44,031 nucleotides of DNA, taken from contig NW_024704842.1 in the NCBI RefSeq assembly GCF_018977255.1, positions 124,001 to 168,031 of the forward strand. The letters run 5' to 3'. Shown here in pieces: positions 1 through 44,031 of this stretch. The stretch comes from Callorhinchus milii. Its lineage: Eukaryota. The notes below the pieces were generated by a model. It searched no databases. It was not told where the DNA came from and saw only the letters and a program-made list of their open reading frames with translations. The stretch's first letter is position 1, and the number at the start of each line of letters is the position of its first letter. Both the position numbers and the translations under genes were made by a program.

Positions 1-282
1 CACCGAAAAATCTGCCGTCACATAATCGTTCCTTGACTACAGGCAGCCACTCAAGTTCGCCGTCAAAAAGATCATGAGTAGGTTAGCGAACACCAGCGCA
101 AATACAATCGGGAAAAAGCGGACAGGGATTGGGATTATTGTAGAGCGCTCCAGTGGGGGAGCGAACACCATCACAGACACCATGGGGAGAGCGCACAATA
201 GGACTGAACAAAGATAACTTTCACAGACTGACAAGCACACGGTTGGGCTGAACGGCATTTTCTGCGAAAGAAAAAAACAGAA

Positions 283-450
283 ATTACTGGAGATGCTGGA
301 TATCAGACAACAAAAACAAAAGTCGTTGGGCACATTCAGCAGTTGAGGCAGCAGATCTAACGAGCGGTCGTGGAAACGAAACGTTGACTCTCTTTCCTTT
401 CTCCTTAGATGTTGCCTGACATGCTGAGTGTTCCCAGAGACTTCTGATAA
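283..450. mobile_element. Imperfect palindromic repeat typical of chondrichthyan genomes (Penelope-LTR-like or MITE-like); copy at ~27345-27510
   Basis: Arm ttgggcacattcagcagttgaggcagcagatcta pairs with the reverse complement of tagatgttgcctgacatgctgagtgttcccag around a central cgaaacgttgact. Confidence 0.55.
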
Positions 451-789
451 TTATTTTCTGAGCAAGGGCCGTTTGTGTTTCTGTTTCTCTTTCGAGGCTT
501 GGGGAAGAAGCGATTTGCTGACCACTCGCAACCTGAGAAATTTATGTTTAACAGACTGAGCAGATTGTGTCTCTCTTTCTGTATGAAGTGTGCTTACTGG
601 CTGTTATTTTTCCTGGTAGCTTCTGTCTCGTTACCCAAAAATAACAACCTGCATTTTGACGACTTGCATTTATACTGCAATAAATCTACTTTAATGAGGG
701 TAAGCATAGAAATGACTTTCTCTCCTCACTGTCCCCTTTCTCCTTTCTCTGCTTTTGCACTCGACCTTCCCGCCTCTCCAAAACCAACA

Positions 790-1440
790 AAAAATTAAGG
801 ATCACTAAGGTGATCGAACGCACGGTCAAAGGGAAGAGTGTTCAGATTTATCTTGAAGGAAGCAAGGAAAGGGTGAGGTAGGTGGACTGCAGAATGTAGT
901 CCTAATGGGTGGGTAGAGATTGGCTAAATGATCGCCCGTAAATGGTGGGGCTGTGAGGTGGGAGACATGAATCAGGCTGGAGTCCGCTGAGCTGAGGGAG
1001 CGGGTAGATTGGTAAGGCGTAGGAGGTCGCAGATGTAGGGGTGTGTGAGGACATGGAGGGCTTTCAATGTGAGTAACATTATCTTGAACTGTATCCAAGG
1101 ATGGGGATGATATGGTCACAGAGACTGGTGGAGGAGATGACACTAGCTGCAGGTTTCTGGGTGATCTGCAGTCGATAGAGGGAGTATTTAGGCAGACGGA
1201 CAAGCAGTGGGTTTGCGCACAGAATCCTGGATCTCATAAAAGAATGTTATAAAAGCATGTATAAGTGTTCCGGCAGCCTGCGGTGTGAGACATTGGTGGA
1301 CACCGTTAATGTTGCGGGAATGGGGGAAGATAGAGCGGGTTATGACACGAGTTTGGGATACATAGGATAGTTGAGGATCAAAAAAGACGCCTTTCACTCC
1401 TCCCTCTTTTCCAACTCTCTGGATGGCACAACTCTCCGAA
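790..1440 (-). mobile_element. Decayed L2-type LINE 3' fragment (copy with ~200-nt deletion at ~27850-28300)
   Basis: PTPYQSTRSLSSADSSLIHV resembles the L2 ORF2 C-terminal Y.P.RSLRS.D..LL.VP motif; ends ccttcaaga..aacac..tttgacc. Confidence 0.55.
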
Positions 1441-1454
1441 TGGGTTGTAATCAT

Positions 1455-1730
1455 AAATAATAATTCTTGCATTTGATATAGCGCTTTTCATGTCTTCGAG
1501 ACATGTCTAATTAGAATTCACCGTATATTTGTGGGCGAAGTGCGGTTGGCAATTGCACATAGCAGTGTCCTACAAACTGTCGGTGATTGAAAATGAGCAA
1601 TACAGCATTGTTTTGTTTAGGAGCGGTTATTATGAGGAGTATAGAGTAGAAATTGCCCAAGGGTTCGCCCTGCCTGGAAAAGGAAAAAAGTGTCTCGCTT
1701 GCAAGGCGATTGCTCTAACCACAGAGCTAC
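1455..1730 (-). mobile_element. tRNA-Ala-derived DeuSINE-like SINE in intron 1 of the left paralogue
   Basis: Head GTAGCTCTGTGGTTAGAGC..CTTGCAA..; body AATTGCCAACCGC; tail GAAAAGCGCTATATCAAATGCAAG-(ATT)n. Confidence 0.7.
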
Positions 1731-1787
1731 AGAACCCCACTTTACGGTACATTCCCACAAATATTCGTGGATTGAAACGGTACTCAC

Positions 1788-1812
1788 CGAAAATAAGAAA
1801 CAATGATTCCAT
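1788..1812 (-). CDS. Exon 1 (leader MESLFLIF) of a paralogous receptor gene that continues beyond the left edge
   Basis: Identical to 28647-28671 including the GTGAGT donor; lies in the duplicated block. Its exon 2 would fall about 50-85 nt left of position 1. Confidence 0.75.
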
Positions 1813-2702
1813 TTCGAGAGTGAGGAGGAGCTCGAGTCAAATACAGAACCTGGAGGATTGTGTTTGTGTCCGACGGGGAAGGATCTCTGCAGACTTAAAT
1901 CACACGGAGTAATTCTCAGGAGAAGCTTTTGACAGTGTCACCCTGCTCTGTGATCACCAAGCATCCACTTCTCTGTAACACTTGCATCGAAAGCTGTTGT
2001 GACACACACACTGAGGAACAGTCTGACACACACACACATACACACACCGAAACAGACACACTGAGCTGCGATAGACACACACACAAACACACACTCAGAG
2101 AGGAACACGAACTGTGACTTACAGATGTATATTTAACGACGTTTAGAGACGGAATCAGAGACTCAGACTCTCTCTCTCCCTTAATCTCTCTCTCTCTCCG
2201 CAGAACGAACAGGATATGTGATGTCCTTTACTGGAATCGTTGCAACACTCGCACACAAACCGCCAGCGTGAAGCTGATTCTCAGAAACTGCAGAACGTTA
2301 TTTAATTGCGGTGAGCAATGCTCCGATTGGGAGCTGTGAGTTGAGCTGGACACCCAGCGCTGAGTATTTTGTGGAATGAAGAAGTAGGTTCTTCCTGGTG
2401 TCACATTGGCCACTTCTCCATTTCTGTGTGCAAAATGCTGCGTGTTTGTGTTCGTCTACAAATACACATCACAACATATTTCATTAATTCCCGTGAAAAA
2501 CTTGGATGGATTCCACGCAGCAATGAATCCTGGAGTCAAATGTAACAGTACATAGACAGGAGAAACCACACATTTACGTTCTCAGTTTAGCCTCTTTGAC
2601 GGATTACCTACTTCCTCATTTCAGTTGCTCACATTTTATCTTTTCTTGCGACATCCTTCTTTCCTTCCCCGCAGTATTTCAAGGCATTGATTGCTGATTA
2701 AT

Positions 2703-3205
2703 GCCCTGCATAGATCAGCGTAGATTTATTGGGTTATTACCAGAGATGAAGGGGATGAGTTTCCAGTGTAGGCTGACCAATTTGGGCCTTTATTCTCTAG
2801 ATATAGATGAATTAGGGGGATCTTATAGAATCCAATAAGATCATCAAAGGGCATGATAGAGTAGATAGTGGGAGATTGTTTCCCCTGATTGGAGAAACTA
2901 AAACCTGGGATCACATCCTTAAAATCAGAGGCCAGCCCTTTCGCACTGAGTTGAGGAAGAACTACTTCACTCAAATGATGGTGAATGTATGGAACTCACT
3001 ACCCCAAAGGGCTGTTGACGCTCAGTCCCGAACATATTCAAGACTGAGATAGATAGATTTCTTACTGCAAAAGAGATTAAGTGATATGGGGATAAGGCGG
3101 GGTCAGGTTATTAGCTGGAGTTAGATTAGAAGATCAGCCATGATTGAATGGCGGGGCAGGCTCGAAGGCCCTAATGGCCTAGTCCTCCTCCTACATGTTA
3201 TGGTA
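2703..3205 (+). mobile_element. CR1-type LINE 3' end (ORF2 C-terminus plus 3'UTR)
   Basis: Translates in the paralogous copy as FPLIGETKT..HILKIRGQPFRTELRKNYFTQMMVNVWNSLPQRAVDAQS.NIFKTEIDRFL; shark-type tail gatcagccatgattgaatggcgg..aatggcct. Confidence 0.85.
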
Positions 3206-5469
3206 TGTCTCCATCCGTCTGTTACTATCACAATATCTGTCACACACACATTGTTTCTCTCAGATTCCCAGTCTCTCTCCATCTGTGAATCTCAAAGCTT
3301 CGTTAACACACAAACTGTGACTCTCACAAACTCTCTGTCACTCACTCTCACAAACCCAAGCCGACTCTCCCTCTACATCTCTCAAACACTCACTCATACT
3401 CCACACTCCCCGTATTGTTCCCTCACAATACCAGTCTGTCTTAAAAACTTTCTCTCTCTCTCTCTCTCTCTCTCTATACATATACAGACCTGATCAATTT
3501 AAGGTGTATTCAAGGGTCAACATTGGATATTTTGTAAATGGCAAAGGATGATGTGTAGCTGAACCACTGTCATGGTGTTCGCTTTGCAACTTTACCGGAT
3601 ATGAAGCACAAACCGCACAGCACCGCCAGGCAAAATGATATCAAACATTTCACTGAAAAAGGAAAAAACAGCTAAACGGAACAACATAATTTCTTTAGCG
3701 GTGTTTTGTATCTGTATTTCTCTGGAGAGTAAACTTGTCTGAAATCTCAAAGCTACCTACTTGCTGGTCCCTACAGTTCTATAATGCACAATATATGCTT
3801 AATTAGAGTTCTCAGCCCTGCTGTCTTGTCAGCTTTTGAGATATTAGAATCAGATAAGGAAGCCAGTCTCCACTCTGCAACACCTCGTTTGACCACTTGC
3901 ACTTCCAATAGTTCTGTCTTTCAAGCTGTAAGTTTAATACAATATAATTCAACTGACATTTCCATAGCGCCCTTCACTTCAGAGGTGCTGCTGTTTGTGA
4001 AAATTAATGTAATTCATGTGAAGTCTGATGGTAACATTGCTCACAACCTCAGTAGCACTCACAAACATTATTATCTTCACACACTCTCTCACACAATCTC
4101 ACACTGTGTAGATCACACTCTCAGTCTCAGTCTCTCTATCTCTATCCGTGTCTCTGAAACTCCGAGTCTCCCTCCAATGTTACTTCCTCAGTACACTCTC
4201 AGCCTCATTCTCCCTATCTCCATCTGTGTGTCTGAAACTCTGAGTCTCCCTCCATCTGTTACTCTCTAAATATCTATCACACACACATTGTGTCTCTCAC
4301 ACTCCCAGTCTCTCTCTGTCTGCGTCTCTCATCTGTCTCTGAAACACACACAATGTGACTCATACTCTGTCTCTCTCTCTCACACGCCATCTCAATATCT
4401 CTCTGTATCTCTCATACTCTCACTCACTCTCCCCATATTTTCCCTCACACTATCAGTCCGTCTTACAAAATGTGTCTATCTGAACCTTTAGCACTCTCTC
4501 TCTATCACCTCAGCCTCTCTCTCTGTCCCCAAACTTAGTCTCCAAGATGAGAGGATAAATTGAGGTTCTATATGTGCAGTGTTGAAGACAAATGTTAAAG
4601 ATCCCGAGGCACTATTTGGAAAAGAGTAAGAAATGTCTCTTTATATTAAATTCCAGCTCAAATTAAACCGTACGAAAATGAGACATGGTATCAAATTGTC
4701 AAAAGCTGATGTGTAGCTGAACCACTGCCATGGTTTAAGCACAGCAACTTTACCGGATATTAAGCACTAATCGTACAATATCTCCCAACAAAGAGGGCTC
4801 AAACATTTAACTGAAAAATGATAAAAAAAATAAACGGAACAGCAGGATTTTTTCGCTGTGTTTTGTATCTGTATTTTTCTGGACAATAAACTCGTCTGAT
4901 ATCTCAAATGTGCCGGCCACTCTCATCCCCACAGCTCCATAATTAACAATATTCGCTTAATTGAGAGTTCTCAGCCCTGCTGTATTGACGGCTTTTGAGA
5001 CCATTACTATCAGATAAGGAACCCAGTCTCCACTCTACAAAACCTCACGTGACCGCTTAGGAAGCCTATATTTCTGTCTTTCCAAGCTGCAAGTTTAATA
5101 CAATATATTACAAATTACATTCGCGTGGCTCCTTCACTTAGGGAGTTCAGCTTTTTGTGCAAATTAATGTAATTCATGTGAAATCTTATGGTCACATTGC
5201 TCACATTCTGTCTCTCTCACACACAATTGTGTATCTCACACTCTGAAACACTGTGCAGCTCACATTGTCAGCCCCTCTATGTCCACACTCTCAATCTCCC
5301 TCCATCTGTTTCGTTCAAATTTACTGACACACACATCTCTCACATTTCGTCTCACAATTTCTTTCTCTACCTCCCAATCTCACTCACTCTCTGTATCTCT
5401 CACACTATCTCTCTCTCTATCTCTTCTTTCACACTACCGTCTCTAGTGTCTCAGAATCAGTTGCTCTCC

Positions 5470-5499
5470 NNNNNNNNNNNNNNNNNNNNNNNNNNNNNN
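5470..5499. other. Assembly gap (30 N)
   Basis: Run of n characters. Confidence 1.
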
Positions 5500-6848
5500 A
5501 GGGAAGTACCTAAAGCACGGTGATTACGCCCGTCCCGTTATACTGCGAGCTTAAGAGTGTACTGCATGTGTTGCTTTGTAAATATAATTTTAAAAATCTT
5601 TGCAATAAATCCACGTGATCGTCGCGCATTAAAATATATTTTTCGAAAAAAATGTCATCACGATTGATAGAGCGACACTGCTGTGCAAAATTGGCTGACA
5701 AGTCTGTCTGATGATCTGTCTGTTTAAGTGTGTACGGAAACTTGTTCAGGCCTCGAGGCCCTGCGGGAATCAGACATGGCTGTTGTCAGACTCAGAGGGA
5801 ACCACAATCACATCACATCAACTTGTGAGCTGAACATTCACATCATTATATGGCACAATAATGGAAGACAACAATTAACGAGTAGCTACAGTTCCAGCTG
5901 CTCTTGATGTACTTCGGTTTACAAAAAACAAATTTATTAATCATGTCTCTGTTGTTTTATTACATTTCATGGAGTCCTTTAGCGGAGACGGAGTAACACT
6001 CGCATCGCCAACGAGAGGACGCTGATTCGATTCCATGGCGGATGAAACCTTAGGCAATGTTCCCCACTACACACACATACCTTGTTTACCGAGCAGTGAA
6101 TAAGAATTCGTTTGTAAATCGATTGGTGGTTCACTTTTCCAGGGGATAATAATCCCATCAAAATAATATTGGTCACTGAATCTATGACGGTTTATGTGGA
6201 TGCCAATCATCCCACGGATCGAATCTAAACAATTATTGATATACTGAGAGAGCGAAATGTGTGTCCTGGTTGGTAGTGATGGTGGCGGTCTTTGAGGTTG
6301 AGTGGCAGAAACCGTGGAAGCATTTAAACGTGGAAAAGGATACACACCATCAAATAAAAACTCTCCGTCCACTTGGCTCCTTCTCAAGACCTTCCTTTAA
6401 AACCGTATCTTCAATCATCATGCATCTTCCATTCACTGTGCACTCCACCCCGATCTTCTCCCAAACTGCAGCTCCAGTGCAGAACACTTACCTGTCCTGA
6501 GACTTTGGACGTTCTCCCGACACGAAAGGCGCAGCGTCATGCAACTTGTTGTTGTAATTGTTGTCTTAGCGACGCTTGATGAAATGCAAGGATTATTATG
6601 ATTCCTCCTCACCAAATTTTATCCAAAAGAGTTATGTAATGATGTCGGGGTTTCACTGAAATCACTGAACATAAAAGTGAGTTTAGTCCACTGTCCATAA
6701 TTGTTAGCCTGACAGCAAGGTCACAGTTTGAGCTTGTCAAGGAAACGCTGCTGTGGGGTCACAGATGTGATGCTGAAACCCGTCACCGTCGACAAACACT
6801 TTCCATCATCAAACTCTGGTGGCAAAAGCTTCTTTGTGAATGGCGACA

Positions 6849-7759
6849 ATGCGACTGTTCATGGATTACCTTATCCTGTTGAGCTTTATGTCAGGTGAGG
6901 CTGTGTGTCACACAATACAGATTTATGTTTATGTAGAGACAGTCTCATCTGGAGGACGGTTCAAGAGGTCTAACATTCTTGGCTTTGTCTCCAGACGCGG
7001 GTTTAAGGGTCAAATTATTCGTAACGGAAATATAATACGAATAATAATCATTGCATTTGGTATAGCACTTTTTGAATCTTCGAGACGTCACGAACCACTG
7101 CATAGAATATACTGGATAGTGCAGTGACTGTGTGTTTAGTGGGCGAAACGGAGAATCCAAATTCACACAGCAGTATCTCCACAAACAGTAGTGGATTGAA
7201 TGATCACACTTTAAGTTAGTCATTATTATCCCGGAAAGGTCATCCTCCAATCGACCAGCAGCTGGGTTCCTAACTACTCCTCGGAAAACAGGTGCGTATG
7301 TATAGATAGGAAACTTCCCAAAGTTTATCCCGGTCCTGCCAGGGAAGGGACCCTTGTCCTATCGATTTCGAGGCGAGTGTACTGTCTCCTGAGCTGCAGG
7401 AGTAATGTAGCGCCATGTTTCAAGTTGATCCTTTCCTCTCGTTGCAGATGTGGTGCTGGGAGATCCAGTCAGACAGCAGACAGCGGGGCTGAGCAAACAA
7501 GAGGGAGACACAGTGATTCTGAGCTGCTCATATATCAACAGTTCGAACTATGTTGCTCTGTATTGGTACAGGCATCACCCCGGCCTCGCTCCCCAATACA
7601 TTCTCTACAGGCATAGTAATGGGATTGACAACACTGCAGATTACGCCAAAGGCCGCTTCGCTTCACATCTTGGCAAGAATCAGTTGCAATCCACATTAAT
7701 CATTCCCAGTGTCATTGTCAATGACGCTGCCACGTAATATTGTGCCTTAACATCAGATG
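6849..7759 (+). pseudogene. T-cell receptor alpha/delta V gene segment with a single premature stop (leader 6849-6894, V exon 7448-7759)
   Basis: 46-nt leader MRLFMDYLILLSFMS-G|GTGAGG; acceptor ttgcag|; V domain DVVLGDPVRQ..VILSC..ALYWYRH..QYILY..GRF..NDAAT*YCALTSD; TAA at 7735-7737 replaces the first Y of YYC; followed by an RSS. Confidence 0.9.
7030..7380 (-). mobile_element. Decayed SINE in the TCR V leader intron
   Basis: Same head, body and (ATT)n tail organisation as the other copies. Confidence 0.6.
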
Positions 7760-7798
7760 CACAGTGCTGCAATGCAATGACTTCCCCGTACACAAACC
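7760..7798 (+). promoter_or_regulatory. V(D)J recombination signal sequence, 23-bp spacer
   Basis: CACAGTG (7760-7766) + 23 nt + ACACAAACC (7790-7798; consensus ACAAAAACC) directly after the V exon. Confidence 0.93.
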
Positions 7799-8444
7799 CA
7801 ATTTACGTTGAGTCACAATGTTACGCCAAACAACTCTGCTTTCATTGTTATACGTGTAAACTAAAACTTCTTATAAAGAAGGTTTCATTCCATTGAAGGC
7901 CTATAGCTTATTTGTAAGACGTTTCGCCCCGCAAGCGACGAGACATTTGTTTGATTCGCCACCGGGCAAAATGTGGCACAGCGCCACACGCCTCTGTTTG
8001 ATTTGCAGTTCGCAGGAACGCGGTTGGTTGTCGATCGGCGGATCGCTTTTCTAGGGGTAATGATCCCTATAAAAAATATTAACAGTAAATTGTTCACTCA
8101 ATCCTGGACTGTGAGAGGGACCTCGATGAGCGCAATTAGCTGCCGCGATTCACGCACAAAACATGCAGTGACGAGATTTTGCAGTGTTTCCTGTGAAACG
8201 ATTTGAAATTACTGGATGACGTGATAAGTCGCTGCATCAAATACAATGATTCTTTTTATTATTTCACTGTGTTATTAACAGACTACACCTCTATCAATAA
8301 ATCACTAAAGAGGAGAGGGAGGGTTTGATCACAGCACAGATGTTAGTCTGACAGCTGACATATTTAACAAGCTCTGACTTTGCTTCTGTGTCTCTCATAG
8401 GAGACACCTGACTAATTGACCACCGGAAGCAAACAATGAAAGAG

Positions 8445-8604
8445 AACAAGAACAACATGGTTCCATTTGTAGAGCGCCTTTCACGTCGGGAGTACCCAGT
8501 GGGGTGGGTGCTAAGGAAGCTTGCCTAAGATTGTGCCATGTCCTGTCCGGGAATCGAACCCGTGTCCTCTCGCTTGCGAGGCGAGCGCTCTGACCACAGA
8601 GCTA
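8445..8604 (-). mobile_element. tRNA-Ala-derived SINE (head 8540-8604 with A and B boxes, internally deleted body)
   Basis: Reverse strand TAGCTCTGTGG...CTCGC-CTCGCAA-GCGAG...GGTTCGATTCC; homologous heads at ~1650-1730, ~7330-7380 and ~28510-28590; SINE tail remnant at ~8445-8495. Confidence 0.7.
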
Positions 8605-8630
8605 AATGATTCCACGCTCTTGTCTTCCAG

Positions 8631-8760
8631 GCCTGATTCAGGGAAACTCTGTGACACAGAAGGTGGCTTCAGTGACTGGGGAAGAAGGAGGAAGTGTGAC
8701 TATGGAATGTCATTATGATACGTGTCTGAGCGGCTACCATTTATATTGGTATCGAGAACA
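8631..8760 (+). pseudogene. 5' fragment of a second TCR alpha/delta V exon
   Basis: tgtcttccag|GC CTG ATT CAG GGA AAC: (G)LIQGNSVTQKVASVTGEEGGSVTMECHYDTCLSGYHLYWYRE, then breaks into poly-C/CA simple repeat. No 3' half, RSS or leader found. Confidence 0.8.
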
Positions 8761-8779
8761 ACGCTTCCCACGTGCATCG

Positions 8780-9463
8780 ACCCAACCCCCCCCCCCCCCC
8801 ACACACACCACACACACTCTCTCTGCCATCTCTCACTCTCTCTGCTCTGTTCCTCCTTGTTTGTTTCACCAACTCTGTCCCTCTCTCTGCCGCTCTCCAT
8901 CATAATCGGTCTCTCAAACATTCGCTCACCTTCACCCTCCGAATTACTCTCTCCTACCCCCGTCTCTCTCCTTGCTTGTCAGCCCTGTTTCTCTCTCTGT
9001 GTGACACTCTCTCTCACTCAATTGCTCTCTCCTTCTCTCGTACTTCAAACGCCCTCTTAGTTCTGAATCGCACATTAACTTTTTTCTAACACAAGCATTC
9101 TTTTCCACTTGCTCTCAGTTGATCTCTCTCACTCCCCCTCTTACCCTCCCGCACTCTTTCTGTCCCCTCTCACACTCTCTCTGCATCACTTTATCTCTGC
9201 TTGCCCCCTTTTTCCCGATCCCCCTAAGATTCTCTCTCTATCAATCTCTCTTTCTCAAACACGCTCATTGTTGAGCCATCCAGTAAATTAAGCACTAATA
9301 TTTCTGATTCCGATTTTCACTCACACCCCTCGTCCTTTGTCTCTCCATCTCTCTCACAACCTGCCCTGCTCTCTTTTACTCTCTCACCCTCTACCACACA
9401 GACTCTCACTCTCGCTATCTTTCTCTTAGTCGCTGATTCTCAATGTGTCCCTCACTCAGTATT

Positions 9464-9496
<33 letters not shown>

Positions 9497-9710
9497 TTCT
9501 CTTTCTCGCAGGCAGTCCCGATGTCTCACTCTATCTCCTTCTCTCACTCAGTTTCCCATTCAGTCTCATTCAATCACTCTCTCACATTCATTCTCACTCA
9601 GTACCTCTCTCAATCTCTCGCTCAGTCTCTCACCCTCAGTCTCATTATATCTTACTCAGTCTCTCTCTCTAACTCATTCACACTCACTCACTCATTCTAT
9701 CTCATTCTGT
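8780..9710. repeat. CT/CA-rich simple-sequence region
   Basis: (CT)n, (CA)n and degenerate CTCA runs. Confidence 0.85.
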
Positions 9711-9837
9711 GACTCAATCTCCACTTATGTCAGCGAGACAAGTGCCGCGAGTGACCCATTGAAGTCAAACTGAAGCTGGTATTGAATATAGTTGCTGATG
9801 AGGAGCTGGAGCGAGGAGATGGCCACCGGCCTCCGGG

Positions 9838-9942
9838 CTACACTCTGACTGTGGCGTAGATTGGACCATCATTCTCACCGTTTTCATGGCCATTCTCAAT
9901 CCTGTTTCCCAACATCAGATTAGCGTAGATGATGTCAGCATT
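9838..9942 (-). CDS. Exon 12, terminal coding exon with ITIM IIYANL and ITIM-like PIYATV
   Basis: ctgtttgcag|AAT GCT GAC ATC ATC TAC GCT AAT CTG...CCA ATC TAC GCC ACA GTC AGA GTG TAG; not visible in the ORF track. Confidence 0.88.
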   Translation of the reverse strand, partial: NADIIYANLMLGNRIENGHENGENDGPIYATVRV

Positions 9943-11615
9943 CTGCAAACAGGGCAACACTCAATATATCTGCAGAAGGTCATTGGGAGTAAACCCTCCC
10001 CCACCCACCCCTCCCTGGAGACTCCGACTCATGTCTCCAGTGTGTGAGGTTGTTTGTTTCCCCTTCCCCACACCAGGAGTACTACACATGTTAAATTATC
10101 AGCAAGTGGAATCAAGTTTGTGATAAATCCCCCCGTAAATAAACCGGAGCCAACAATAATGACAATAATCTTGCGTTTAAGAAACTCCTCTGAGGTGAAC
10201 GACGCTGTTTGAACGTAAAATTAAACACAGACACACACAGACATCGAGAGTCTCTTTCTGACTCACACATACGTATACACACACACAAACACACACACAG
10301 TCACTTCCAAAAAGGCAGAAACATGCGCTCACAGAAAAACACAATCACGTAGACAGATACACAAGCACATGGTTCTGAAACTTTTCACGTTGAGAGAACG
10401 GCTGAAAGTGTTTAACAACATGTATTATAATTGGTGGAAAGTTTATGACCATAACCAAAAGGATCAGCTAAAATCAGTGAAAAATTGTTAACGGCCAGTG
10501 CAAGGGGAGATTCTCTCTTGCTTTTCTCAATATTGCCAAATTCCCGACTTTGAGGATAAAACCATGAATTTATAGCTCAAGCGCGAGTGCTTCCGGCTGA
10601 GACAGCGTGACCGATAGCCTGAGCTGGGTTGTGCCAGGCTGACACGGCTGAGCTGGGTTGACACAGTGCTGAGCTGGGCTGAGCCAGGTCTGACCTGGTC
10701 TGACACACGGCCAAAGCTGGTCTGTTGACACAGGGCGTGAGCTGGGCTGTACAGAAACTGAGCTGACACAGGGCTTAGCTGGGCTTACACAGAGTTGAGG
10801 TGAGCTGAAACAGAGCCTGAAGGTAGGCTGACACCTGGTGCAGCTGAACCGATACAGGGCCTGAGCAAGGCTGACACAGTGTTAAGCTGCCCTGACACAG
10901 GCCAGTGATGCATTCACTACTCACCATTGGAGGCACCGACCGGGGAACCTTTCTCACCGTAGCATCTGAAACAAACGGAAACTCTATTTAGCACAATTCA
11001 TTAACCGCACTATAGTTGAACAGTATTATTAAGGATATCAAAGGTTGCAGTAAATAATTATTAACGATAATGCTGATAGTAAATATTAGACCACAGTTAA
11101 TATTTTGATTAACATGGCATTTGAAAAAAACTAACTTATCACGACATCGTGAAGTCCCAAAGAGCTTCACAGGATTGACGGTGTAATGGAGTTACTGCGT
11201 ATACTGTCAATTAAACCTGGAAGACATTCATGCCAGCAGCCTCACAAGTACAAGTATGTGAACGATTTTTTCTCAGGATTGATGGCCAGATGGAGATCGT
11301 TGGCAGAGTGAGAGAGGTTCTCTTCTTGAACAGCGCCGAGGGATCTTTAATATCCTCCTAAACAGGCCCAAGTTTCCTCGGTTTATCTTAAAATCTGAAG
11401 GACGAAACTTGAAGTGGCTCAAAACAGTCAGCGACATAGAAAAAAACATGCAGACACACAAACACGCAACAGTAACACAACCTGGCACGCAGAGCGACCA
11501 AGAGAGTAGGAGAGTGGCAGACACACAGATTGGCACACACAATAGACACAGACTGACTAAGGGAGAAGGTGAGTGGAGACAAAGAGACACACAGAACAAA
11601 CGATAACGGGAGAGT

Positions 11616-11651
<36 letters not shown>

Positions 11652-14600
11652 ATGTATGAGTATTATTAAGGACTTAAAATCTTGCAATTAATAATCTTTA
11701 ATGATCATGCAAGCATTGGTGTCAGCAGCTCCAAAATCAGATGTACACTGGGCGTGAACAATTGTTTTCTGGAGGATTGTTGGACAGAGAGAGACTGTTG
11801 GCTATGAGAGACAAATTCTCTCTTTGAATTGGGCCGCGGGTTCTTCAAAGTCCACGAAAAAGGGCAGAAGGGACGTCGGTATATCGTCTCTTCTGAAAGA
11901 AAAAAAACTTGAAGTGGCTCAACTTGAGACAAGCGATTGACAGTCAGACACACAGACAATCATGCGGCAGACACACAGACAGAAACGCAGACAGACCAAG
12001 AGAGAAGGAGAGGGGCAGACATACAGATTGACACACTGTAAGACACCCAGAGAGATGAAGGAAGAAGGCGACTGCACAAGGGGAGAGACAGATCCAGAGA
12101 AAGAGAACAAGGAATCAATAGACTCTGGTTTGGGGGAAGCTCATGAGCAAGAGATTGGTTTTGTGTGGGGCTCGGGCCATCGGCTGACCAGACGAGGTTG
12201 TGATCAGCTCTTTTCACTCAGGACTCAAACCTAGGAAACTTCTCACTCACAGGTGACGTTGCTGGGTTCAGGGCCGCCTCCCGTGGGTACGTTCCTGCGA
12301 AAAAAACAGACAGATGAGAGCGAAATATTCTCTGCTGTTTTACTGAGGAGGATTGCGGTGCTCAGTCCAAGTCTTGTAACAGGGCTAACGACCAAACATT
12401 GACACTCAGCTGGAGTGAAGCGAGGGGGTGGGGAAGGTTTGTGTTGGGAGCCAGTTGTCTGAGGCTTGTGTGGAAACCCGTCACCATGGTGACGAGTATC
12501 CATACCATACGATGAATTCCAGTCATGCCTCCAATAGAAGGCAATTCCTTTTTATTTAATTAATATGCATTACATCTGCCAACCTAATCCCCATGTGGTT
12601 TAGGCACAATATGGCTAGAATCAGGGTTTAGCGACCTCACAGTATGAATTGGGATCCCACCAGCTAAAACCACACGGCTTGCTATAGGGAGCTCCGTCTT
12701 GCAATCTTCCTCTGCTTTTCGAGTTAGGAAATCTCTACCCGTTAGGGATTTATCCTGTAGTGTAGCAGGAGCTGAATAGGAGGATTCCTTACCCCCAATA
12801 TATTTTCTGCCCTCCAAGTGTTGCAAATGAGTGTGGGAGTGTACACATGTACAGACAGTTTGGAGAGAGAGCAGGGAATGGGATTAAATTGGAGATTTCC
12901 AGTGGGGTGCAAGCAACACCACAGACAGGATGGCGTGAGAGGAGGAATGGGAAGAGTATAGAGAGCTCCAGTCGGGGTGGAAGCACCTGTGCAAGCAGGA
13001 TGGGGAAATAGAATGAAATAGCGGTGAAATGTTCTCACCTTTCCCCACTTGAACTCTTCTGTTTACCTGTAATTGCAAAGGGTAACGCATGTCAAATATT
13101 GATTAGTACTGGTTGTGTATTTTTGTGGTTATATTAACAATAATCCTCCCTTTCATAGATTATTACCGTTTCATTACAAAGGGCAGTCCCTACCCAAACC
13201 CTTTCCCATCACTACCACCATCCATGGACATGCCTTCAGCCACTTCGCTACGCTATTTGTAAATACATCCCAGTTTCCATCTGATTTAGCTCTCGCTCCC
13301 ACCCTCACACCACAAGACCCATCACTTCAACCGGGTCTAGTATTTTTATTACTATTCTGTGTAATAAACACTGGCCTCAAATTGCAGTGACTCTGCTTTT
13401 TTAATGAAATGCTGCAGCCCATTGCACACAAGTGGGTAACAAAAGCGGACATGAAGTGACTGATCCATTTTATTTTGGGGATTGTTGGCCAGGATTCTCC
13501 CTTCTCTTTTCGAATGCTGCTGCAGGAACTGTAATGTCCACATGATCAGGAAAACAGGACCACGTTACAACTTTCTCACTGTGGGTACAGGCTGAAGAAC
13601 TTGGGAACAAAGTCTTGGAAACAAGAGTAGGGTACTGCACTGGATATTGACAGTAATTATCTCAATCCAAAAGTATCATTGTCGACAGCCTTTAAACATC
13701 GATATTATCAAGTACTCAAAGTTAAGGATAAAACTCATTGCCAATTTCGCTAACATAAACAACGACATGTCTTTCTAACTCAGATCCATGGTGCTGTCTA
13801 ATCTGTCCCAACAATAAATGACTTGATAAAGACTGAATGACTGTTTGGTAGCTTTGTTGTCAGGTCCCCATCTGCACTCATTGACACGCAGAATATCAAT
13901 ACAAAGTCGTTGTATACTTTCCTGTCTCCTTCTTTTGACCCACAAATATACATTAAATTCACATGACAGCATATTCTGTGAAGCGCTTTGGGACTTCGAG
14001 AAGACGGGAAAAGCGATATATCAAATGCAAGGTTTATTAATATTATTATTTATTCCCAATAACTTTAAGCCATATTCACTGATATTATTGGCCACTTACC
14101 TTTCTTATATTCACTGATTCCCAGTAGTAACACAATTATCATTAACGAAGCGACAATCCCCGCAGCCAGTCCTGTAATGTGCTTCCAGGTCCAATTTGCT
14201 GGAGAGGGAAATGACCAGAGTAATTTGTCGACTTTGAAGAGCTAATATGCTGGGAAAACCCTTTATTTTAAAGGCATCGCTGAGATCTTATCTCCTGCTA
14301 ATTTCAAAGCGCAAAAGAAGGAAATGTTTTCTCTTTTGCAATGAAAATTGCCGAATTTCCCCTCGTCTGTCTTCAAGAGAAAACTTCTCGACCCCTGATC
14401 CTGGGAAGGTTGAGCTAAATAGGGTCTCTTCTGGTGCTGCGCAAGTGAATAGCCAAGCTGCGGAAGATTGGAATCGAGGCCACACTTCATGGTGTTCCCC
14501 ATTCTTCTCCATGAGCCAGGCATGTCCCAGTATTCCAGGGAACTGCTGATAACAAAACAGTCCGGCCTGTCTCATCGTCATCAGGTTGAGGAGCAGATCG

Positions 14601-17600
14601 GACACTGGGAGCCGGATTATTTCTACGTTGGCTTTAAAAGTACAAGTCAGCGTGAGCATCTTGTTGGTATGTTGTGGGGCAAGAAGGGATAGTCTACACG
14701 ATTATGGTCAATGTGTGAGGTAGTGGTGTAAGTAACAGCTGTAATGCAAGAGCAAGATCTGGGTCCGCCCAACCTTGTCGCACTCCAAAACACACCGCGG
14801 AATGACGGAGATCAGTTCAGCAGCGATGCTTTCCGCTGTTTGCAGGAGAGAGGGTTTACACCCCAGATACGCTGTATAGGGATGGGTCGGGAATTTGGGT
14901 TTGGAAACTGTTTTATCGCGTGGATGGTTGCAGCCTGGATCAAGCAATCCAACTGAGAGCGGGAGATAACGTGGAAATATGATCGATGATATAAAGAGTT
15001 ACTGGAACAGAAGGTACTGTAAAAGATCAGAAGACAAGTAGATTTTTGTGTGAGATTATACCCAAACCTTACCGCGCACAGTGATTCCCATTCGATCGCT
15101 CGCTATTGATGTAAACACTCGTCCGTCTATTTGTGTAGTATATTTGCACGTGTAGTTTGCTGCACTGATCTCCGATAGGATGAATGTTACCGTGTTGTTA
15201 TTCTCTGGAGCTGGTTGTGATATGATAAACGCATCATCTCTGTAGAGAGAGAAATTGCTGCCAGGATAATTCCCAGAACATGAGATCTCAGCGCTTTCCC
15301 CTCTCACAAACACCCGGGAATCTGGCTTCAGCGAAATTTTGGCTTTCTGGAGCGGATCTGGAATAAAAACACAGTAAAGATCATCTCACAAACATTCGCT
15401 CTGTGAATAGAAACGTTTCAGGTTATAGCATAAAGGACCATTTGCTTCTTCCCATCCTGGTGAAGGTGTCTGGACGAAGTGAAGGTTTTGAGGGGCAGTT
15501 TCAGGGCAAACTCCAGCAGTCGTTTCTTTAGACAGAGGAAGGGTGCACAGCGGCTGACAGCGGAGTGGCCACGGAGGGCAGTGAGGCCGGGCAACTAACT
15601 AACAGCTTCAGCATGAGACGGCCGAACGGTAATTTAATCTGAACAGCACGTGTGATTTTCAGCAGTGTTTTAAACAACAGCGTAGGGTGTCAACCAACGG
15701 ATCAAACTTAATTCTGGAGCATCGACTTCACACAGAGGGAAATGGGATTGTGGAACTCGCTAACTGAAGCTATGATTCGATCAGATAGTCCAGATACATT
15801 CCAGACCTAATCACACCTTCATTTGAGTGAGAGGGACATATAGGATTTTGAGGCAGTGGGAGTGTGTGAGGCAATGAGCGACAGAGGAATAGGACGTTTT
15901 GGAGGGTGTTAGGAATTTGGAAGCAGAAATAGACGGTGTGGGATTAATAGAGTTTGTGAAAGGCAATGGGGTTGCGGTAGGTTATCAAGGTTTGTGAGGG
16001 AGGGTGGAAAATTGGTTGAGGGAGGCAGTGAATGTGAGGAAGGATGCGTGCTGTTGGAAGTGAGGGATTCAGTTTGATGGAGGAAGGGAGCAATGCAGAT
16101 AATCTGGTGTAAAAAAGCTAGTAAAATAAGATATTTATTTGGGGAGGAGAATTTTCCAGGGCTGCAGCGAGAGAGTTTGGGAGTGGGATTTAATCGGCTA
16201 GCTACTTCAGATTATCTGGCAAAGGAAAGATTGACAAATTTGCCTCCTTCTGTGCTGTATGATTCCATGATTAAATAAAATAAAGTGAGGATGGGGCGAA
16301 GGCGTGATATGATCGCAGTGACTGGACACTTGGGGCAATGAATACCACTGATGAGAGAGTTCAAGATCTCGCTCTTCCACTGATGAGAGAGTTCAAGATC
16401 TCGCTCTTAACCCACTGATGAGAGAGTTCAAGATCTCGCTCTTACCCCACAAAGAAATTCCCACTCGTTTGCTCTCTGGTGATGTGAGCTCGCGTGCGTC
16501 TTTATGTTTAGCATATTTACACGAATAATTCCCTGCACTGATCTCCGATGGGGCGAATGTTGCCGTGTTGTTTTTCTCATGAGTCGACTGTGATGACATC
16601 AACTTCCCTTCTCTGTATAAAGAGAAATTACTGCCTGGATAATTTCCAGAACATGAGATCTAAGCGCTTTACCCTCTCACAAACACCCGTGAATCTGGCT
16701 TCAGGGAAATGGTGGGTTTCTGGAGCGGTTCATGAATTAAAGTAAATATAATCTCACAAACACACACTTCGTGACATGAAAACAGTTCAGTTCAGACGAA
16801 CACTGTCTATTTTCTTATTTCTCAGCCTGAAGGATTCATCGTGAAGACTGGGAGAGGCAAGGGTTAAGGGACAGATTAAGGACAGGCCCGAGCATATGCT
16901 TCTTTAAACCTAGGGAGGGGACAACGGCTGGCACAGGGGTGGCCATGGAGGGCAGTGAGGCCGTGGCCTGATATTCCACAAAGCTATAGCCAGGGACCTG
17001 TGACAGGGAATACAGACAGAAACTCTCAACTGACCTTCAGACGTATTTAAATAACAGGATACGATCACATCCAGGGGACCAAACAGTAAATGTAGGAGCA
17101 ACGACTTCACACAGTAAAGTGAGATGGTGGGAATCATTGACTGAAGCGGGATTGGAATAAGACAGTATAAACACATTCAAGATGTCGCAAGACTTTCATA
17201 GGAGGGAGAGGAGATAAAAGATGTGGGAGGGAGTGAGGCTGTGGGAGAGAGTCAGTGTTTCGGAAAAATAGAGTGTGGGGATGGAAGCAATAGAATGTAC
17301 GTGCGGATGAGGAATAGAAGTAATGAAAGGTTGGGGAATAGGAAGTGTGAAATGAATTACGGGGGAAAGTGAGGAATTGAAGTAGACTTGTGTCATTGAG
17401 CATTTGGTACATGTGTTAGGATGGGTGGGCGGCGGGATGGGGGACAGTGGTAGTTGGAGGGCAGATCTGTGATCAAGGCTAATGTAATGCAAGTGGCAGC
17501 GAACGGCCATTTAACAGATTCGTGAGAGAAACGCAAACTGGTTATTATGTAAAATCATACCCAGATCTTACCCCACAAATAGATTCCCACTCGTTCGCTC

Positions 17601-20600
17601 TCTGGGGATGTGAACTCTCGACCGTCTATATGTGTAGTATATTTACACGTGTAATTTCCTGCACTGAAATCCGACAGGGTGAAATTTGACGTGTGGATGT
17701 TTTCCTGAGTTGTCCGTGATATGAGAAACTTGCCGTCTATGTATAAAGAGAATATGCTGCCTGGATAATTCCCAGAACATGAGATCTGAGCGCTTTCCCC
17801 TCCCACAAAGAACGGGGAATCTGTCTTCAGGGAAATGATGGCTTTCTGAAGTGGATCTGAAATTAAAACACAGTAAAGGTAATCTCACAAACACTCACTC
17901 TGATCTGATCTGTGACAGTGAACATCAGTGTCGACAATAAGCCCAGCCTCACCCTCTGAGACTGTTTCTCTCTGAGGTTTAATACGAGGCAGAAATGTGG
18001 GTGGTTCCAACTACGTGTCTTGATTTGACGCTGCAATTCTTCCGTATTGAAACACTTTTTGATGTTTGGGTATGTCTTTCTGTGAGCGAAGAGTCAGTGT
18101 TAGCTCGGAGTCAGTGTGAGCTCTGGATCAGTGTGAGCTCGCGATCAGTGTGAGCTCGGGGTCAGTGTGAGCTCGGGGTCAGTGTGAGCTCGGGGACACT
18201 GTAAGCTGGAGTTGCTTATAGCCTTGACTGCCTGTTCAGGTAGTGGTAACAAATCTCATGACGATATTCAATAACCGAAGGGATTCTTTTTCTGTTGCCA
18301 TTGCCAACAATCCCCAAATTAAATTTGATTGGCCCTACACTCCACCCATATCAATGGCACGTTGTTGCAGTTGTGGTCTATACCTGAACAGAATATGCCA
18401 CCGTCCTGCCCGTGTCCGCAGTCAGGCCGACCAACCACAGGCCCCGATCCTTCTCCAAAGCGAGCGTTACTTGAGACTGATACAGCAAATCCACATCCCA
18501 AATAGTTACAAATATATCCTGCCATCTCCATGTTCAGCGTCTCGCCACAAACTGTTCTCCAAGTGTCATAGTAGTACAGCTCAACTCTCCCCACACACCG
18601 GCTGTCTCCATTCACCAGTTTGGGTGGGTTACCTCCTGCCAAGTACATACAATACAATATCCACAGCAACAACTTCAAGCGTATGTGCAATTAACACAAT
18701 CTGTACCCTCACAAACAGCGGACGTTTGACCCTGGGTTAGCAGAGATGGTGAGACACACGTATAGCAGAGGAGGTGGGAACCTGGGATAGTAGATGCTGT
18801 GTGACAATGGGTTAGCCGAGGATGTGTCACATTGGGTTAGGAGGGAATCTGTGACACTGGGTGAGCCTGAGAATACATTGGAATATACAGCAGAGAAACA
18901 TTCGGCCCAACTGGTCTATGACGTTAATCACTCCCTGATTTCACTTTTCTGTTTTTTCTCCCCGCCCTGTGAATACCTCGAGTTTTAATAGCACCTCACT
19001 TGTGCTCAATCCCCTGCGCTCTCTCCCTTTGCTGATCCCCCTTTGGCTCAACACACTTGTACTCAACAACCTCGTGCTCTTACACAACTTGCTCTTACCC
19101 ACCTGTCCTCAACCCCACTGTGCCTACCGTTCCTGTTTACACACTCTCTGCTCACCCTCCTGTGAAAACCGCCCCGTAAACATCCCTTTGATTACCCCGC
19201 CCCCCGCCCATGGGTGATAACTTCCCTACTCCACAATATGCGGAATCTCACCTGCTCATTCACAATTTACCCACTATGGCCAGTACACTTACTCATATGC
19301 TCAACTCCCACGCCCCACACCCACCCCACCCTGTGCCACTCCTGGTTCTGCCCCCTGTCTTCTGCCCCAGTGTTCACCAATGCGCTCAACCCATGCTCAA
19401 ATTTACTTTCTCAAACCGCTGTGATCACTACCAATGCATCCCGCTCCCCGGTGCTCTGCATGTACCCCAGTGCTCATACCCTGTGCTCAGCCCCAGTATA
19501 CTCACCTCCCTCTCTACTCATCGCCTGTACTCACTTTTCTTCCGCTGCTCTCTCCCTCTGTTCACCCTGCAATACTCTCCCCCTCCCCTGTTCTTACACA
19601 GCCTGTGCTCTGTCTTCTTGTTTTGAGGCCCCTGTGCACACACCCACCGTTTCTTATCCCACACGTGCTCACTCCACTGCTGTGCACTGCGTTCTTGTTC
19701 TGAACCCCTGTTGTACTCACCCCCNGTCTGCTCAACCCCTGGTTCTCACCGCCTTGTGACCCTCGTGTGCTTTCGACTCTGTGCATTTCCATCTTGTGTT
19801 GATCCTCCTGCTTTCCACCATATGCTTCCCACCCATATGACCACTCCGTCATTTAACTCTCCTATACTTCCCTCTGCCCTATGATTACCTCACGTGTATT
19901 CACCACCCGACTTGTGCTCATTCCACTATGCTCTCCGCCTTTGCTTGCCTTCCCTTTTTCTCTTCCCACTTTTACTTAATCCTCCCCTTGGGCTCTTAAC
20001 TTCTGCACTCTTACCACCGCCTGTGCTCAACGCCACTATGACTGCATCCCCTATTTAGAAAGACAACGCTCACAATCCCTCTGCGTTACGCCAGACCGGG
20101 CGCTGCTCCCCGCTTGTTGCCACCCACCTGTGCTCGCCATTCGTGCTCTTCATCCAGGATTCACCTCCAAGCGCTTCCCCTCTGCTCAACCCATCCTTTT
20201 GCTCGCCATTGTGCTGAATCCCCCTTTTCTTATCCACACTGTGCTCCTCTTACCCTGTACAGTTAACTCACTTTGCAGTCTATTGTGTGAAGCGTTTTGG
20301 GATATCCTTCCAAGAGCATTATAAAATGCAAGGATTATTATTATTACTCATCCCTCCTGTGCTCACACCCACCCATGTGCATTAACTCTGTGATACGCCC
20401 AATGTGCTTAACCCCTGATCTTCCCGATAAGCTCACCAACACATATGCATTCCCCGGTTACCACCCCTTGTTCTCCACAAATTGTTTGAAACAGCTCACT
20501 CACTGCCTCAAATTCCCCTGCTCATCGCACTCATGCACACCCAATCGCCCCGGGCTCTCCCTGCATGTCTACTCATCTCTCTGTGCTCTGCCCCACTGTA

Positions 20601-23600
20601 CTCAACTCCCTTTGCACTGCAACACTGTACTCACCCGCCACTCCCGACCCCCTTTGTACTTCCGCTTCCCAGGGCTTAGACCCGGTGCTCACCTTCCTTA
20701 TGCTCAGCCCCCTGTGCTCAAAACCATATGGGCTCACTCCCCTGCTGTGCACACCCTCCTTGTGCTTATTCCACTGTACTCGCCCAACCTATACTCAACT
20801 CCGCTTCATGCTCCACACTCCGTGTGCTCAGTACATCCACTGTCTGCCCTACTGTGCTCACCCTCAATGCGTTCAGATGCTGAGATCATCATCCCTTGAG
20901 CTCACCTTCTCCTCAGCCCTGCTTTGCTCACCATGCTACACGTGCACACCACTGGGCTCGCACCCTGTGCCCCCGTGTGCTCTCCAGCGAGCATACCGCA
21001 TGTACTCCCCACCCTGTGCTAAGCAATCCTGTTCTCCAAACCCTCTGCTCATTCCCCCACTGCGCTCAACGAACCATGCTTATTCCACATTTATAGCCCT
21101 CTCCTCACCACACAATTTTCTCGGCCCTTTGTGCTAACCCCAAACCCAGTGTGCCTATTCCCCTTGTGCTCAATGTTCCCTGAGCGCAAATCACTGTGCT
21201 ATCGCTCCAAGTATTCAACCCTGTAGTTAACCGCTGTCCTACACCACCATTTGCTGACACTCTGCGATCATTGGCGTTGCTCACAACCTGGGATGCCCTG
21301 CCCTGTGTTCACCCACTGCGCTCACCCACGCTGTGCTTACGCACCATGTACTCCTTTCCAGTTTACGCACTCGCTTGTGCTCAACCACAGGTCTCAGCGC
21401 CCTTTGGCGACCTCCTAACCATCCCCTCGCTCACACTTGCCCTCACCCCAAGCACGAGGTTATTCTAAAAGATAGACTTATTTAACTGAGCAAATGACGC
21501 CGACATCGTATGTTTTGGATTTGGAAAATTGATCACAGTGCTATGAGCGCAAACACTCCACTCAGGTTTAATAATAAACTAACATATTATGGGATACAAG
21601 CTTTAACAATGTTTTTCGATCCGCAGTTTTCCGAAAACATGAGGAAAGAAAAATGATCGAAGACTGAAATATTTACCTGAACAGATGACGCCGGCATCAT
21701 AGGAGTGTGGCCAGGAATAGCCACCACCCCAGGGCTGTGACAGACAATCCCTCAGAGTAGACTCACTCCCTCTGCACCGGACATTCCACGTCACAACGGG
21801 ACCTGAGCCTTCACCAAAGTGAGCGTCTCCTGATGCTGAGAGCGCGGCTCCACAGCCCAACTCCTTACACACCACAGACGCGTCCAACATATCCCAACCA
21901 TCGTCACCAGAGCCAAAGCCATTCACTGTGCCCCACTGTCCATTGCGAAAAACCTCCACTCTCCCGGCACAGGGGCTACCGCCATTCACCAACCTCAAAC
22001 GATCTGCCAAAATGAAATAAAATCTGCCACACAATCACTGTAAGACATCACGCAGAATATTGAACGTAATCGAAGGTAATACTTCACAAGGTGCATGTCG
22101 CATTGCGAGGATTTCTGGACGGTAAACAATACAACAACAATAATAATCATTATAATGGTTCCAATGACCGTTGGCTACATACAGTCCAAAACCCGGGTAT
22201 CAACAATAATATTAACAATTCATTCTGCGGCTACATATACCCGTTGCAGCTGCCTTTGGAACAGAAGGATAGAGCTTTTATATTATTATACTGAATATTA
22301 TATTATTATACTTTATACAAGATTATTATAATTTATATAAAGATAGGAGATTCCCCCAAAATATGGCAGTTGTTTATTGCTTTGTTACAGAACACATTAA
22401 TGCGCATGTGTTACTGAAAGAATAGTGTGTAATTTTCTCTGTCGTCAATTCATTGCGGAATATTATCCAAACATCACATTTTGGTGCTTCATTAAAGTTA
22501 TTTTAAGTGTATCTCATCAAGGATAGGCATTGCTCTGGAGTACGTCCACGACTCTAAAACAATAAGAGCTTCCCGAAGAGGTAAAATCGTTCTACATCAA
22601 TTGTGTATTGCGCTCTGGCAGATACAAAGATGCAGATATTGTTGTTTTATTATTGCATTAGCAGCTCGCTTTTTGTTGTTTGAATATATGTTTGTGTGTG
22701 TATGGGGGTGTGGGGGAGTCGCGGACGCATACAATGCACCATCACACACAACACGAACGAACCCAGGCACAGACACTAGCACAACCCCAACTCCGGCCAA
22801 AGCACCTCGCCCCGAGGACACAGCCCTCACCCACAGCGCCAGAGCACAGCCACTCCCCAAGGCACAGACACCACCGACAGTGCACAGTCGCAACAATACA
22901 AAACAGAAGACATCCCCTATGGCACAGCAACCGTCCACGGGGAATAATCAAACCCCCAGGTTACACAGACCCTACACAAGGAAGCCCCACCCCAGGTAAA
23001 GGCAGATCCAGACAAAGACCGCTCTCCCTGGTACAAACCCCTCACAGGTAACAGCAACTACTCCCACCTCCGATAGCTGCCTCTCAGGCTCATCGGTGCG
23101 CTGCTTCGGCACAGTGCTCTCTTGCCCTGCCCTACCAACGAGGGCACAGCTTCCCCACAAGGTACAGCGATCTTGAACCCCTGCAGAAACCCCACACCTG
23201 CCCCCCGGTAGAGCCCTCACTGCCAAAACAAACCCAGGGTCCACCGACCACTTCCCACTGTACAGGCCCCACCACAGGCTCATCTCTTGACCCACGTCAC
23301 AAGCCCCACAATTTCACATCCCCACAGGATCAGCCACCCACCCACGGTACAGAGACGCCTCAGAGGACAGTCCCTCCACAGAGCACCCAACCTGACACAG
23401 CGCGATGGATGGACAGCCGAACTCCAAACGTACAGCACCCTACCAGTCACAGTCCATTCCCAGAGCACAGTCCCCAACTGTCACAACCCCATTCCGTCAC
23501 AGGCATCTCCCGGAAACAGCTGCTGCCCCAGAGCACAGCTGCCATCCAAGGTACAGCCTCCCCAACGTGCACAGCCTCCTCCAGAGCAAAAGCCCTCCAC

Positions 23601-26600
23601 GCCGTTTTGCTCAAACCCCTTGTATCCTTACTCATCCTGTGTACAACTACCTCTTGCTCACCCAACCTGTTGACACACCCATCGGTTTACACCTTTGTGT
23701 TCCCACCCATACTCACCCCATACTCCCCGCGTATGCACAAACCCCAGGTGCTCCCCGTCTATTCGTACCACCCCCGCGCTCCCCATGTTCTTTACCCAAA
23801 ATTTTGCTCGTGATCCACTGTGCTCTTCACTCCGGTTGTCATCCTCTACTTGTGTTGTGTTTTATTTTTGTTGTGTGTTGCGTTGGGGGGCGATCCGACC
23901 TCCCAACCGGACTCTCGCTTCGCCGCGAGTCGCTTCGGTCTCGCGCACCGACCGAACCCGACTCCCGTCCCCGCGCTCACGCGACGAACGCACGAGACGT
24001 CACGGAACAGGGCGGTCTGTGCCGCCCTCTGACGCGCCGGCGGGGAATTAGCTCAGATGGTAGAGCGCTCGCTTAGCGTGCGGGAGGCGGCGGCGGGGTC
24101 GATGCCCGCATTCTCCAGCGGGTCCCCCCCCCCTCCTTTCACGCATAATCGTTGCGTTCAATTGTTTAAGGTGTTTCTCCTGTATAAATGATGACTTTTA
24201 CCGACCAGGAACATTTCTGTTAGGAACGCCTAATAATAATCCCTTCAAAAACCAAAAACAATAATTAATTGGTCATTTTCAATCCACGACTGTTTGTGGG
24301 ACATTGCTGTGCGCAATTGGCTGCCGCGTTCGCCCACAAATATACAGTCAATTCACTTTACAGTGTGTTCTGTGAAGCGCTTTGGGACGTCCTCCCGACG
24401 TGAAAAGCGCTATATCAAATGCAAGGATTATTATTATTATTATTATTATTGTGCTCACCGTCTATTATTACGCCCTGTGCTAACCATGAGCGCTCCCTCC
24501 CTCTGTTCCTCCCATTCTGATACCTCCATGTGCTCCCCGATGTGCTCAGACCCCTGAGCTCAAAACCTCGGTGCTCAACACCTCTGGCCAAATTCTCCCA
24601 ATATGCTATCCCCAGAAACGCGTCCATTTTACACCCCGTGTTTAACCAAACCAGAGTGATCAACACCTTCCCTGTGCTCATCCACTCCTCTGCTCAGCTC
24701 ACGAGACTCACATCTTCGTCCTAAACCCGCTTGTTTTCCTCACGTGCTAAACCCAAATCATTCTCATCCCGTGTCCTTAAACCCCCTTTGCTCGACACAC
24801 CTGTTCTCAACGCATGTGTTACCCTTCATGTGCTCTGCCCTTTGTGCTCACTGATACTCAACTCAACCCTCCGTACTCACCCCATTGTGCTCATCCCCGA
24901 AAGTGCTCACACCATTTGCTCACCCCTTGTGCTCCACCCCTGTGATGTCCAATGTGCTTACCGACCCTGTGTTTAACCAAATCCTGTACTCAAATCCCCG
25001 GTGTTTACCTCTACCGTGCTCATTACAAGCCCCGTGGTCACCACCAGGCCCATCGCGCATCCACCGTATGCTAATCCCTCCTCTATGCTCACTCCTACTG
25101 TACTCAGCCCATTGTTTTCTAACCCCATGTTGCACCCCTTTGTGCTATCCACGTCCCAACTGTTCTCACCTAACTCCGAGCGCTCAATGCTCCCTGTGCA
25201 GAACCCAAATTTGCTCAACTCCTATGCTAAACCTCCACGTACTTAGTCCCTCTGCTCAACCACCTTGGACCCTCCCCCCCATACTCTGCCCCTTGTGGCA
25301 GTCCCTGTGCTCAGCCGCCTGTTCTCAACACTGCCCCCAACCCGTGCTCACCCCACCAAACGACCCACTCGGAAAACGACCTGATGATGATCGACAGATT
25401 TGTTTAACTAAGCAGATGACGCAGACAACATATGTGTGCGACCCGCATTTATGTCCCTAGGGCAATGAGCGTGAATCCACTCCTTCCCACCAACCCCTCC
25501 ACACCAGATTTAATAATAATACACTGACATATTGCGGGTTACAAACTTTTACCAGAATCTCCCTAATTCTAATTCCTATTGAGACATTGAAAAATCATCA
25601 GACAATGAATTAATTACCTGAGCAGATGACGCCAGCATCAGAGGAGTGTGACGAATAATAGTGACGCCAGTTCTCTGAGGAACAATATCTTAGTGCATAC
25701 TCACTCCCTTTGCACCGAACATTATACGTTATTATGTGACCAGAGCCCATCCCAAAGTGAGCGTCTCCTGAGGCTGACAGCGCGGCTCCACAGCCCAACT
25801 CCTTACACACCACAGCCGCGTCCAGCATATCCCAACCAGAGTCACCAGAGCCATAGCCATCCACTGTGCCCCACTGTCCATCGTGATGAACCTCCACTGT
25901 CCCGGCACATCGGCTGCCGCCATTCACCAGCCTCACACTCACTATAAAACACCATACGCAACATTGAGAGTCCGTTTCGTTTTGACTTCCAGTCACTCAG
26001 GATAATATAATATAATGTACATGTACAGAAAAGGTGTCACATTGGGAGGATGTTTGGCGTTAAAAAAATACAACAACAATAATAATCATTATATTGGTTG
26101 CAGTGTTTGCTGGCTGTACACGACCCAGGTGTCACCATAAGAGTAACAGGTTATTGCAGTACCAGCTGTACATGTTGCAGCTCCGTTTGCAGATAAAGGA
26201 TAGTGATATTATACTTTATCTTATTATGCTCTACATTATTATACTGATATTGGATTATTTTACATCATATTGGACTGTTATACTTTATATTAAACTATTC
26301 TAGTCGATATTACAATACTATACTCTATGATAGATTATTAAACTTTATATTTAGATTTACGGTCAGGACACAATTTTACACAAGTTTCCTCTATCCACAT
26401 GCTTCTGTTTATCTAGCAGTCAGTGGGAACCCAGCAGTCAATTGGCGTTTCTTTTCTGGGGATAAGAATCCCTTAAAAAAAATGTAATTTGGTCATTCAA
26501 TCCATGAACTTTGTGAGACACCACTGTGTGCGATTGGCTGCCGTATATCTCCAGCAAAGCTAGCAGCTGTTTCATATTGCAGTATATTCTGTGAAGCATT

Positions 26601-28671
26601 TTGGGACCCGATAAGGCTCTAAAACAAATCCATGGATTTTTATTATTATTATCATAGTTTATATTAGATTACTACAATTCGTATTTCATTATTAAACGTT
26701 GTATTATATATTTATTCTTCTACTTTATATACGATAGGAGATTCCACACAAACTATGGCCATGGTTGACTGCTTTGTTACATAATATATGAGTGCAGATC
26801 CCTCAGAGCAGACTCGCTCCCTCTGTACTGAACACCATACTTCAGAATAAAGCTTGGTCGATTTGGAAGGTCTTCAAAAGCTAACTGAACATGCAGAAGG
26901 AATGGGCAAGGCACAGGGATTGAGGAACAGTGATAATATTCCCAAAGCAACATTTGATTGTTAGATTTTGTGTCACTAACCTGCAGATTCCACAGACTTT
27001 CTCTCCAGAAGTATTACTGTACAAGGGAAAAAAAGACCAAAGCAGGAATTATTGGTAAAATAATTCACCCAAAAATCTGCCGTCACATAACCGTTCCTTG
27101 GCTACAGGCAGCCACTCAAGTTCGCCGTCAAAAAGATCATGAGTGGGGGAGCGAACACCAGCGCAAATACAATCGGGAAAAAAGGAACAGAGATTGGGAT
27201 TATTGTAGAGCGCTCCAGTTGGGGAGCGAACACCATCACAGACACCATGGAGAGAGCGCACAATAGGACTGTACAAAGATAACTTTCACAGACTGACAAG
27301 CATACGATTGGGCTGAACGGCATTTTCTGCGAAAGAAAAAAACACAAATTACTGCAGATGCTGGATATCAGACAACAACAACAAAAGTCGTTGGGCACAT
27401 TCAGCAGTTGAGGCAGCAGATCATACGAAGGTTAGAGGAAACGAAACGTTGACTGTCTTTATTTTCTCCTTAGACGTTGCCTTACATGCAGAGAGTTCCA
27501 AGCGACTTCTGATTTTTGTTTTCTGAGCAAGGGCCGTTTGTGTTTCTGTTTCGCTTTGGAGGCTTGGGAAAGAAGCGATTTGCTGACCACTCACAAACTG
27601 AGAAATTTATGTATAACAGACAGAGCAGATTGTGTCTCTCTTTCTGTATCAAGTGTGCTTACTGGCTGTTGTTTTTCCTGGTAGCTTCTGTTCCGTTAAC
27701 CAACAATAACAACTTGCATTTTGGCATCTTGCATTTATAAAGCAATACGTTAATGAGGGAAAGCATAGAAATGACTTTCTCGCCTCACTTTCCACTTTCT
27801 TCTTTCTTAGCTTTTGCACTAGACCCTCCGGCCTCTCCAAAACAAACAAAAAATTAAGGAGCCTGTAGGACAAAGACAACTAAGGTGATCGGACGCACGT
27901 TCAAAGGGAAGAGTGTTCAGATTTATCTTGAAGGAAGCAAGGAAATGTTGAGGGAGTGGGACTGCAGAATGTATTCCCATTGGATGGTTAGAGAGTGGCT
28001 AAATGCTCGCCCGTCAATGTGGGGCTGTGAGGTGGGAGACGTGAATCAGGCTGGAGTCCGCTGAGCTGAGAGAGCGGGTAGATTGATAAGGCGTAGGAGG
28101 TCGCAGATGTAGGGTTGTGTGAGGACATGGAGGGCTTTCAATGTGAGTAACAGGATCGTGAACTGTATCCAAGGATGGGGATGATACGGTCACAGAGACT
28201 GGTGGAGGAGATGACACCAGCTGCAGGTTTCTGGATGATCTGCAGTCGATAGAGGGTACAGATTTTCTTTCTAACTGTCTGGCTTGCACGACTCTCCGAA
28301 TGGGATGTAATCATAAATACTAATTCTTGCATTTGATATAGAGCTTTGATGTCTTCAAGACATGTCTAACGTGAATTCACCTTATATTTGTGGGCGAAGT
28401 GCGGTTGGCAATTGCACATAGCAGTGTCCTACAAACTGTCGGTGATTGAAAATGAGCAATACAGCATTGTTTTGTTTAGGAGCGGTTATTATCAGGAGTA
28501 TAGAGGAGAAATTGCCCAAGGGTTCGCCCTGCCTGGAAAAGGAAAAAAGTGTCTCGCTTGCAAGGCGATTGCTCTAACCACAGAGCTACAGAACCCCACT
28601 TTACGGTACATTCCCACAAATATTCGTGGATTGAAACGGTACTCACCGAAAATAAGAAACAATGATTCCAT
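9838..28671 (-). CDS. Multi-exon gene for a type I membrane receptor: leader-SRCR-SRCR-SRCR(short)-Ig-Ig-TM-ITIM tail (616 aa when the dead Ig exon is skipped)
   Basis: Exons 28671-28647, 27016-26981, 25941-25618, 22003-21677, 18635-18384, 17856-17572, 15357-15073, 14198-14100, 13066-13039, 12294-12251, 10965-10925, 9942-9838. All have GT/AG boundaries. Phases 1,1,1,1,1,1,1,1,2,1,0 join into one open frame of 1851 nt ending in TAG. Confidence 0.85.
10600..10900. repeat. Degenerate minisatellite (gctgggctgacacag-like)
   Basis: Repeated gagctgggct / ctgacacag motifs in intron 11. Confidence 0.7.
10925..10965 (-). CDS. Exon 11, cytoplasmic (YATVRKVPRSVPPM), completes ITIM VTYATV
   Basis: tttgtttcag| acceptor, ATG|GTGAGT donor; 41 nt, phase 1->0. 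Confidence 0.8.
12251..12294 (-). CDS. Exon 10, cytoplasmic (RNVPTGGGPEPSNVT, ends in first base of ITIM Tyr codon)
   Basis: ttttttcgcag| acceptor, CCT|GTGAGT donor; 44 nt, phase 2->1. Confidence 0.8.
13039..13066 (-). CDS. Exon 9, cytoplasmic (GKQKSSSGE)
   Basis: ttgcaattacag| acceptor, AAG|GTGAGA donor; 28 nt, phase 1->2. Confidence 0.75.
14100..14198 (-). CDS. Exon 8, transmembrane exon
   Basis: ANWTWKH-ITGLAAGIVASLMIIVLLLGI-SEYKK; no charged residue in the core, GxxxG present; tttccctctccag| acceptor, AAG|GTAAGT donor; 99 nt. Confidence 0.9.
15073..15357 (-). CDS. Exon 7, membrane-proximal Ig domain (C2/LILR-FcR-like)
   Basis: DPLQKAKISLKPDSRVFVRGESAEISC...ANYTCKY...SIASDRMGITVR; tttattccag| acceptor, G|GTAAGG donor; 285 nt, open. 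Confidence 0.92.
15470..16100. mobile_element. Decayed LINE fragments shared with 16860-17500 (part of the duplicated Ig cassette introns)
   Basis: Shared blocks ggagggcagtgaggcc, cgacttcacacag, g(ga/tg)gaa(ctcg/tcat)..actgaagc and G-rich L2-like sequence in both inter-Ig introns. Confidence 0.45.
16345..16443. repeat. 3 x 32-nt tandem repeat at the donor of the dead Ig exon
   Basis: ccactgatgagagagttcaagatctcgctctt at 16345, 16377 and 16412. Confidence 0.95.
16446..16730 (-). pseudogene. Dead Ig exon (middle copy of a triplicated Ig cassette)
   Basis: Same 285-nt length as, and clear similarity to, the flanking Ig exons. Acceptor reads ...ttcatg| (no AG). In-frame TAA (16671-16669) and TAG (16662-16660) stand where exon 7 has GAA/GAG. 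Donor GTAAGA is intact. Confidence 0.9.
17572..17856 (-). CDS. Exon 6, Ig domain 1 (C2/LILR-FcR-like)
   Basis: DPLQKAIISLKTDSPFFVGGESAQISC...GNYTCKY...SPESERVGIYLW; aatttcag| acceptor, G|GTAAGA donor; 285 nt, open. Confidence 0.92.
18094..18195. repeat. 6 x 17-nt minisatellite
   Basis: tcagtgtgagctcgggg units at a 17-nt period. Confidence 0.95.
18384..18635 (-). CDS. Exon 5, shortened SRCR domain 3 (internal deletion removes C5-C6)
   Basis: [28 protein letters not shown]...ICNYLGCG...FGEGSGPVVGRPDCGHGQDGGIFCS; cttggcag| acceptor, G|GTATAG donor; 252 nt, open. Confidence 0.9.
18990..21450. repeat. Degenerate C-rich minisatellite (ctgtgctca-ccc); paralogous tracts at ~23600-23830 and ~24470-25350
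   Basis: Dozens of tgtgctc/tgtactc motifs with strong C/T strand bias. Confidence 0.8.
21677..22003 (-). CDS. Exon 4, SRCR domain 2 (group B, lacks C2 and C7)
   Basis: [27 protein letters not shown]...DAGVICS; ttttggcag| acceptor, G|GTAAAT donor; 327 nt, open. Confidence 0.95.
22740..23590. repeat. Degenerate CA-rich minisatellite (cacagcac-like)
   Basis: Repeated cacag/acagc motifs; produces spurious Pro/Thr-rich ORFs. Confidence 0.6.
24042..24117 (+). tRNA. tRNA-Ala(AGC)-like gene, probably variant or pseudo
   Basis: GGGGAATTAGCTCAGATGGTAGAGCGCTCGCTTAGCGTGCGGGAGGCGGCGGCGGGGTCGATGCCCGCATTCTCCA: acceptor, D and T stems pair, anticodon AGC; 3-nt GCG expansion in the variable loop; intronic and antisense to the receptor gene. 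Confidence 0.75.
24220..24450 (+). mobile_element. Headless SINE body and tail (further copies near 13860-14050, 20270-20347, 26420-26660, 41070-41245, 41480-41700; minus-strand tails near 33840-33920, 37560-37650, 39190-39250)
   Basis: tgtttgtgggacattgctgtgcgcaattggctgccgcgtt...gtgaagcgctttgggacgtcc..gtgaaaagcgctatatcaaatgcaagg(att)n; resembles the SacSINE1/DeuSINE 3' region as I recall it. Confidence 0.75.
25618..25941 (-). CDS. Exon 3, SRCR domain 1 (group B, lacks C2 and C7)
   Basis: VSVRLVNGGSRCAGTVEV...VVCKELGCG...VRCKGSE..LRYC...DAGVICS; ttttatag| acceptor, G|GTAATT donor; 324 nt, open. Confidence 0.95.
26981..27016 (-). CDS. Exon 2, 36-nt second leader exon (VILLERKSVESA)
   Basis: Strong pyrimidine tract tcttttttttcccttgtacag| and donor CAG|GTTAGT; phase 1-1; completes a signal-peptide-like segment. 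Confidence 0.8.
28316..28590 (-). mobile_element. Paralogous copy of the same SINE in intron 1 of the central gene
   Basis: Matches 1455-1730. Confidence 0.7.
28647..28671 (-). CDS. Exon 1, first part of leader (MESLFLIF)
   Basis: cgaaATGG good Kozak context; ATG GAA TCA TTG TTT CTT ATT TTC G|GTGAGT consensus donor. Confidence 0.8.
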
Positions 28672-29565
28672 TTCGAGAGTGAGGAGGAGCTCGAGTCAAA
28701 TACAGAACCTGGAGGATTGTGTTTGTGTCCGACGGGGAAGGATCTCTACAGACTTAAATCACACGGAGTAATTCTCAGGAGAAGCTTTTGACAGTGTCAC
28801 CCTGCTCTGTGATCACCAAGCATCCACTTCTCTGTAACACTTGCATCGAAAGCTGTTGTGACACACACACTGAGGAACAGTCTGACACACACACACATAC
28901 ACACACCGAAACAGACACACTGAGCTGCGATAGACACACACACACAAACACACACTCAGAGAGGAACACGAACTGTGACTTACAGATGTATATTTAACGA
29001 CGTTTAGAGACGGAATCAGAGACTCAGAAACTCTCTCTCCCTTAATCTCTCTCTCTCTCTCCGCAGAACGAACAGGATATGTGATGTCCTTTACTGGAAT
29101 CGTTACAACACTCGCACACAAACCGCAAGCGTGAAGCTGATTCTCAGAAACTGCAGAACGTTATTTAAGTGCGGTGAGCAATGCTCCGATTGGGAGCTGT
29201 GAGTTGAGCTGGACACCCAGCGCTGAGTATTTTGTGGAATGAAGAAGTAGGTTCTTCCTGGTGTCACATTGGCCACTTCTCCATTTCTGTGTGCAAAATT
29301 CTGCGTGTTTGTGTTCGTCTACAAATACACATCACAACATATTTCATTAATTCCCGTGAAAAACTTGGACGGATTCCACGCAGCAATGAATCCTGGAGTC
29401 AAATGTAACAGTACATAGACAGGAGAAATCACACATTTACGTTCTCAGTTTAGCCTCTTTGACGGATTACCTACTTCCTCATTTCAGTTGCTCACATTTT
29501 ATCTTTTCTTGCGACATCCTTCTTTCCTTCCCCGCAGTATTTCAAGGCATTGATTGCTGATTAAT

Positions 29566-30070
29566 GCCCTGCATAGATCAGCGTAGATTTATTGGGTTAT
29601 TACCAGAGATGAAGGGGATGAGTTTCCAGTGTAGGCTGACCAATTTGGGCCTTTATTCTCTAGATTATAGATGAATTAGCGGGGATCGTATAGAGTCCAA
29701 TAAGATCATCAAAGGGCATGATAGAGTAGATAGTGGGAGATTGTTTCCCCTGATTGGAGAAACTAAAACCTTGGATCACATCCTTAAAATCAGAGGCCAG
29801 CCCTTTCGCACTGAGTTGAGGAAGAACTACTTCACTCAAATGATGGTGAATGTATGGAACTCACTACCCCAAAGGGCTGTTGACGCTCAGTCCCCGAACA
29901 TATTCAAGACTGAGATAGATAGATTTCTTACTGCAAAAGAGATTAAGTGATATGGGGATAAGGCGGGGTCAGGTTATTAGCTGGAGTTAGATTAGAAGAT
30001 CAGCCATGATTGAATGGCGGGGCAGGCTCGAAGGCCCTAATGGCCTAGTCCTCCTCCTACATGTTATGGT
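29566..30070 (+). mobile_element. CR1-type LINE 3' end, paralogous copy
   Basis: ORF 29741-29950 is the CR1 ORF2 C-terminus; near-identical to 2703-3205. Confidence 0.85.
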
Positions 30071-30306
30071 ATGTCTCCATCCGTCTGTTACTATCACAAT
30101 ATCTGTCACACACACATTGTTTCTCTCAGATTCCCAGTCTCTCTCCATCTGTGAATCTCAAAGCTTCGTTAACACACAAACTGTGACTCTCACAAACTCT
30201 CTGTCACTCACTCTCACAAACCCAAGCCGACTCTCCCTCTACATCTCTCAAACACTCACTCATACTCCCCATATTGTTCCCTCACAATACCAGTCTGTCT
30301 TAAAAA

Positions 30307-30343
<37 letters not shown>

Positions 30344-30379
30344 CATATACAGACCTGATCAATTTAAGGTGTATTCAAG

Positions 30380-33300
30380 GGTCAACATTGGATATTTTGT
30401 AAATGGCAAAGGATGATGTGTAGCTGAACCACTGTCATGGTGTTCGCTTTGCAACTTTACCGGATATGAAGCACAAACCGCACAGCACCGCCAGGCAAAA
30501 TGATATCAAACATTTCACTGAAAAAGGAAAAAACAGCTAAACGGAACAACATAATTTCTTTAGCGGTGTTTTGTATCTGTATTTCTCTGGAGAGTAAACT
30601 TGTCTGAAATCTCAAATCTGCCCTCCTGACTGGTCTCACAGCTCCACGATAAACAATATTCGCTGAATGGAGATTTCCCAGGCCTGCTGTATTGACGGCA
30701 TTTCAGACCATTTGAATCAGTTAAGGAAGCCAGTCTTCACTCTGCAACACCCCGCTTAACCGCTTACGGAGCCATCATTTCTATCTTTCAAGCTGCAAGT
30801 TTAATACAATATAATAGAAATTACATTCGCGTAGTTCCTTTCACTTTGAGAGTCCAGTTTTTGTGCAAATTAATGTAATTCGTGTGGAATCGTATGGTCA
30901 CATTGCTCATACTCTGTCTCTCTCTCACACACTGTGTATCTCATACACTCTGTCACACTCTGAAACACTGTGCAGCACACATTCTCAGTTCTCCTATGTC
31001 CACACACTCAATCTCCCTCCATCTGTTTCGTTCAAATTCACTGACACACACACGCTGTACCTCTAAAAATTTCTTTCTCTCCCGCCCAATCTCGCTCACT
31101 CTATGAAGCTCTCACACTATCTCTCTTTCTCGCTATGTGTCTTTCACACTGTCTGTCTGTCTTTCAAATTGTGCGTCTCAGAATCTTATTCTCTCTGACT
31201 TTATCTCCCTCTCTCTCGCTCTCTCTCCGACTGTCTATTTTAGGCTCTAAGATGAGACGATAAATTGAGGTTCAGTTTGTGCTGTCTCGAAGACAAATAT
31301 TAAAGATACCGGAAAGCCAATGGGAAATGAGAAGGGACTTTCTCCAGATGATAGATTCCAGACCAGTTCAATTCAATCAGTATGAAAGGCATAATATTGG
31401 ACATAGTGTCAAATGGCAAAGGCTGATGTGTAGCTGAAACACTTTCATGGTATTGGCTAAGCATCGTTACCGGACATAAAGCACAAACCACAAAACACCT
31501 CCTAGCTGTCATGGTGTTAGCTTTGCAACTTTACCGGATATGAAGCACAAACCGCACAGCACCTCACAGCGAAAAGATCTCAAACATTTAACTGAAAAAG
31601 GAAAAAACAACTAAACGGAACAACACAATTTCTTTAGCGGTGTTTTGTATCTTTATTTCTCTGGACAGTAAACTAGTCTGAAGTCTCAAATCTACCCTCC
31701 TGGCTAGTCCTCACAGCTCTATAATGCACAATATATGCTTAATTGAGAGTTCTCAGCCTGCTGTCTTGTCAGCTTTTGAGATATTACAATCAGATCAGGA
31801 AGCCAGTCTCCACTCTGCAACACCTCGTTTGACCACTTACACTGCCAATAGTTCTGTCTTTCAAGCTGCAAGTTTAATACAATATAATTCAACTGACATT
31901 TCCATAGCGACCTTCACTTCAGAAGTGCTGCTGTTTGTGAAAATTAATGTAATTCTTGTGATGTCTGATGGTAACATTGCTCACAATCTCAGTAGCACTC
32001 ACAAACATTATTTCTCTCACACACTCTCTCACACAATCTCACACTGTGTAGATCACACTCTAAGTCTCAGTCTCTCTATCTCCATCCGTGTCTCTGAAAC
32101 TCCGAGTCTCCCTTCAATGTTACTTCCTCAGTACACTCTCAGCCTCATTCTCTCTATCTCCATCTGTGTCTCTGAAACTCTGAGTCTCCCTCCATCTGTT
32201 GCTCTCTAAACATCTATCACACACACATTGTGTCTCTCACACTCCCAGTCTCTATCTGTCTGCGTCTCTCATCAGTCTCCGAAACACACACAATGTGACT
32301 CACACTCTGTCTCTCTCTCAATCTCAATATCTCTCTACATCTCTCATACTCTCACTCACTCTCCCTATATTTTCCCTCACACTATCTGTCCGTCTTATAA
32401 AATGTGTCTATCTGAACCTTTATCTCTCTCTATCCCCTCAGACTCTCTTTCTCTGTCCCCAAACTTAGTCTCCAAGCTGAGAGGGTAAATTGAGGTTCTA
32501 TATGTGCAGTGTTGAAGACAAATGTTAAAGATCCCGAGACACTATTTGGAAAAGAATAATAAATCTCTCCTTATGTTAAATTCCAGCTCAAATTAAGCCG
32601 TATGAAAATGAGACATGGTGTCAATTGTCAAAAGCTGATGTGTAGCTGAACCACTGCCATGGTGTTAGCATAGCAACTTTACCGGATATTAAGCACGAAC
32701 CACAGGATATCTCCCAGCAAAGATGGCTCAAACATTTAACTGAAAAATGATAAAACAAATAAACGGAACAGCAGCATTTTTTCGCTGTGTTTTGTATCTG
32801 TATTTTTCTGGACAGTAAACTCGTCTGATATCTCAAATGTGCCCCATAGCTCGTCCCCACAGCTCCATAATACACAATATTCGCTTAATTGAGAGTCCTC
32901 AGCCCTGCTGTATTGACGGCATTTGAGACCATTACTATCAGATAAGGAATCCAGTCTCCACTATGTAACACCTCCGTTGACCGCTTAGGAAGCCTATATT
33001 TCTGTCTTTCAAGCTGCAAGTTTAATACAATATATTACAAATTACATTCGCGTGGCTCCTTTCACTTCGGGAGTTCAGCTTTTTGTGCAAATTAATGTAA
33101 TTCATGTGAAATCTTATGGTCACGTTGCTCACATTCTGTCTCTCTCACACACAATTGTGTATTTCACGCACTCTCTCACACTCTGAAACACTGTGCAGCT
33201 CACATTGTCAGTCCCTCTATGTCCACACTCTCAATCTCCCTCCATCTGTTTCGTTCAAATTTACTGACACACACATCTCTCACATTTCCTCTCACAATTT

Positions 33301-35930
33301 CTTTCTCTACCTCCCAATCTCACTCACTCTCTGTATCTCTCACACTATCTCTCTCTCTCTCTATGTGTCTTTCACAATACCAGTCTGTCTTTCAAATTGT
33401 GTGTCTCAGAATCTTAGTCTCTCTCTCTCTCTCTCCGACTGTCTATTTTAGACTCTTAGATTAGTAGATAAATTGAGGTTCAGTTTGTGCTGTATCGAAG
33501 ACAAATAGTAAAGGTATGGAGACGCCATTGGGAAAGAGAAGTGTATTTCTCCAGATGTTAGGTTCCAGACGAGCTCAATTTAATGTTTAAGGAAGTGTTA
33601 ATATTGGACATAGTGTCAAATGACAAAGGCTGATGTGTGGCTGAAACACTTTCATGGTATTGGCTTAGCATCGTTACCGGACATAAAGCACAACCACACA
33701 GCAAAAAGTGCTAAAATGTTTAATTGCAAATTGAAAATACAACTAAACAGAGCAGCAGATTTTTTTTACCGGAGTTTTGACTCGAAACTTCTCTGGACAG
33801 TAAACTCGCTTGAAATCTCAATAATGCCTTTGAATAATAATAACAATAATAATAGCAATAATATTATATGCATTTCATGTAACGCCTCTTCACGTCTTCG
33901 AGACATTTCAGAGACATATTCAATATTTCAGACAAAACGTTATTCAGAATCAAAGTTCATTTGCGCCAGAGAATGAGAAGGTGGCACTTGAAAGGCAACA
34001 TCTTAATCAGTTGAATAAGCACAACAAATGAGCAACTCTTTCCTTTCTACACCACGAACATTCCCTGAGCAAAACCAGTTTTTTCCACTTCCAACATATT
34101 GATCGCCCCAATCCATTCCTCATATCCACAGCAGCCAAAATGTTCATGCATGCCTTCATAAATTCCCGGCTGGACTAAATCCTGCTCGCTGGTCTCTCCA
34201 GCTCCAACATACCCAAAATGTAAATGAAACAAATCTCAGCTGCCCGTTTTTGACCAGTTTTAAAACGGAGAGAATCTACAACTGTGCCACAGAGCATAAG
34301 AGAGTTGGTCTACGTTTCAGAGCAAAATCCTGCAAACATAGAGCGTAAAGATAAAAGAGTTGCTCCGCGTTTTAATATCCAGAGCAGCTCAATTCAAGCT
34401 GCATGAAATGGATATTATCGGACATGTTGTCAGATGGAAAAAGCTGATGTATAGCTGAACCTCTGTCATGGTGTTAGCTTAGCAAAGATACCGGATATCA
34501 AGCACAAACCGCACAAAACGTCCTTCAAAAAGTGCTCAAACATTCAAATGCAAAAGGGAAAGTGACTAAACAGAAATACAGAATTTCTTCAGCGGAATTT
34601 TTTCTCTATATGTCTTTGGACAGCAAACATACTTAAAATCTCAAATCTGCTTTTTAGCAACAGTAGTAACCATTGCATTTGCTTCAAGACTTCATCGAGA
34701 AGTTTCAGAGAAATATTCTATATTTCATACACGATGTTTTTTGGAATGAAAGTGTGCTTATGCCAGAAAATGAAAAGGTAGCACATCAAACGCACAATCT
34801 TGATCAGAAAAATTTGGAAAACGGGTCAACATCAGCATTGTTTTCTTTCCCGCATTCATTGCTAATCAGACCACTTTTTTCCACCTTTGCCACATTACCT
34901 GTCCCAATCCACACATCACATTCACAGCAGCCGAAACACTCACTGCCGACTGGAAGATTCCGTTGACCTTCTTTCTCGTCTCGCCAGCAACACAATACAC
35001 ATTATTCGATTAATTGAGAGTTCCACAGACCTGCTGCCTTGTCTGCTTTTAAAACATTACAATCAGATAAGGAAGCTGCTCTCCAGCCTGCAAAACATCG
35101 GGTGACCGCAGTTGGAGCTAATATTTCTATATTTCAATGTGCAAGTTTAATAAAATATTAAAAAAATTACATTTGTGTCGCGCTTTCACATCGGAAGATT
35201 AGTTTTTTGTGCAAATTAGTGTAATTCATTTGAAATTTGATGGTAGCATTGCTCACACTTCCAGTCTCTCTCACACACAAACACTGTGACTCTCACACAC
35301 TCTCTCACAATCTGAAGCAGTGTGTCGCTCAAACTCTCAGTCTGTCTATTTCCATATGTGTCTCTGACACTCTCAGTCTCCCTCCATATGTCTCTCTCAA
35401 AGTCTGTATCACACACACACACACACACACACCTTATCTCAAACACTCTCAGTCTCTCTCCACCTGTGTCTCTCAATTTCTCTGTCAAATACAATGTGCC
35501 TCTCTGTCACTCTCCCAATCTCCCTCTCCCTCTGTATCTCTGACACTACCACTCTCAATCTCCCCCTATGAGTCTCTCACACGGTAAGCCTCTCGCAAAT
35601 TTAGTCGCACTCGCTCTCACTCAAACTTATCGTCTGCTTGTCATGGGCTTTAAAATAAGAGGTACAATTGACCTTTATTTGTGTTGTGTTGAAGACAAGT
35701 GTTAAGAAGCCGAGACGTTATCAGGAAGTGAGAAGGGAATTTCTCCAATTGTTATATTCCAGAGCAGCTAAATTTAAGTTGTACGAAAGGGTTAATAATG
35801 AACATGCTTTCAAACGGCAAAAGCTGATGCGTAGCTGAACCACTTTCATGATGTTATCTTAGAAGCTTCTCTCACATTCTGCATCTCTCACACTCTCAAA
35901 TGTCTCGCTCTCATTTTGTGTCTCTGAAGA

Positions 35931-35963
<33 letters not shown>

Positions 35964-36420
35964 GTATCTCTCACACTATCTTTCTCTCTTACGCCCATTT
36001 TCTCTCACATTCTTAGTCTCTCTTTCTCTCTCTTTCTCGATGTGATCTCAGACGCTGTGATAAACTCATGTACATTTTGTACCGTGTTCAGGACAGACCT
36101 TAAAGATCCAGTGATGCTATTTGGGAAAAAGAAGGAATTTTCTCCTGGTATTGGAGTCCAGATAAGCTCAATATTGTACATAGTATGAAACGGTAATGGG
36201 TGATCTGTAGCTGAACTCTGTCATGTTTTCAACTCACCAGCATTACCGGATATAAAGCACAAACCACACAAGCACCTCTTGCGAAAAGGGCTCAAATATT
36301 TAATTGTAAAAGCGAGAAAAACAGCTCAACTGAACAGCAGAAAACTGTATCGGGATGTTGTCTCTACATTTCTCTTGATAGAAACCCGCAATAAGCTTCC
36401 AATTTGCTCTTTAACAATAA
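30380..36420 (+). repeat. Degenerate ~0.8-1.4 kb macrosatellite (about 6-7 units; two more at ~3500-5469)
   Basis: Recurring anchors gctgatgtgtagctgaacc..gtcatggtgtt..ttaccggatat..aagcacaaacc at ~3549, 4705, 30414, 31421, 32635, 33629, 34443, 35823, 36204, each separated by CT/CA-rich sequence. Confidence 0.85.
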
Positions 36421-36975
36421 TAGTAATCTTTGCTTTGGATTTGGCGCCTTATCATGCCTTTTAGAAGTCTCAAAATGCTTCACGTGTTGTACTGTAGATT
36501 TAATTGACTGTGTTTTCACGGGCGCTATATCAAATTCAGGGATTATTATTTTAAAAACAAATCGTATTGACACAGGAATTCACTCGGGGTTCAGAGTTTT
36601 TTTGACACTGTATTATTTAGCAGATGATATAATTATTTGGTTCGTATTTATTATTGTTGTATATAGTCCATTGTGTTGTATGTTCTATACAACATCAGGT
36701 TCCTCCTTTGTAAAGCCCTGGAACGTTGCCCAATGTGGAGTGCGCTTTAAAAAAGCAACTTGTTTTATTTTTTTATGCATAACAATAACCAAATTAATAT
36801 AACAAGAATTATCAGAAGAAGAATAGCAACGAATATATCGCCCTCGATCCACACTGGGCACCGTATCAGTGCCTAATAGTGACGGACACTAACTCCGAGT
36901 CGGGGGAATAATAACAATATTAATCATAATATTAGTTGGTGTGACTCACGTCAATCACTAGTTATCAGTAAAAGA

Positions 36976-37268
36976 GTGGGCGTGTCTCACTTTCCTGTCA
37001 ATCAACTGTTATCAGGGATACAGTGGGCTGTCACACTTTCCTGTCAATCAACATTTACCAGGTAGACAGTGGGCGTGATTCACTTTCCTGTCAATAAACA
37101 GTTAGCAGAGAGACTGTGTGTGTGTCTCTCTTTCCTGTCAATCAACATTTACCAGAGAGTCTGTGGGCGTGTCTCACTTTCCTGTCAATCAACAGTTACC
37201 AGAGAGACTGTGGGCGTGTCTCGCTTTCCTGTCAATCACCAGTTACCAGGGAGAAAGTGGGCGTGTCA
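36976..37268. repeat. 47-nt minisatellite, 6 units plus a partial
   Basis: gtgggcgtgtctcactttcctgtcaatcaacagttaccagagagact starting at 36976, 37023, 37069, 37116, 37163, 37210, 37257. Confidence 0.95.
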
Positions 37269-37749
37269 TACGCTGTCAAGCCAAGGAGCAGTTGTTACGT
37301 TAGGTGGGTGAGAGCCAGAGAAAGAGATACGTGCATACGTTACGTGAGGGGCAGCACAGAGTGTCGACCCGAGAGAGACGAACACAAAGCGGGGAAGCTG
37401 TGCCGTTCAATGTGGCGGACCGAATTGGGGAGCAGTGAAGCGCAGATAGTCAAACACATACACACACACACACGCACACTGAGGCGTGTAGACTTGCGGA
37501 CGACACCGTGTATGCAGTCTGCCTGTCTCCCTACGTCACATACGTGGTGTCGTTAGCGGTGACGTTGTATAATAATTATAATAATCACAATAATAATAAT
37601 GGGCATTTTATACAGCGCCTCATCACGCCTTCGAGACGTCCCAGTGCTGGATACAATATAAGGCGAAGTCAGCATATGTACAGCCGTAGCTTAAGAGCAT
37701 CGAATTATTAAGATTTTTACAAACAATTGCAAGGTCTATTACCCTCGGA

Positions 37750-38460
37750 AAAGTGATGCCAATAGACAGCCAGGCGGGTGCCCACTGACAGAAGGTAAAC
37801 AAAGGCTGGGGGAGAAGTGGCGAAACAGGAATGACTGGGAGGGCAGCAGACTGACAGCCGGGCTGACCATTCCGAAGCTGGGCAATTTTGGAACGAGCCA
37901 ATAGACAGCGTGTTGGCGGGGAGAGAGTTGCGGTTGGAGAAAGAGCGCGGGGCAGGAAGCAGGGGAAGTGATTTTTGGAGACGGGAAGATCAGAGAACGC
38001 AGTATGATTGCCAACTCAATGACCAATCATAAGCTCTGGCTTTGGCGGGCGGGTGACTGAATGGACCAATAGAAAGCGAGTGGGCGGGGAAAGTTTGACG
38101 GTTGGAGAGAGCGTGAGGCAGGAAGGAGAGGAGATGATTGACGTCGACCTGGACCCATCAAAGCTCGGCTACTGATTAATGTACAGACAGACCAATGGGA
38201 AGACCTGACAGTCGGGCGGGTGTTGGAAATGTCCAATGGGGTGCGAATGGGCGGTGACATAATCACGGTTGACCAGGAAGCGGATGGCGTGGAGGATTAG
38301 AGATGATTGACTTACACATGGACCTATCAGAGCACGGTATTCGCTGGACAATTAGACAGACCTATGGAAAGCTCTAGCTGAGGCGACGGATGTTGGGAAT
38401 GAACCAATGAGGAGCGAGTGGGCGGGGACGGAGTAAGGCTTGAAGGAGGAAAACCTCAAA
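37750..38460 (+). promoter_or_regulatory. TATA-less promoter-like region with arrays of CCAAT and GC boxes
   Basis: Seven same-strand CCAAT (37759, 37898, 38023, 38066, 38192, 38233, 38404) and about five GGGCGG within ~700 nt; CpG-rich. Confidence 0.55.
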
Positions 38461-38461
38461 C

Positions 38462-38531
38462 ATGGCCGAGGACCGCCCGGAGAGATCGTGGCCCCGAGCT
38501 GTAAGACAACTGGGGCTGATAGGGGGCTCAG
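38462..38531 (+). CDS. Possible first coding exon of an unidentified plus-strand gene (MAEDRPERSWPRAVRQLGLIGGS)
   Basis: aaacATGG Kozak context right after the CCAAT/GC array, open frame to CAG|GTCAGT donor; no downstream exon found in the window. Confidence 0.3.
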
Positions 38532-38559
38532 GTCAGTGGGAGTGAACGAGAAATTGAGA

Positions 38560-41500
38560 GAGTGTGTGATTGTGGGCGTCAGAATATGTGTGAGTTTGTG
38601 TGTGTGATTGTGAGAGTTTGGGGATGTCTCTGAGAGTCTGTGAGAGTGTATGAATGGGTGAGTGTGATTAATACAACACCATGCAGCACTTTAGTACCCC
38701 ACACACTCCAGTTATAACCCAAACAACCAACGAATACGCCAAACCCCATTGATAAGCTACAGTACATTAGTACCTACATACCGCATTAATAACTACCACA
38801 CCCCACTAATATGCCACGCCTCTGTAATGCCACACACCTTTAACACATAACACAGTATCAATACCCCTCACGACATTAATACCCTACATCCCATTAACAC
38901 CTCATACAGCTCATTGGGACACTGCACACCCAAATAATACATCACCAACTCCAAGTTAAACCCCTGATATACACCTTTCATTAATACCACACAAGCCATT
39001 GATACAACTTACCCCATTAATGCAATACTCCATTAGTACATCATGCTCACCATTAATATCCCAAACTCCACATTAATATTCCAAACACCCCACCAACACT
39101 TCACACATCATTATTATCAAAAATGCACATTAATACCACATAACCCATTAATCCCCGACGTCTCATTAACAACCAGTAACTCATTAATACCACCAACAAC
39201 AACAAGATTACACTGATGTCGCGGCTTTCACGTCGGGAGGACGTCCAAAGACACTGGACACATCCCATCTGCAACCGACACACCATTCTTATTCCAAAAC
39301 GTCATTGATACACCATAAACCATTAATAGAGAACGCCACATTAATAACCGACACCCCATTAGAACCCCACACACGCAAATACTTGCCACACTACTATAAT
39401 AATAACCCAGTGCCCATGAACACCCGACACACCTATTGATACCCAACACACTTGAATAATACTGCACAATCCTTTAGTACCATAAATCCTCTGAATATAA
39501 CACAACCTGTTAATGCCACACACTCTATTTATAACACAAACTCATTTATACCTCACAGTTATAAGCACCACACACTTCACTAATGCCACACAACACTAGT
39601 AGCCCACGCCCCATTTATATCACATTAGTACCCCATATATCCCATTAATACCACGTGCAGCCCCCAAGACCCCACACACACCTTTAGTACCGACAACCCA
39701 TAAATACCCGCACACTACATCAGTACCCAATCCCCATGAGTAGCACACACCTCACTGGTATCCCATACACCAGTAACACCGCTACACACCATTAACACCC
39801 CACACACCAATAAAACCTAATACACCCCATTAATATCCCACAAGTCCATTAATACCGAACACTCCATTAATGCCTCACACACCACAATAATAACTTGCAC
39901 ACAACTAATACCACACAATTTATTCATATCAAACAGATAAATACTCCATAAAATATTGATACCTCAAAATTCATTATTACCACAGAACCGATTAGTAACC
40001 TACGCCCCATTATGGAAACACACAACGCATTATTACCCACAACCTATTAGCACATTACACTCTTCACTGGTATCCCACAACACACAAACAATATCCCACA
40101 CAACGAATTAATGCCACAGAAACCCCATTACAAACGCACTCGTCTACTTTACTCCCACACCCCACTAATTACACACATGCCCTTATTGCCACAAAGAACA
40201 TTAATACCCCATAAACTGTTGATACCACGCGTAACACTAATACCCCAAATATCCCATTGGTACCACACAGACCACATTAAAACCCCACATAACACATACA
40301 AATCCCAAAGACACCATTAATAGCACACACCACATTATTGGCACATACAACATTACCATCACACACCAATGAATAAAATACACCCCATTGATATGGCACA
40401 CCCCAGAACATCCTCACATACCCCATTAATATGCACAAACACCATTAATACCAAAAGCACCACATTAATACTCCACAAACCATTAATACCCCAAACTCCA
40501 TAAATAACCCCACACCATTATTACAGCACACTCCATTGATATCCAACAGCCCATTAATACACCACAACCCATAAGTAAACTACAGCCAAGTAGCACGTCA
40601 CACCCCTCAATACCACAAACACCTTTAGTACCAAAACCCCATTAATACCCACACCAAACTAATCCCCCATAAATTCCAATAATGCCCCACACGCCCAATT
40701 CATACCACAAATACGATTGGATTTTAGATTTTGAATTGTCGTGGCTAGAATTTGGGGTGCAGCAGCATATGTGCTGTGTTTGGCATGCGCTGTAGTTCTA
40801 AATAATAAATAAATACATTCTGAATAAGTAAATTTGTAAACTGGATTTATAAGGTAAGAGCATAGTAAAGATGGTTGTACTTCACTTCATTTCCTAGCCA
40901 GGAAGTAAAGTCAAGACAGGCACCGTTACCATGTGCCTCCTTACAACACGGTTCCTTGATATCTCTTCATATCTGCGGATGTGGACCACATGCGTCAGGG
41001 TGAAACGTTGAGCAAGTTTACTTACACCACACGCCTCATAATAATCCCTCCAAAACAAAGCAACAATAAATTGTTCATTTTCAGTACACGACTGCCTGTG
41101 GGACACTACTGCTCACAATTGGCTGCCGCTTATTGTCCACAAATATATGGTCAATTCTCTTTACAGCATATTCTGTGAAGCGCTTTGAGACGTCTAGAAG
41201 ACGTGAAAAGCGTTATATCAAATTCAAGGGTTATTATTATTATTGTTACATAGCCCGTTAATACCACACGCATAATTAGTACAACATAACCCATTAATTA
41301 CACATACTTTGTCAATACCACACACCATATTCATACCCCACACTCCATTAGTACCCCAACGTCCATTAAATCCCTATAGCCCATAAATAACCCAAACTAT
41401 ATTAATACCCATACACCCCATTAATACCCCCACACAACTTTGATAACCCAAACAACCCATTAATTACTCTACCCGCCTGATAATAATCACTCAAGAAAGA

Positions 41501-44031
41501 AAAAACTTATAATAAATTGGTCAATTCAATCCACGACTCTATCGGATACCGCTATTCGCAATTGGCTGCCAATGTTCAGCACAAATATACAGTCAACTCA
41601 CTTTAAAGTCTATTTCGAGAAGCGCTTTGAGAAGTCCAGTAGACGTGAAAAGCGCTACTTCAAAGGCAAGGATTAGTTTTACTATTAATAATAATATCCT
41701 AAACACTCCATTAAGAACACACCCCCCATTAATAGCATATTAATATCACACAACCCGTTGATACCCCACAAACTCCACTAATACCATACACACCTCAGTA
41801 ATACACTACATCCCGTCAATAAACCACACACCATTAATGCCCCACATCCCGTTTTATACCGCAAACACGATTAATACCCCATACAACCCACTAATACCCT
41901 ACACAAGACATTAATATCCTAAACACCCCATTAATACCACAAAGCACTAATACCCTACAGCACTTTATTAACACGCACCACATTAATTCTCTATACCACA
42001 TTAGTACTCCATGCATAATTAATAACCCACACCCCATTAATACTCCACAAAGAATTAATACCACACAAAACTGATTGCTACACCATATACACCGTGAATA
42101 CCCCACACACCACAGCAAAAACCCACACATCCCATCAATAACACACGCAGCGTTAACACCTACAGCAGATAAATATTCTATACACTATTGATATCACACA
42201 GCACATTAATACCCATACACCCCAAAAGTACAAACAGATCCAATTAATACCAGCATACTCCAATAAAATCCCAAACAACACATTAATACCACACATCCCA
42301 TTATTACCACCAAACAAAATTACAACCAAACAGCCAATTGATAACACACACTCCATTGATAGCACACATCCCATTCATACAACAAACCGCATTAACACTA
42401 TATAGCAGATAAATACCCCATAATATTAACACCATACACCACACTGAAACACATAAAATCCATTAGTACACACAGATCCCATTAATAATCCACCAAAAGT
42501 ATTGAAATCCGAAGCATCATATTAATACCACACACCCCATTATGAGCACATGCAAAAATTAGTAACACTCACCCCAATGATACCGCAGACTCTGTTAACA
42601 TTACGCGTCCCAATAGTACCACAGAGCCCATTATTAAAACTCCACTGGACTCCATACGCCACTAGTACGCCAATTCTCATGAATAGCCCACAAAACATTA
42701 ACACACCACGCCCCGTTAATACCTCACAACCCGTTAATACCACACACCCATTCAACACACCTCTTCATCACCTAACCCGAAACACATAAGTACCCCAAAC
42801 TCCATTGATATCCGACACCACATTAATATCCCACATTTCATTAAAAACCCACAGCCCATTATTAAAATTCTATTAAACTGAATACCCCATTAACACGCCA
42901 CTTCCCATTAATATCCCACACCCAATTACTCCATAAACCATTACTCCATAAACCATTAAAACCCCATGAAGTCTATTAGTTCCTCACACACCACAGTAAT
43001 GGCCCACACACCAGGTTAATGCCTCAATCAACCCATTAGCACTGTAGAGCTACATACAACATTCGACATTTATACCAAAAATTCCGTTAATACCTCACAC
43101 GCCATTAATACACCACATCCAAGAATATAACACACTCTCCATTAATAGTATACACCCCATTAATACCACACAACTCATTAATGCTATACAACCCATTAAT
43201 TCCACTCTCCAATAATATCCCACTGATACCTCACTTCCCATTGATACCTACACCGCACTGAAAAACCATACCTTCTTAATACGCAAATCAGCCCATTAAT
43301 GCTGCACAAACCTCAATAATATTCCACAAACTCCAGAACACACCAATAATAAACAACACACCCCATTAATAATACATATCATATTGATACCACACACAAC
43401 CCATTAATACACAACACAGCTCATTAATACACCACAACATTTATTTTCACACAGTCCATTAACAAACCGTACCCCATTAATATCCCTTACTCTAATATTA
43501 CCAAACATCTCATTAATACCCCATGCACCATTAAGATCCCATTATGTCCCATTAGTATCCCACGCAGCCCATTATTACTCTACACACTCCATTAATATCT
43601 TACACAAACAACTAATACGTCAAATCTCATTGCCTACCCATATCACATAAACATCCAGACCACATTAGTACCCAACACAGCCCATTAATAGCCCATACAT
43701 TTCAATAAAAAGCATACATTTAGCACACCACATGCCATTAATTCTCTCACACTATCAATAGCCCATAAAGGAATTACACCCATACACCAGTGAAACCCAT
43801 ACGCCCCACTAGTACAACACAAACTCCGTTAAAACCCCATTACTACGACACATTCATTAACACCACACACCGCATTAACACAACAAACCCCGTTGATATC
43901 CTAACCACCATTAATAACAAATACACAATCAATACCACACAGACCATTAATACAAAAATGCACAATAACACCATACATCCCATTAATAAACCACAACCAA
44001 TTAATACCCCACGATCCACGAATCCCCACAA
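38560..44031. repeat. Long degenerate AC-rich satellite (ccccattaataccacaca-like), interrupted by SINE tails and ~40720-41250 unique sequence
   Basis: Very many ccattaatac motifs, very low G on the plus strand. Confidence 0.85.

What the first reader, a model, noticed from the sequence alone, without database searches (positions are those of the whole stretch)
6849..9942. TCR alpha/delta V segments embedded in an innate ITIM-receptor cluster
Seen: a V segment with a 23-RSS ends ~2.0 kb, and a V fragment ~1.1 kb, from the receptor stop codon, in convergent orientation, with no assembly gap between them. No D, J or C segment is visible in the following 36 kb. Established: SRCR receptors WC1/SCART are gamma-delta T-cell co-receptors, and ancestral linkage of antigen-receptor and LRC/NK-type genes has been proposed (primordial immune complex idea). 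Inference: either the receptor cluster is interleaved with the TCR alpha/delta V array, or these are orphon V genes carried by the cluster's duplications.
Basis: partly seen in the sequence, partly recalled or inferred. Interest (0 to 1): 0.85.

Follow-up and report, generated by a model that had tools for sequence, protein, structure and literature searches.

The report
TCR V segments between shark-relative receptor genes
Between two tandem copies of an elephant-shark inhibitory immune-receptor gene lie one complete and one broken T-cell-receptor alpha/delta-type V gene segment; they are real and were copied along with the receptor genes, but nothing yet shows that the block belongs to the working T-cell-receptor locus.

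Summary
V1 is a complete germline V gene: leader 6840-6894, intron, V exon 7448-7759 and a canonical 23-bp RSS at 7760-7798, the only RSS in the window. V2 (8632-8762) is a 131-nt 5' relic with no leader found, no FR3 and no RSS. Both lie on the + strand, 2.0 and 1.1 kb from the stop codon (9838-9840) of a minus-strand SRCR-Ig-ITIM receptor gene, with no N between.

New here:
- V1 carries an in-frame TAA at 7735-7737 in this assembly. All five other read sets that cover the site read TAC (Tyr), and one contig is otherwise identical over 227 nt.
- Named relatives of V1 are almost all TCR alpha/delta V genes.
- A Callorhinchus milii paralogue (P0273) is 94% identical, has an intact YYC motif and shares V1's 3' flank. 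So the V travelled with the 90-95% identical receptor duplication.
- There is no J, C or further V in the window.

The interleaving is local and young. Whether the block lies in the functional TCR alpha/delta locus or is an orphon block is unresolved. The WC1/SCART and "primordial complex" reading has no support. This scan had already noted the same receptor-plus-V repeat on adjacent DNA.

The parts
6840..6894 (+). V1 leader exon (MATMRLFMDYLILLSFMS, phase-1 GT donor at 6895)
   Evidence: the homologous leader region is read in another frame at the end of C. milii model P0054
6895..7447 (+). V1 leader intron (553 nt), enlarged by repeat insertions (multi-copy depth at 7051-7167; SINE-like stretch at 7308-7395)
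7448..7759 (+). V1 V exon, family A, TCR alpha/delta type
   Evidence: Pfam V-set E 6.8e-9; 83% to P0001 and 94% to P0273 of C. milii; named relatives are TRAV/TRDV
7735..7737 (+). In-frame TAA replacing the first Tyr of YYC; reads TAC in five other read sets
   Evidence: 7737 A>C at full depth in X1, X2 and X3, X4, X25; the X4 contig 7627-7853 differs from the window only at this base
7760..7798 (+). V1 recombination signal: heptamer CACAGTG (7760-7766), 23-nt spacer, nonamer ACACAAACC (7790-7798)
   Evidence: the only RSS found on either strand of the window
7799..8203 (+). 3' flank of V1, shared with the paralogous V gene behind P0273; contains an interspersed repeat at 8058-8263
   Evidence: 89% and 78% translated identity; repeat copies at 24234, 26451, 41039 and many in L001
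8445..8605 (-). tRNA-derived SINE ending 27 nt upstream of the V2 exon
   Evidence: Rfam tRNA 41.4 bits at 8546-8605, minus strand; word depth about 1e5
8632..8762 (+). V2: 5' relic of a family-B V exon (FR1-CDR1-FR2); no leader exon found, no FR3, no RSS
   Evidence: V-set E 1.2e-4; 65-79% to C. milii P0131/P0133/P0134/P0139/P0157/P0188; paralogue contigs diverge after 8762
8763..9720 (.). CT-rich low-complexity tract that cuts off V2 and separates it from the receptor; not bridged by public short contigs
9838..9942 (-). Last coding exon of the SRCR-Ig-ITIM receptor (NADIIYANL...PIYATVRV, stop at 9838-9840)
9838..28671 (-). Receptor gene body. The upper bound is taken from an earlier scan note. 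SRCR exons at 25610-25996, 21603-22034 and 18319-18690. Ig exons at 17555-17806 and 15056-15313. An Ig pseudo-exon at 16441-16686 has two in-frame stops.
   Evidence: note s1-139563
1..5442 (.). Duplicated block, 90-95% identical to 27066-33386 (the 5' end and upstream region of successive receptor genes); ends at the N run 5470-5499

Best explanation
Shown:
- The window comes from the elephant shark (Callorhinchus milii) or a very close relative.
- In the 4.4-kb spacer between two tandem, minus-strand SRCR-Ig-ITIM receptor genes lies a roughly 3-kb island of V-array DNA on the + strand. It is bounded on both sides by CT-rich low-complexity tracts.
- The island holds V1, a structurally complete germline TCR alpha/delta-type V gene segment of one family. 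Its canonical 23-RSS is intact. Its only defect is a nonsense codon that is private to this assembly or individual.
- It also holds V2, a dead 5' relic of a second alpha/delta-type family.
- The island was copied together with the receptor gene by recent segmental duplication. A paralogue with 94% identity, an intact YYC motif and the same 3' flank exists elsewhere in the genome.

Inferred:
- The block is part of the sprawling, poorly assembled alpha/delta V region of this species. There V segments are interspersed with unrelated, fast-duplicating gene families, much as trypsinogen genes sit inside the TCR beta locus.
- In individuals with the TAC allele, V1 can be joined by RAG under the 12/23 rule to a distant 12-RSS (J-alpha or D-delta).
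- Such a join would delete or invert whatever receptor genes lie between.
- The neighbourhood reflects duplication history, not a functional or ancestral coupling.
For: - Species: best hits are C. milii proteins, and the related V-array locus comes from GCA_018977255.1.
- V1 anatomy and the single RSS.
- V typing: 11 of the 12 informative names among 120 profile hits are TRAV/TRDV/TCR alpha-delta V. The top Swiss-Prot fold match is human TRDV3 at 32% identity. A family-B V in a dense five-V array (L001) also has a 23-RSS.
- The stop is not fixed: 7737 reads C in X1, X2, X3, X4 and X25 and never A. The X4 contig is identical to the window over 227 nt except at that base.
- Co-duplication: blocks 1-5442 and 27066-33386 are 90-95% identical. 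P0273 is 94% identical in V and 89% in the flank.
- Family members sit next to other V families elsewhere.
- Precedents: TCR alpha/delta-type V exons are scattered between IgH clusters in elasmobranchs (PMC12227049). Trypsinogen genes lie inside TRB (PMC2685407).
Against: - There is no D, J, C or further V in 44 kb, and the flanking scaffold is out of reach.
- An earlier scan note calls the scaffold unplaced.
- No read depth on V1 in the two RNA-type runs laid (X5, X6).
- No V-J-C protein carrying a family-A V in the protein database.
- V2 is dead, and V1 is null in the reference.
- The coding part of V1 is only slightly better conserved against P0273 than its non-coding flank (94% against 89%), so selection since the duplication is not shown.
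- The next inter-receptor spacer has no V in its first 10.6 kb.
Confidence: 0.5

Rival explanations
1. Orphon block. A piece of V array was captured next to an SRCR-Ig-ITIM gene outside the TCR alpha/delta locus and amplified with it. The V segments never rearrange and are decaying.
For: - V2 is a relic without leader, FR3 or RSS.
- V1 carries a nonsense codon in the reference.
- There is no V1 depth in RNA-type runs X5 and X6 and no family-A V-J-C protein.
- No J or C lies within 44 kb.
- V conservation against the paralogue is hardly above that of the flank.
Against: - V1's open reading frame is intact in five other read sets, and its RSS, splice sites and leader are all canonical.
- The paralogue P0273 keeps the YYC motif, the CAC of the heptamer and the nonamer.
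- Working V arrays also hold many pseudogenes.
- Bona fide dense V arrays of this assembly also sit on small separate contigs (L001), so being unplaced says little.
Confidence: 0.33
2. Assembly artefact. The V island and the receptor's 3' end were joined wrongly through the CT-rich low-complexity tract at 8.76-9.72 kb.
For: - Public short contigs break repeatedly inside this tract and none spans it.
- Similar low-complexity tracts recur across the window.
- An N run sits at the other edge of the island, 5470-5499.
Against: - There is no N in 6849-9942.
- A contig from run X6 covers 8628-8790 without a difference, crossing the V2 break point, though with only 28 nt beyond it.
- A paralogous V with the same flank exists.
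- Earlier notes on adjacent DNA report the same receptor-plus-V pairing three times. One mis-join would not produce that.
Confidence: 0.07
3. Ancient or functional linkage. The SRCR-Ig receptor is a co-receptor-like partner kept next to TCR V genes since early gnathostomes (the primordial immune complex idea).
For: - SRCR-family genes of another type are also reported among V segments on other pieces of this genome (scan notes).
- Ig-TCR linkage in cartilaginous fish is published (PMC3964593, PMC12227049).
Against: - The duplicated units are 90-95% identical, so they are young.
- The receptor's architecture (three group-B SRCR domains, Ig domains, an ITIM tail) is not that of WC1/SCART.
- A literature search found no paper describing such linkage.
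- The one other-species locus examined (Narcine, L002) was a non-rearranging multi-V receptor and gave no information.
Confidence: 0.05

Closest known systems
Germline TRAV/TRDV gene segments of jawed vertebrates
   Same: Split leader with a phase-1 intron; V-set domain with Cys23, WYR, the GRF-x-S-x-L-x-K FR3 motif and YYCAL; a 23-bp-spacer RSS directly 3'; best named relatives are TRAV/TRDV.
   Different: There is no D, J or C in reach. Locus membership and use in rearrangement are not shown. The reference copy carries a nonsense codon, and the neighbours are innate-type receptor genes.
Trypsinogen gene family interleaved in the TCR beta locus (human, mouse, cattle; PMC2685407)
   Same: An unrelated multigene family sits between TCR V segments and duplicates within the locus.
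   Different: The trypsinogen arrangement is anciently conserved and its position in the locus is proven. Here the partner is an immune receptor family, the duplication is recent, and the position is unknown.
TCR alpha/delta-type V exons scattered among IgH clusters in elasmobranchs (PMC12227049)
   Same: Alpha/delta-type V exons in cartilaginous fish lie between other gene clusters, away from a compact V array.
   Different: That case concerns antigen-receptor clusters on a mapped chromosome. This one concerns a non-rearranging SRCR-Ig-ITIM family in a holocephalan on an unmapped piece.
Ig/TCR orphon V genes
   Same: V segments duplicated together with flanking DNA; one is truncated and one is null in the reference.
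   Different: By definition orphons lie outside the main locus, which is not established here. V1 keeps a perfect RSS, and its reading frame is intact in other individuals.

Membership tests
TCR alpha/delta V gene segment (TRAV/TRDV) | Leader exon, short intron and V exon encoding a V-set Ig domain with conserved Cys23, Trp41 and Cys104 | tested here: met
   V1. In this assembly a TAA replaces the Tyr two codons before Cys104; other read sets have TAC. V2 keeps only FR1-CDR1-FR2.
TCR alpha/delta V gene segment (TRAV/TRDV) | RSS with a 23-bp spacer immediately 3' of the V exon | tested here: met
   CACAGTG, 23 nt, ACACAAACC at 7760-7798. V2 has none.
TCR alpha/delta V gene segment (TRAV/TRDV) | Sequence groups with TRAV/TRDV rather than TRBV, TRGV, IGHV or IGLV | tested here: inconclusive
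   Eleven of the 12 informative names among 120 profile hits are TCR alpha/delta V; the twelfth is an automatic kappa name. The top Swiss-Prot fold hit is TRDV3, but IGHV, IGLV and TRGV score almost the same. The PDB fold and sequence searches are swamped by nanobodies and scFvs. No tree with TRB, TRG or Ig outgroups could be built.
TCR alpha/delta V gene segment (TRAV/TRDV) | Lies in the TRA/TRD locus, in cis with D-delta, J and C | not testable with these tools
   No J, C or other RSS in the window. The flanking scaffold could not be fetched.
TCR alpha/delta V gene segment (TRAV/TRDV) | Found rearranged to J-C in T-cell transcripts | tested here: inconclusive
   No depth on V1 in RNA-type runs X5 and X6. 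No family-A V-J-C protein in the database. The tissues are unknown and only contigs were available, so absence is weak evidence.
Orphon V gene | Located outside the main antigen-receptor locus | not testable with these tools
Scaffold position unknown.
WC1/SCART gamma-delta T-cell co-receptors (for the neighbouring receptor) | Ectodomain made only of tandem group-B SRCR domains, with no Ig domains, and an activating-type tyrosine tail | tested here: not met
   Three SRCR exons followed by Ig-like exons, and a tail with an ITIM (IIYANL). The SRCR domains match CD163, CD5L, CD6 and DMBT1 generically.

The most novel reading that the evidence does not exclude
The SRCR-Ig-ITIM family is a resident, co-amplifying component of the holocephalan TCR alpha/delta V region. 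V-to-(D)J joining would then delete or invert inhibitory-receptor genes in a way that depends on which V is used, tying a T cell's V choice to its dosage of these receptor genes.
Probability: 0.1. Interest if true: 0.7.

Novelty: new member of a known kind. Interest (0 to 1): 0.35.

Why it matters
If the block does lie inside the working TCR alpha/delta locus, the elephant shark would give a second clear case, after trypsinogen genes in TRB, of an unrelated multigene family growing together with TCR V segments. This time the family would be an inhibitory immune receptor whose copies are removed or flipped by V(D)J joining. If the block is an orphon, it is an ordinary by-product of segmental duplication.

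The practical gain here is for annotation. V1 should not be written off as a pseudogene, because its only defect is a single base that reads as Tyr in every other data set examined.

Tried and rejected
- Typing V1 by fold. Foldseek against Swiss-Prot put TRDV3 first, but IGHV, IGLV and TRGV were almost equal. Foldseek against PDB returned only nanobodies and Fabs. phmmer against PDB was dominated by multi-domain scFvs. The ESM Atlas gave mixed TRB and TRA/TRD names. None of these discriminates.
- A conserved regulatory block behind V1, a lead from scan note s1-139367. The multi-copy stretch at 8011-8263 proved to be an interspersed repeat found in both orientations elsewhere in the window and in L001, so it is not V-specific evidence.
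- Fetching the genomic context of the paralogues. P0001 and P0273 are not on record.
- Synteny in another cartilaginous fish. The Narcine locus L002 is a non-rearranging multi-V (pIgR-like) gene with no RSS and no SRCR, so it gave no information.
- Looking for family-A V-J-C chains by a region search with a longer query. It found only germline-type C. milii models, but it did reveal P0273.
- Bridging 8.8-9.8 kb with public contigs. The tiles break at microsatellites.
- Looking for the V island after the second copy of the duplicated block (33.4-44 kb). Only a transposable element is shared.
Full report
**Observation**

Direct reading of 6000-10500, the ORF list and a script scan confirm a complete germline V gene on the + strand.
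- The leader exon is 6840-6894 (MATMRLFMDYLILLSFMS, GT donor, phase 1).
- The intron is 553 nt.
- The V exon is 7448-7759 and encodes DVVLGDPVRQQTAGLSKQEGDTVILSCSY...WYRHHPGLAPQYILY...KGRFASHLGKNQ...DAAT*YCALTSD.
- CACAGTG (7760-7766), a 23-nt spacer and ACACAAACC (7790-7798) follow directly.

With a perfect heptamer and at most two nonamer mismatches allowed, this is the only RSS on either strand of the 44-kb window. Pfam V-set matches V1 at E 6.8e-9.

The second V (Pfam V-set E 1.2e-4) starts at a splice acceptor at 8632 and encodes only FR1-CDR1-FR2.

The minus strand carries the receptor.
- SRCR exons lie at 25.9, 21.9 and 18.6 kb.
- Ig-like exons lie at 17.7 and 15.2 kb.
- The last exon, 9942-9838, ends NADIIYANLMLGNRIENGHENGENDGPIYATVRV-stop.

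The only N runs are at 5470-5499 and 19725.

**V1: pseudogene or not**

The frame contains a TAA at 7735-7737 where V genes have the first Tyr of YYC. I laid public contigs of the same species on the region.

All five runs that cover position 7737 read C, giving TAC (Tyr), at full depth. They are X1 and X2 and X3, X4 and X25. None reads A. The X4 contig spanning 7627-7853 differs from the window at this one base only, so it is the same locus and not a paralogue. All family members in the protein database also have Tyr there.

The stop is therefore a derived change, either private to the assembled individual or a consensus error. Elsewhere in the population V1 is an intact, RSS-bearing V segment. 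Logan contigs drop minor variants, so the A allele may still exist in those samples.

**V2**

Its nearest relatives are eight C. milii V models at 65-79% identity. Their consensus continues WYREQQETQPQYVL...KRFSAELQ...SDSAVYYCAL.

In X1, X2 and X4, multi-copy contigs follow the window up to 8762. They then continue with letters that encode exactly QETQPQYVL. The window instead runs into poly-C/CA and about 950 nt of CT-rich low-complexity DNA.

A tRNA-derived SINE (Rfam tRNA, 8546-8605, minus strand; word depth about 1e5) ends 27 nt upstream of the exon. No leader exon was found. V2 is a dead relic.

**What kind of V**

A profile of V1 and its C. milii relatives was searched against 5.8 billion proteins and returned 156 hits. 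Among the 120 listed, 12 carry informative names. Eleven are TCR alpha, delta or alpha/delta V genes from turtle, frog, teleosts and others. One is an automatic kappa-type name.

Other points agree with this typing:
- The FR3 motif (KGRF-x-S-x-L-x-K ... YYCAL) is the classical TRAV/TRDV pattern (my own knowledge).
- The 23-bp spacer and the lack of a J-C within a few kb argue against a cartilaginous-fish Ig mini-cluster.
- A family-B V with a 23-RSS sits in a dense array of five V genes within 12 kb, with no SRCR or Ig exons, on a separate 62.6-kb contig of GCA_018977255.1 (L001).

Fold-level typing did not discriminate. TRDV3 was the top Swiss-Prot hit at 32% identity, but IGHV, IGLV and TRGV were nearly equal, and PDB hits were nanobodies. 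I rate alpha/delta type as likely but not proven by a tree with outgroups.

**Relation to the receptor cluster**

Window 1-5442 is 90-95% identical to 27066-33386. These are the 5' ends and upstream regions of two successive receptor genes, so the period is about 27 kb.

A region search found P0273, a C. milii gene model that reads through its RSS.
- It is 94% identical to V1 over the V domain and has an intact ATYYCAL.
- Its read-through translation is 89% identical to the non-coding 3' flank of V1 at 7973-8203.
- Its read-through shows the same RSS length, a CAC-initial heptamer and the same nonamer.

This divergence matches that of the duplicated blocks. The V and its flank were therefore copied in the same wave of segmental duplication as the receptor genes.

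The pairing is not universal, though. The 10.6 kb after the second copy of the block (33.4-44 kb) shares only a transposable element with the V spacer and has no V.

The V island (about 5.7-8.76 kb) is bounded on both sides by CT-rich low-complexity tracts. Models P0131 and P0054 show that DNA like 5689-5877, and DNA like the V1 leader region, follow other V families elsewhere in the genome. The island therefore looks like a captured slice of a mixed V array.

**What is missing**

There is no J-like FGXG motif and no further RSS. Outside the receptor there is no Ig-type domain.

There is no depth on V1 in the two RNA-type runs laid, and no family-A V-J-C protein in the database. Both are weak negatives.

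The low-complexity link at 8.76-9.72 kb is tiled but not bridged by short contigs. One X6 contig (8628-8790, no differences) crosses the V2 break point by 28 nt.

**Interpretation**

The local interleaving of TCR alpha/delta-type V segments with SRCR-Ig-ITIM genes is real and young. I favour the reading that the block is part of a sprawling, fragmentarily assembled alpha/delta V region (0.5). The alternatives are an orphon block (0.33), a mis-join (0.07) and ancient functional linkage (0.05).

Published precedents exist for unrelated gene families, or scattered V exons, inside antigen-receptor regions:
- trypsinogen genes in TRB (PMC2685407);
- alpha/delta-type V exons between IgH clusters in elasmobranchs (PMC12227049);
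- Ig-TCR linkage in C. milii (PMC3964593).

I found no paper describing SRCR-Ig-ITIM genes in such a setting.

The receptor is not of WC1/SCART architecture, so the co-receptor analogy is only a loose lead.

**Earlier scan notes**

Notes s1-139386, s1-139357 and s1-139382 had already reported the same receptor-plus-V repeat on the adjacent 62 kb. They also concluded that locus membership is unproven. My results agree with them. They add the TAA/TAC polymorphism, the exact V2 break point and the P0273 co-duplication evidence.

Noticed in passing
window 16441-16686 (-): A third Ig-like exon of the receptor, 62-64% identical to the two intact Ig exons, carries two in-frame stop codons (VRG*SA*ISCSG). 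It is probably a skipped pseudo-exon, so this receptor copy may have two rather than three Ig domains.
   Followed up: partly
window 8628-8790 and 8800-9740: Contigs from RNA-type runs X5 and X6 cover the V2 relic and the CT-rich tract. One X6 contig covers 8628-8790 with no differences. This could be the receptor's long 3' UTR read antisense through V2, or DNA carry-over and repeat cross-mapping.
   Followed up: no
window 5470-5499: The 30-N run sits exactly where the 90-95% duplicated block (1-5442) ends and the V island begins. The left boundary of the island therefore cannot be read.
   Followed up: no
window 5689-5877 and 6827-6895: The C-terminal read-through of C. milii model P0131 (a family-B V) matches 5689-5877 at 62%. 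That of P0054 (a third V family) matches the V1 leader region in another frame at 78%. The same flanking DNA therefore follows other V families elsewhere, as expected for a slice of a mixed V array.
   Followed up: partly
window 8058-8263; also 24234-24441, 26451-26650, 41039-41244: An interspersed repeat of about 200 bp is present in both orientations in the window and at more than ten places in V-array locus L001.
   Followed up: partly
window 36950-37267: A 47-bp minisatellite of 6.8 copies at 84% match. The 38-44 kb stretch beyond it is strongly C-rich and G-poor with A in excess of T (GC skew down to -0.68), and most of it could not be classified.
   Followed up: no
L002 (Narcine bancroftii CM072946.1, 250.9 Mb): A gene model annotated as polymeric-immunoglobulin-receptor-like consists of repeated V-set exons without RSS. 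It is a non-rearranging multi-V receptor, not a TCR V array.
   Followed up: partly

Follow-up and report, generated by a model that had tools for sequence, protein, structure and literature searches.

Organization of the locus

The window, a 44,031-nucleotide stretch of the genome of the elephant shark Callorhinchus milii, carries on its minus strand a gene of 12 exons that all have canonical AG/GT sites, keep an unbroken phase and splice into one in-frame ORF: a CDS of 1851 nt specifying 616 aa. The gene lies on the unplaced 168-kb scaffold MU249905.1, where it covers 18,834 nt, a span equal to that of the original prediction. The encoded protein consists of a split leader, three SRCR domains, two Ig domains, an uncharged transmembrane (TM) segment and a tail containing VTYATV, IIYANL and PIYATV. 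Residue for residue it is RefSeq XP_042201732.1 (Callorhinchus milii, 'DMBT1-like'); the gene has therefore already been predicted in RefSeq, though misnamed. Splice sites, phase and the identical RefSeq entry bear out the 12-exon SRCR–Ig–ITIM gene of 616 aa set out in the original prediction. The other coding features of the window are V-set segments, and the gene adjoins TCR-like V segments.

Exon 1 (28647–28671; all coordinates are positions in the window, and all features are on the minus strand) supplies the start codon, in an AAATGG context, and the beginning of the signal peptide (MESLFLIF; phase 1), and is followed by a GTGAGT donor; the N-terminus it encodes recurs in family models P0153 and P0275. 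The second leader exon (exon 2, 26981–27016; V-ILLERKSVESA) is flanked by canonical AG/GT sites and its product matches VIFLERKPVETA of family model P0153. It is phase 1-1 and 36 nt long, which is the LRC-type length: a 36-nt second leader exon is a hallmark of the KIR, LILR and CHIR (LRC) genes. The second leader exon of FCR and FCRL genes is typically 21 nt (PMC7940838; PMC2413239).

The SRCR domains

As in group-B SRCR receptors, one exon, here of phase 1-1, encodes each SRCR domain. Domain 1 (exon 3, 25618–25941; E 3.6e-26) matches Pfam SRCR at full length, domain 2 (exon 4, 21677–22003) matches it at E 1.4e-27, and the short domain 3 of 84 aa (exon 5, 18384–18635; E 1.2e-13) matches it over profile positions 1–63 of 100. 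Strong sequence matches of these domains include CD163, CD5L, CD6 and DMBT1. None of the three has the eight cysteines (four disulfides) that are conserved in group B: domains 1 and 2 contain six each, C2 and C7 being missing, and domain 3 also contains six, the loop with C5 and C6 being absent. Paralogs share the conserved short subtype of domain 3, as does a basking-shark protein.

Acidic cation-binding residues mediate ligand binding in DMBT1, MARCO, CD6 and CD163, the cluster in DMBT1 SRCR8 comprising D1019, D1020, D1058, D1059, N1081 and E1086 (PMC7043408). By alignment, these positions are mostly non-acidic in all three elephant-shark domains (TYN or TWN stands in place of LDD, and S or Y in place of Glu), and there is a 5-residue insertion after the C2 position. 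At most, a DD or DS pair ahead of WD is left as a possible remnant of the site. Since most canonical cation-site residues have been lost, a role in pattern recognition is not supported, and the 'pattern-recognition head' that had been proposed finds no backing in the sequence of the three domains.

The Ig domains and a dead Ig exon

Both used Ig exons are matched by Pfam Ig families at about 1e-6. The membrane-distal domain (Ig1; exon 6, 17572–17856) matches ig/Ig_2, with RNA joints at 17856>18384 and 15357>17572; the membrane-proximal domain ('Ig3'; exon 7, 15073–15357) matches Ig_2/Ig_C19orf38, with RNA joints at 14198>15073 and 15357>17572. LRC type was tested with a profile built from 23 Ig domains of the family and searched against PDB: PIR-B (5.9e-12), LILRB2 (6.5e-8) and NKp46 (1.8e-7) came out on top, followed by LILRB1, LILRA3, OSCAR and KIR3DL1, whereas FcεRIα, CSF1R and FCRL4 reached only 6e-4 to 2e-3. 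Judged by this profile, the Ig domains are LRC-type C2 domains, closer to LRC than to other IgSF families.

A third Ig exon ('Ig2', 16446–16730) is dead. Its acceptor AG has become TG, it contains in-frame TAA (16671–16669) and TAG (16662–16660) codons, and at its donor there are three copies of a 32-nt unit. Paralog LOC103172721 (P0152/P0277) has an intact version of this exon and splices it in, and an RNA joint linking Ig2 to Ig1 (16730>17572) originates from a paralog. A form that skips Ig2 is also predicted for a sister gene (P0005, isoform X3). Because the third Ig exon died in this copy, the two-Ig form is obligatory here and only an alternative isoform in a sister copy.

The transmembrane segment and tail

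Exon 8 (14100–14198), with RNA joints on both sides, translates into a stem and the TM segment ITGLAAGIVASLMIIVLLLGI, which contains zero charged residues. The tail is 72 residues long. Cytoplasmic exon 1 (exon 9, 13039–13066; 28 nt) is marked by a loose RNA-contig end and by joints 13062>14096 (cut +4) and 12293>13038 (cut +1). Cytoplasmic exon 2 (exon 10, 12251–12294; 44 nt; joint 10965>12251) ends with the SNVT of the first ITIM and cytoplasmic exon 3 (exon 11, 10925–10965; 41 nt; joint 9942>10925 in three runs) begins with its Y-ATV, VTYATV (Y569) being split over the boundary. The coding part of exon 12 (9838–9942) encodes both IIYANL (Y588) and PIYATV (Y611), and the stop codon. With a canonical ITIM taken as (S/I/V/L)xYxx(I/V/L) in the tail of a type I receptor whose TM is uncharged, two motifs are canonical (Y569 and Y588); PIYATV at Y611 is only ITIM-like, because of the P at position −2. 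Inhibitory signalling is predicted from these tail motifs only.

Transcripts and constraint

RNA contigs contain joints exactly at the predicted sites between SRCR3 and Ig1 (in two runs), Ig1 and Ig3, and Ig3 and the TM exon; a loose contig end at the SRCR3 acceptor matches the end of SRCR2, and one 891-nt contig spans Ig3, TM, the three cytoplasmic exons, the last exon and the 3′ UTR. The RNA-junction check suggested in the original prediction thus yields family transcripts that link SRCR with Ig–TM–tail exons (SRCR2–SRCR3–Ig1–(Ig2)–Ig3–TM–tail), albeit with paralog-specific letters. Such letters are carried by contigs over TM, Ig1 and Ig3, for example at 14148 (S529A), and the spliced transcripts therefore count for the family rather than for this particular copy.

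At the family level these joints contradict the idea that the SRCR exons and the Ig–TM–ITIM exons are two separate genes that merely look spliceable, which we consider extremely improbable. A sister copy is indeed split in RefSeq, into the SRCR-only model P0275 and P0277, which starts inside SRCR2; P0277 itself, however, holds SRCR and Ig parts, RNA contigs link SRCR3 to Ig1 in two runs while another links the end of SRCR2 to SRCR3, and the independent family models P0153, P0165, P0234 and P0264 each combine both domain types.

Another reading has the SRCR3 donor read through. Past this donor lie 21 open codons and then a stop, an identical tail closes P0275, the RefSeq model of 337 aa for a sister copy, RNA depth in the SRCR3–Ig1 intron is 10–30% of exon depth in X1 and X2, and X4 has this copy's SRCR3 and no Ig1. 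The main product might then be a soluble SRCR-only protein, with the membrane ITIM form minor or absent. The intron signal, however, may be pre-mRNA or DNA carry-over, spliced SRCR3–Ig1 joints occur in two runs, and the RefSeq model of the gene is the membrane form; we regard a mainly soluble product as very unlikely.

The paralog letters also bear on whether this copy is a silent or decaying duplicate with an intact ORF, the expressed receptors coming from sister copies. Wherever RNA contigs cover TM, Ig1 and most of Ig3, they depart from it at diagnostic sites, Ig2 has lost its acceptor and gained two stops besides the triplicated 32-nt unit at its donor, and only for the SRCR3 exon and pieces of low depth are RNA contigs assignable to this copy. 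At most 35% of the exact words of its Ig1 exon are found in any RNA run, but Logan contigs drop minor variants, and absence from them is weak evidence. Moreover, each of the 12 used exons has an open frame and canonical sites, and the skipping of Ig2 in sister isoform P0005 X3 indicates that function may be unaffected by its loss. In run X4, a contig of 190 nt matches the SRCR3 exon with 0 differences and sides with this copy at three SRCR3 sites that differ in LOC103172721, one of which differs in the P0275 copy too. Silence or decay of this copy is, on balance, unlikely.

Differences between copies are unevenly distributed. Identity to the paralog is 86% in Ig1, the most variable domain between copies, versus 96–99% in SRCR3, TM and tail (98.6% in the tail), and the 891-nt contig, which represents an expressed paralog, has 0/105 differences in the ITIM exon versus 19/338 in the adjacent 3′ UTR (Fisher p 0.01). 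We count both patterns as constraint.

A multigene family

The elephant-shark genome contains sister genes (LOC103172721, LOC103173597, LOC103191288 and XP_042201248, the last with an NxxR TM) that are 56–94% identical to the gene described here and share its leader, SRCR subtypes, Ig type and tail; they differ in the numbers of SRCR and Ig domains, and the middle Ig exon has been lost in this copy. In the sister proteins P0165 and P0027 the TM contains NVAR, of the NxxR form characteristic of activating LRC receptors (PMC6557307). Since a sister gene combines the same type of SRCR–Ig ectodomain with an NxxR TM and a short tail, the family looks, from its sequences, like a paired-receptor system.

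The literature search found no publication describing the gene, in agreement with the statement in the original prediction that no characterization with this tail was known. Novelty to databases is another matter: the exact RefSeq model exists, it is one of several paralogs, and SRCR+Ig proteins are common in fish. The teleost SRCR+Ig proteins mentioned in the original prediction are indeed frequent among unnamed fish RefSeq models, where they are labelled 'uncharacterized', 'DMBT1-like' or 'IGSF1-like', and the ESM Atlas contains several SRCR+Ig clusters of 50–150 chordate members. Like the elephant-shark gene, the unnamed proteins of elasmobranchs, teleosts and bowfin unite SRCR domains with related Ig domains in a single membrane protein; unlike it, those sampled have eight-cysteine SRCR domains, many more and often interleaved domains, and tails without ITIMs. 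Their Ig identity to the elephant-shark gene is only about 30%. In the sample examined, ITIMs are added to SRCR+Ig only in elephant-shark members. The design is real and unusual, already modelled in RefSeq under a misleading name, and belongs to a multi-copy family.

Relationship to known receptors

The closest parallels are with the mammalian LRC inhibitory receptors (LILRB1-5, mouse PIR-B and inhibitory KIR), which share the C2 Ig type and provide the best PDB matches. Both encode each Ig domain in one phase-1 exon of about 285 nt, split the leader so that its second exon is 36 nt, and have an uncharged TM followed by ITIMs of the forms VTYAxV and xIYAxL. Both also have paired activating relatives with an NxxR TM (PMC6557307). 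In contrast to an Ig-only LRC ectodomain, the elephant-shark protein has three SRCR domains ahead of its Ig domains, and its Ig identity to mammalian members is low. We know of no LRC receptor with SRCR domains. The conserved LRC neighbourhood includes TTYH1, LENG8/9, RPS9, CNOT3, PRPF31 and others. The elephant-shark gene is on an unplaced scaffold next to TCR-like V segments, with no sign there of LRC synteny.

With group-B SRCR receptors (CD163, CD6, CD5, WC1/SCART) the gene shares one exon per SRCR domain and a product of type I membrane topology whose tail bears tyrosine motifs. It differs in having six rather than eight cysteines per SRCR domain, a mostly replaced cation site, Ig domains and an LILRB-like tail.

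The only described fusion of an Ig-like receptor with group-B SRCR is mammalian FCRLS, which probably arose via exon shuffling and has N-terminal FCRL-type Ig domains and one C-terminal SRCR domain, is secreted, and lacks TM and ITIM (PMC7940838); its second leader exon is 21 bp (PMC7940838; PMC2413239). The original prediction, in treating FCRL-type receptors as devoid of SRCR, overlooked this chimera (PMC7940838). The elephant-shark protein has the order SRCR then Ig, LRC-type Ig domains, a 36-nt leader exon and a TM followed by ITIMs. Membership of FCRLS/FCRL was rejected on the leader exon, the Ig type, the N-terminal position of the SRCR domains and the presence of a TM.

Discussion

The gene is probably an intact member of a multigene family of type I membrane immunoreceptors in Callorhinchus milii, with ITIM-based inhibition. 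Pfam, the PDB profile and transcripts argue for one gene in which an SRCR head is joined to a stalk of LRC-type Ig domains and a tail with ITIMs; of the arrangement first proposed, it is the pattern-recognition function of the head that finds no support in the cation site. Ig2 is already dead, so the copy could be decaying, and RNA contigs carry paralog letters; both count against this reading of the gene, as do the non-canonical PIYATV and an SRCR cation site that is not conserved.

As an intact inhibitory receptor, the protein would bind ligand through its SRCR–Ig ectodomain and, brought beside an activating receptor, would be phosphorylated at Y569, Y588 and Y611 by Src-family kinases. The phosphorylated tail would then recruit SH2 phosphatases (of SHP-1/SHP-2/SHIP type) and dampen cell activation, as in LILRB, PIR-B and KIR-L. 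The architecture most likely arose when SRCR exons of phase 1-1 were shuffled onto an LRC-like Ig–TM–ITIM gene.

Receptors with LRC-type Ig domains and ITIMs hold a central place in the regulation of mammalian NK, myeloid and B cells. A 2019 survey leaves it in doubt whether fish have a receptor family that corresponds to the LRC (PMC6557307). The elephant-shark family unites four LRC hallmarks (Ig type, 36-nt leader exon, NxxR partner and LILRB-like ITIMs) and adds to them an SRCR head, an architecture without a characterized example. We tentatively raise the possibility that it is a true cartilaginous-fish counterpart of the LRC: LRC-type paired receptors, with LRC Ig domains, a 36-nt leader exon, an NxxR TM and LILRB-like ITIMs, would then have been present in the jawed-vertebrate ancestor, and holocephalans would later have grafted on a six-cysteine SRCR head. 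If so, the resulting receptor class would bind ligand in a way that neither parent does. Practical value is limited for now by the misleading RefSeq name, the multiplicity of copies and a function that is predicted only. The family nevertheless offers a concrete handle on the age of the LRC-type paired-receptor design, and on how exon shuffling builds new immune receptors.

Structure and identity of the receptor gene

Open stretches and splice sites read on the minus strand of the window define a receptor gene whose 12 exons all have canonical AG/GT sites and keep a continuous phase, with every exon from the first to the transmembrane (TM) exon ending in phase 1. The coding sequence is 1851 nt in length and specifies a protein of 616 amino acids. 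Two leader exons (E1, 28671–28647, with its ATG in the context AAATGG, and E2, 27016–26981) are followed by three SRCR exons (SRCR1, 25941–25618; SRCR2, 22003–21677; SRCR3, 18635–18384), two Ig exons (Ig1, 17856–17572; second Ig, 15357–15073) and the TM exon (14198–14100). The tail is encoded by three short cytoplasmic exons (cyt1, 13066–13039, 28 nt; cyt2, 12294–12251, 44 nt; cyt3, 10965–10925, 41 nt) and a last exon that includes the stop (9942–9838); cyt1 was located by a fuzzy search with the loose end of an RNA contig, an end that spans two exons. Pfam assigns three exons to SRCR (E 4e-26, 1e-27 and 1e-13) and two to Ig families (each ∼1e-6). The TM segment has zero charged residues and the tail carries three tyrosine motifs: VTYATV (Y569, split between cyt2 and cyt3), IIYANL (Y588) and PIYATV (Y611), the last being a non-canonical ITIM with P at position −2. 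In every stated detail – 12 in-frame exons, three SRCR and two Ig domains, uncharged TM, the three tail motifs and 616 residues – the original prediction was right.

Every residue of the model agrees with XP_042201732.1 of Callorhinchus milii (elephant shark), which RefSeq titles ‘deleted in malignant brain tumors 1 protein-like’. The span of the RefSeq gene, 18,834 nt on the unplaced 168-kb scaffold MU249905.1 (assembly GCA_018977255.1), equals that of the gene found here (9838–28671). The gene model is therefore already public, under an automatic name that is misleading.

Exon 1 has a second copy at window position 1812, also on the minus strand. Positions 1–5442 match 27066–33386 with 90–95% identity, such that the 5′ flank and exon 1 are repeated ∼26.9 kb downstream. 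This repeat is the beginning of the next tandem copy, for which the RefSeq model is a 118-aa fragment.

An open reading frame listing combined with Pfam revealed two TCR-like V-set stretches just 3′ of the receptor gene on the opposite (plus) strand: one at 7429–7734 (Pfam V-set, E 9e-9), which ends ahead of the usual YYC, and a partial one at 8606–8902 (5e-4). The introns between the SRCR exons (18700–25600) are C-rich, of strongly skewed low complexity, and contain long spurious plus-strand open reading frames; a sister model, P0264, has a repetitive N-terminus seemingly translated from a similar C-rich stretch. A single N lies at 19725.

Transcripts and a dead Ig exon

Logan contigs from four RNA runs were aligned to 13200–19150 and 9500–15400. 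The joint between SRCR3 and Ig1 (17856>18384) was found in two runs at the exact predicted border, as were, at theirs, the joints from Ig1 to the second Ig (15357>17572) and from the latter to the TM exon (14198>15073). Four further joints (13062>14096, 12293>13038, 10965>12251 and 9942>10925) connect the TM exon through every tail exon at predicted borders; one 891-nt contig links the second Ig exon, by way of the TM and every tail exon, to the 3′ UTR. At the other end, a 260-nt contig on SRCR3 carries 26 extra letters that are the end of SRCR2. RNA of the family thus joins SRCR, Ig, TM and tail exons, and the alternative that the SRCR exons and the Ig-TM-ITIM exons belong to separate genes therefore fails at the level of the family.

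The contigs bear the letters of paralogs. The joined contigs differ from this copy at diagnostic sites (at 14148, for example, they encode A, not S529), and across Ig1 13 nucleotide changes cause 11 residue changes, most of them common to the sister protein. Either neutral or diversifying evolution could produce this variation; positive selection is not claimed. Exact matches to this copy are limited to a 190-nt SRCR3 contig (run X4) and some low-depth pieces, and no more than 35% of the exact words of the Ig1 exon were recovered in any run.

A third Ig exon (16730–16446, 285 nt) lies between the two used Ig exons. Its acceptor has been lost (AG to TG), it contains an in-frame TAA and TAG, and the joint 15357>17572 skips it. 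Another RNA joint, 16730>17572, employs the exon that is dead in this copy, and its equivalent in the elephant-shark sister gene LOC103172721 is intact and is skipped in isoform X3. Because the exon is dead here but intact and optionally skipped in the sister gene, the two-Ig form is fixed in this copy. The two-Ig account of the original prediction stands as regards the exons used; it overlooked the dead third exon, along with the short form of SRCR3, the six-cysteine SRCR domains and the non-canonical nature of PIYATV. The 32-nt unit bearing the donor of the dead exon forms 3.1 tandem repeats (16345–16447).

Two introns are also represented in RNA. Reading through the SRCR3 donor, the frame remains open for 21 codons (18383–18320, minus strand), and the same extension terminates a 337-aa SRCR-only RefSeq model of a sister copy (P0275). 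Since RNA depth over the SRCR3–Ig1 intron is 10–30% of exon depth, a soluble SRCR-only isoform is possible. Within the TM–cyt1 intron, all runs show contig depths of hundreds to thousands over 13440–14230 and many loose ends; the likeliest explanation is an interspersed repeat with abundant transcription, not a part of the receptor gene.

An atypical SRCR head

The SRCR domains, each encoded by one exon, resemble those of group-B proteins (CD163, CD5L, CD6 and DMBT1). SRCR1 and SRCR2 are six-cysteine domains without C2 and C7, and SRCR3 is without the C5–C6 loop, so that a disulfide pair has been lost. Rather than a broken domain, SRCR3 is a short subtype of 84 aa that is conserved in paralogs and recurs in an SRCR protein of the basking shark; AlphaFold2, from an alignment of six sequences, modelled it with a mean pLDDT of 46, too low for the model to be of use.

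In DMBT1, MARCO, CD6 and CD163, acidic residues form cation sites needed for ligand binding (PMC7043408). These residues are mostly replaced in the SRCR domains of the receptor, and the ‘pattern-recognition head’ originally proposed is for this reason unsupported. Ig1, which varies most from copy to copy, may join in binding, but its variation also fits neutral drift.

The basking-shark protein (P0171, Cetorhinus maximus) is SRCR-only and has a domain lacking C2 and C7 followed by a short domain, the same unusual pair. Because both subtypes occur there in tandem, the SRCR module that the elephant-shark receptors carry is older than the split between chimaeras and sharks.

Distribution of the architecture

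With one Ig exon as the query, exhaustive HMMER searching returned 390 representatives, and among the best 150 of these, 37 also contain SRCR. Rays, a sawfish, sharks, bowfin and several teleosts supply the named examples, each under an automatic name, and the ESM Atlas includes several clusters of 50–150 chordate proteins that combine SRCR and Ig. SRCR+Ig as a bare architecture is therefore common, in line with the original prediction's remark on automatically annotated teleost proteins. In the literature searched the only described Ig/SRCR chimera was mammalian FCRLS, termed ‘unique’ on that account (PMC7940838); unlike the receptor, FCRLS is a secreted protein of FCRL type whose domains stand in the opposite order. 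The same literature yielded no description of an SRCR-Ig receptor from a shark or a teleost. The gene is real and intact, and belongs to a multigene family that is undescribed but already automatically annotated.

Sampled SRCR+Ig proteins from outside the chimaeras have eight-cysteine SRCRs, a much larger number of domains and no ITIM in the tail, while Ig-only elasmobranch relatives carry ITIMs or charged TMs. In the elephant shark itself, protein model P0234 has a canonical eight-cysteine SRCR fused to the same Ig-TM-ITIM module. Taken together, this distribution suggests that phase 1-1 exons were shuffled repeatedly rather than joined in one ancient fusion. Identity among family Ig domains is ∼60% within species versus ∼30% to other species, which would make the result of an Ig-domain tree foreseeable and of no help in counting the fusions. 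A further C. milii model, P0233 (‘TRIM17-like’, on another scaffold), combines a partial SRCR and two family Ig domains with PRY/SPRY (B30.2), and no TM is evident in it. It reflects either another round of shuffling, with a butyrophilin-like outcome, or a prediction that has merged separate genes.

Resemblance to receptors of the LRC

A family Ig profile built from 23 Ig domains was searched against solved structures. The top match was PIR-B (6e-12), followed by LILRB2, NKp46, LILRB1, LILRA3, OSCAR and KIR3DL1; Fc receptors scored ∼1e-3. The second leader exon of the receptor gene is 36 nt in length, and KIR, LILR and CHIR genes have a 36-bp second leader exon. That of FCR and FCRL genes is 21 bp (PMC7940838; PMC2413239).

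The tail is 98.6% identical to that of the sister protein, compared with 86% for Ig1, and the ITIM exon of an expressed paralog shows 0/105 differences as against 19/338 in the adjoining UTR (p 0.01). These comparisons indicate that the tail is constrained. Judging from its motifs, the receptor would inhibit by way of this ITIM-bearing tail.

XP_042201248 (P0165/P0027), encoded on another scaffold, comprises an SRCR, a short SRCR, one Ig, a TM with NVAR (NxxR) and a short tail. Activating LRC receptors have a TM of the NxxR type (PMC6557307), making this protein a candidate for the activating counterpart of the ITIM-bearing forms. The best reading of the receptor is that an atypical SRCR head has been grafted onto an LRC-like ITIM receptor, and, given a sister with a like ectodomain, an NxxR TM and a short tail, the family resembles an LRC-type system of paired inhibitory and activating receptors.

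Follow-up and report, generated by a model that had tools for sequence, protein, structure and literature searches.

The window, a stretch of 44,031 nucleotides on an unplaced contig of 168,031 bp from the elephant shark Callorhinchus milii, carries on its minus strand at positions 9838-28671 an intact predicted gene encoding an inhibitory-type, type I membrane receptor. The predicted protein XP_042201732.1 (P0152) was mapped exactly onto the DNA without a mismatch. The gene has 12 exons, and all introns are of the GT-AG type; position 28671 is the A of the ATG and position 9838 the final base of the stop codon. A leader of 25 and 36 nt is followed by three SRCR exons, two Ig exons, a transmembrane (TM) exon and four tail exons (Table 1), and Pfam recognized only the three SRCR and the two Ig domains in the protein. 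The best PDB match of the Ig domain of exon 7 was LILRB2. The DNA of an Ig pseudo-exon left out by the gene model is about 80% identical to the two Ig exons that are used. TCR-like V segments occur around the gene on the contig, from which no marker gene of the leukocyte receptor complex (LRC), such as TTYH1, LENG8, RPS9 or NLRP, is known. Its flanks within the window contain a duplicated block and a V-set-like ORF, and no further C2-Ig match was found in these flanks. Exon 1 has an identical second copy at positions 1788-1812.

Table 1. Exons of the shark gene on the minus strand of the window. A slash marks an exon junction.
Feature	Position	Strand	Length, phase and evidence
Exon 1, ATG and first 8 1/3 codons of the signal peptide	28647..28671	-	25 nt, ends in phase 1, donor gtgagt; exact mapping
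Exon 2, second leader exon, VILLERKSVESA	26981..27016	-	36 nt, 1>1; exact mapping
Exon 3, SRCR domain 1	25618..25941	-	324 nt, 1>1; Pfam SRCR 4e-26
Exon 4, SRCR domain 2	21677..22003	-	327 nt, 1>1; Pfam SRCR 1.7e-27
Exon 5, shortened SRCR domain 3	18384..18635	-	252 nt, 1>1; Pfam SRCR, profile positions 1-63 of 100 only
Exon 6, C2-type Ig domain 1	17572..17856	-	285 nt, 1>1; Pfam ig and Ig_2
Ig pseudo-exon, left out by the gene model	16450..16737	-	two in-frame stops in the translation (..VRG*SA*ISC..)
Exon 7, C2-type Ig domain 2	15073..15357	-	285 nt, 1>1; Pfam Ig_C19orf38 and Ig_2
Exon 8, 9-residue stalk, uncharged TM helix and EYKK	14100..14198	-	99 nt, 1>1
Exon 9, tail 1	13039..13066	-	28 nt, 1>2; ends ..GAA AG/, Arg codon AG/G
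Exon 10, tail 2	12251..12294	-	44 nt, 2>1; ends ..GTC ACC T/, first base of the ITIM Tyr codon
Exon 11, tail 3	10925..10965	-	41 nt, 1>0; starts AT GCT ACG GTG, completes VTY/ATV
Exon 12, tail 4, IIYANL and PIYATV	9838..9942	-	phase 0; coding 9942-9841 (102 nt), stop TAG 9840-9838

The two-exon leader and the phases of the tail exons had been proposed from the DNA letters before any mapping, and both were confirmed. Exon 2 (27016-26981) is exactly 36 nt long, and after the TM exon the phases run 1>2 with a split Arg codon (AG/G), 2>1 with a split ITIM Tyr codon (T/AT, followed by GCT ACG GTG) and 1>0, before the terminal ITIM exon. The TM helix, ITGLAAGIVASLMIIVLLLGI, contains no charged residues. 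The tail of 72 residues carries the canonical ITIMs VTYATV and IIYANL and a C-terminal PIYATV, and the two tyrosine motifs of the terminal exon are 23 residues apart. Only the frame with the split Arg and the split Tyr codon is open across all four tail exons, and consensus splice signals mark the junctions (ttacag/, tcgcag/, tttcag/ and ttgcag/ as acceptors; /gtgaga, /gtgagt and /gtgagt as donors).

Exons 9 and 10 form a phase-symmetric cassette (28 + 44 = 72 nt), the counterparts of which have 76 + 38 nt in LILRB and 28 + 26 or 28 + 44 nt in turtles. The Callorhinchus family members P0025, P0009 and P0036 lack this cassette, so that parts of the tail come and go within the family. The same T/gtgag donor was present in other members, in the read-through isoforms P0004 (..SNVT-CE) and P0072 (..ENLT-CEFR; compare ..ETITYAVL in P0116). 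A paralogue on scaffold MU249884.1 has the identical TM and tail plan, with exons of 99, 28, 44, 41 and 102 nt. The tail exons of the two copies are 96.8% identical with no indels, and the introns are 92.4% identical with 224 gap positions.

The coding exons of primate LILRB1 and LILRB2 have lengths of 34, 36, four Ig exons, 72 or 54, 51 or 48, 126 or 129, 76, 38, 53, 156 (126) and 147 nt (PMC12827074, Supplementary Table 6). The total of these lengths is divisible by 3, and the phases that follow from them are 1>2, 2>1, 1>0 and 0>0 before the terminal exon; the 36-nt leader exon and the LILRB phases given in the original prediction agree with these values. The shark gene shares with LILRB1 and LILRB2 a two-exon leader with a second exon of 36 nt (exon 4 in LILRB1 and LILRB2), the placement of each domain on a phase 1-1 exon, an uncharged TM segment, tail phases of 1>2, 2>1 and 1>0 followed by phase 0, and a final exon with two tyrosine motifs, the last of which (xIYATx) lies near the C-terminus. 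In both, the first tyrosine motif is situated at the junction of the 2>1 and 1>0 exons; for LILRB1 this position, with its T/AT split, would follow from the published exon lengths and the protein sequence. LILRB differs from the shark gene in having four Ig domains and no SRCR domains, two separate stem exons (72 or 54 and 51 or 48 nt), longer tail exons (76, 38 and 53 nt), an additional 0>0 ITIM exon of 126-156 nt and 34 instead of 25 coding nucleotides in leader exon 1. The shark gene contains no stalk exon, and its 99-nt TM exon directly follows the last Ig exon.

The turtle LRC-type genes, taken from the second half of Pelodiscus XP_075773579 and from Chrysemys model P0200, resemble the shark gene more closely than primate LILRB1 and LILRB2 do. 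Their automatic names were LILRB1, TARM1-like and IGSF1-like, and those of their nearest relatives were all LRC-type. In a PDB search the turtle Ig domains matched PIRB (4e-49), LILRB3, LILRA6, LILRB1 and KIR3DL1. In the Pelodiscus gene exon 2 measures 36 nt, and the tail exons measure 28 (..AG/G), 26 (..T/AT), 38 (1>0) and 162 nt, the last with LTYTEL and VLYATV. The first mapped Chrysemys gene has tail exons of 28, 44, 38 and 93 nt, the 44-nt exon ending in ..T/, and the second has an exon 2 of 36 nt and tail exons of 28, 26, 38 and 144 nt. Identical to the shark are thus the tail exon lengths of 28 and 44 nt, and shared with it are the AG/G split of the Arg codon, the T/AT or T/AC split of the Tyr codon, the 1>0 exon and the phase-0 terminal exon, which also contains two tyrosine motifs (xTYAxL and xLYAT[IV]). 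The turtle ectodomains consist of Ig domains only, while the shark also has SRCR domains, and two of the three turtle genes have one to three mucin-like stalk exons, which the shark lacks. The split-tyrosine motif is non-canonical in turtles (TVYAL[AM] or PVYASN) but a canonical ITIM, VTYATV, in the shark, and the third tail exon has 38 nt compared with 41 nt. The gene models compared, of shark and turtle, are computer predictions, and two turtle models were visibly wrong fusions of adjacent genes. KIR3DL-type genes (IPD-KIR structure) have a leader of 34 + 36 nt, phase-1 Ig exons, a 53-nt 1>0 exon and a phase-0 exon with two ITIMs; unlike the shark gene they lack the 1>2 and 2>1 exons, the split tyrosine and SRCR domains. 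A shorter, KIR-like form of the tail was also found in some Callorhinchus family members (P0025).

A turtle FCRL-type gene, with FCRL5 as the best PDB match (3.6e-25), has leader exons of 31 and 39 nt, a tail exon of 122 nt (1>0) and a terminal exon with both ITIMs, and it has neither the cassette nor the split Tyr codon. The bowfin SRCR-Ig gene (Amia XP_066566105) likewise has a leader of 31 and 39 nt, a single cytoplasmic exon and no canonical ITIM. Salmon NILTs have a single leader exon of 46 nt, a 50-nt 1>0 exon and a phase-0 ITIM exon (PMC3022915), and in CEACAM1 the ITIM and ITSM lie within one exon (PMC2832619). As the pattern was absent from these four controls, the whole fingerprint is not generic. 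The last two steps of the tail, the 1>0 exon and the phase-0 ITIM exon, are generic and present in unrelated receptors. The pattern might also be present in the tails of mammalian FCRL1-6, FCGR2B, PECAM1, SIRP, Siglec and CD300; it may predate the LRC or extend beyond it. The shark leader of 25 and 36 nt breaks the 30/21-nt rule of the FcR family (PMC2413239). The discriminating power of the 36-nt exon 2 is nevertheless modest, as the exon has 39 nt, one codon more, in the FCRL-type turtle gene and in the bowfin gene, and the latter is nonetheless strongly LRC-like in its Ig domains (PIRB 1.3e-23). The original prediction of homology with LRC receptors in both stalk and tail was thus supported for the tail, and also for the leader, through the match to LILRB1, LILRB2 and the turtle genes and the lack of the pattern in the controls; for the stalk the shark gene offers no exon on which it could rest.

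A profile of 31 Callorhinchus Ig domains matched PIRB (1.6e-14), LILRB2 (8.5e-9) and NKp46 (2.3e-8) in the PDB, followed by LILRB1 and OSCAR; FCRL5 (8.1e-6) and FceRI-alpha (9e-5) ranked below the LRC members, which were favoured by about 10 bits per domain. In the tree of Ig domains the shark domains were placed on the LRC-type side (SH-aLRT 89). Forcing them together with FCRL-type domains cost 2.7 log-likelihood units, and the AU test gave p values of 0.62 for the LRC and 0.43 for the FCRL grouping, so the tree that had been called for gave no firm grouping. A word-based search detected no similarity of the tail protein outside Callorhinchus. As any such similarity lies below detection by this search, homology of the tail rests on architecture and short motifs.

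LRC homologues were not found in sharks or lamprey in a survey of 2014, which dated their origin to bony fish (PMC4016189), and in 2019 the time of origin was still called unclear and the status of the fish genes uncertain (PMC6557307). The short length and strong divergence of Ig-domain sequences prevent them from settling this origin; shared intron positions are an independent and slowly changing character. Two codons are split at the same base in the shark, in two turtles and, as judged by exon lengths, in primates. We estimate a probability of about 0.6 that the non-SRCR part of the shark gene is, by common descent, the skeleton of an LRC-type (LILRB- or PIRB-like) inhibitory receptor gene. 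This skeleton comprises the two-exon leader with a 36-nt exon 2, the phase 1-1 domain exons, the four-exon tail with AG/G and T/AT, the 1>0 adapter and the phase-0 exon, and its simplest explanation is that it shares an ancestor with the tails of inhibitory LRC receptors in tetrapods. Homology of the tail with that of LILRB-type receptors is likely, and the comparison suggests that this layout of the gene is older than the divergence of cartilaginous from bony vertebrates. On this view exon shuffling may have added, or retained, the SRCR exons, all three of phase 1-1, that separate the leader from the Ig exons. By analogy with LILRB, KIR and PIRB the receptor, if expressed, would bind a ligand with its SRCR and Ig ectodomain, by which the tail would be brought near Src-family kinases. 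The phosphorylated ITIMs would then recruit SH2-domain phosphatases (SHP-1, SHP-2 or SHIP), and these would dampen activation signals within the same cell.

The tail plan might instead be an old module of the whole FcR, FCRL and LRC superfamily, or a shuffled and mobile ITIM-tail cassette, and the match to LILRB would then not be specific for the LRC. This reading is doubtful but carries some weight. The Ig tree is compatible with an FCRL affinity, and a common ancestor is assumed for the FcR and LRC families (PMC4016189). The cassette is phase-symmetric and missing in three family members, SRCR exons were evidently shuffled into the Callorhinchus family, and the generic end of the tail occurs in unrelated receptors. 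However, the only FCRL-type gene that was mapped lacks both the cassette and the split Tyr codon, the second leader exon has 21 nt in the FcR family but 36 nt in the shark, and the Ig profile fits LRC members better.

It is very improbable that the likeness arose by chance or convergence, aided by a homology-guided gene prediction that chose LILR-like junctions. All models compared were predicted by computer, and two turtle models were wrongly fused. Only three phases are possible, which leaves few combinations for short cytoplasmic exons, and ITIM motifs are short. The junctions of the shark tail nevertheless have consensus splice signals and are the only ones that keep a frame open over its four exons, and the exons of the paralogue are free of indels while its introns contain many. 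Shark and turtles have equally many tail exons with the same four phases, and they agree in the lengths of 28 and 44 nt, the split Arg and Tyr codons and the order and spacing of the three tyrosine motifs. A rough estimate that assumes independent phases and positions, and is not a formal test, puts the chance of this well below 1 in 1000.

Should FCRL and other ITIM families prove to lack the pattern, it would provide a simple marker for LILRB-type receptors across jawed vertebrates and would date their origin before the split of cartilaginous and bony fish. NCBI names these shark models as group B SRCR proteins, e.g. 'DMBT1-like', a label that reflects the SRCR part alone and hides a family of predicted immune inhibitory receptors. 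Like DMBT1, CD163/M130 and SSC5D, the shark gene has one exon per SRCR domain and strong Pfam SRCR matches; unlike group B proteins such as DMBT1 it has no CUB and ZP domains, and it has Ig domains and an ITIM tail. With three SRCR exons between leader and Ig exons the ectodomain is not of the Ig-only LRC type, and we know of no described LRC receptor with three SRCR domains.

A broader scenario, which we consider quite unlikely, is that the ancestor of cartilaginous and bony vertebrates had a LILRB-type gene with the 36-nt leader exon, the four-exon AG/G and T/AY tail and both SRCR and Ig domains. Tetrapod LILR, PIR and KIR would be its descendants after loss of the SRCR domains, and the SRCR-Ig genes of shark, bowfin and carp its survivors. 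The bowfin and carp (XP_042588924) proteins, like the shark protein, are receptors whose SRCR and C2 Ig domains are encoded by phase 1-1 exons, but their SRCR and Ig exons are interleaved, whereas all SRCR exons of the shark precede the Ig exons. In the tree the even-numbered bowfin and carp Ig domains grouped as sister to those of Callorhinchus (SH-aLRT 86). Mouse FCRLS, a mosaic protein that joins FcR-like Ig domains to a scavenger (SRCR) domain (PMC2413239), resembles the shark protein, as far as its description goes, in combining Ig domains of the FcR and LRC superfamily with SRCR; it differs in being a soluble member of the FcR family, with its 21-nt leader rule, that has neither a TM segment nor an ITIM tail.

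The window consists of vertebrate DNA (about 45% G+C), and its minus strand carries open segments for three SRCR and three Ig-like domains between positions 28671 and 9838. The close relatives of the last Ig exon, as found in a whole-library protein search, were Callorhinchus milii proteins on a 168,031-bp contig. Exact mapping placed the protein model P0152 (XP_042201732.1), which NCBI calls 'deleted in malignant brain tumors 1 protein-like', on the window with 0 mismatches in 12 exons, all introns being of the GT-AG type. According to Pfam, the product contains three SRCR and two Ig domains and nothing else. The transmembrane (TM) helix has no charged residue. The 28-nt tail exon ends with GAA AG, and the G opening the next exon completes an Arg codon; the 44-nt tail exon ends with GTC ACC T and is followed by AT GCT ACG GTG, which yields the ITIM V-T-Y-A-T-V. 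The terminal exon encodes IIYANL and PIYATV. The mapping fully confirmed the exons, phases and codon splits read from the DNA in the original prediction. It ruled out use of the 44-nt exon in phase 1 to 0 with another upstream exon, and a 37-nt candidate second exon (27326-27290) fitted neither the phase nor the model.

Exons of the shark gene and of turtle LRC-type genes (phases at exon start and end; a slash marks an intron within a codon)
Feature	Position	Strand	Length and phase
Shark exon 1	ATG at 28671	-	25 nt, ends in phase 1
Shark exon 2	27016-26981	-	36 nt, 1 to 1
Shark SRCR exons		-	324, 327 and 252 nt
Shark Ig exons used by the model		-	285 and 285 nt
Shark TM exon		-	99 nt
Shark tail exon 1	13066-13039	-	28 nt, 1 to 2
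Shark tail exon 2	12294-12251	-	44 nt, 2 to 1
Shark tail exon 3	10965-10925	-	41 nt, 1 to 0
Shark tail exon 4	9942-9838	-	102 nt + stop, phase 0
P0138 second-half gene, second leader exon			36 nt
P0138 second-half gene, tail 1			28 nt, 1 to 2, ..AG/G
P0138 second-half gene, tail 2			26 nt, 2 to 1, ..GTG T/AT (Tyr of TVY/AL)
P0138 second-half gene, tail 3			38 nt, 1 to 0
P0138 second-half gene, tail 4			phase 0, terminal, LTYTEL + VLYATV
Chrysemys gene 1			TM 111, then 28, 44, 38, 93 nt
Chrysemys gene 2			exon 2 36 nt, TM 129, then 28, 26, 38, 144 nt

The third SRCR exon (18384-18635) is shorter than the usual length of about 325 nt and covers Pfam SRCR positions 1-63 of 100, so that a truncated SRCR domain adjoins the first Ig domain. 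A third Ig-like exon (16737-16450, minus strand) lies between the two used ones, with about 80% DNA identity to both; it contains two in-frame stops (VRG-stop-SA-stop-ISC) and is skipped by the NCBI model. In the paralogue P0297, three Ig exons are intact and in use. In the window outside 9838-28671, no further C2-Ig exon or recognisable gene of this receptor family was found.

The gene model is a prediction, and three observations speak in its favour. All of its junctions have good splice signals, and the frame stays open in this combination only. A paralogue on scaffold MU249884.1 has the identical 99/28/44/41/102 plan, and the tail exons of the two genes are 96.8% identical without indels; for their introns the identity is 92.4%, and gaps occupy 224 positions. 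Other Callorhinchus members of the family terminate with ..SNVT-CE or ..ENLT-CEFR; these are the ends that read-through of a T/gtgag donor at that same Tyr would yield. Together, tail exons 1 and 2 make up a phase-symmetric unit of 72 nt (28 + 44; 12251-13066, minus strand). In the Callorhinchus proteins P0025, P0009 and P0036 the TM exon is joined directly to the third tail exon and the first ITIM is missing, which results in a KIR-like short tail; alternative splicing or variation among paralogues could account for this. An internal duplication (11258-11595 and 11754-12092, minus strand, about 70% identity) with exon-like acceptor sites is located in the intron that separates tail exon 2 from tail exon 3.

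Lengths of the coding exons in the human and macaque genes LILRB1 and LILRB2 were taken for comparison from Suppl. Table 6 of PMC12827074. The leader exons are 34 and 36 nt long, the Ig exons 288-303 nt, the stem exons 72/54 and 51/48 nt, the TM exon 126/129 nt, and the tail exons 76, 38, 53, 156 (or 126) and 147 nt. These lengths total a multiple of three, and the 126-nt form gives a LILRB1 of 650 residues. The phases calculated from them are 1 after both leader exons and throughout the Ig, stem and TM exons, followed in the tail by 1 to 2, 2 to 1, 1 to 0, 0 to 0 and the terminal exon, in agreement with the LILRB phases given in the original prediction. Combined with the LILRB1 protein sequence, the lengths suggest that the junction between the 38-nt and 53-nt exons probably splits the Tyr codon of the first LILRB1 motif.

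The more distant matches of the shark Ig search included two Pelodiscus sinensis proteins, P0138 and P0126. A two-Ig receptor makes up the second half of P0138, with PIRB (4e-49), LILRB3, LILRA6, LILRB1 and KIR3DL1 as best solved relatives; its closest listed relatives were turtle proteins with automatic names of members of the leukocyte receptor complex (LRC), and the best 120 matches listed were all from turtles. The Chrysemys model P0200 ('LILRB1'; locus L003, 3001-39785) joins two adjacent LRC-type genes into one, and the plan is the same in each. The Pelodiscus model XP_075773579 (locus L002, 6001-36484), the second half of which is the LRC-type receptor described above, likewise comprises two fused adjacent LRC-type genes. 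In both models a full tail and a stop-proximal exon are followed by a new leader. The shark gene agrees with the turtle LRC-type genes in the number of tail exons, all phases, the split Arg and Tyr codons, and the order of the three tyrosine motifs, and exon lengths of 28 nt and 44 nt occur on both sides. The last two Tyr motifs are 23 residues apart in the shark gene and 24 in Chrysemys gene 2, and in shark and turtle tails the last motif, xxYAT[VI], stands within a few residues of the stop. The suggested homology of stalk and tail to the LRC is supported for the tail, whose plan is shared with LILRB and the turtle genes; for the stalk it has no basis, as the shark gene has no separate stalk exon.

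The Ig domains were compared as well. A single shark Ig exon gave only weak matches to solved structures, with LILRB2 first (E 0.025). The picture was clearer with a profile built from 31 Ig domains of Callorhinchus, which matched PIRB (1.6e-14), LILRB2 (8.5e-9), NKp46 (2.3e-8), LILRB1 (3.2e-8) and OSCAR (7e-7), and FCRL5 (8.1e-6) and FceRI-alpha (9e-5) ranked below these LRC members. In a tree of 82 Ig domains the Callorhinchus domains stood on the side with all turtle LRC-type domains (SH-aLRT 89). In AU tests on 99 columns, a grouping with LRC-type domains was slightly better than the free search (p 0.62), but a grouping with FCRL-type domains was not rejected either (p 0.43). As a whole, the Ig evidence leans towards the LRC and does not contradict the proposed affinity, but it is not decisive. 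The sister group of the Callorhinchus domains was formed by the even-numbered Ig domains of the SRCR-Ig proteins from bowfin and carp (SH-aLRT 86). In these membrane proteins, represented by the bowfin gene (locus L005, 2001-21438, Amia ocellicauda CM071093.1) and the carp protein P0077, the exons for SRCR and C2 Ig domains are interleaved. The Ig domains of the bowfin gene strongly resemble those of the LRC (PIRB 1.3e-23). Given this and the sister position, SRCR-Ig hybrid receptors may be an ancient family of fishes and not something peculiar to chimaeras.

The simplest reading is that the skeleton of the shark gene, from leader through Ig and TM exons to the tail, belongs by descent to the LILRB/PIRB kind. 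Three phase 1-1 SRCR exons separate the leader from the Ig exons. The chief alternative holds that the tail plan goes back to the ancestor of the entire FcR/LRC superfamily, or that it is a cassette moved by exon shuffling; its age would still be early jawed vertebrate, but the shark gene would not be tied to the LRC. The pattern is generic in part. According to the salmon NILT paper (PMC3022915), every exon that bears an ITIM is in phase 0; its table lists a single leader exon of 46 nt, an exon of 44 or 50 nt (1 to 0) and a phase-0 ITIM exon. The last two steps are therefore shared by unrelated ITIM receptors. The other elements are not generic: they were absent from the P0126 gene (best solved relative FCRL5, 3.6e-25), with a leader of 31/39 nt and a tail of 122 nt (1 to 0) plus one exon with both ITIMs, from the bowfin SRCR-Ig gene, with a 31/39 leader and one cytoplasmic exon, from CEACAM1, in which one exon holds ITIM and ITSM (PMC2832619), and from FcR family leaders, which follow a 30/21-nt rule (PMC2413239). 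These controls, few in number and with FCRL represented by a turtle gene, suggest that the 1 to 2/2 to 1 split-Tyr cassette may be specific to LRC-type genes. In a word-based protein search, tail residues 512-616 of P0152 matched only Callorhinchus paralogues; the proposed homology of the tail beyond Callorhinchus draws on exon architecture and short motifs.

Common descent of the shark skeleton with the LILRB type would be non-trivial, as in the literature searched PMC4016189 reports finding no LRC homologue in sharks and PMC6557307 describes the time of LRC origin as unknown. Beyond the papers cited, the literature searched held nothing usable on the 36-bp exon as an LRC hallmark, on split ITIM codons or on shark LRC genes. 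Public annotation already contains the gene family, though under names that mislead. By analogy with established ITIM receptors, the function of the shark gene is probably inhibitory: the uncharged TM helix, two canonical ITIMs and a third Tyr 23 residues after the second would allow tandem-SH2 phosphatases to be recruited and cellular activation to be inhibited.

The scaffold carrying the shark gene is unplaced, and no LRC framework gene was in view in the window. Positions 1-5442 resemble 27066-33386 with 90-95% identity, which indicates a segmental duplication. The duplicate contains an identical second copy of exon 1 (ATG..TTTTCG/gtgagt) at 1812-1788; the next tandem gene copy therefore begins there and runs off the left end of the window. 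Just downstream of the shark gene, on the opposite strand, an ORF (8606-8902; ..VTMECHYDT...YHLYWYREQ..) weakly matches the Pfam V-set domain (E 5e-4), which fits TCR-like V segments. In the intron between SRCR exons 1 and 2, ARAGORN called a tRNA-Ala(AGC) at 24042-24117 (plus strand), adjoined by a repeat of about 220 bp (24226-24448) with copies at 41031-41248, 41474-41693 and 1448-1640; together these suggest a SINE family related to tRNA and not a functional tRNA gene.
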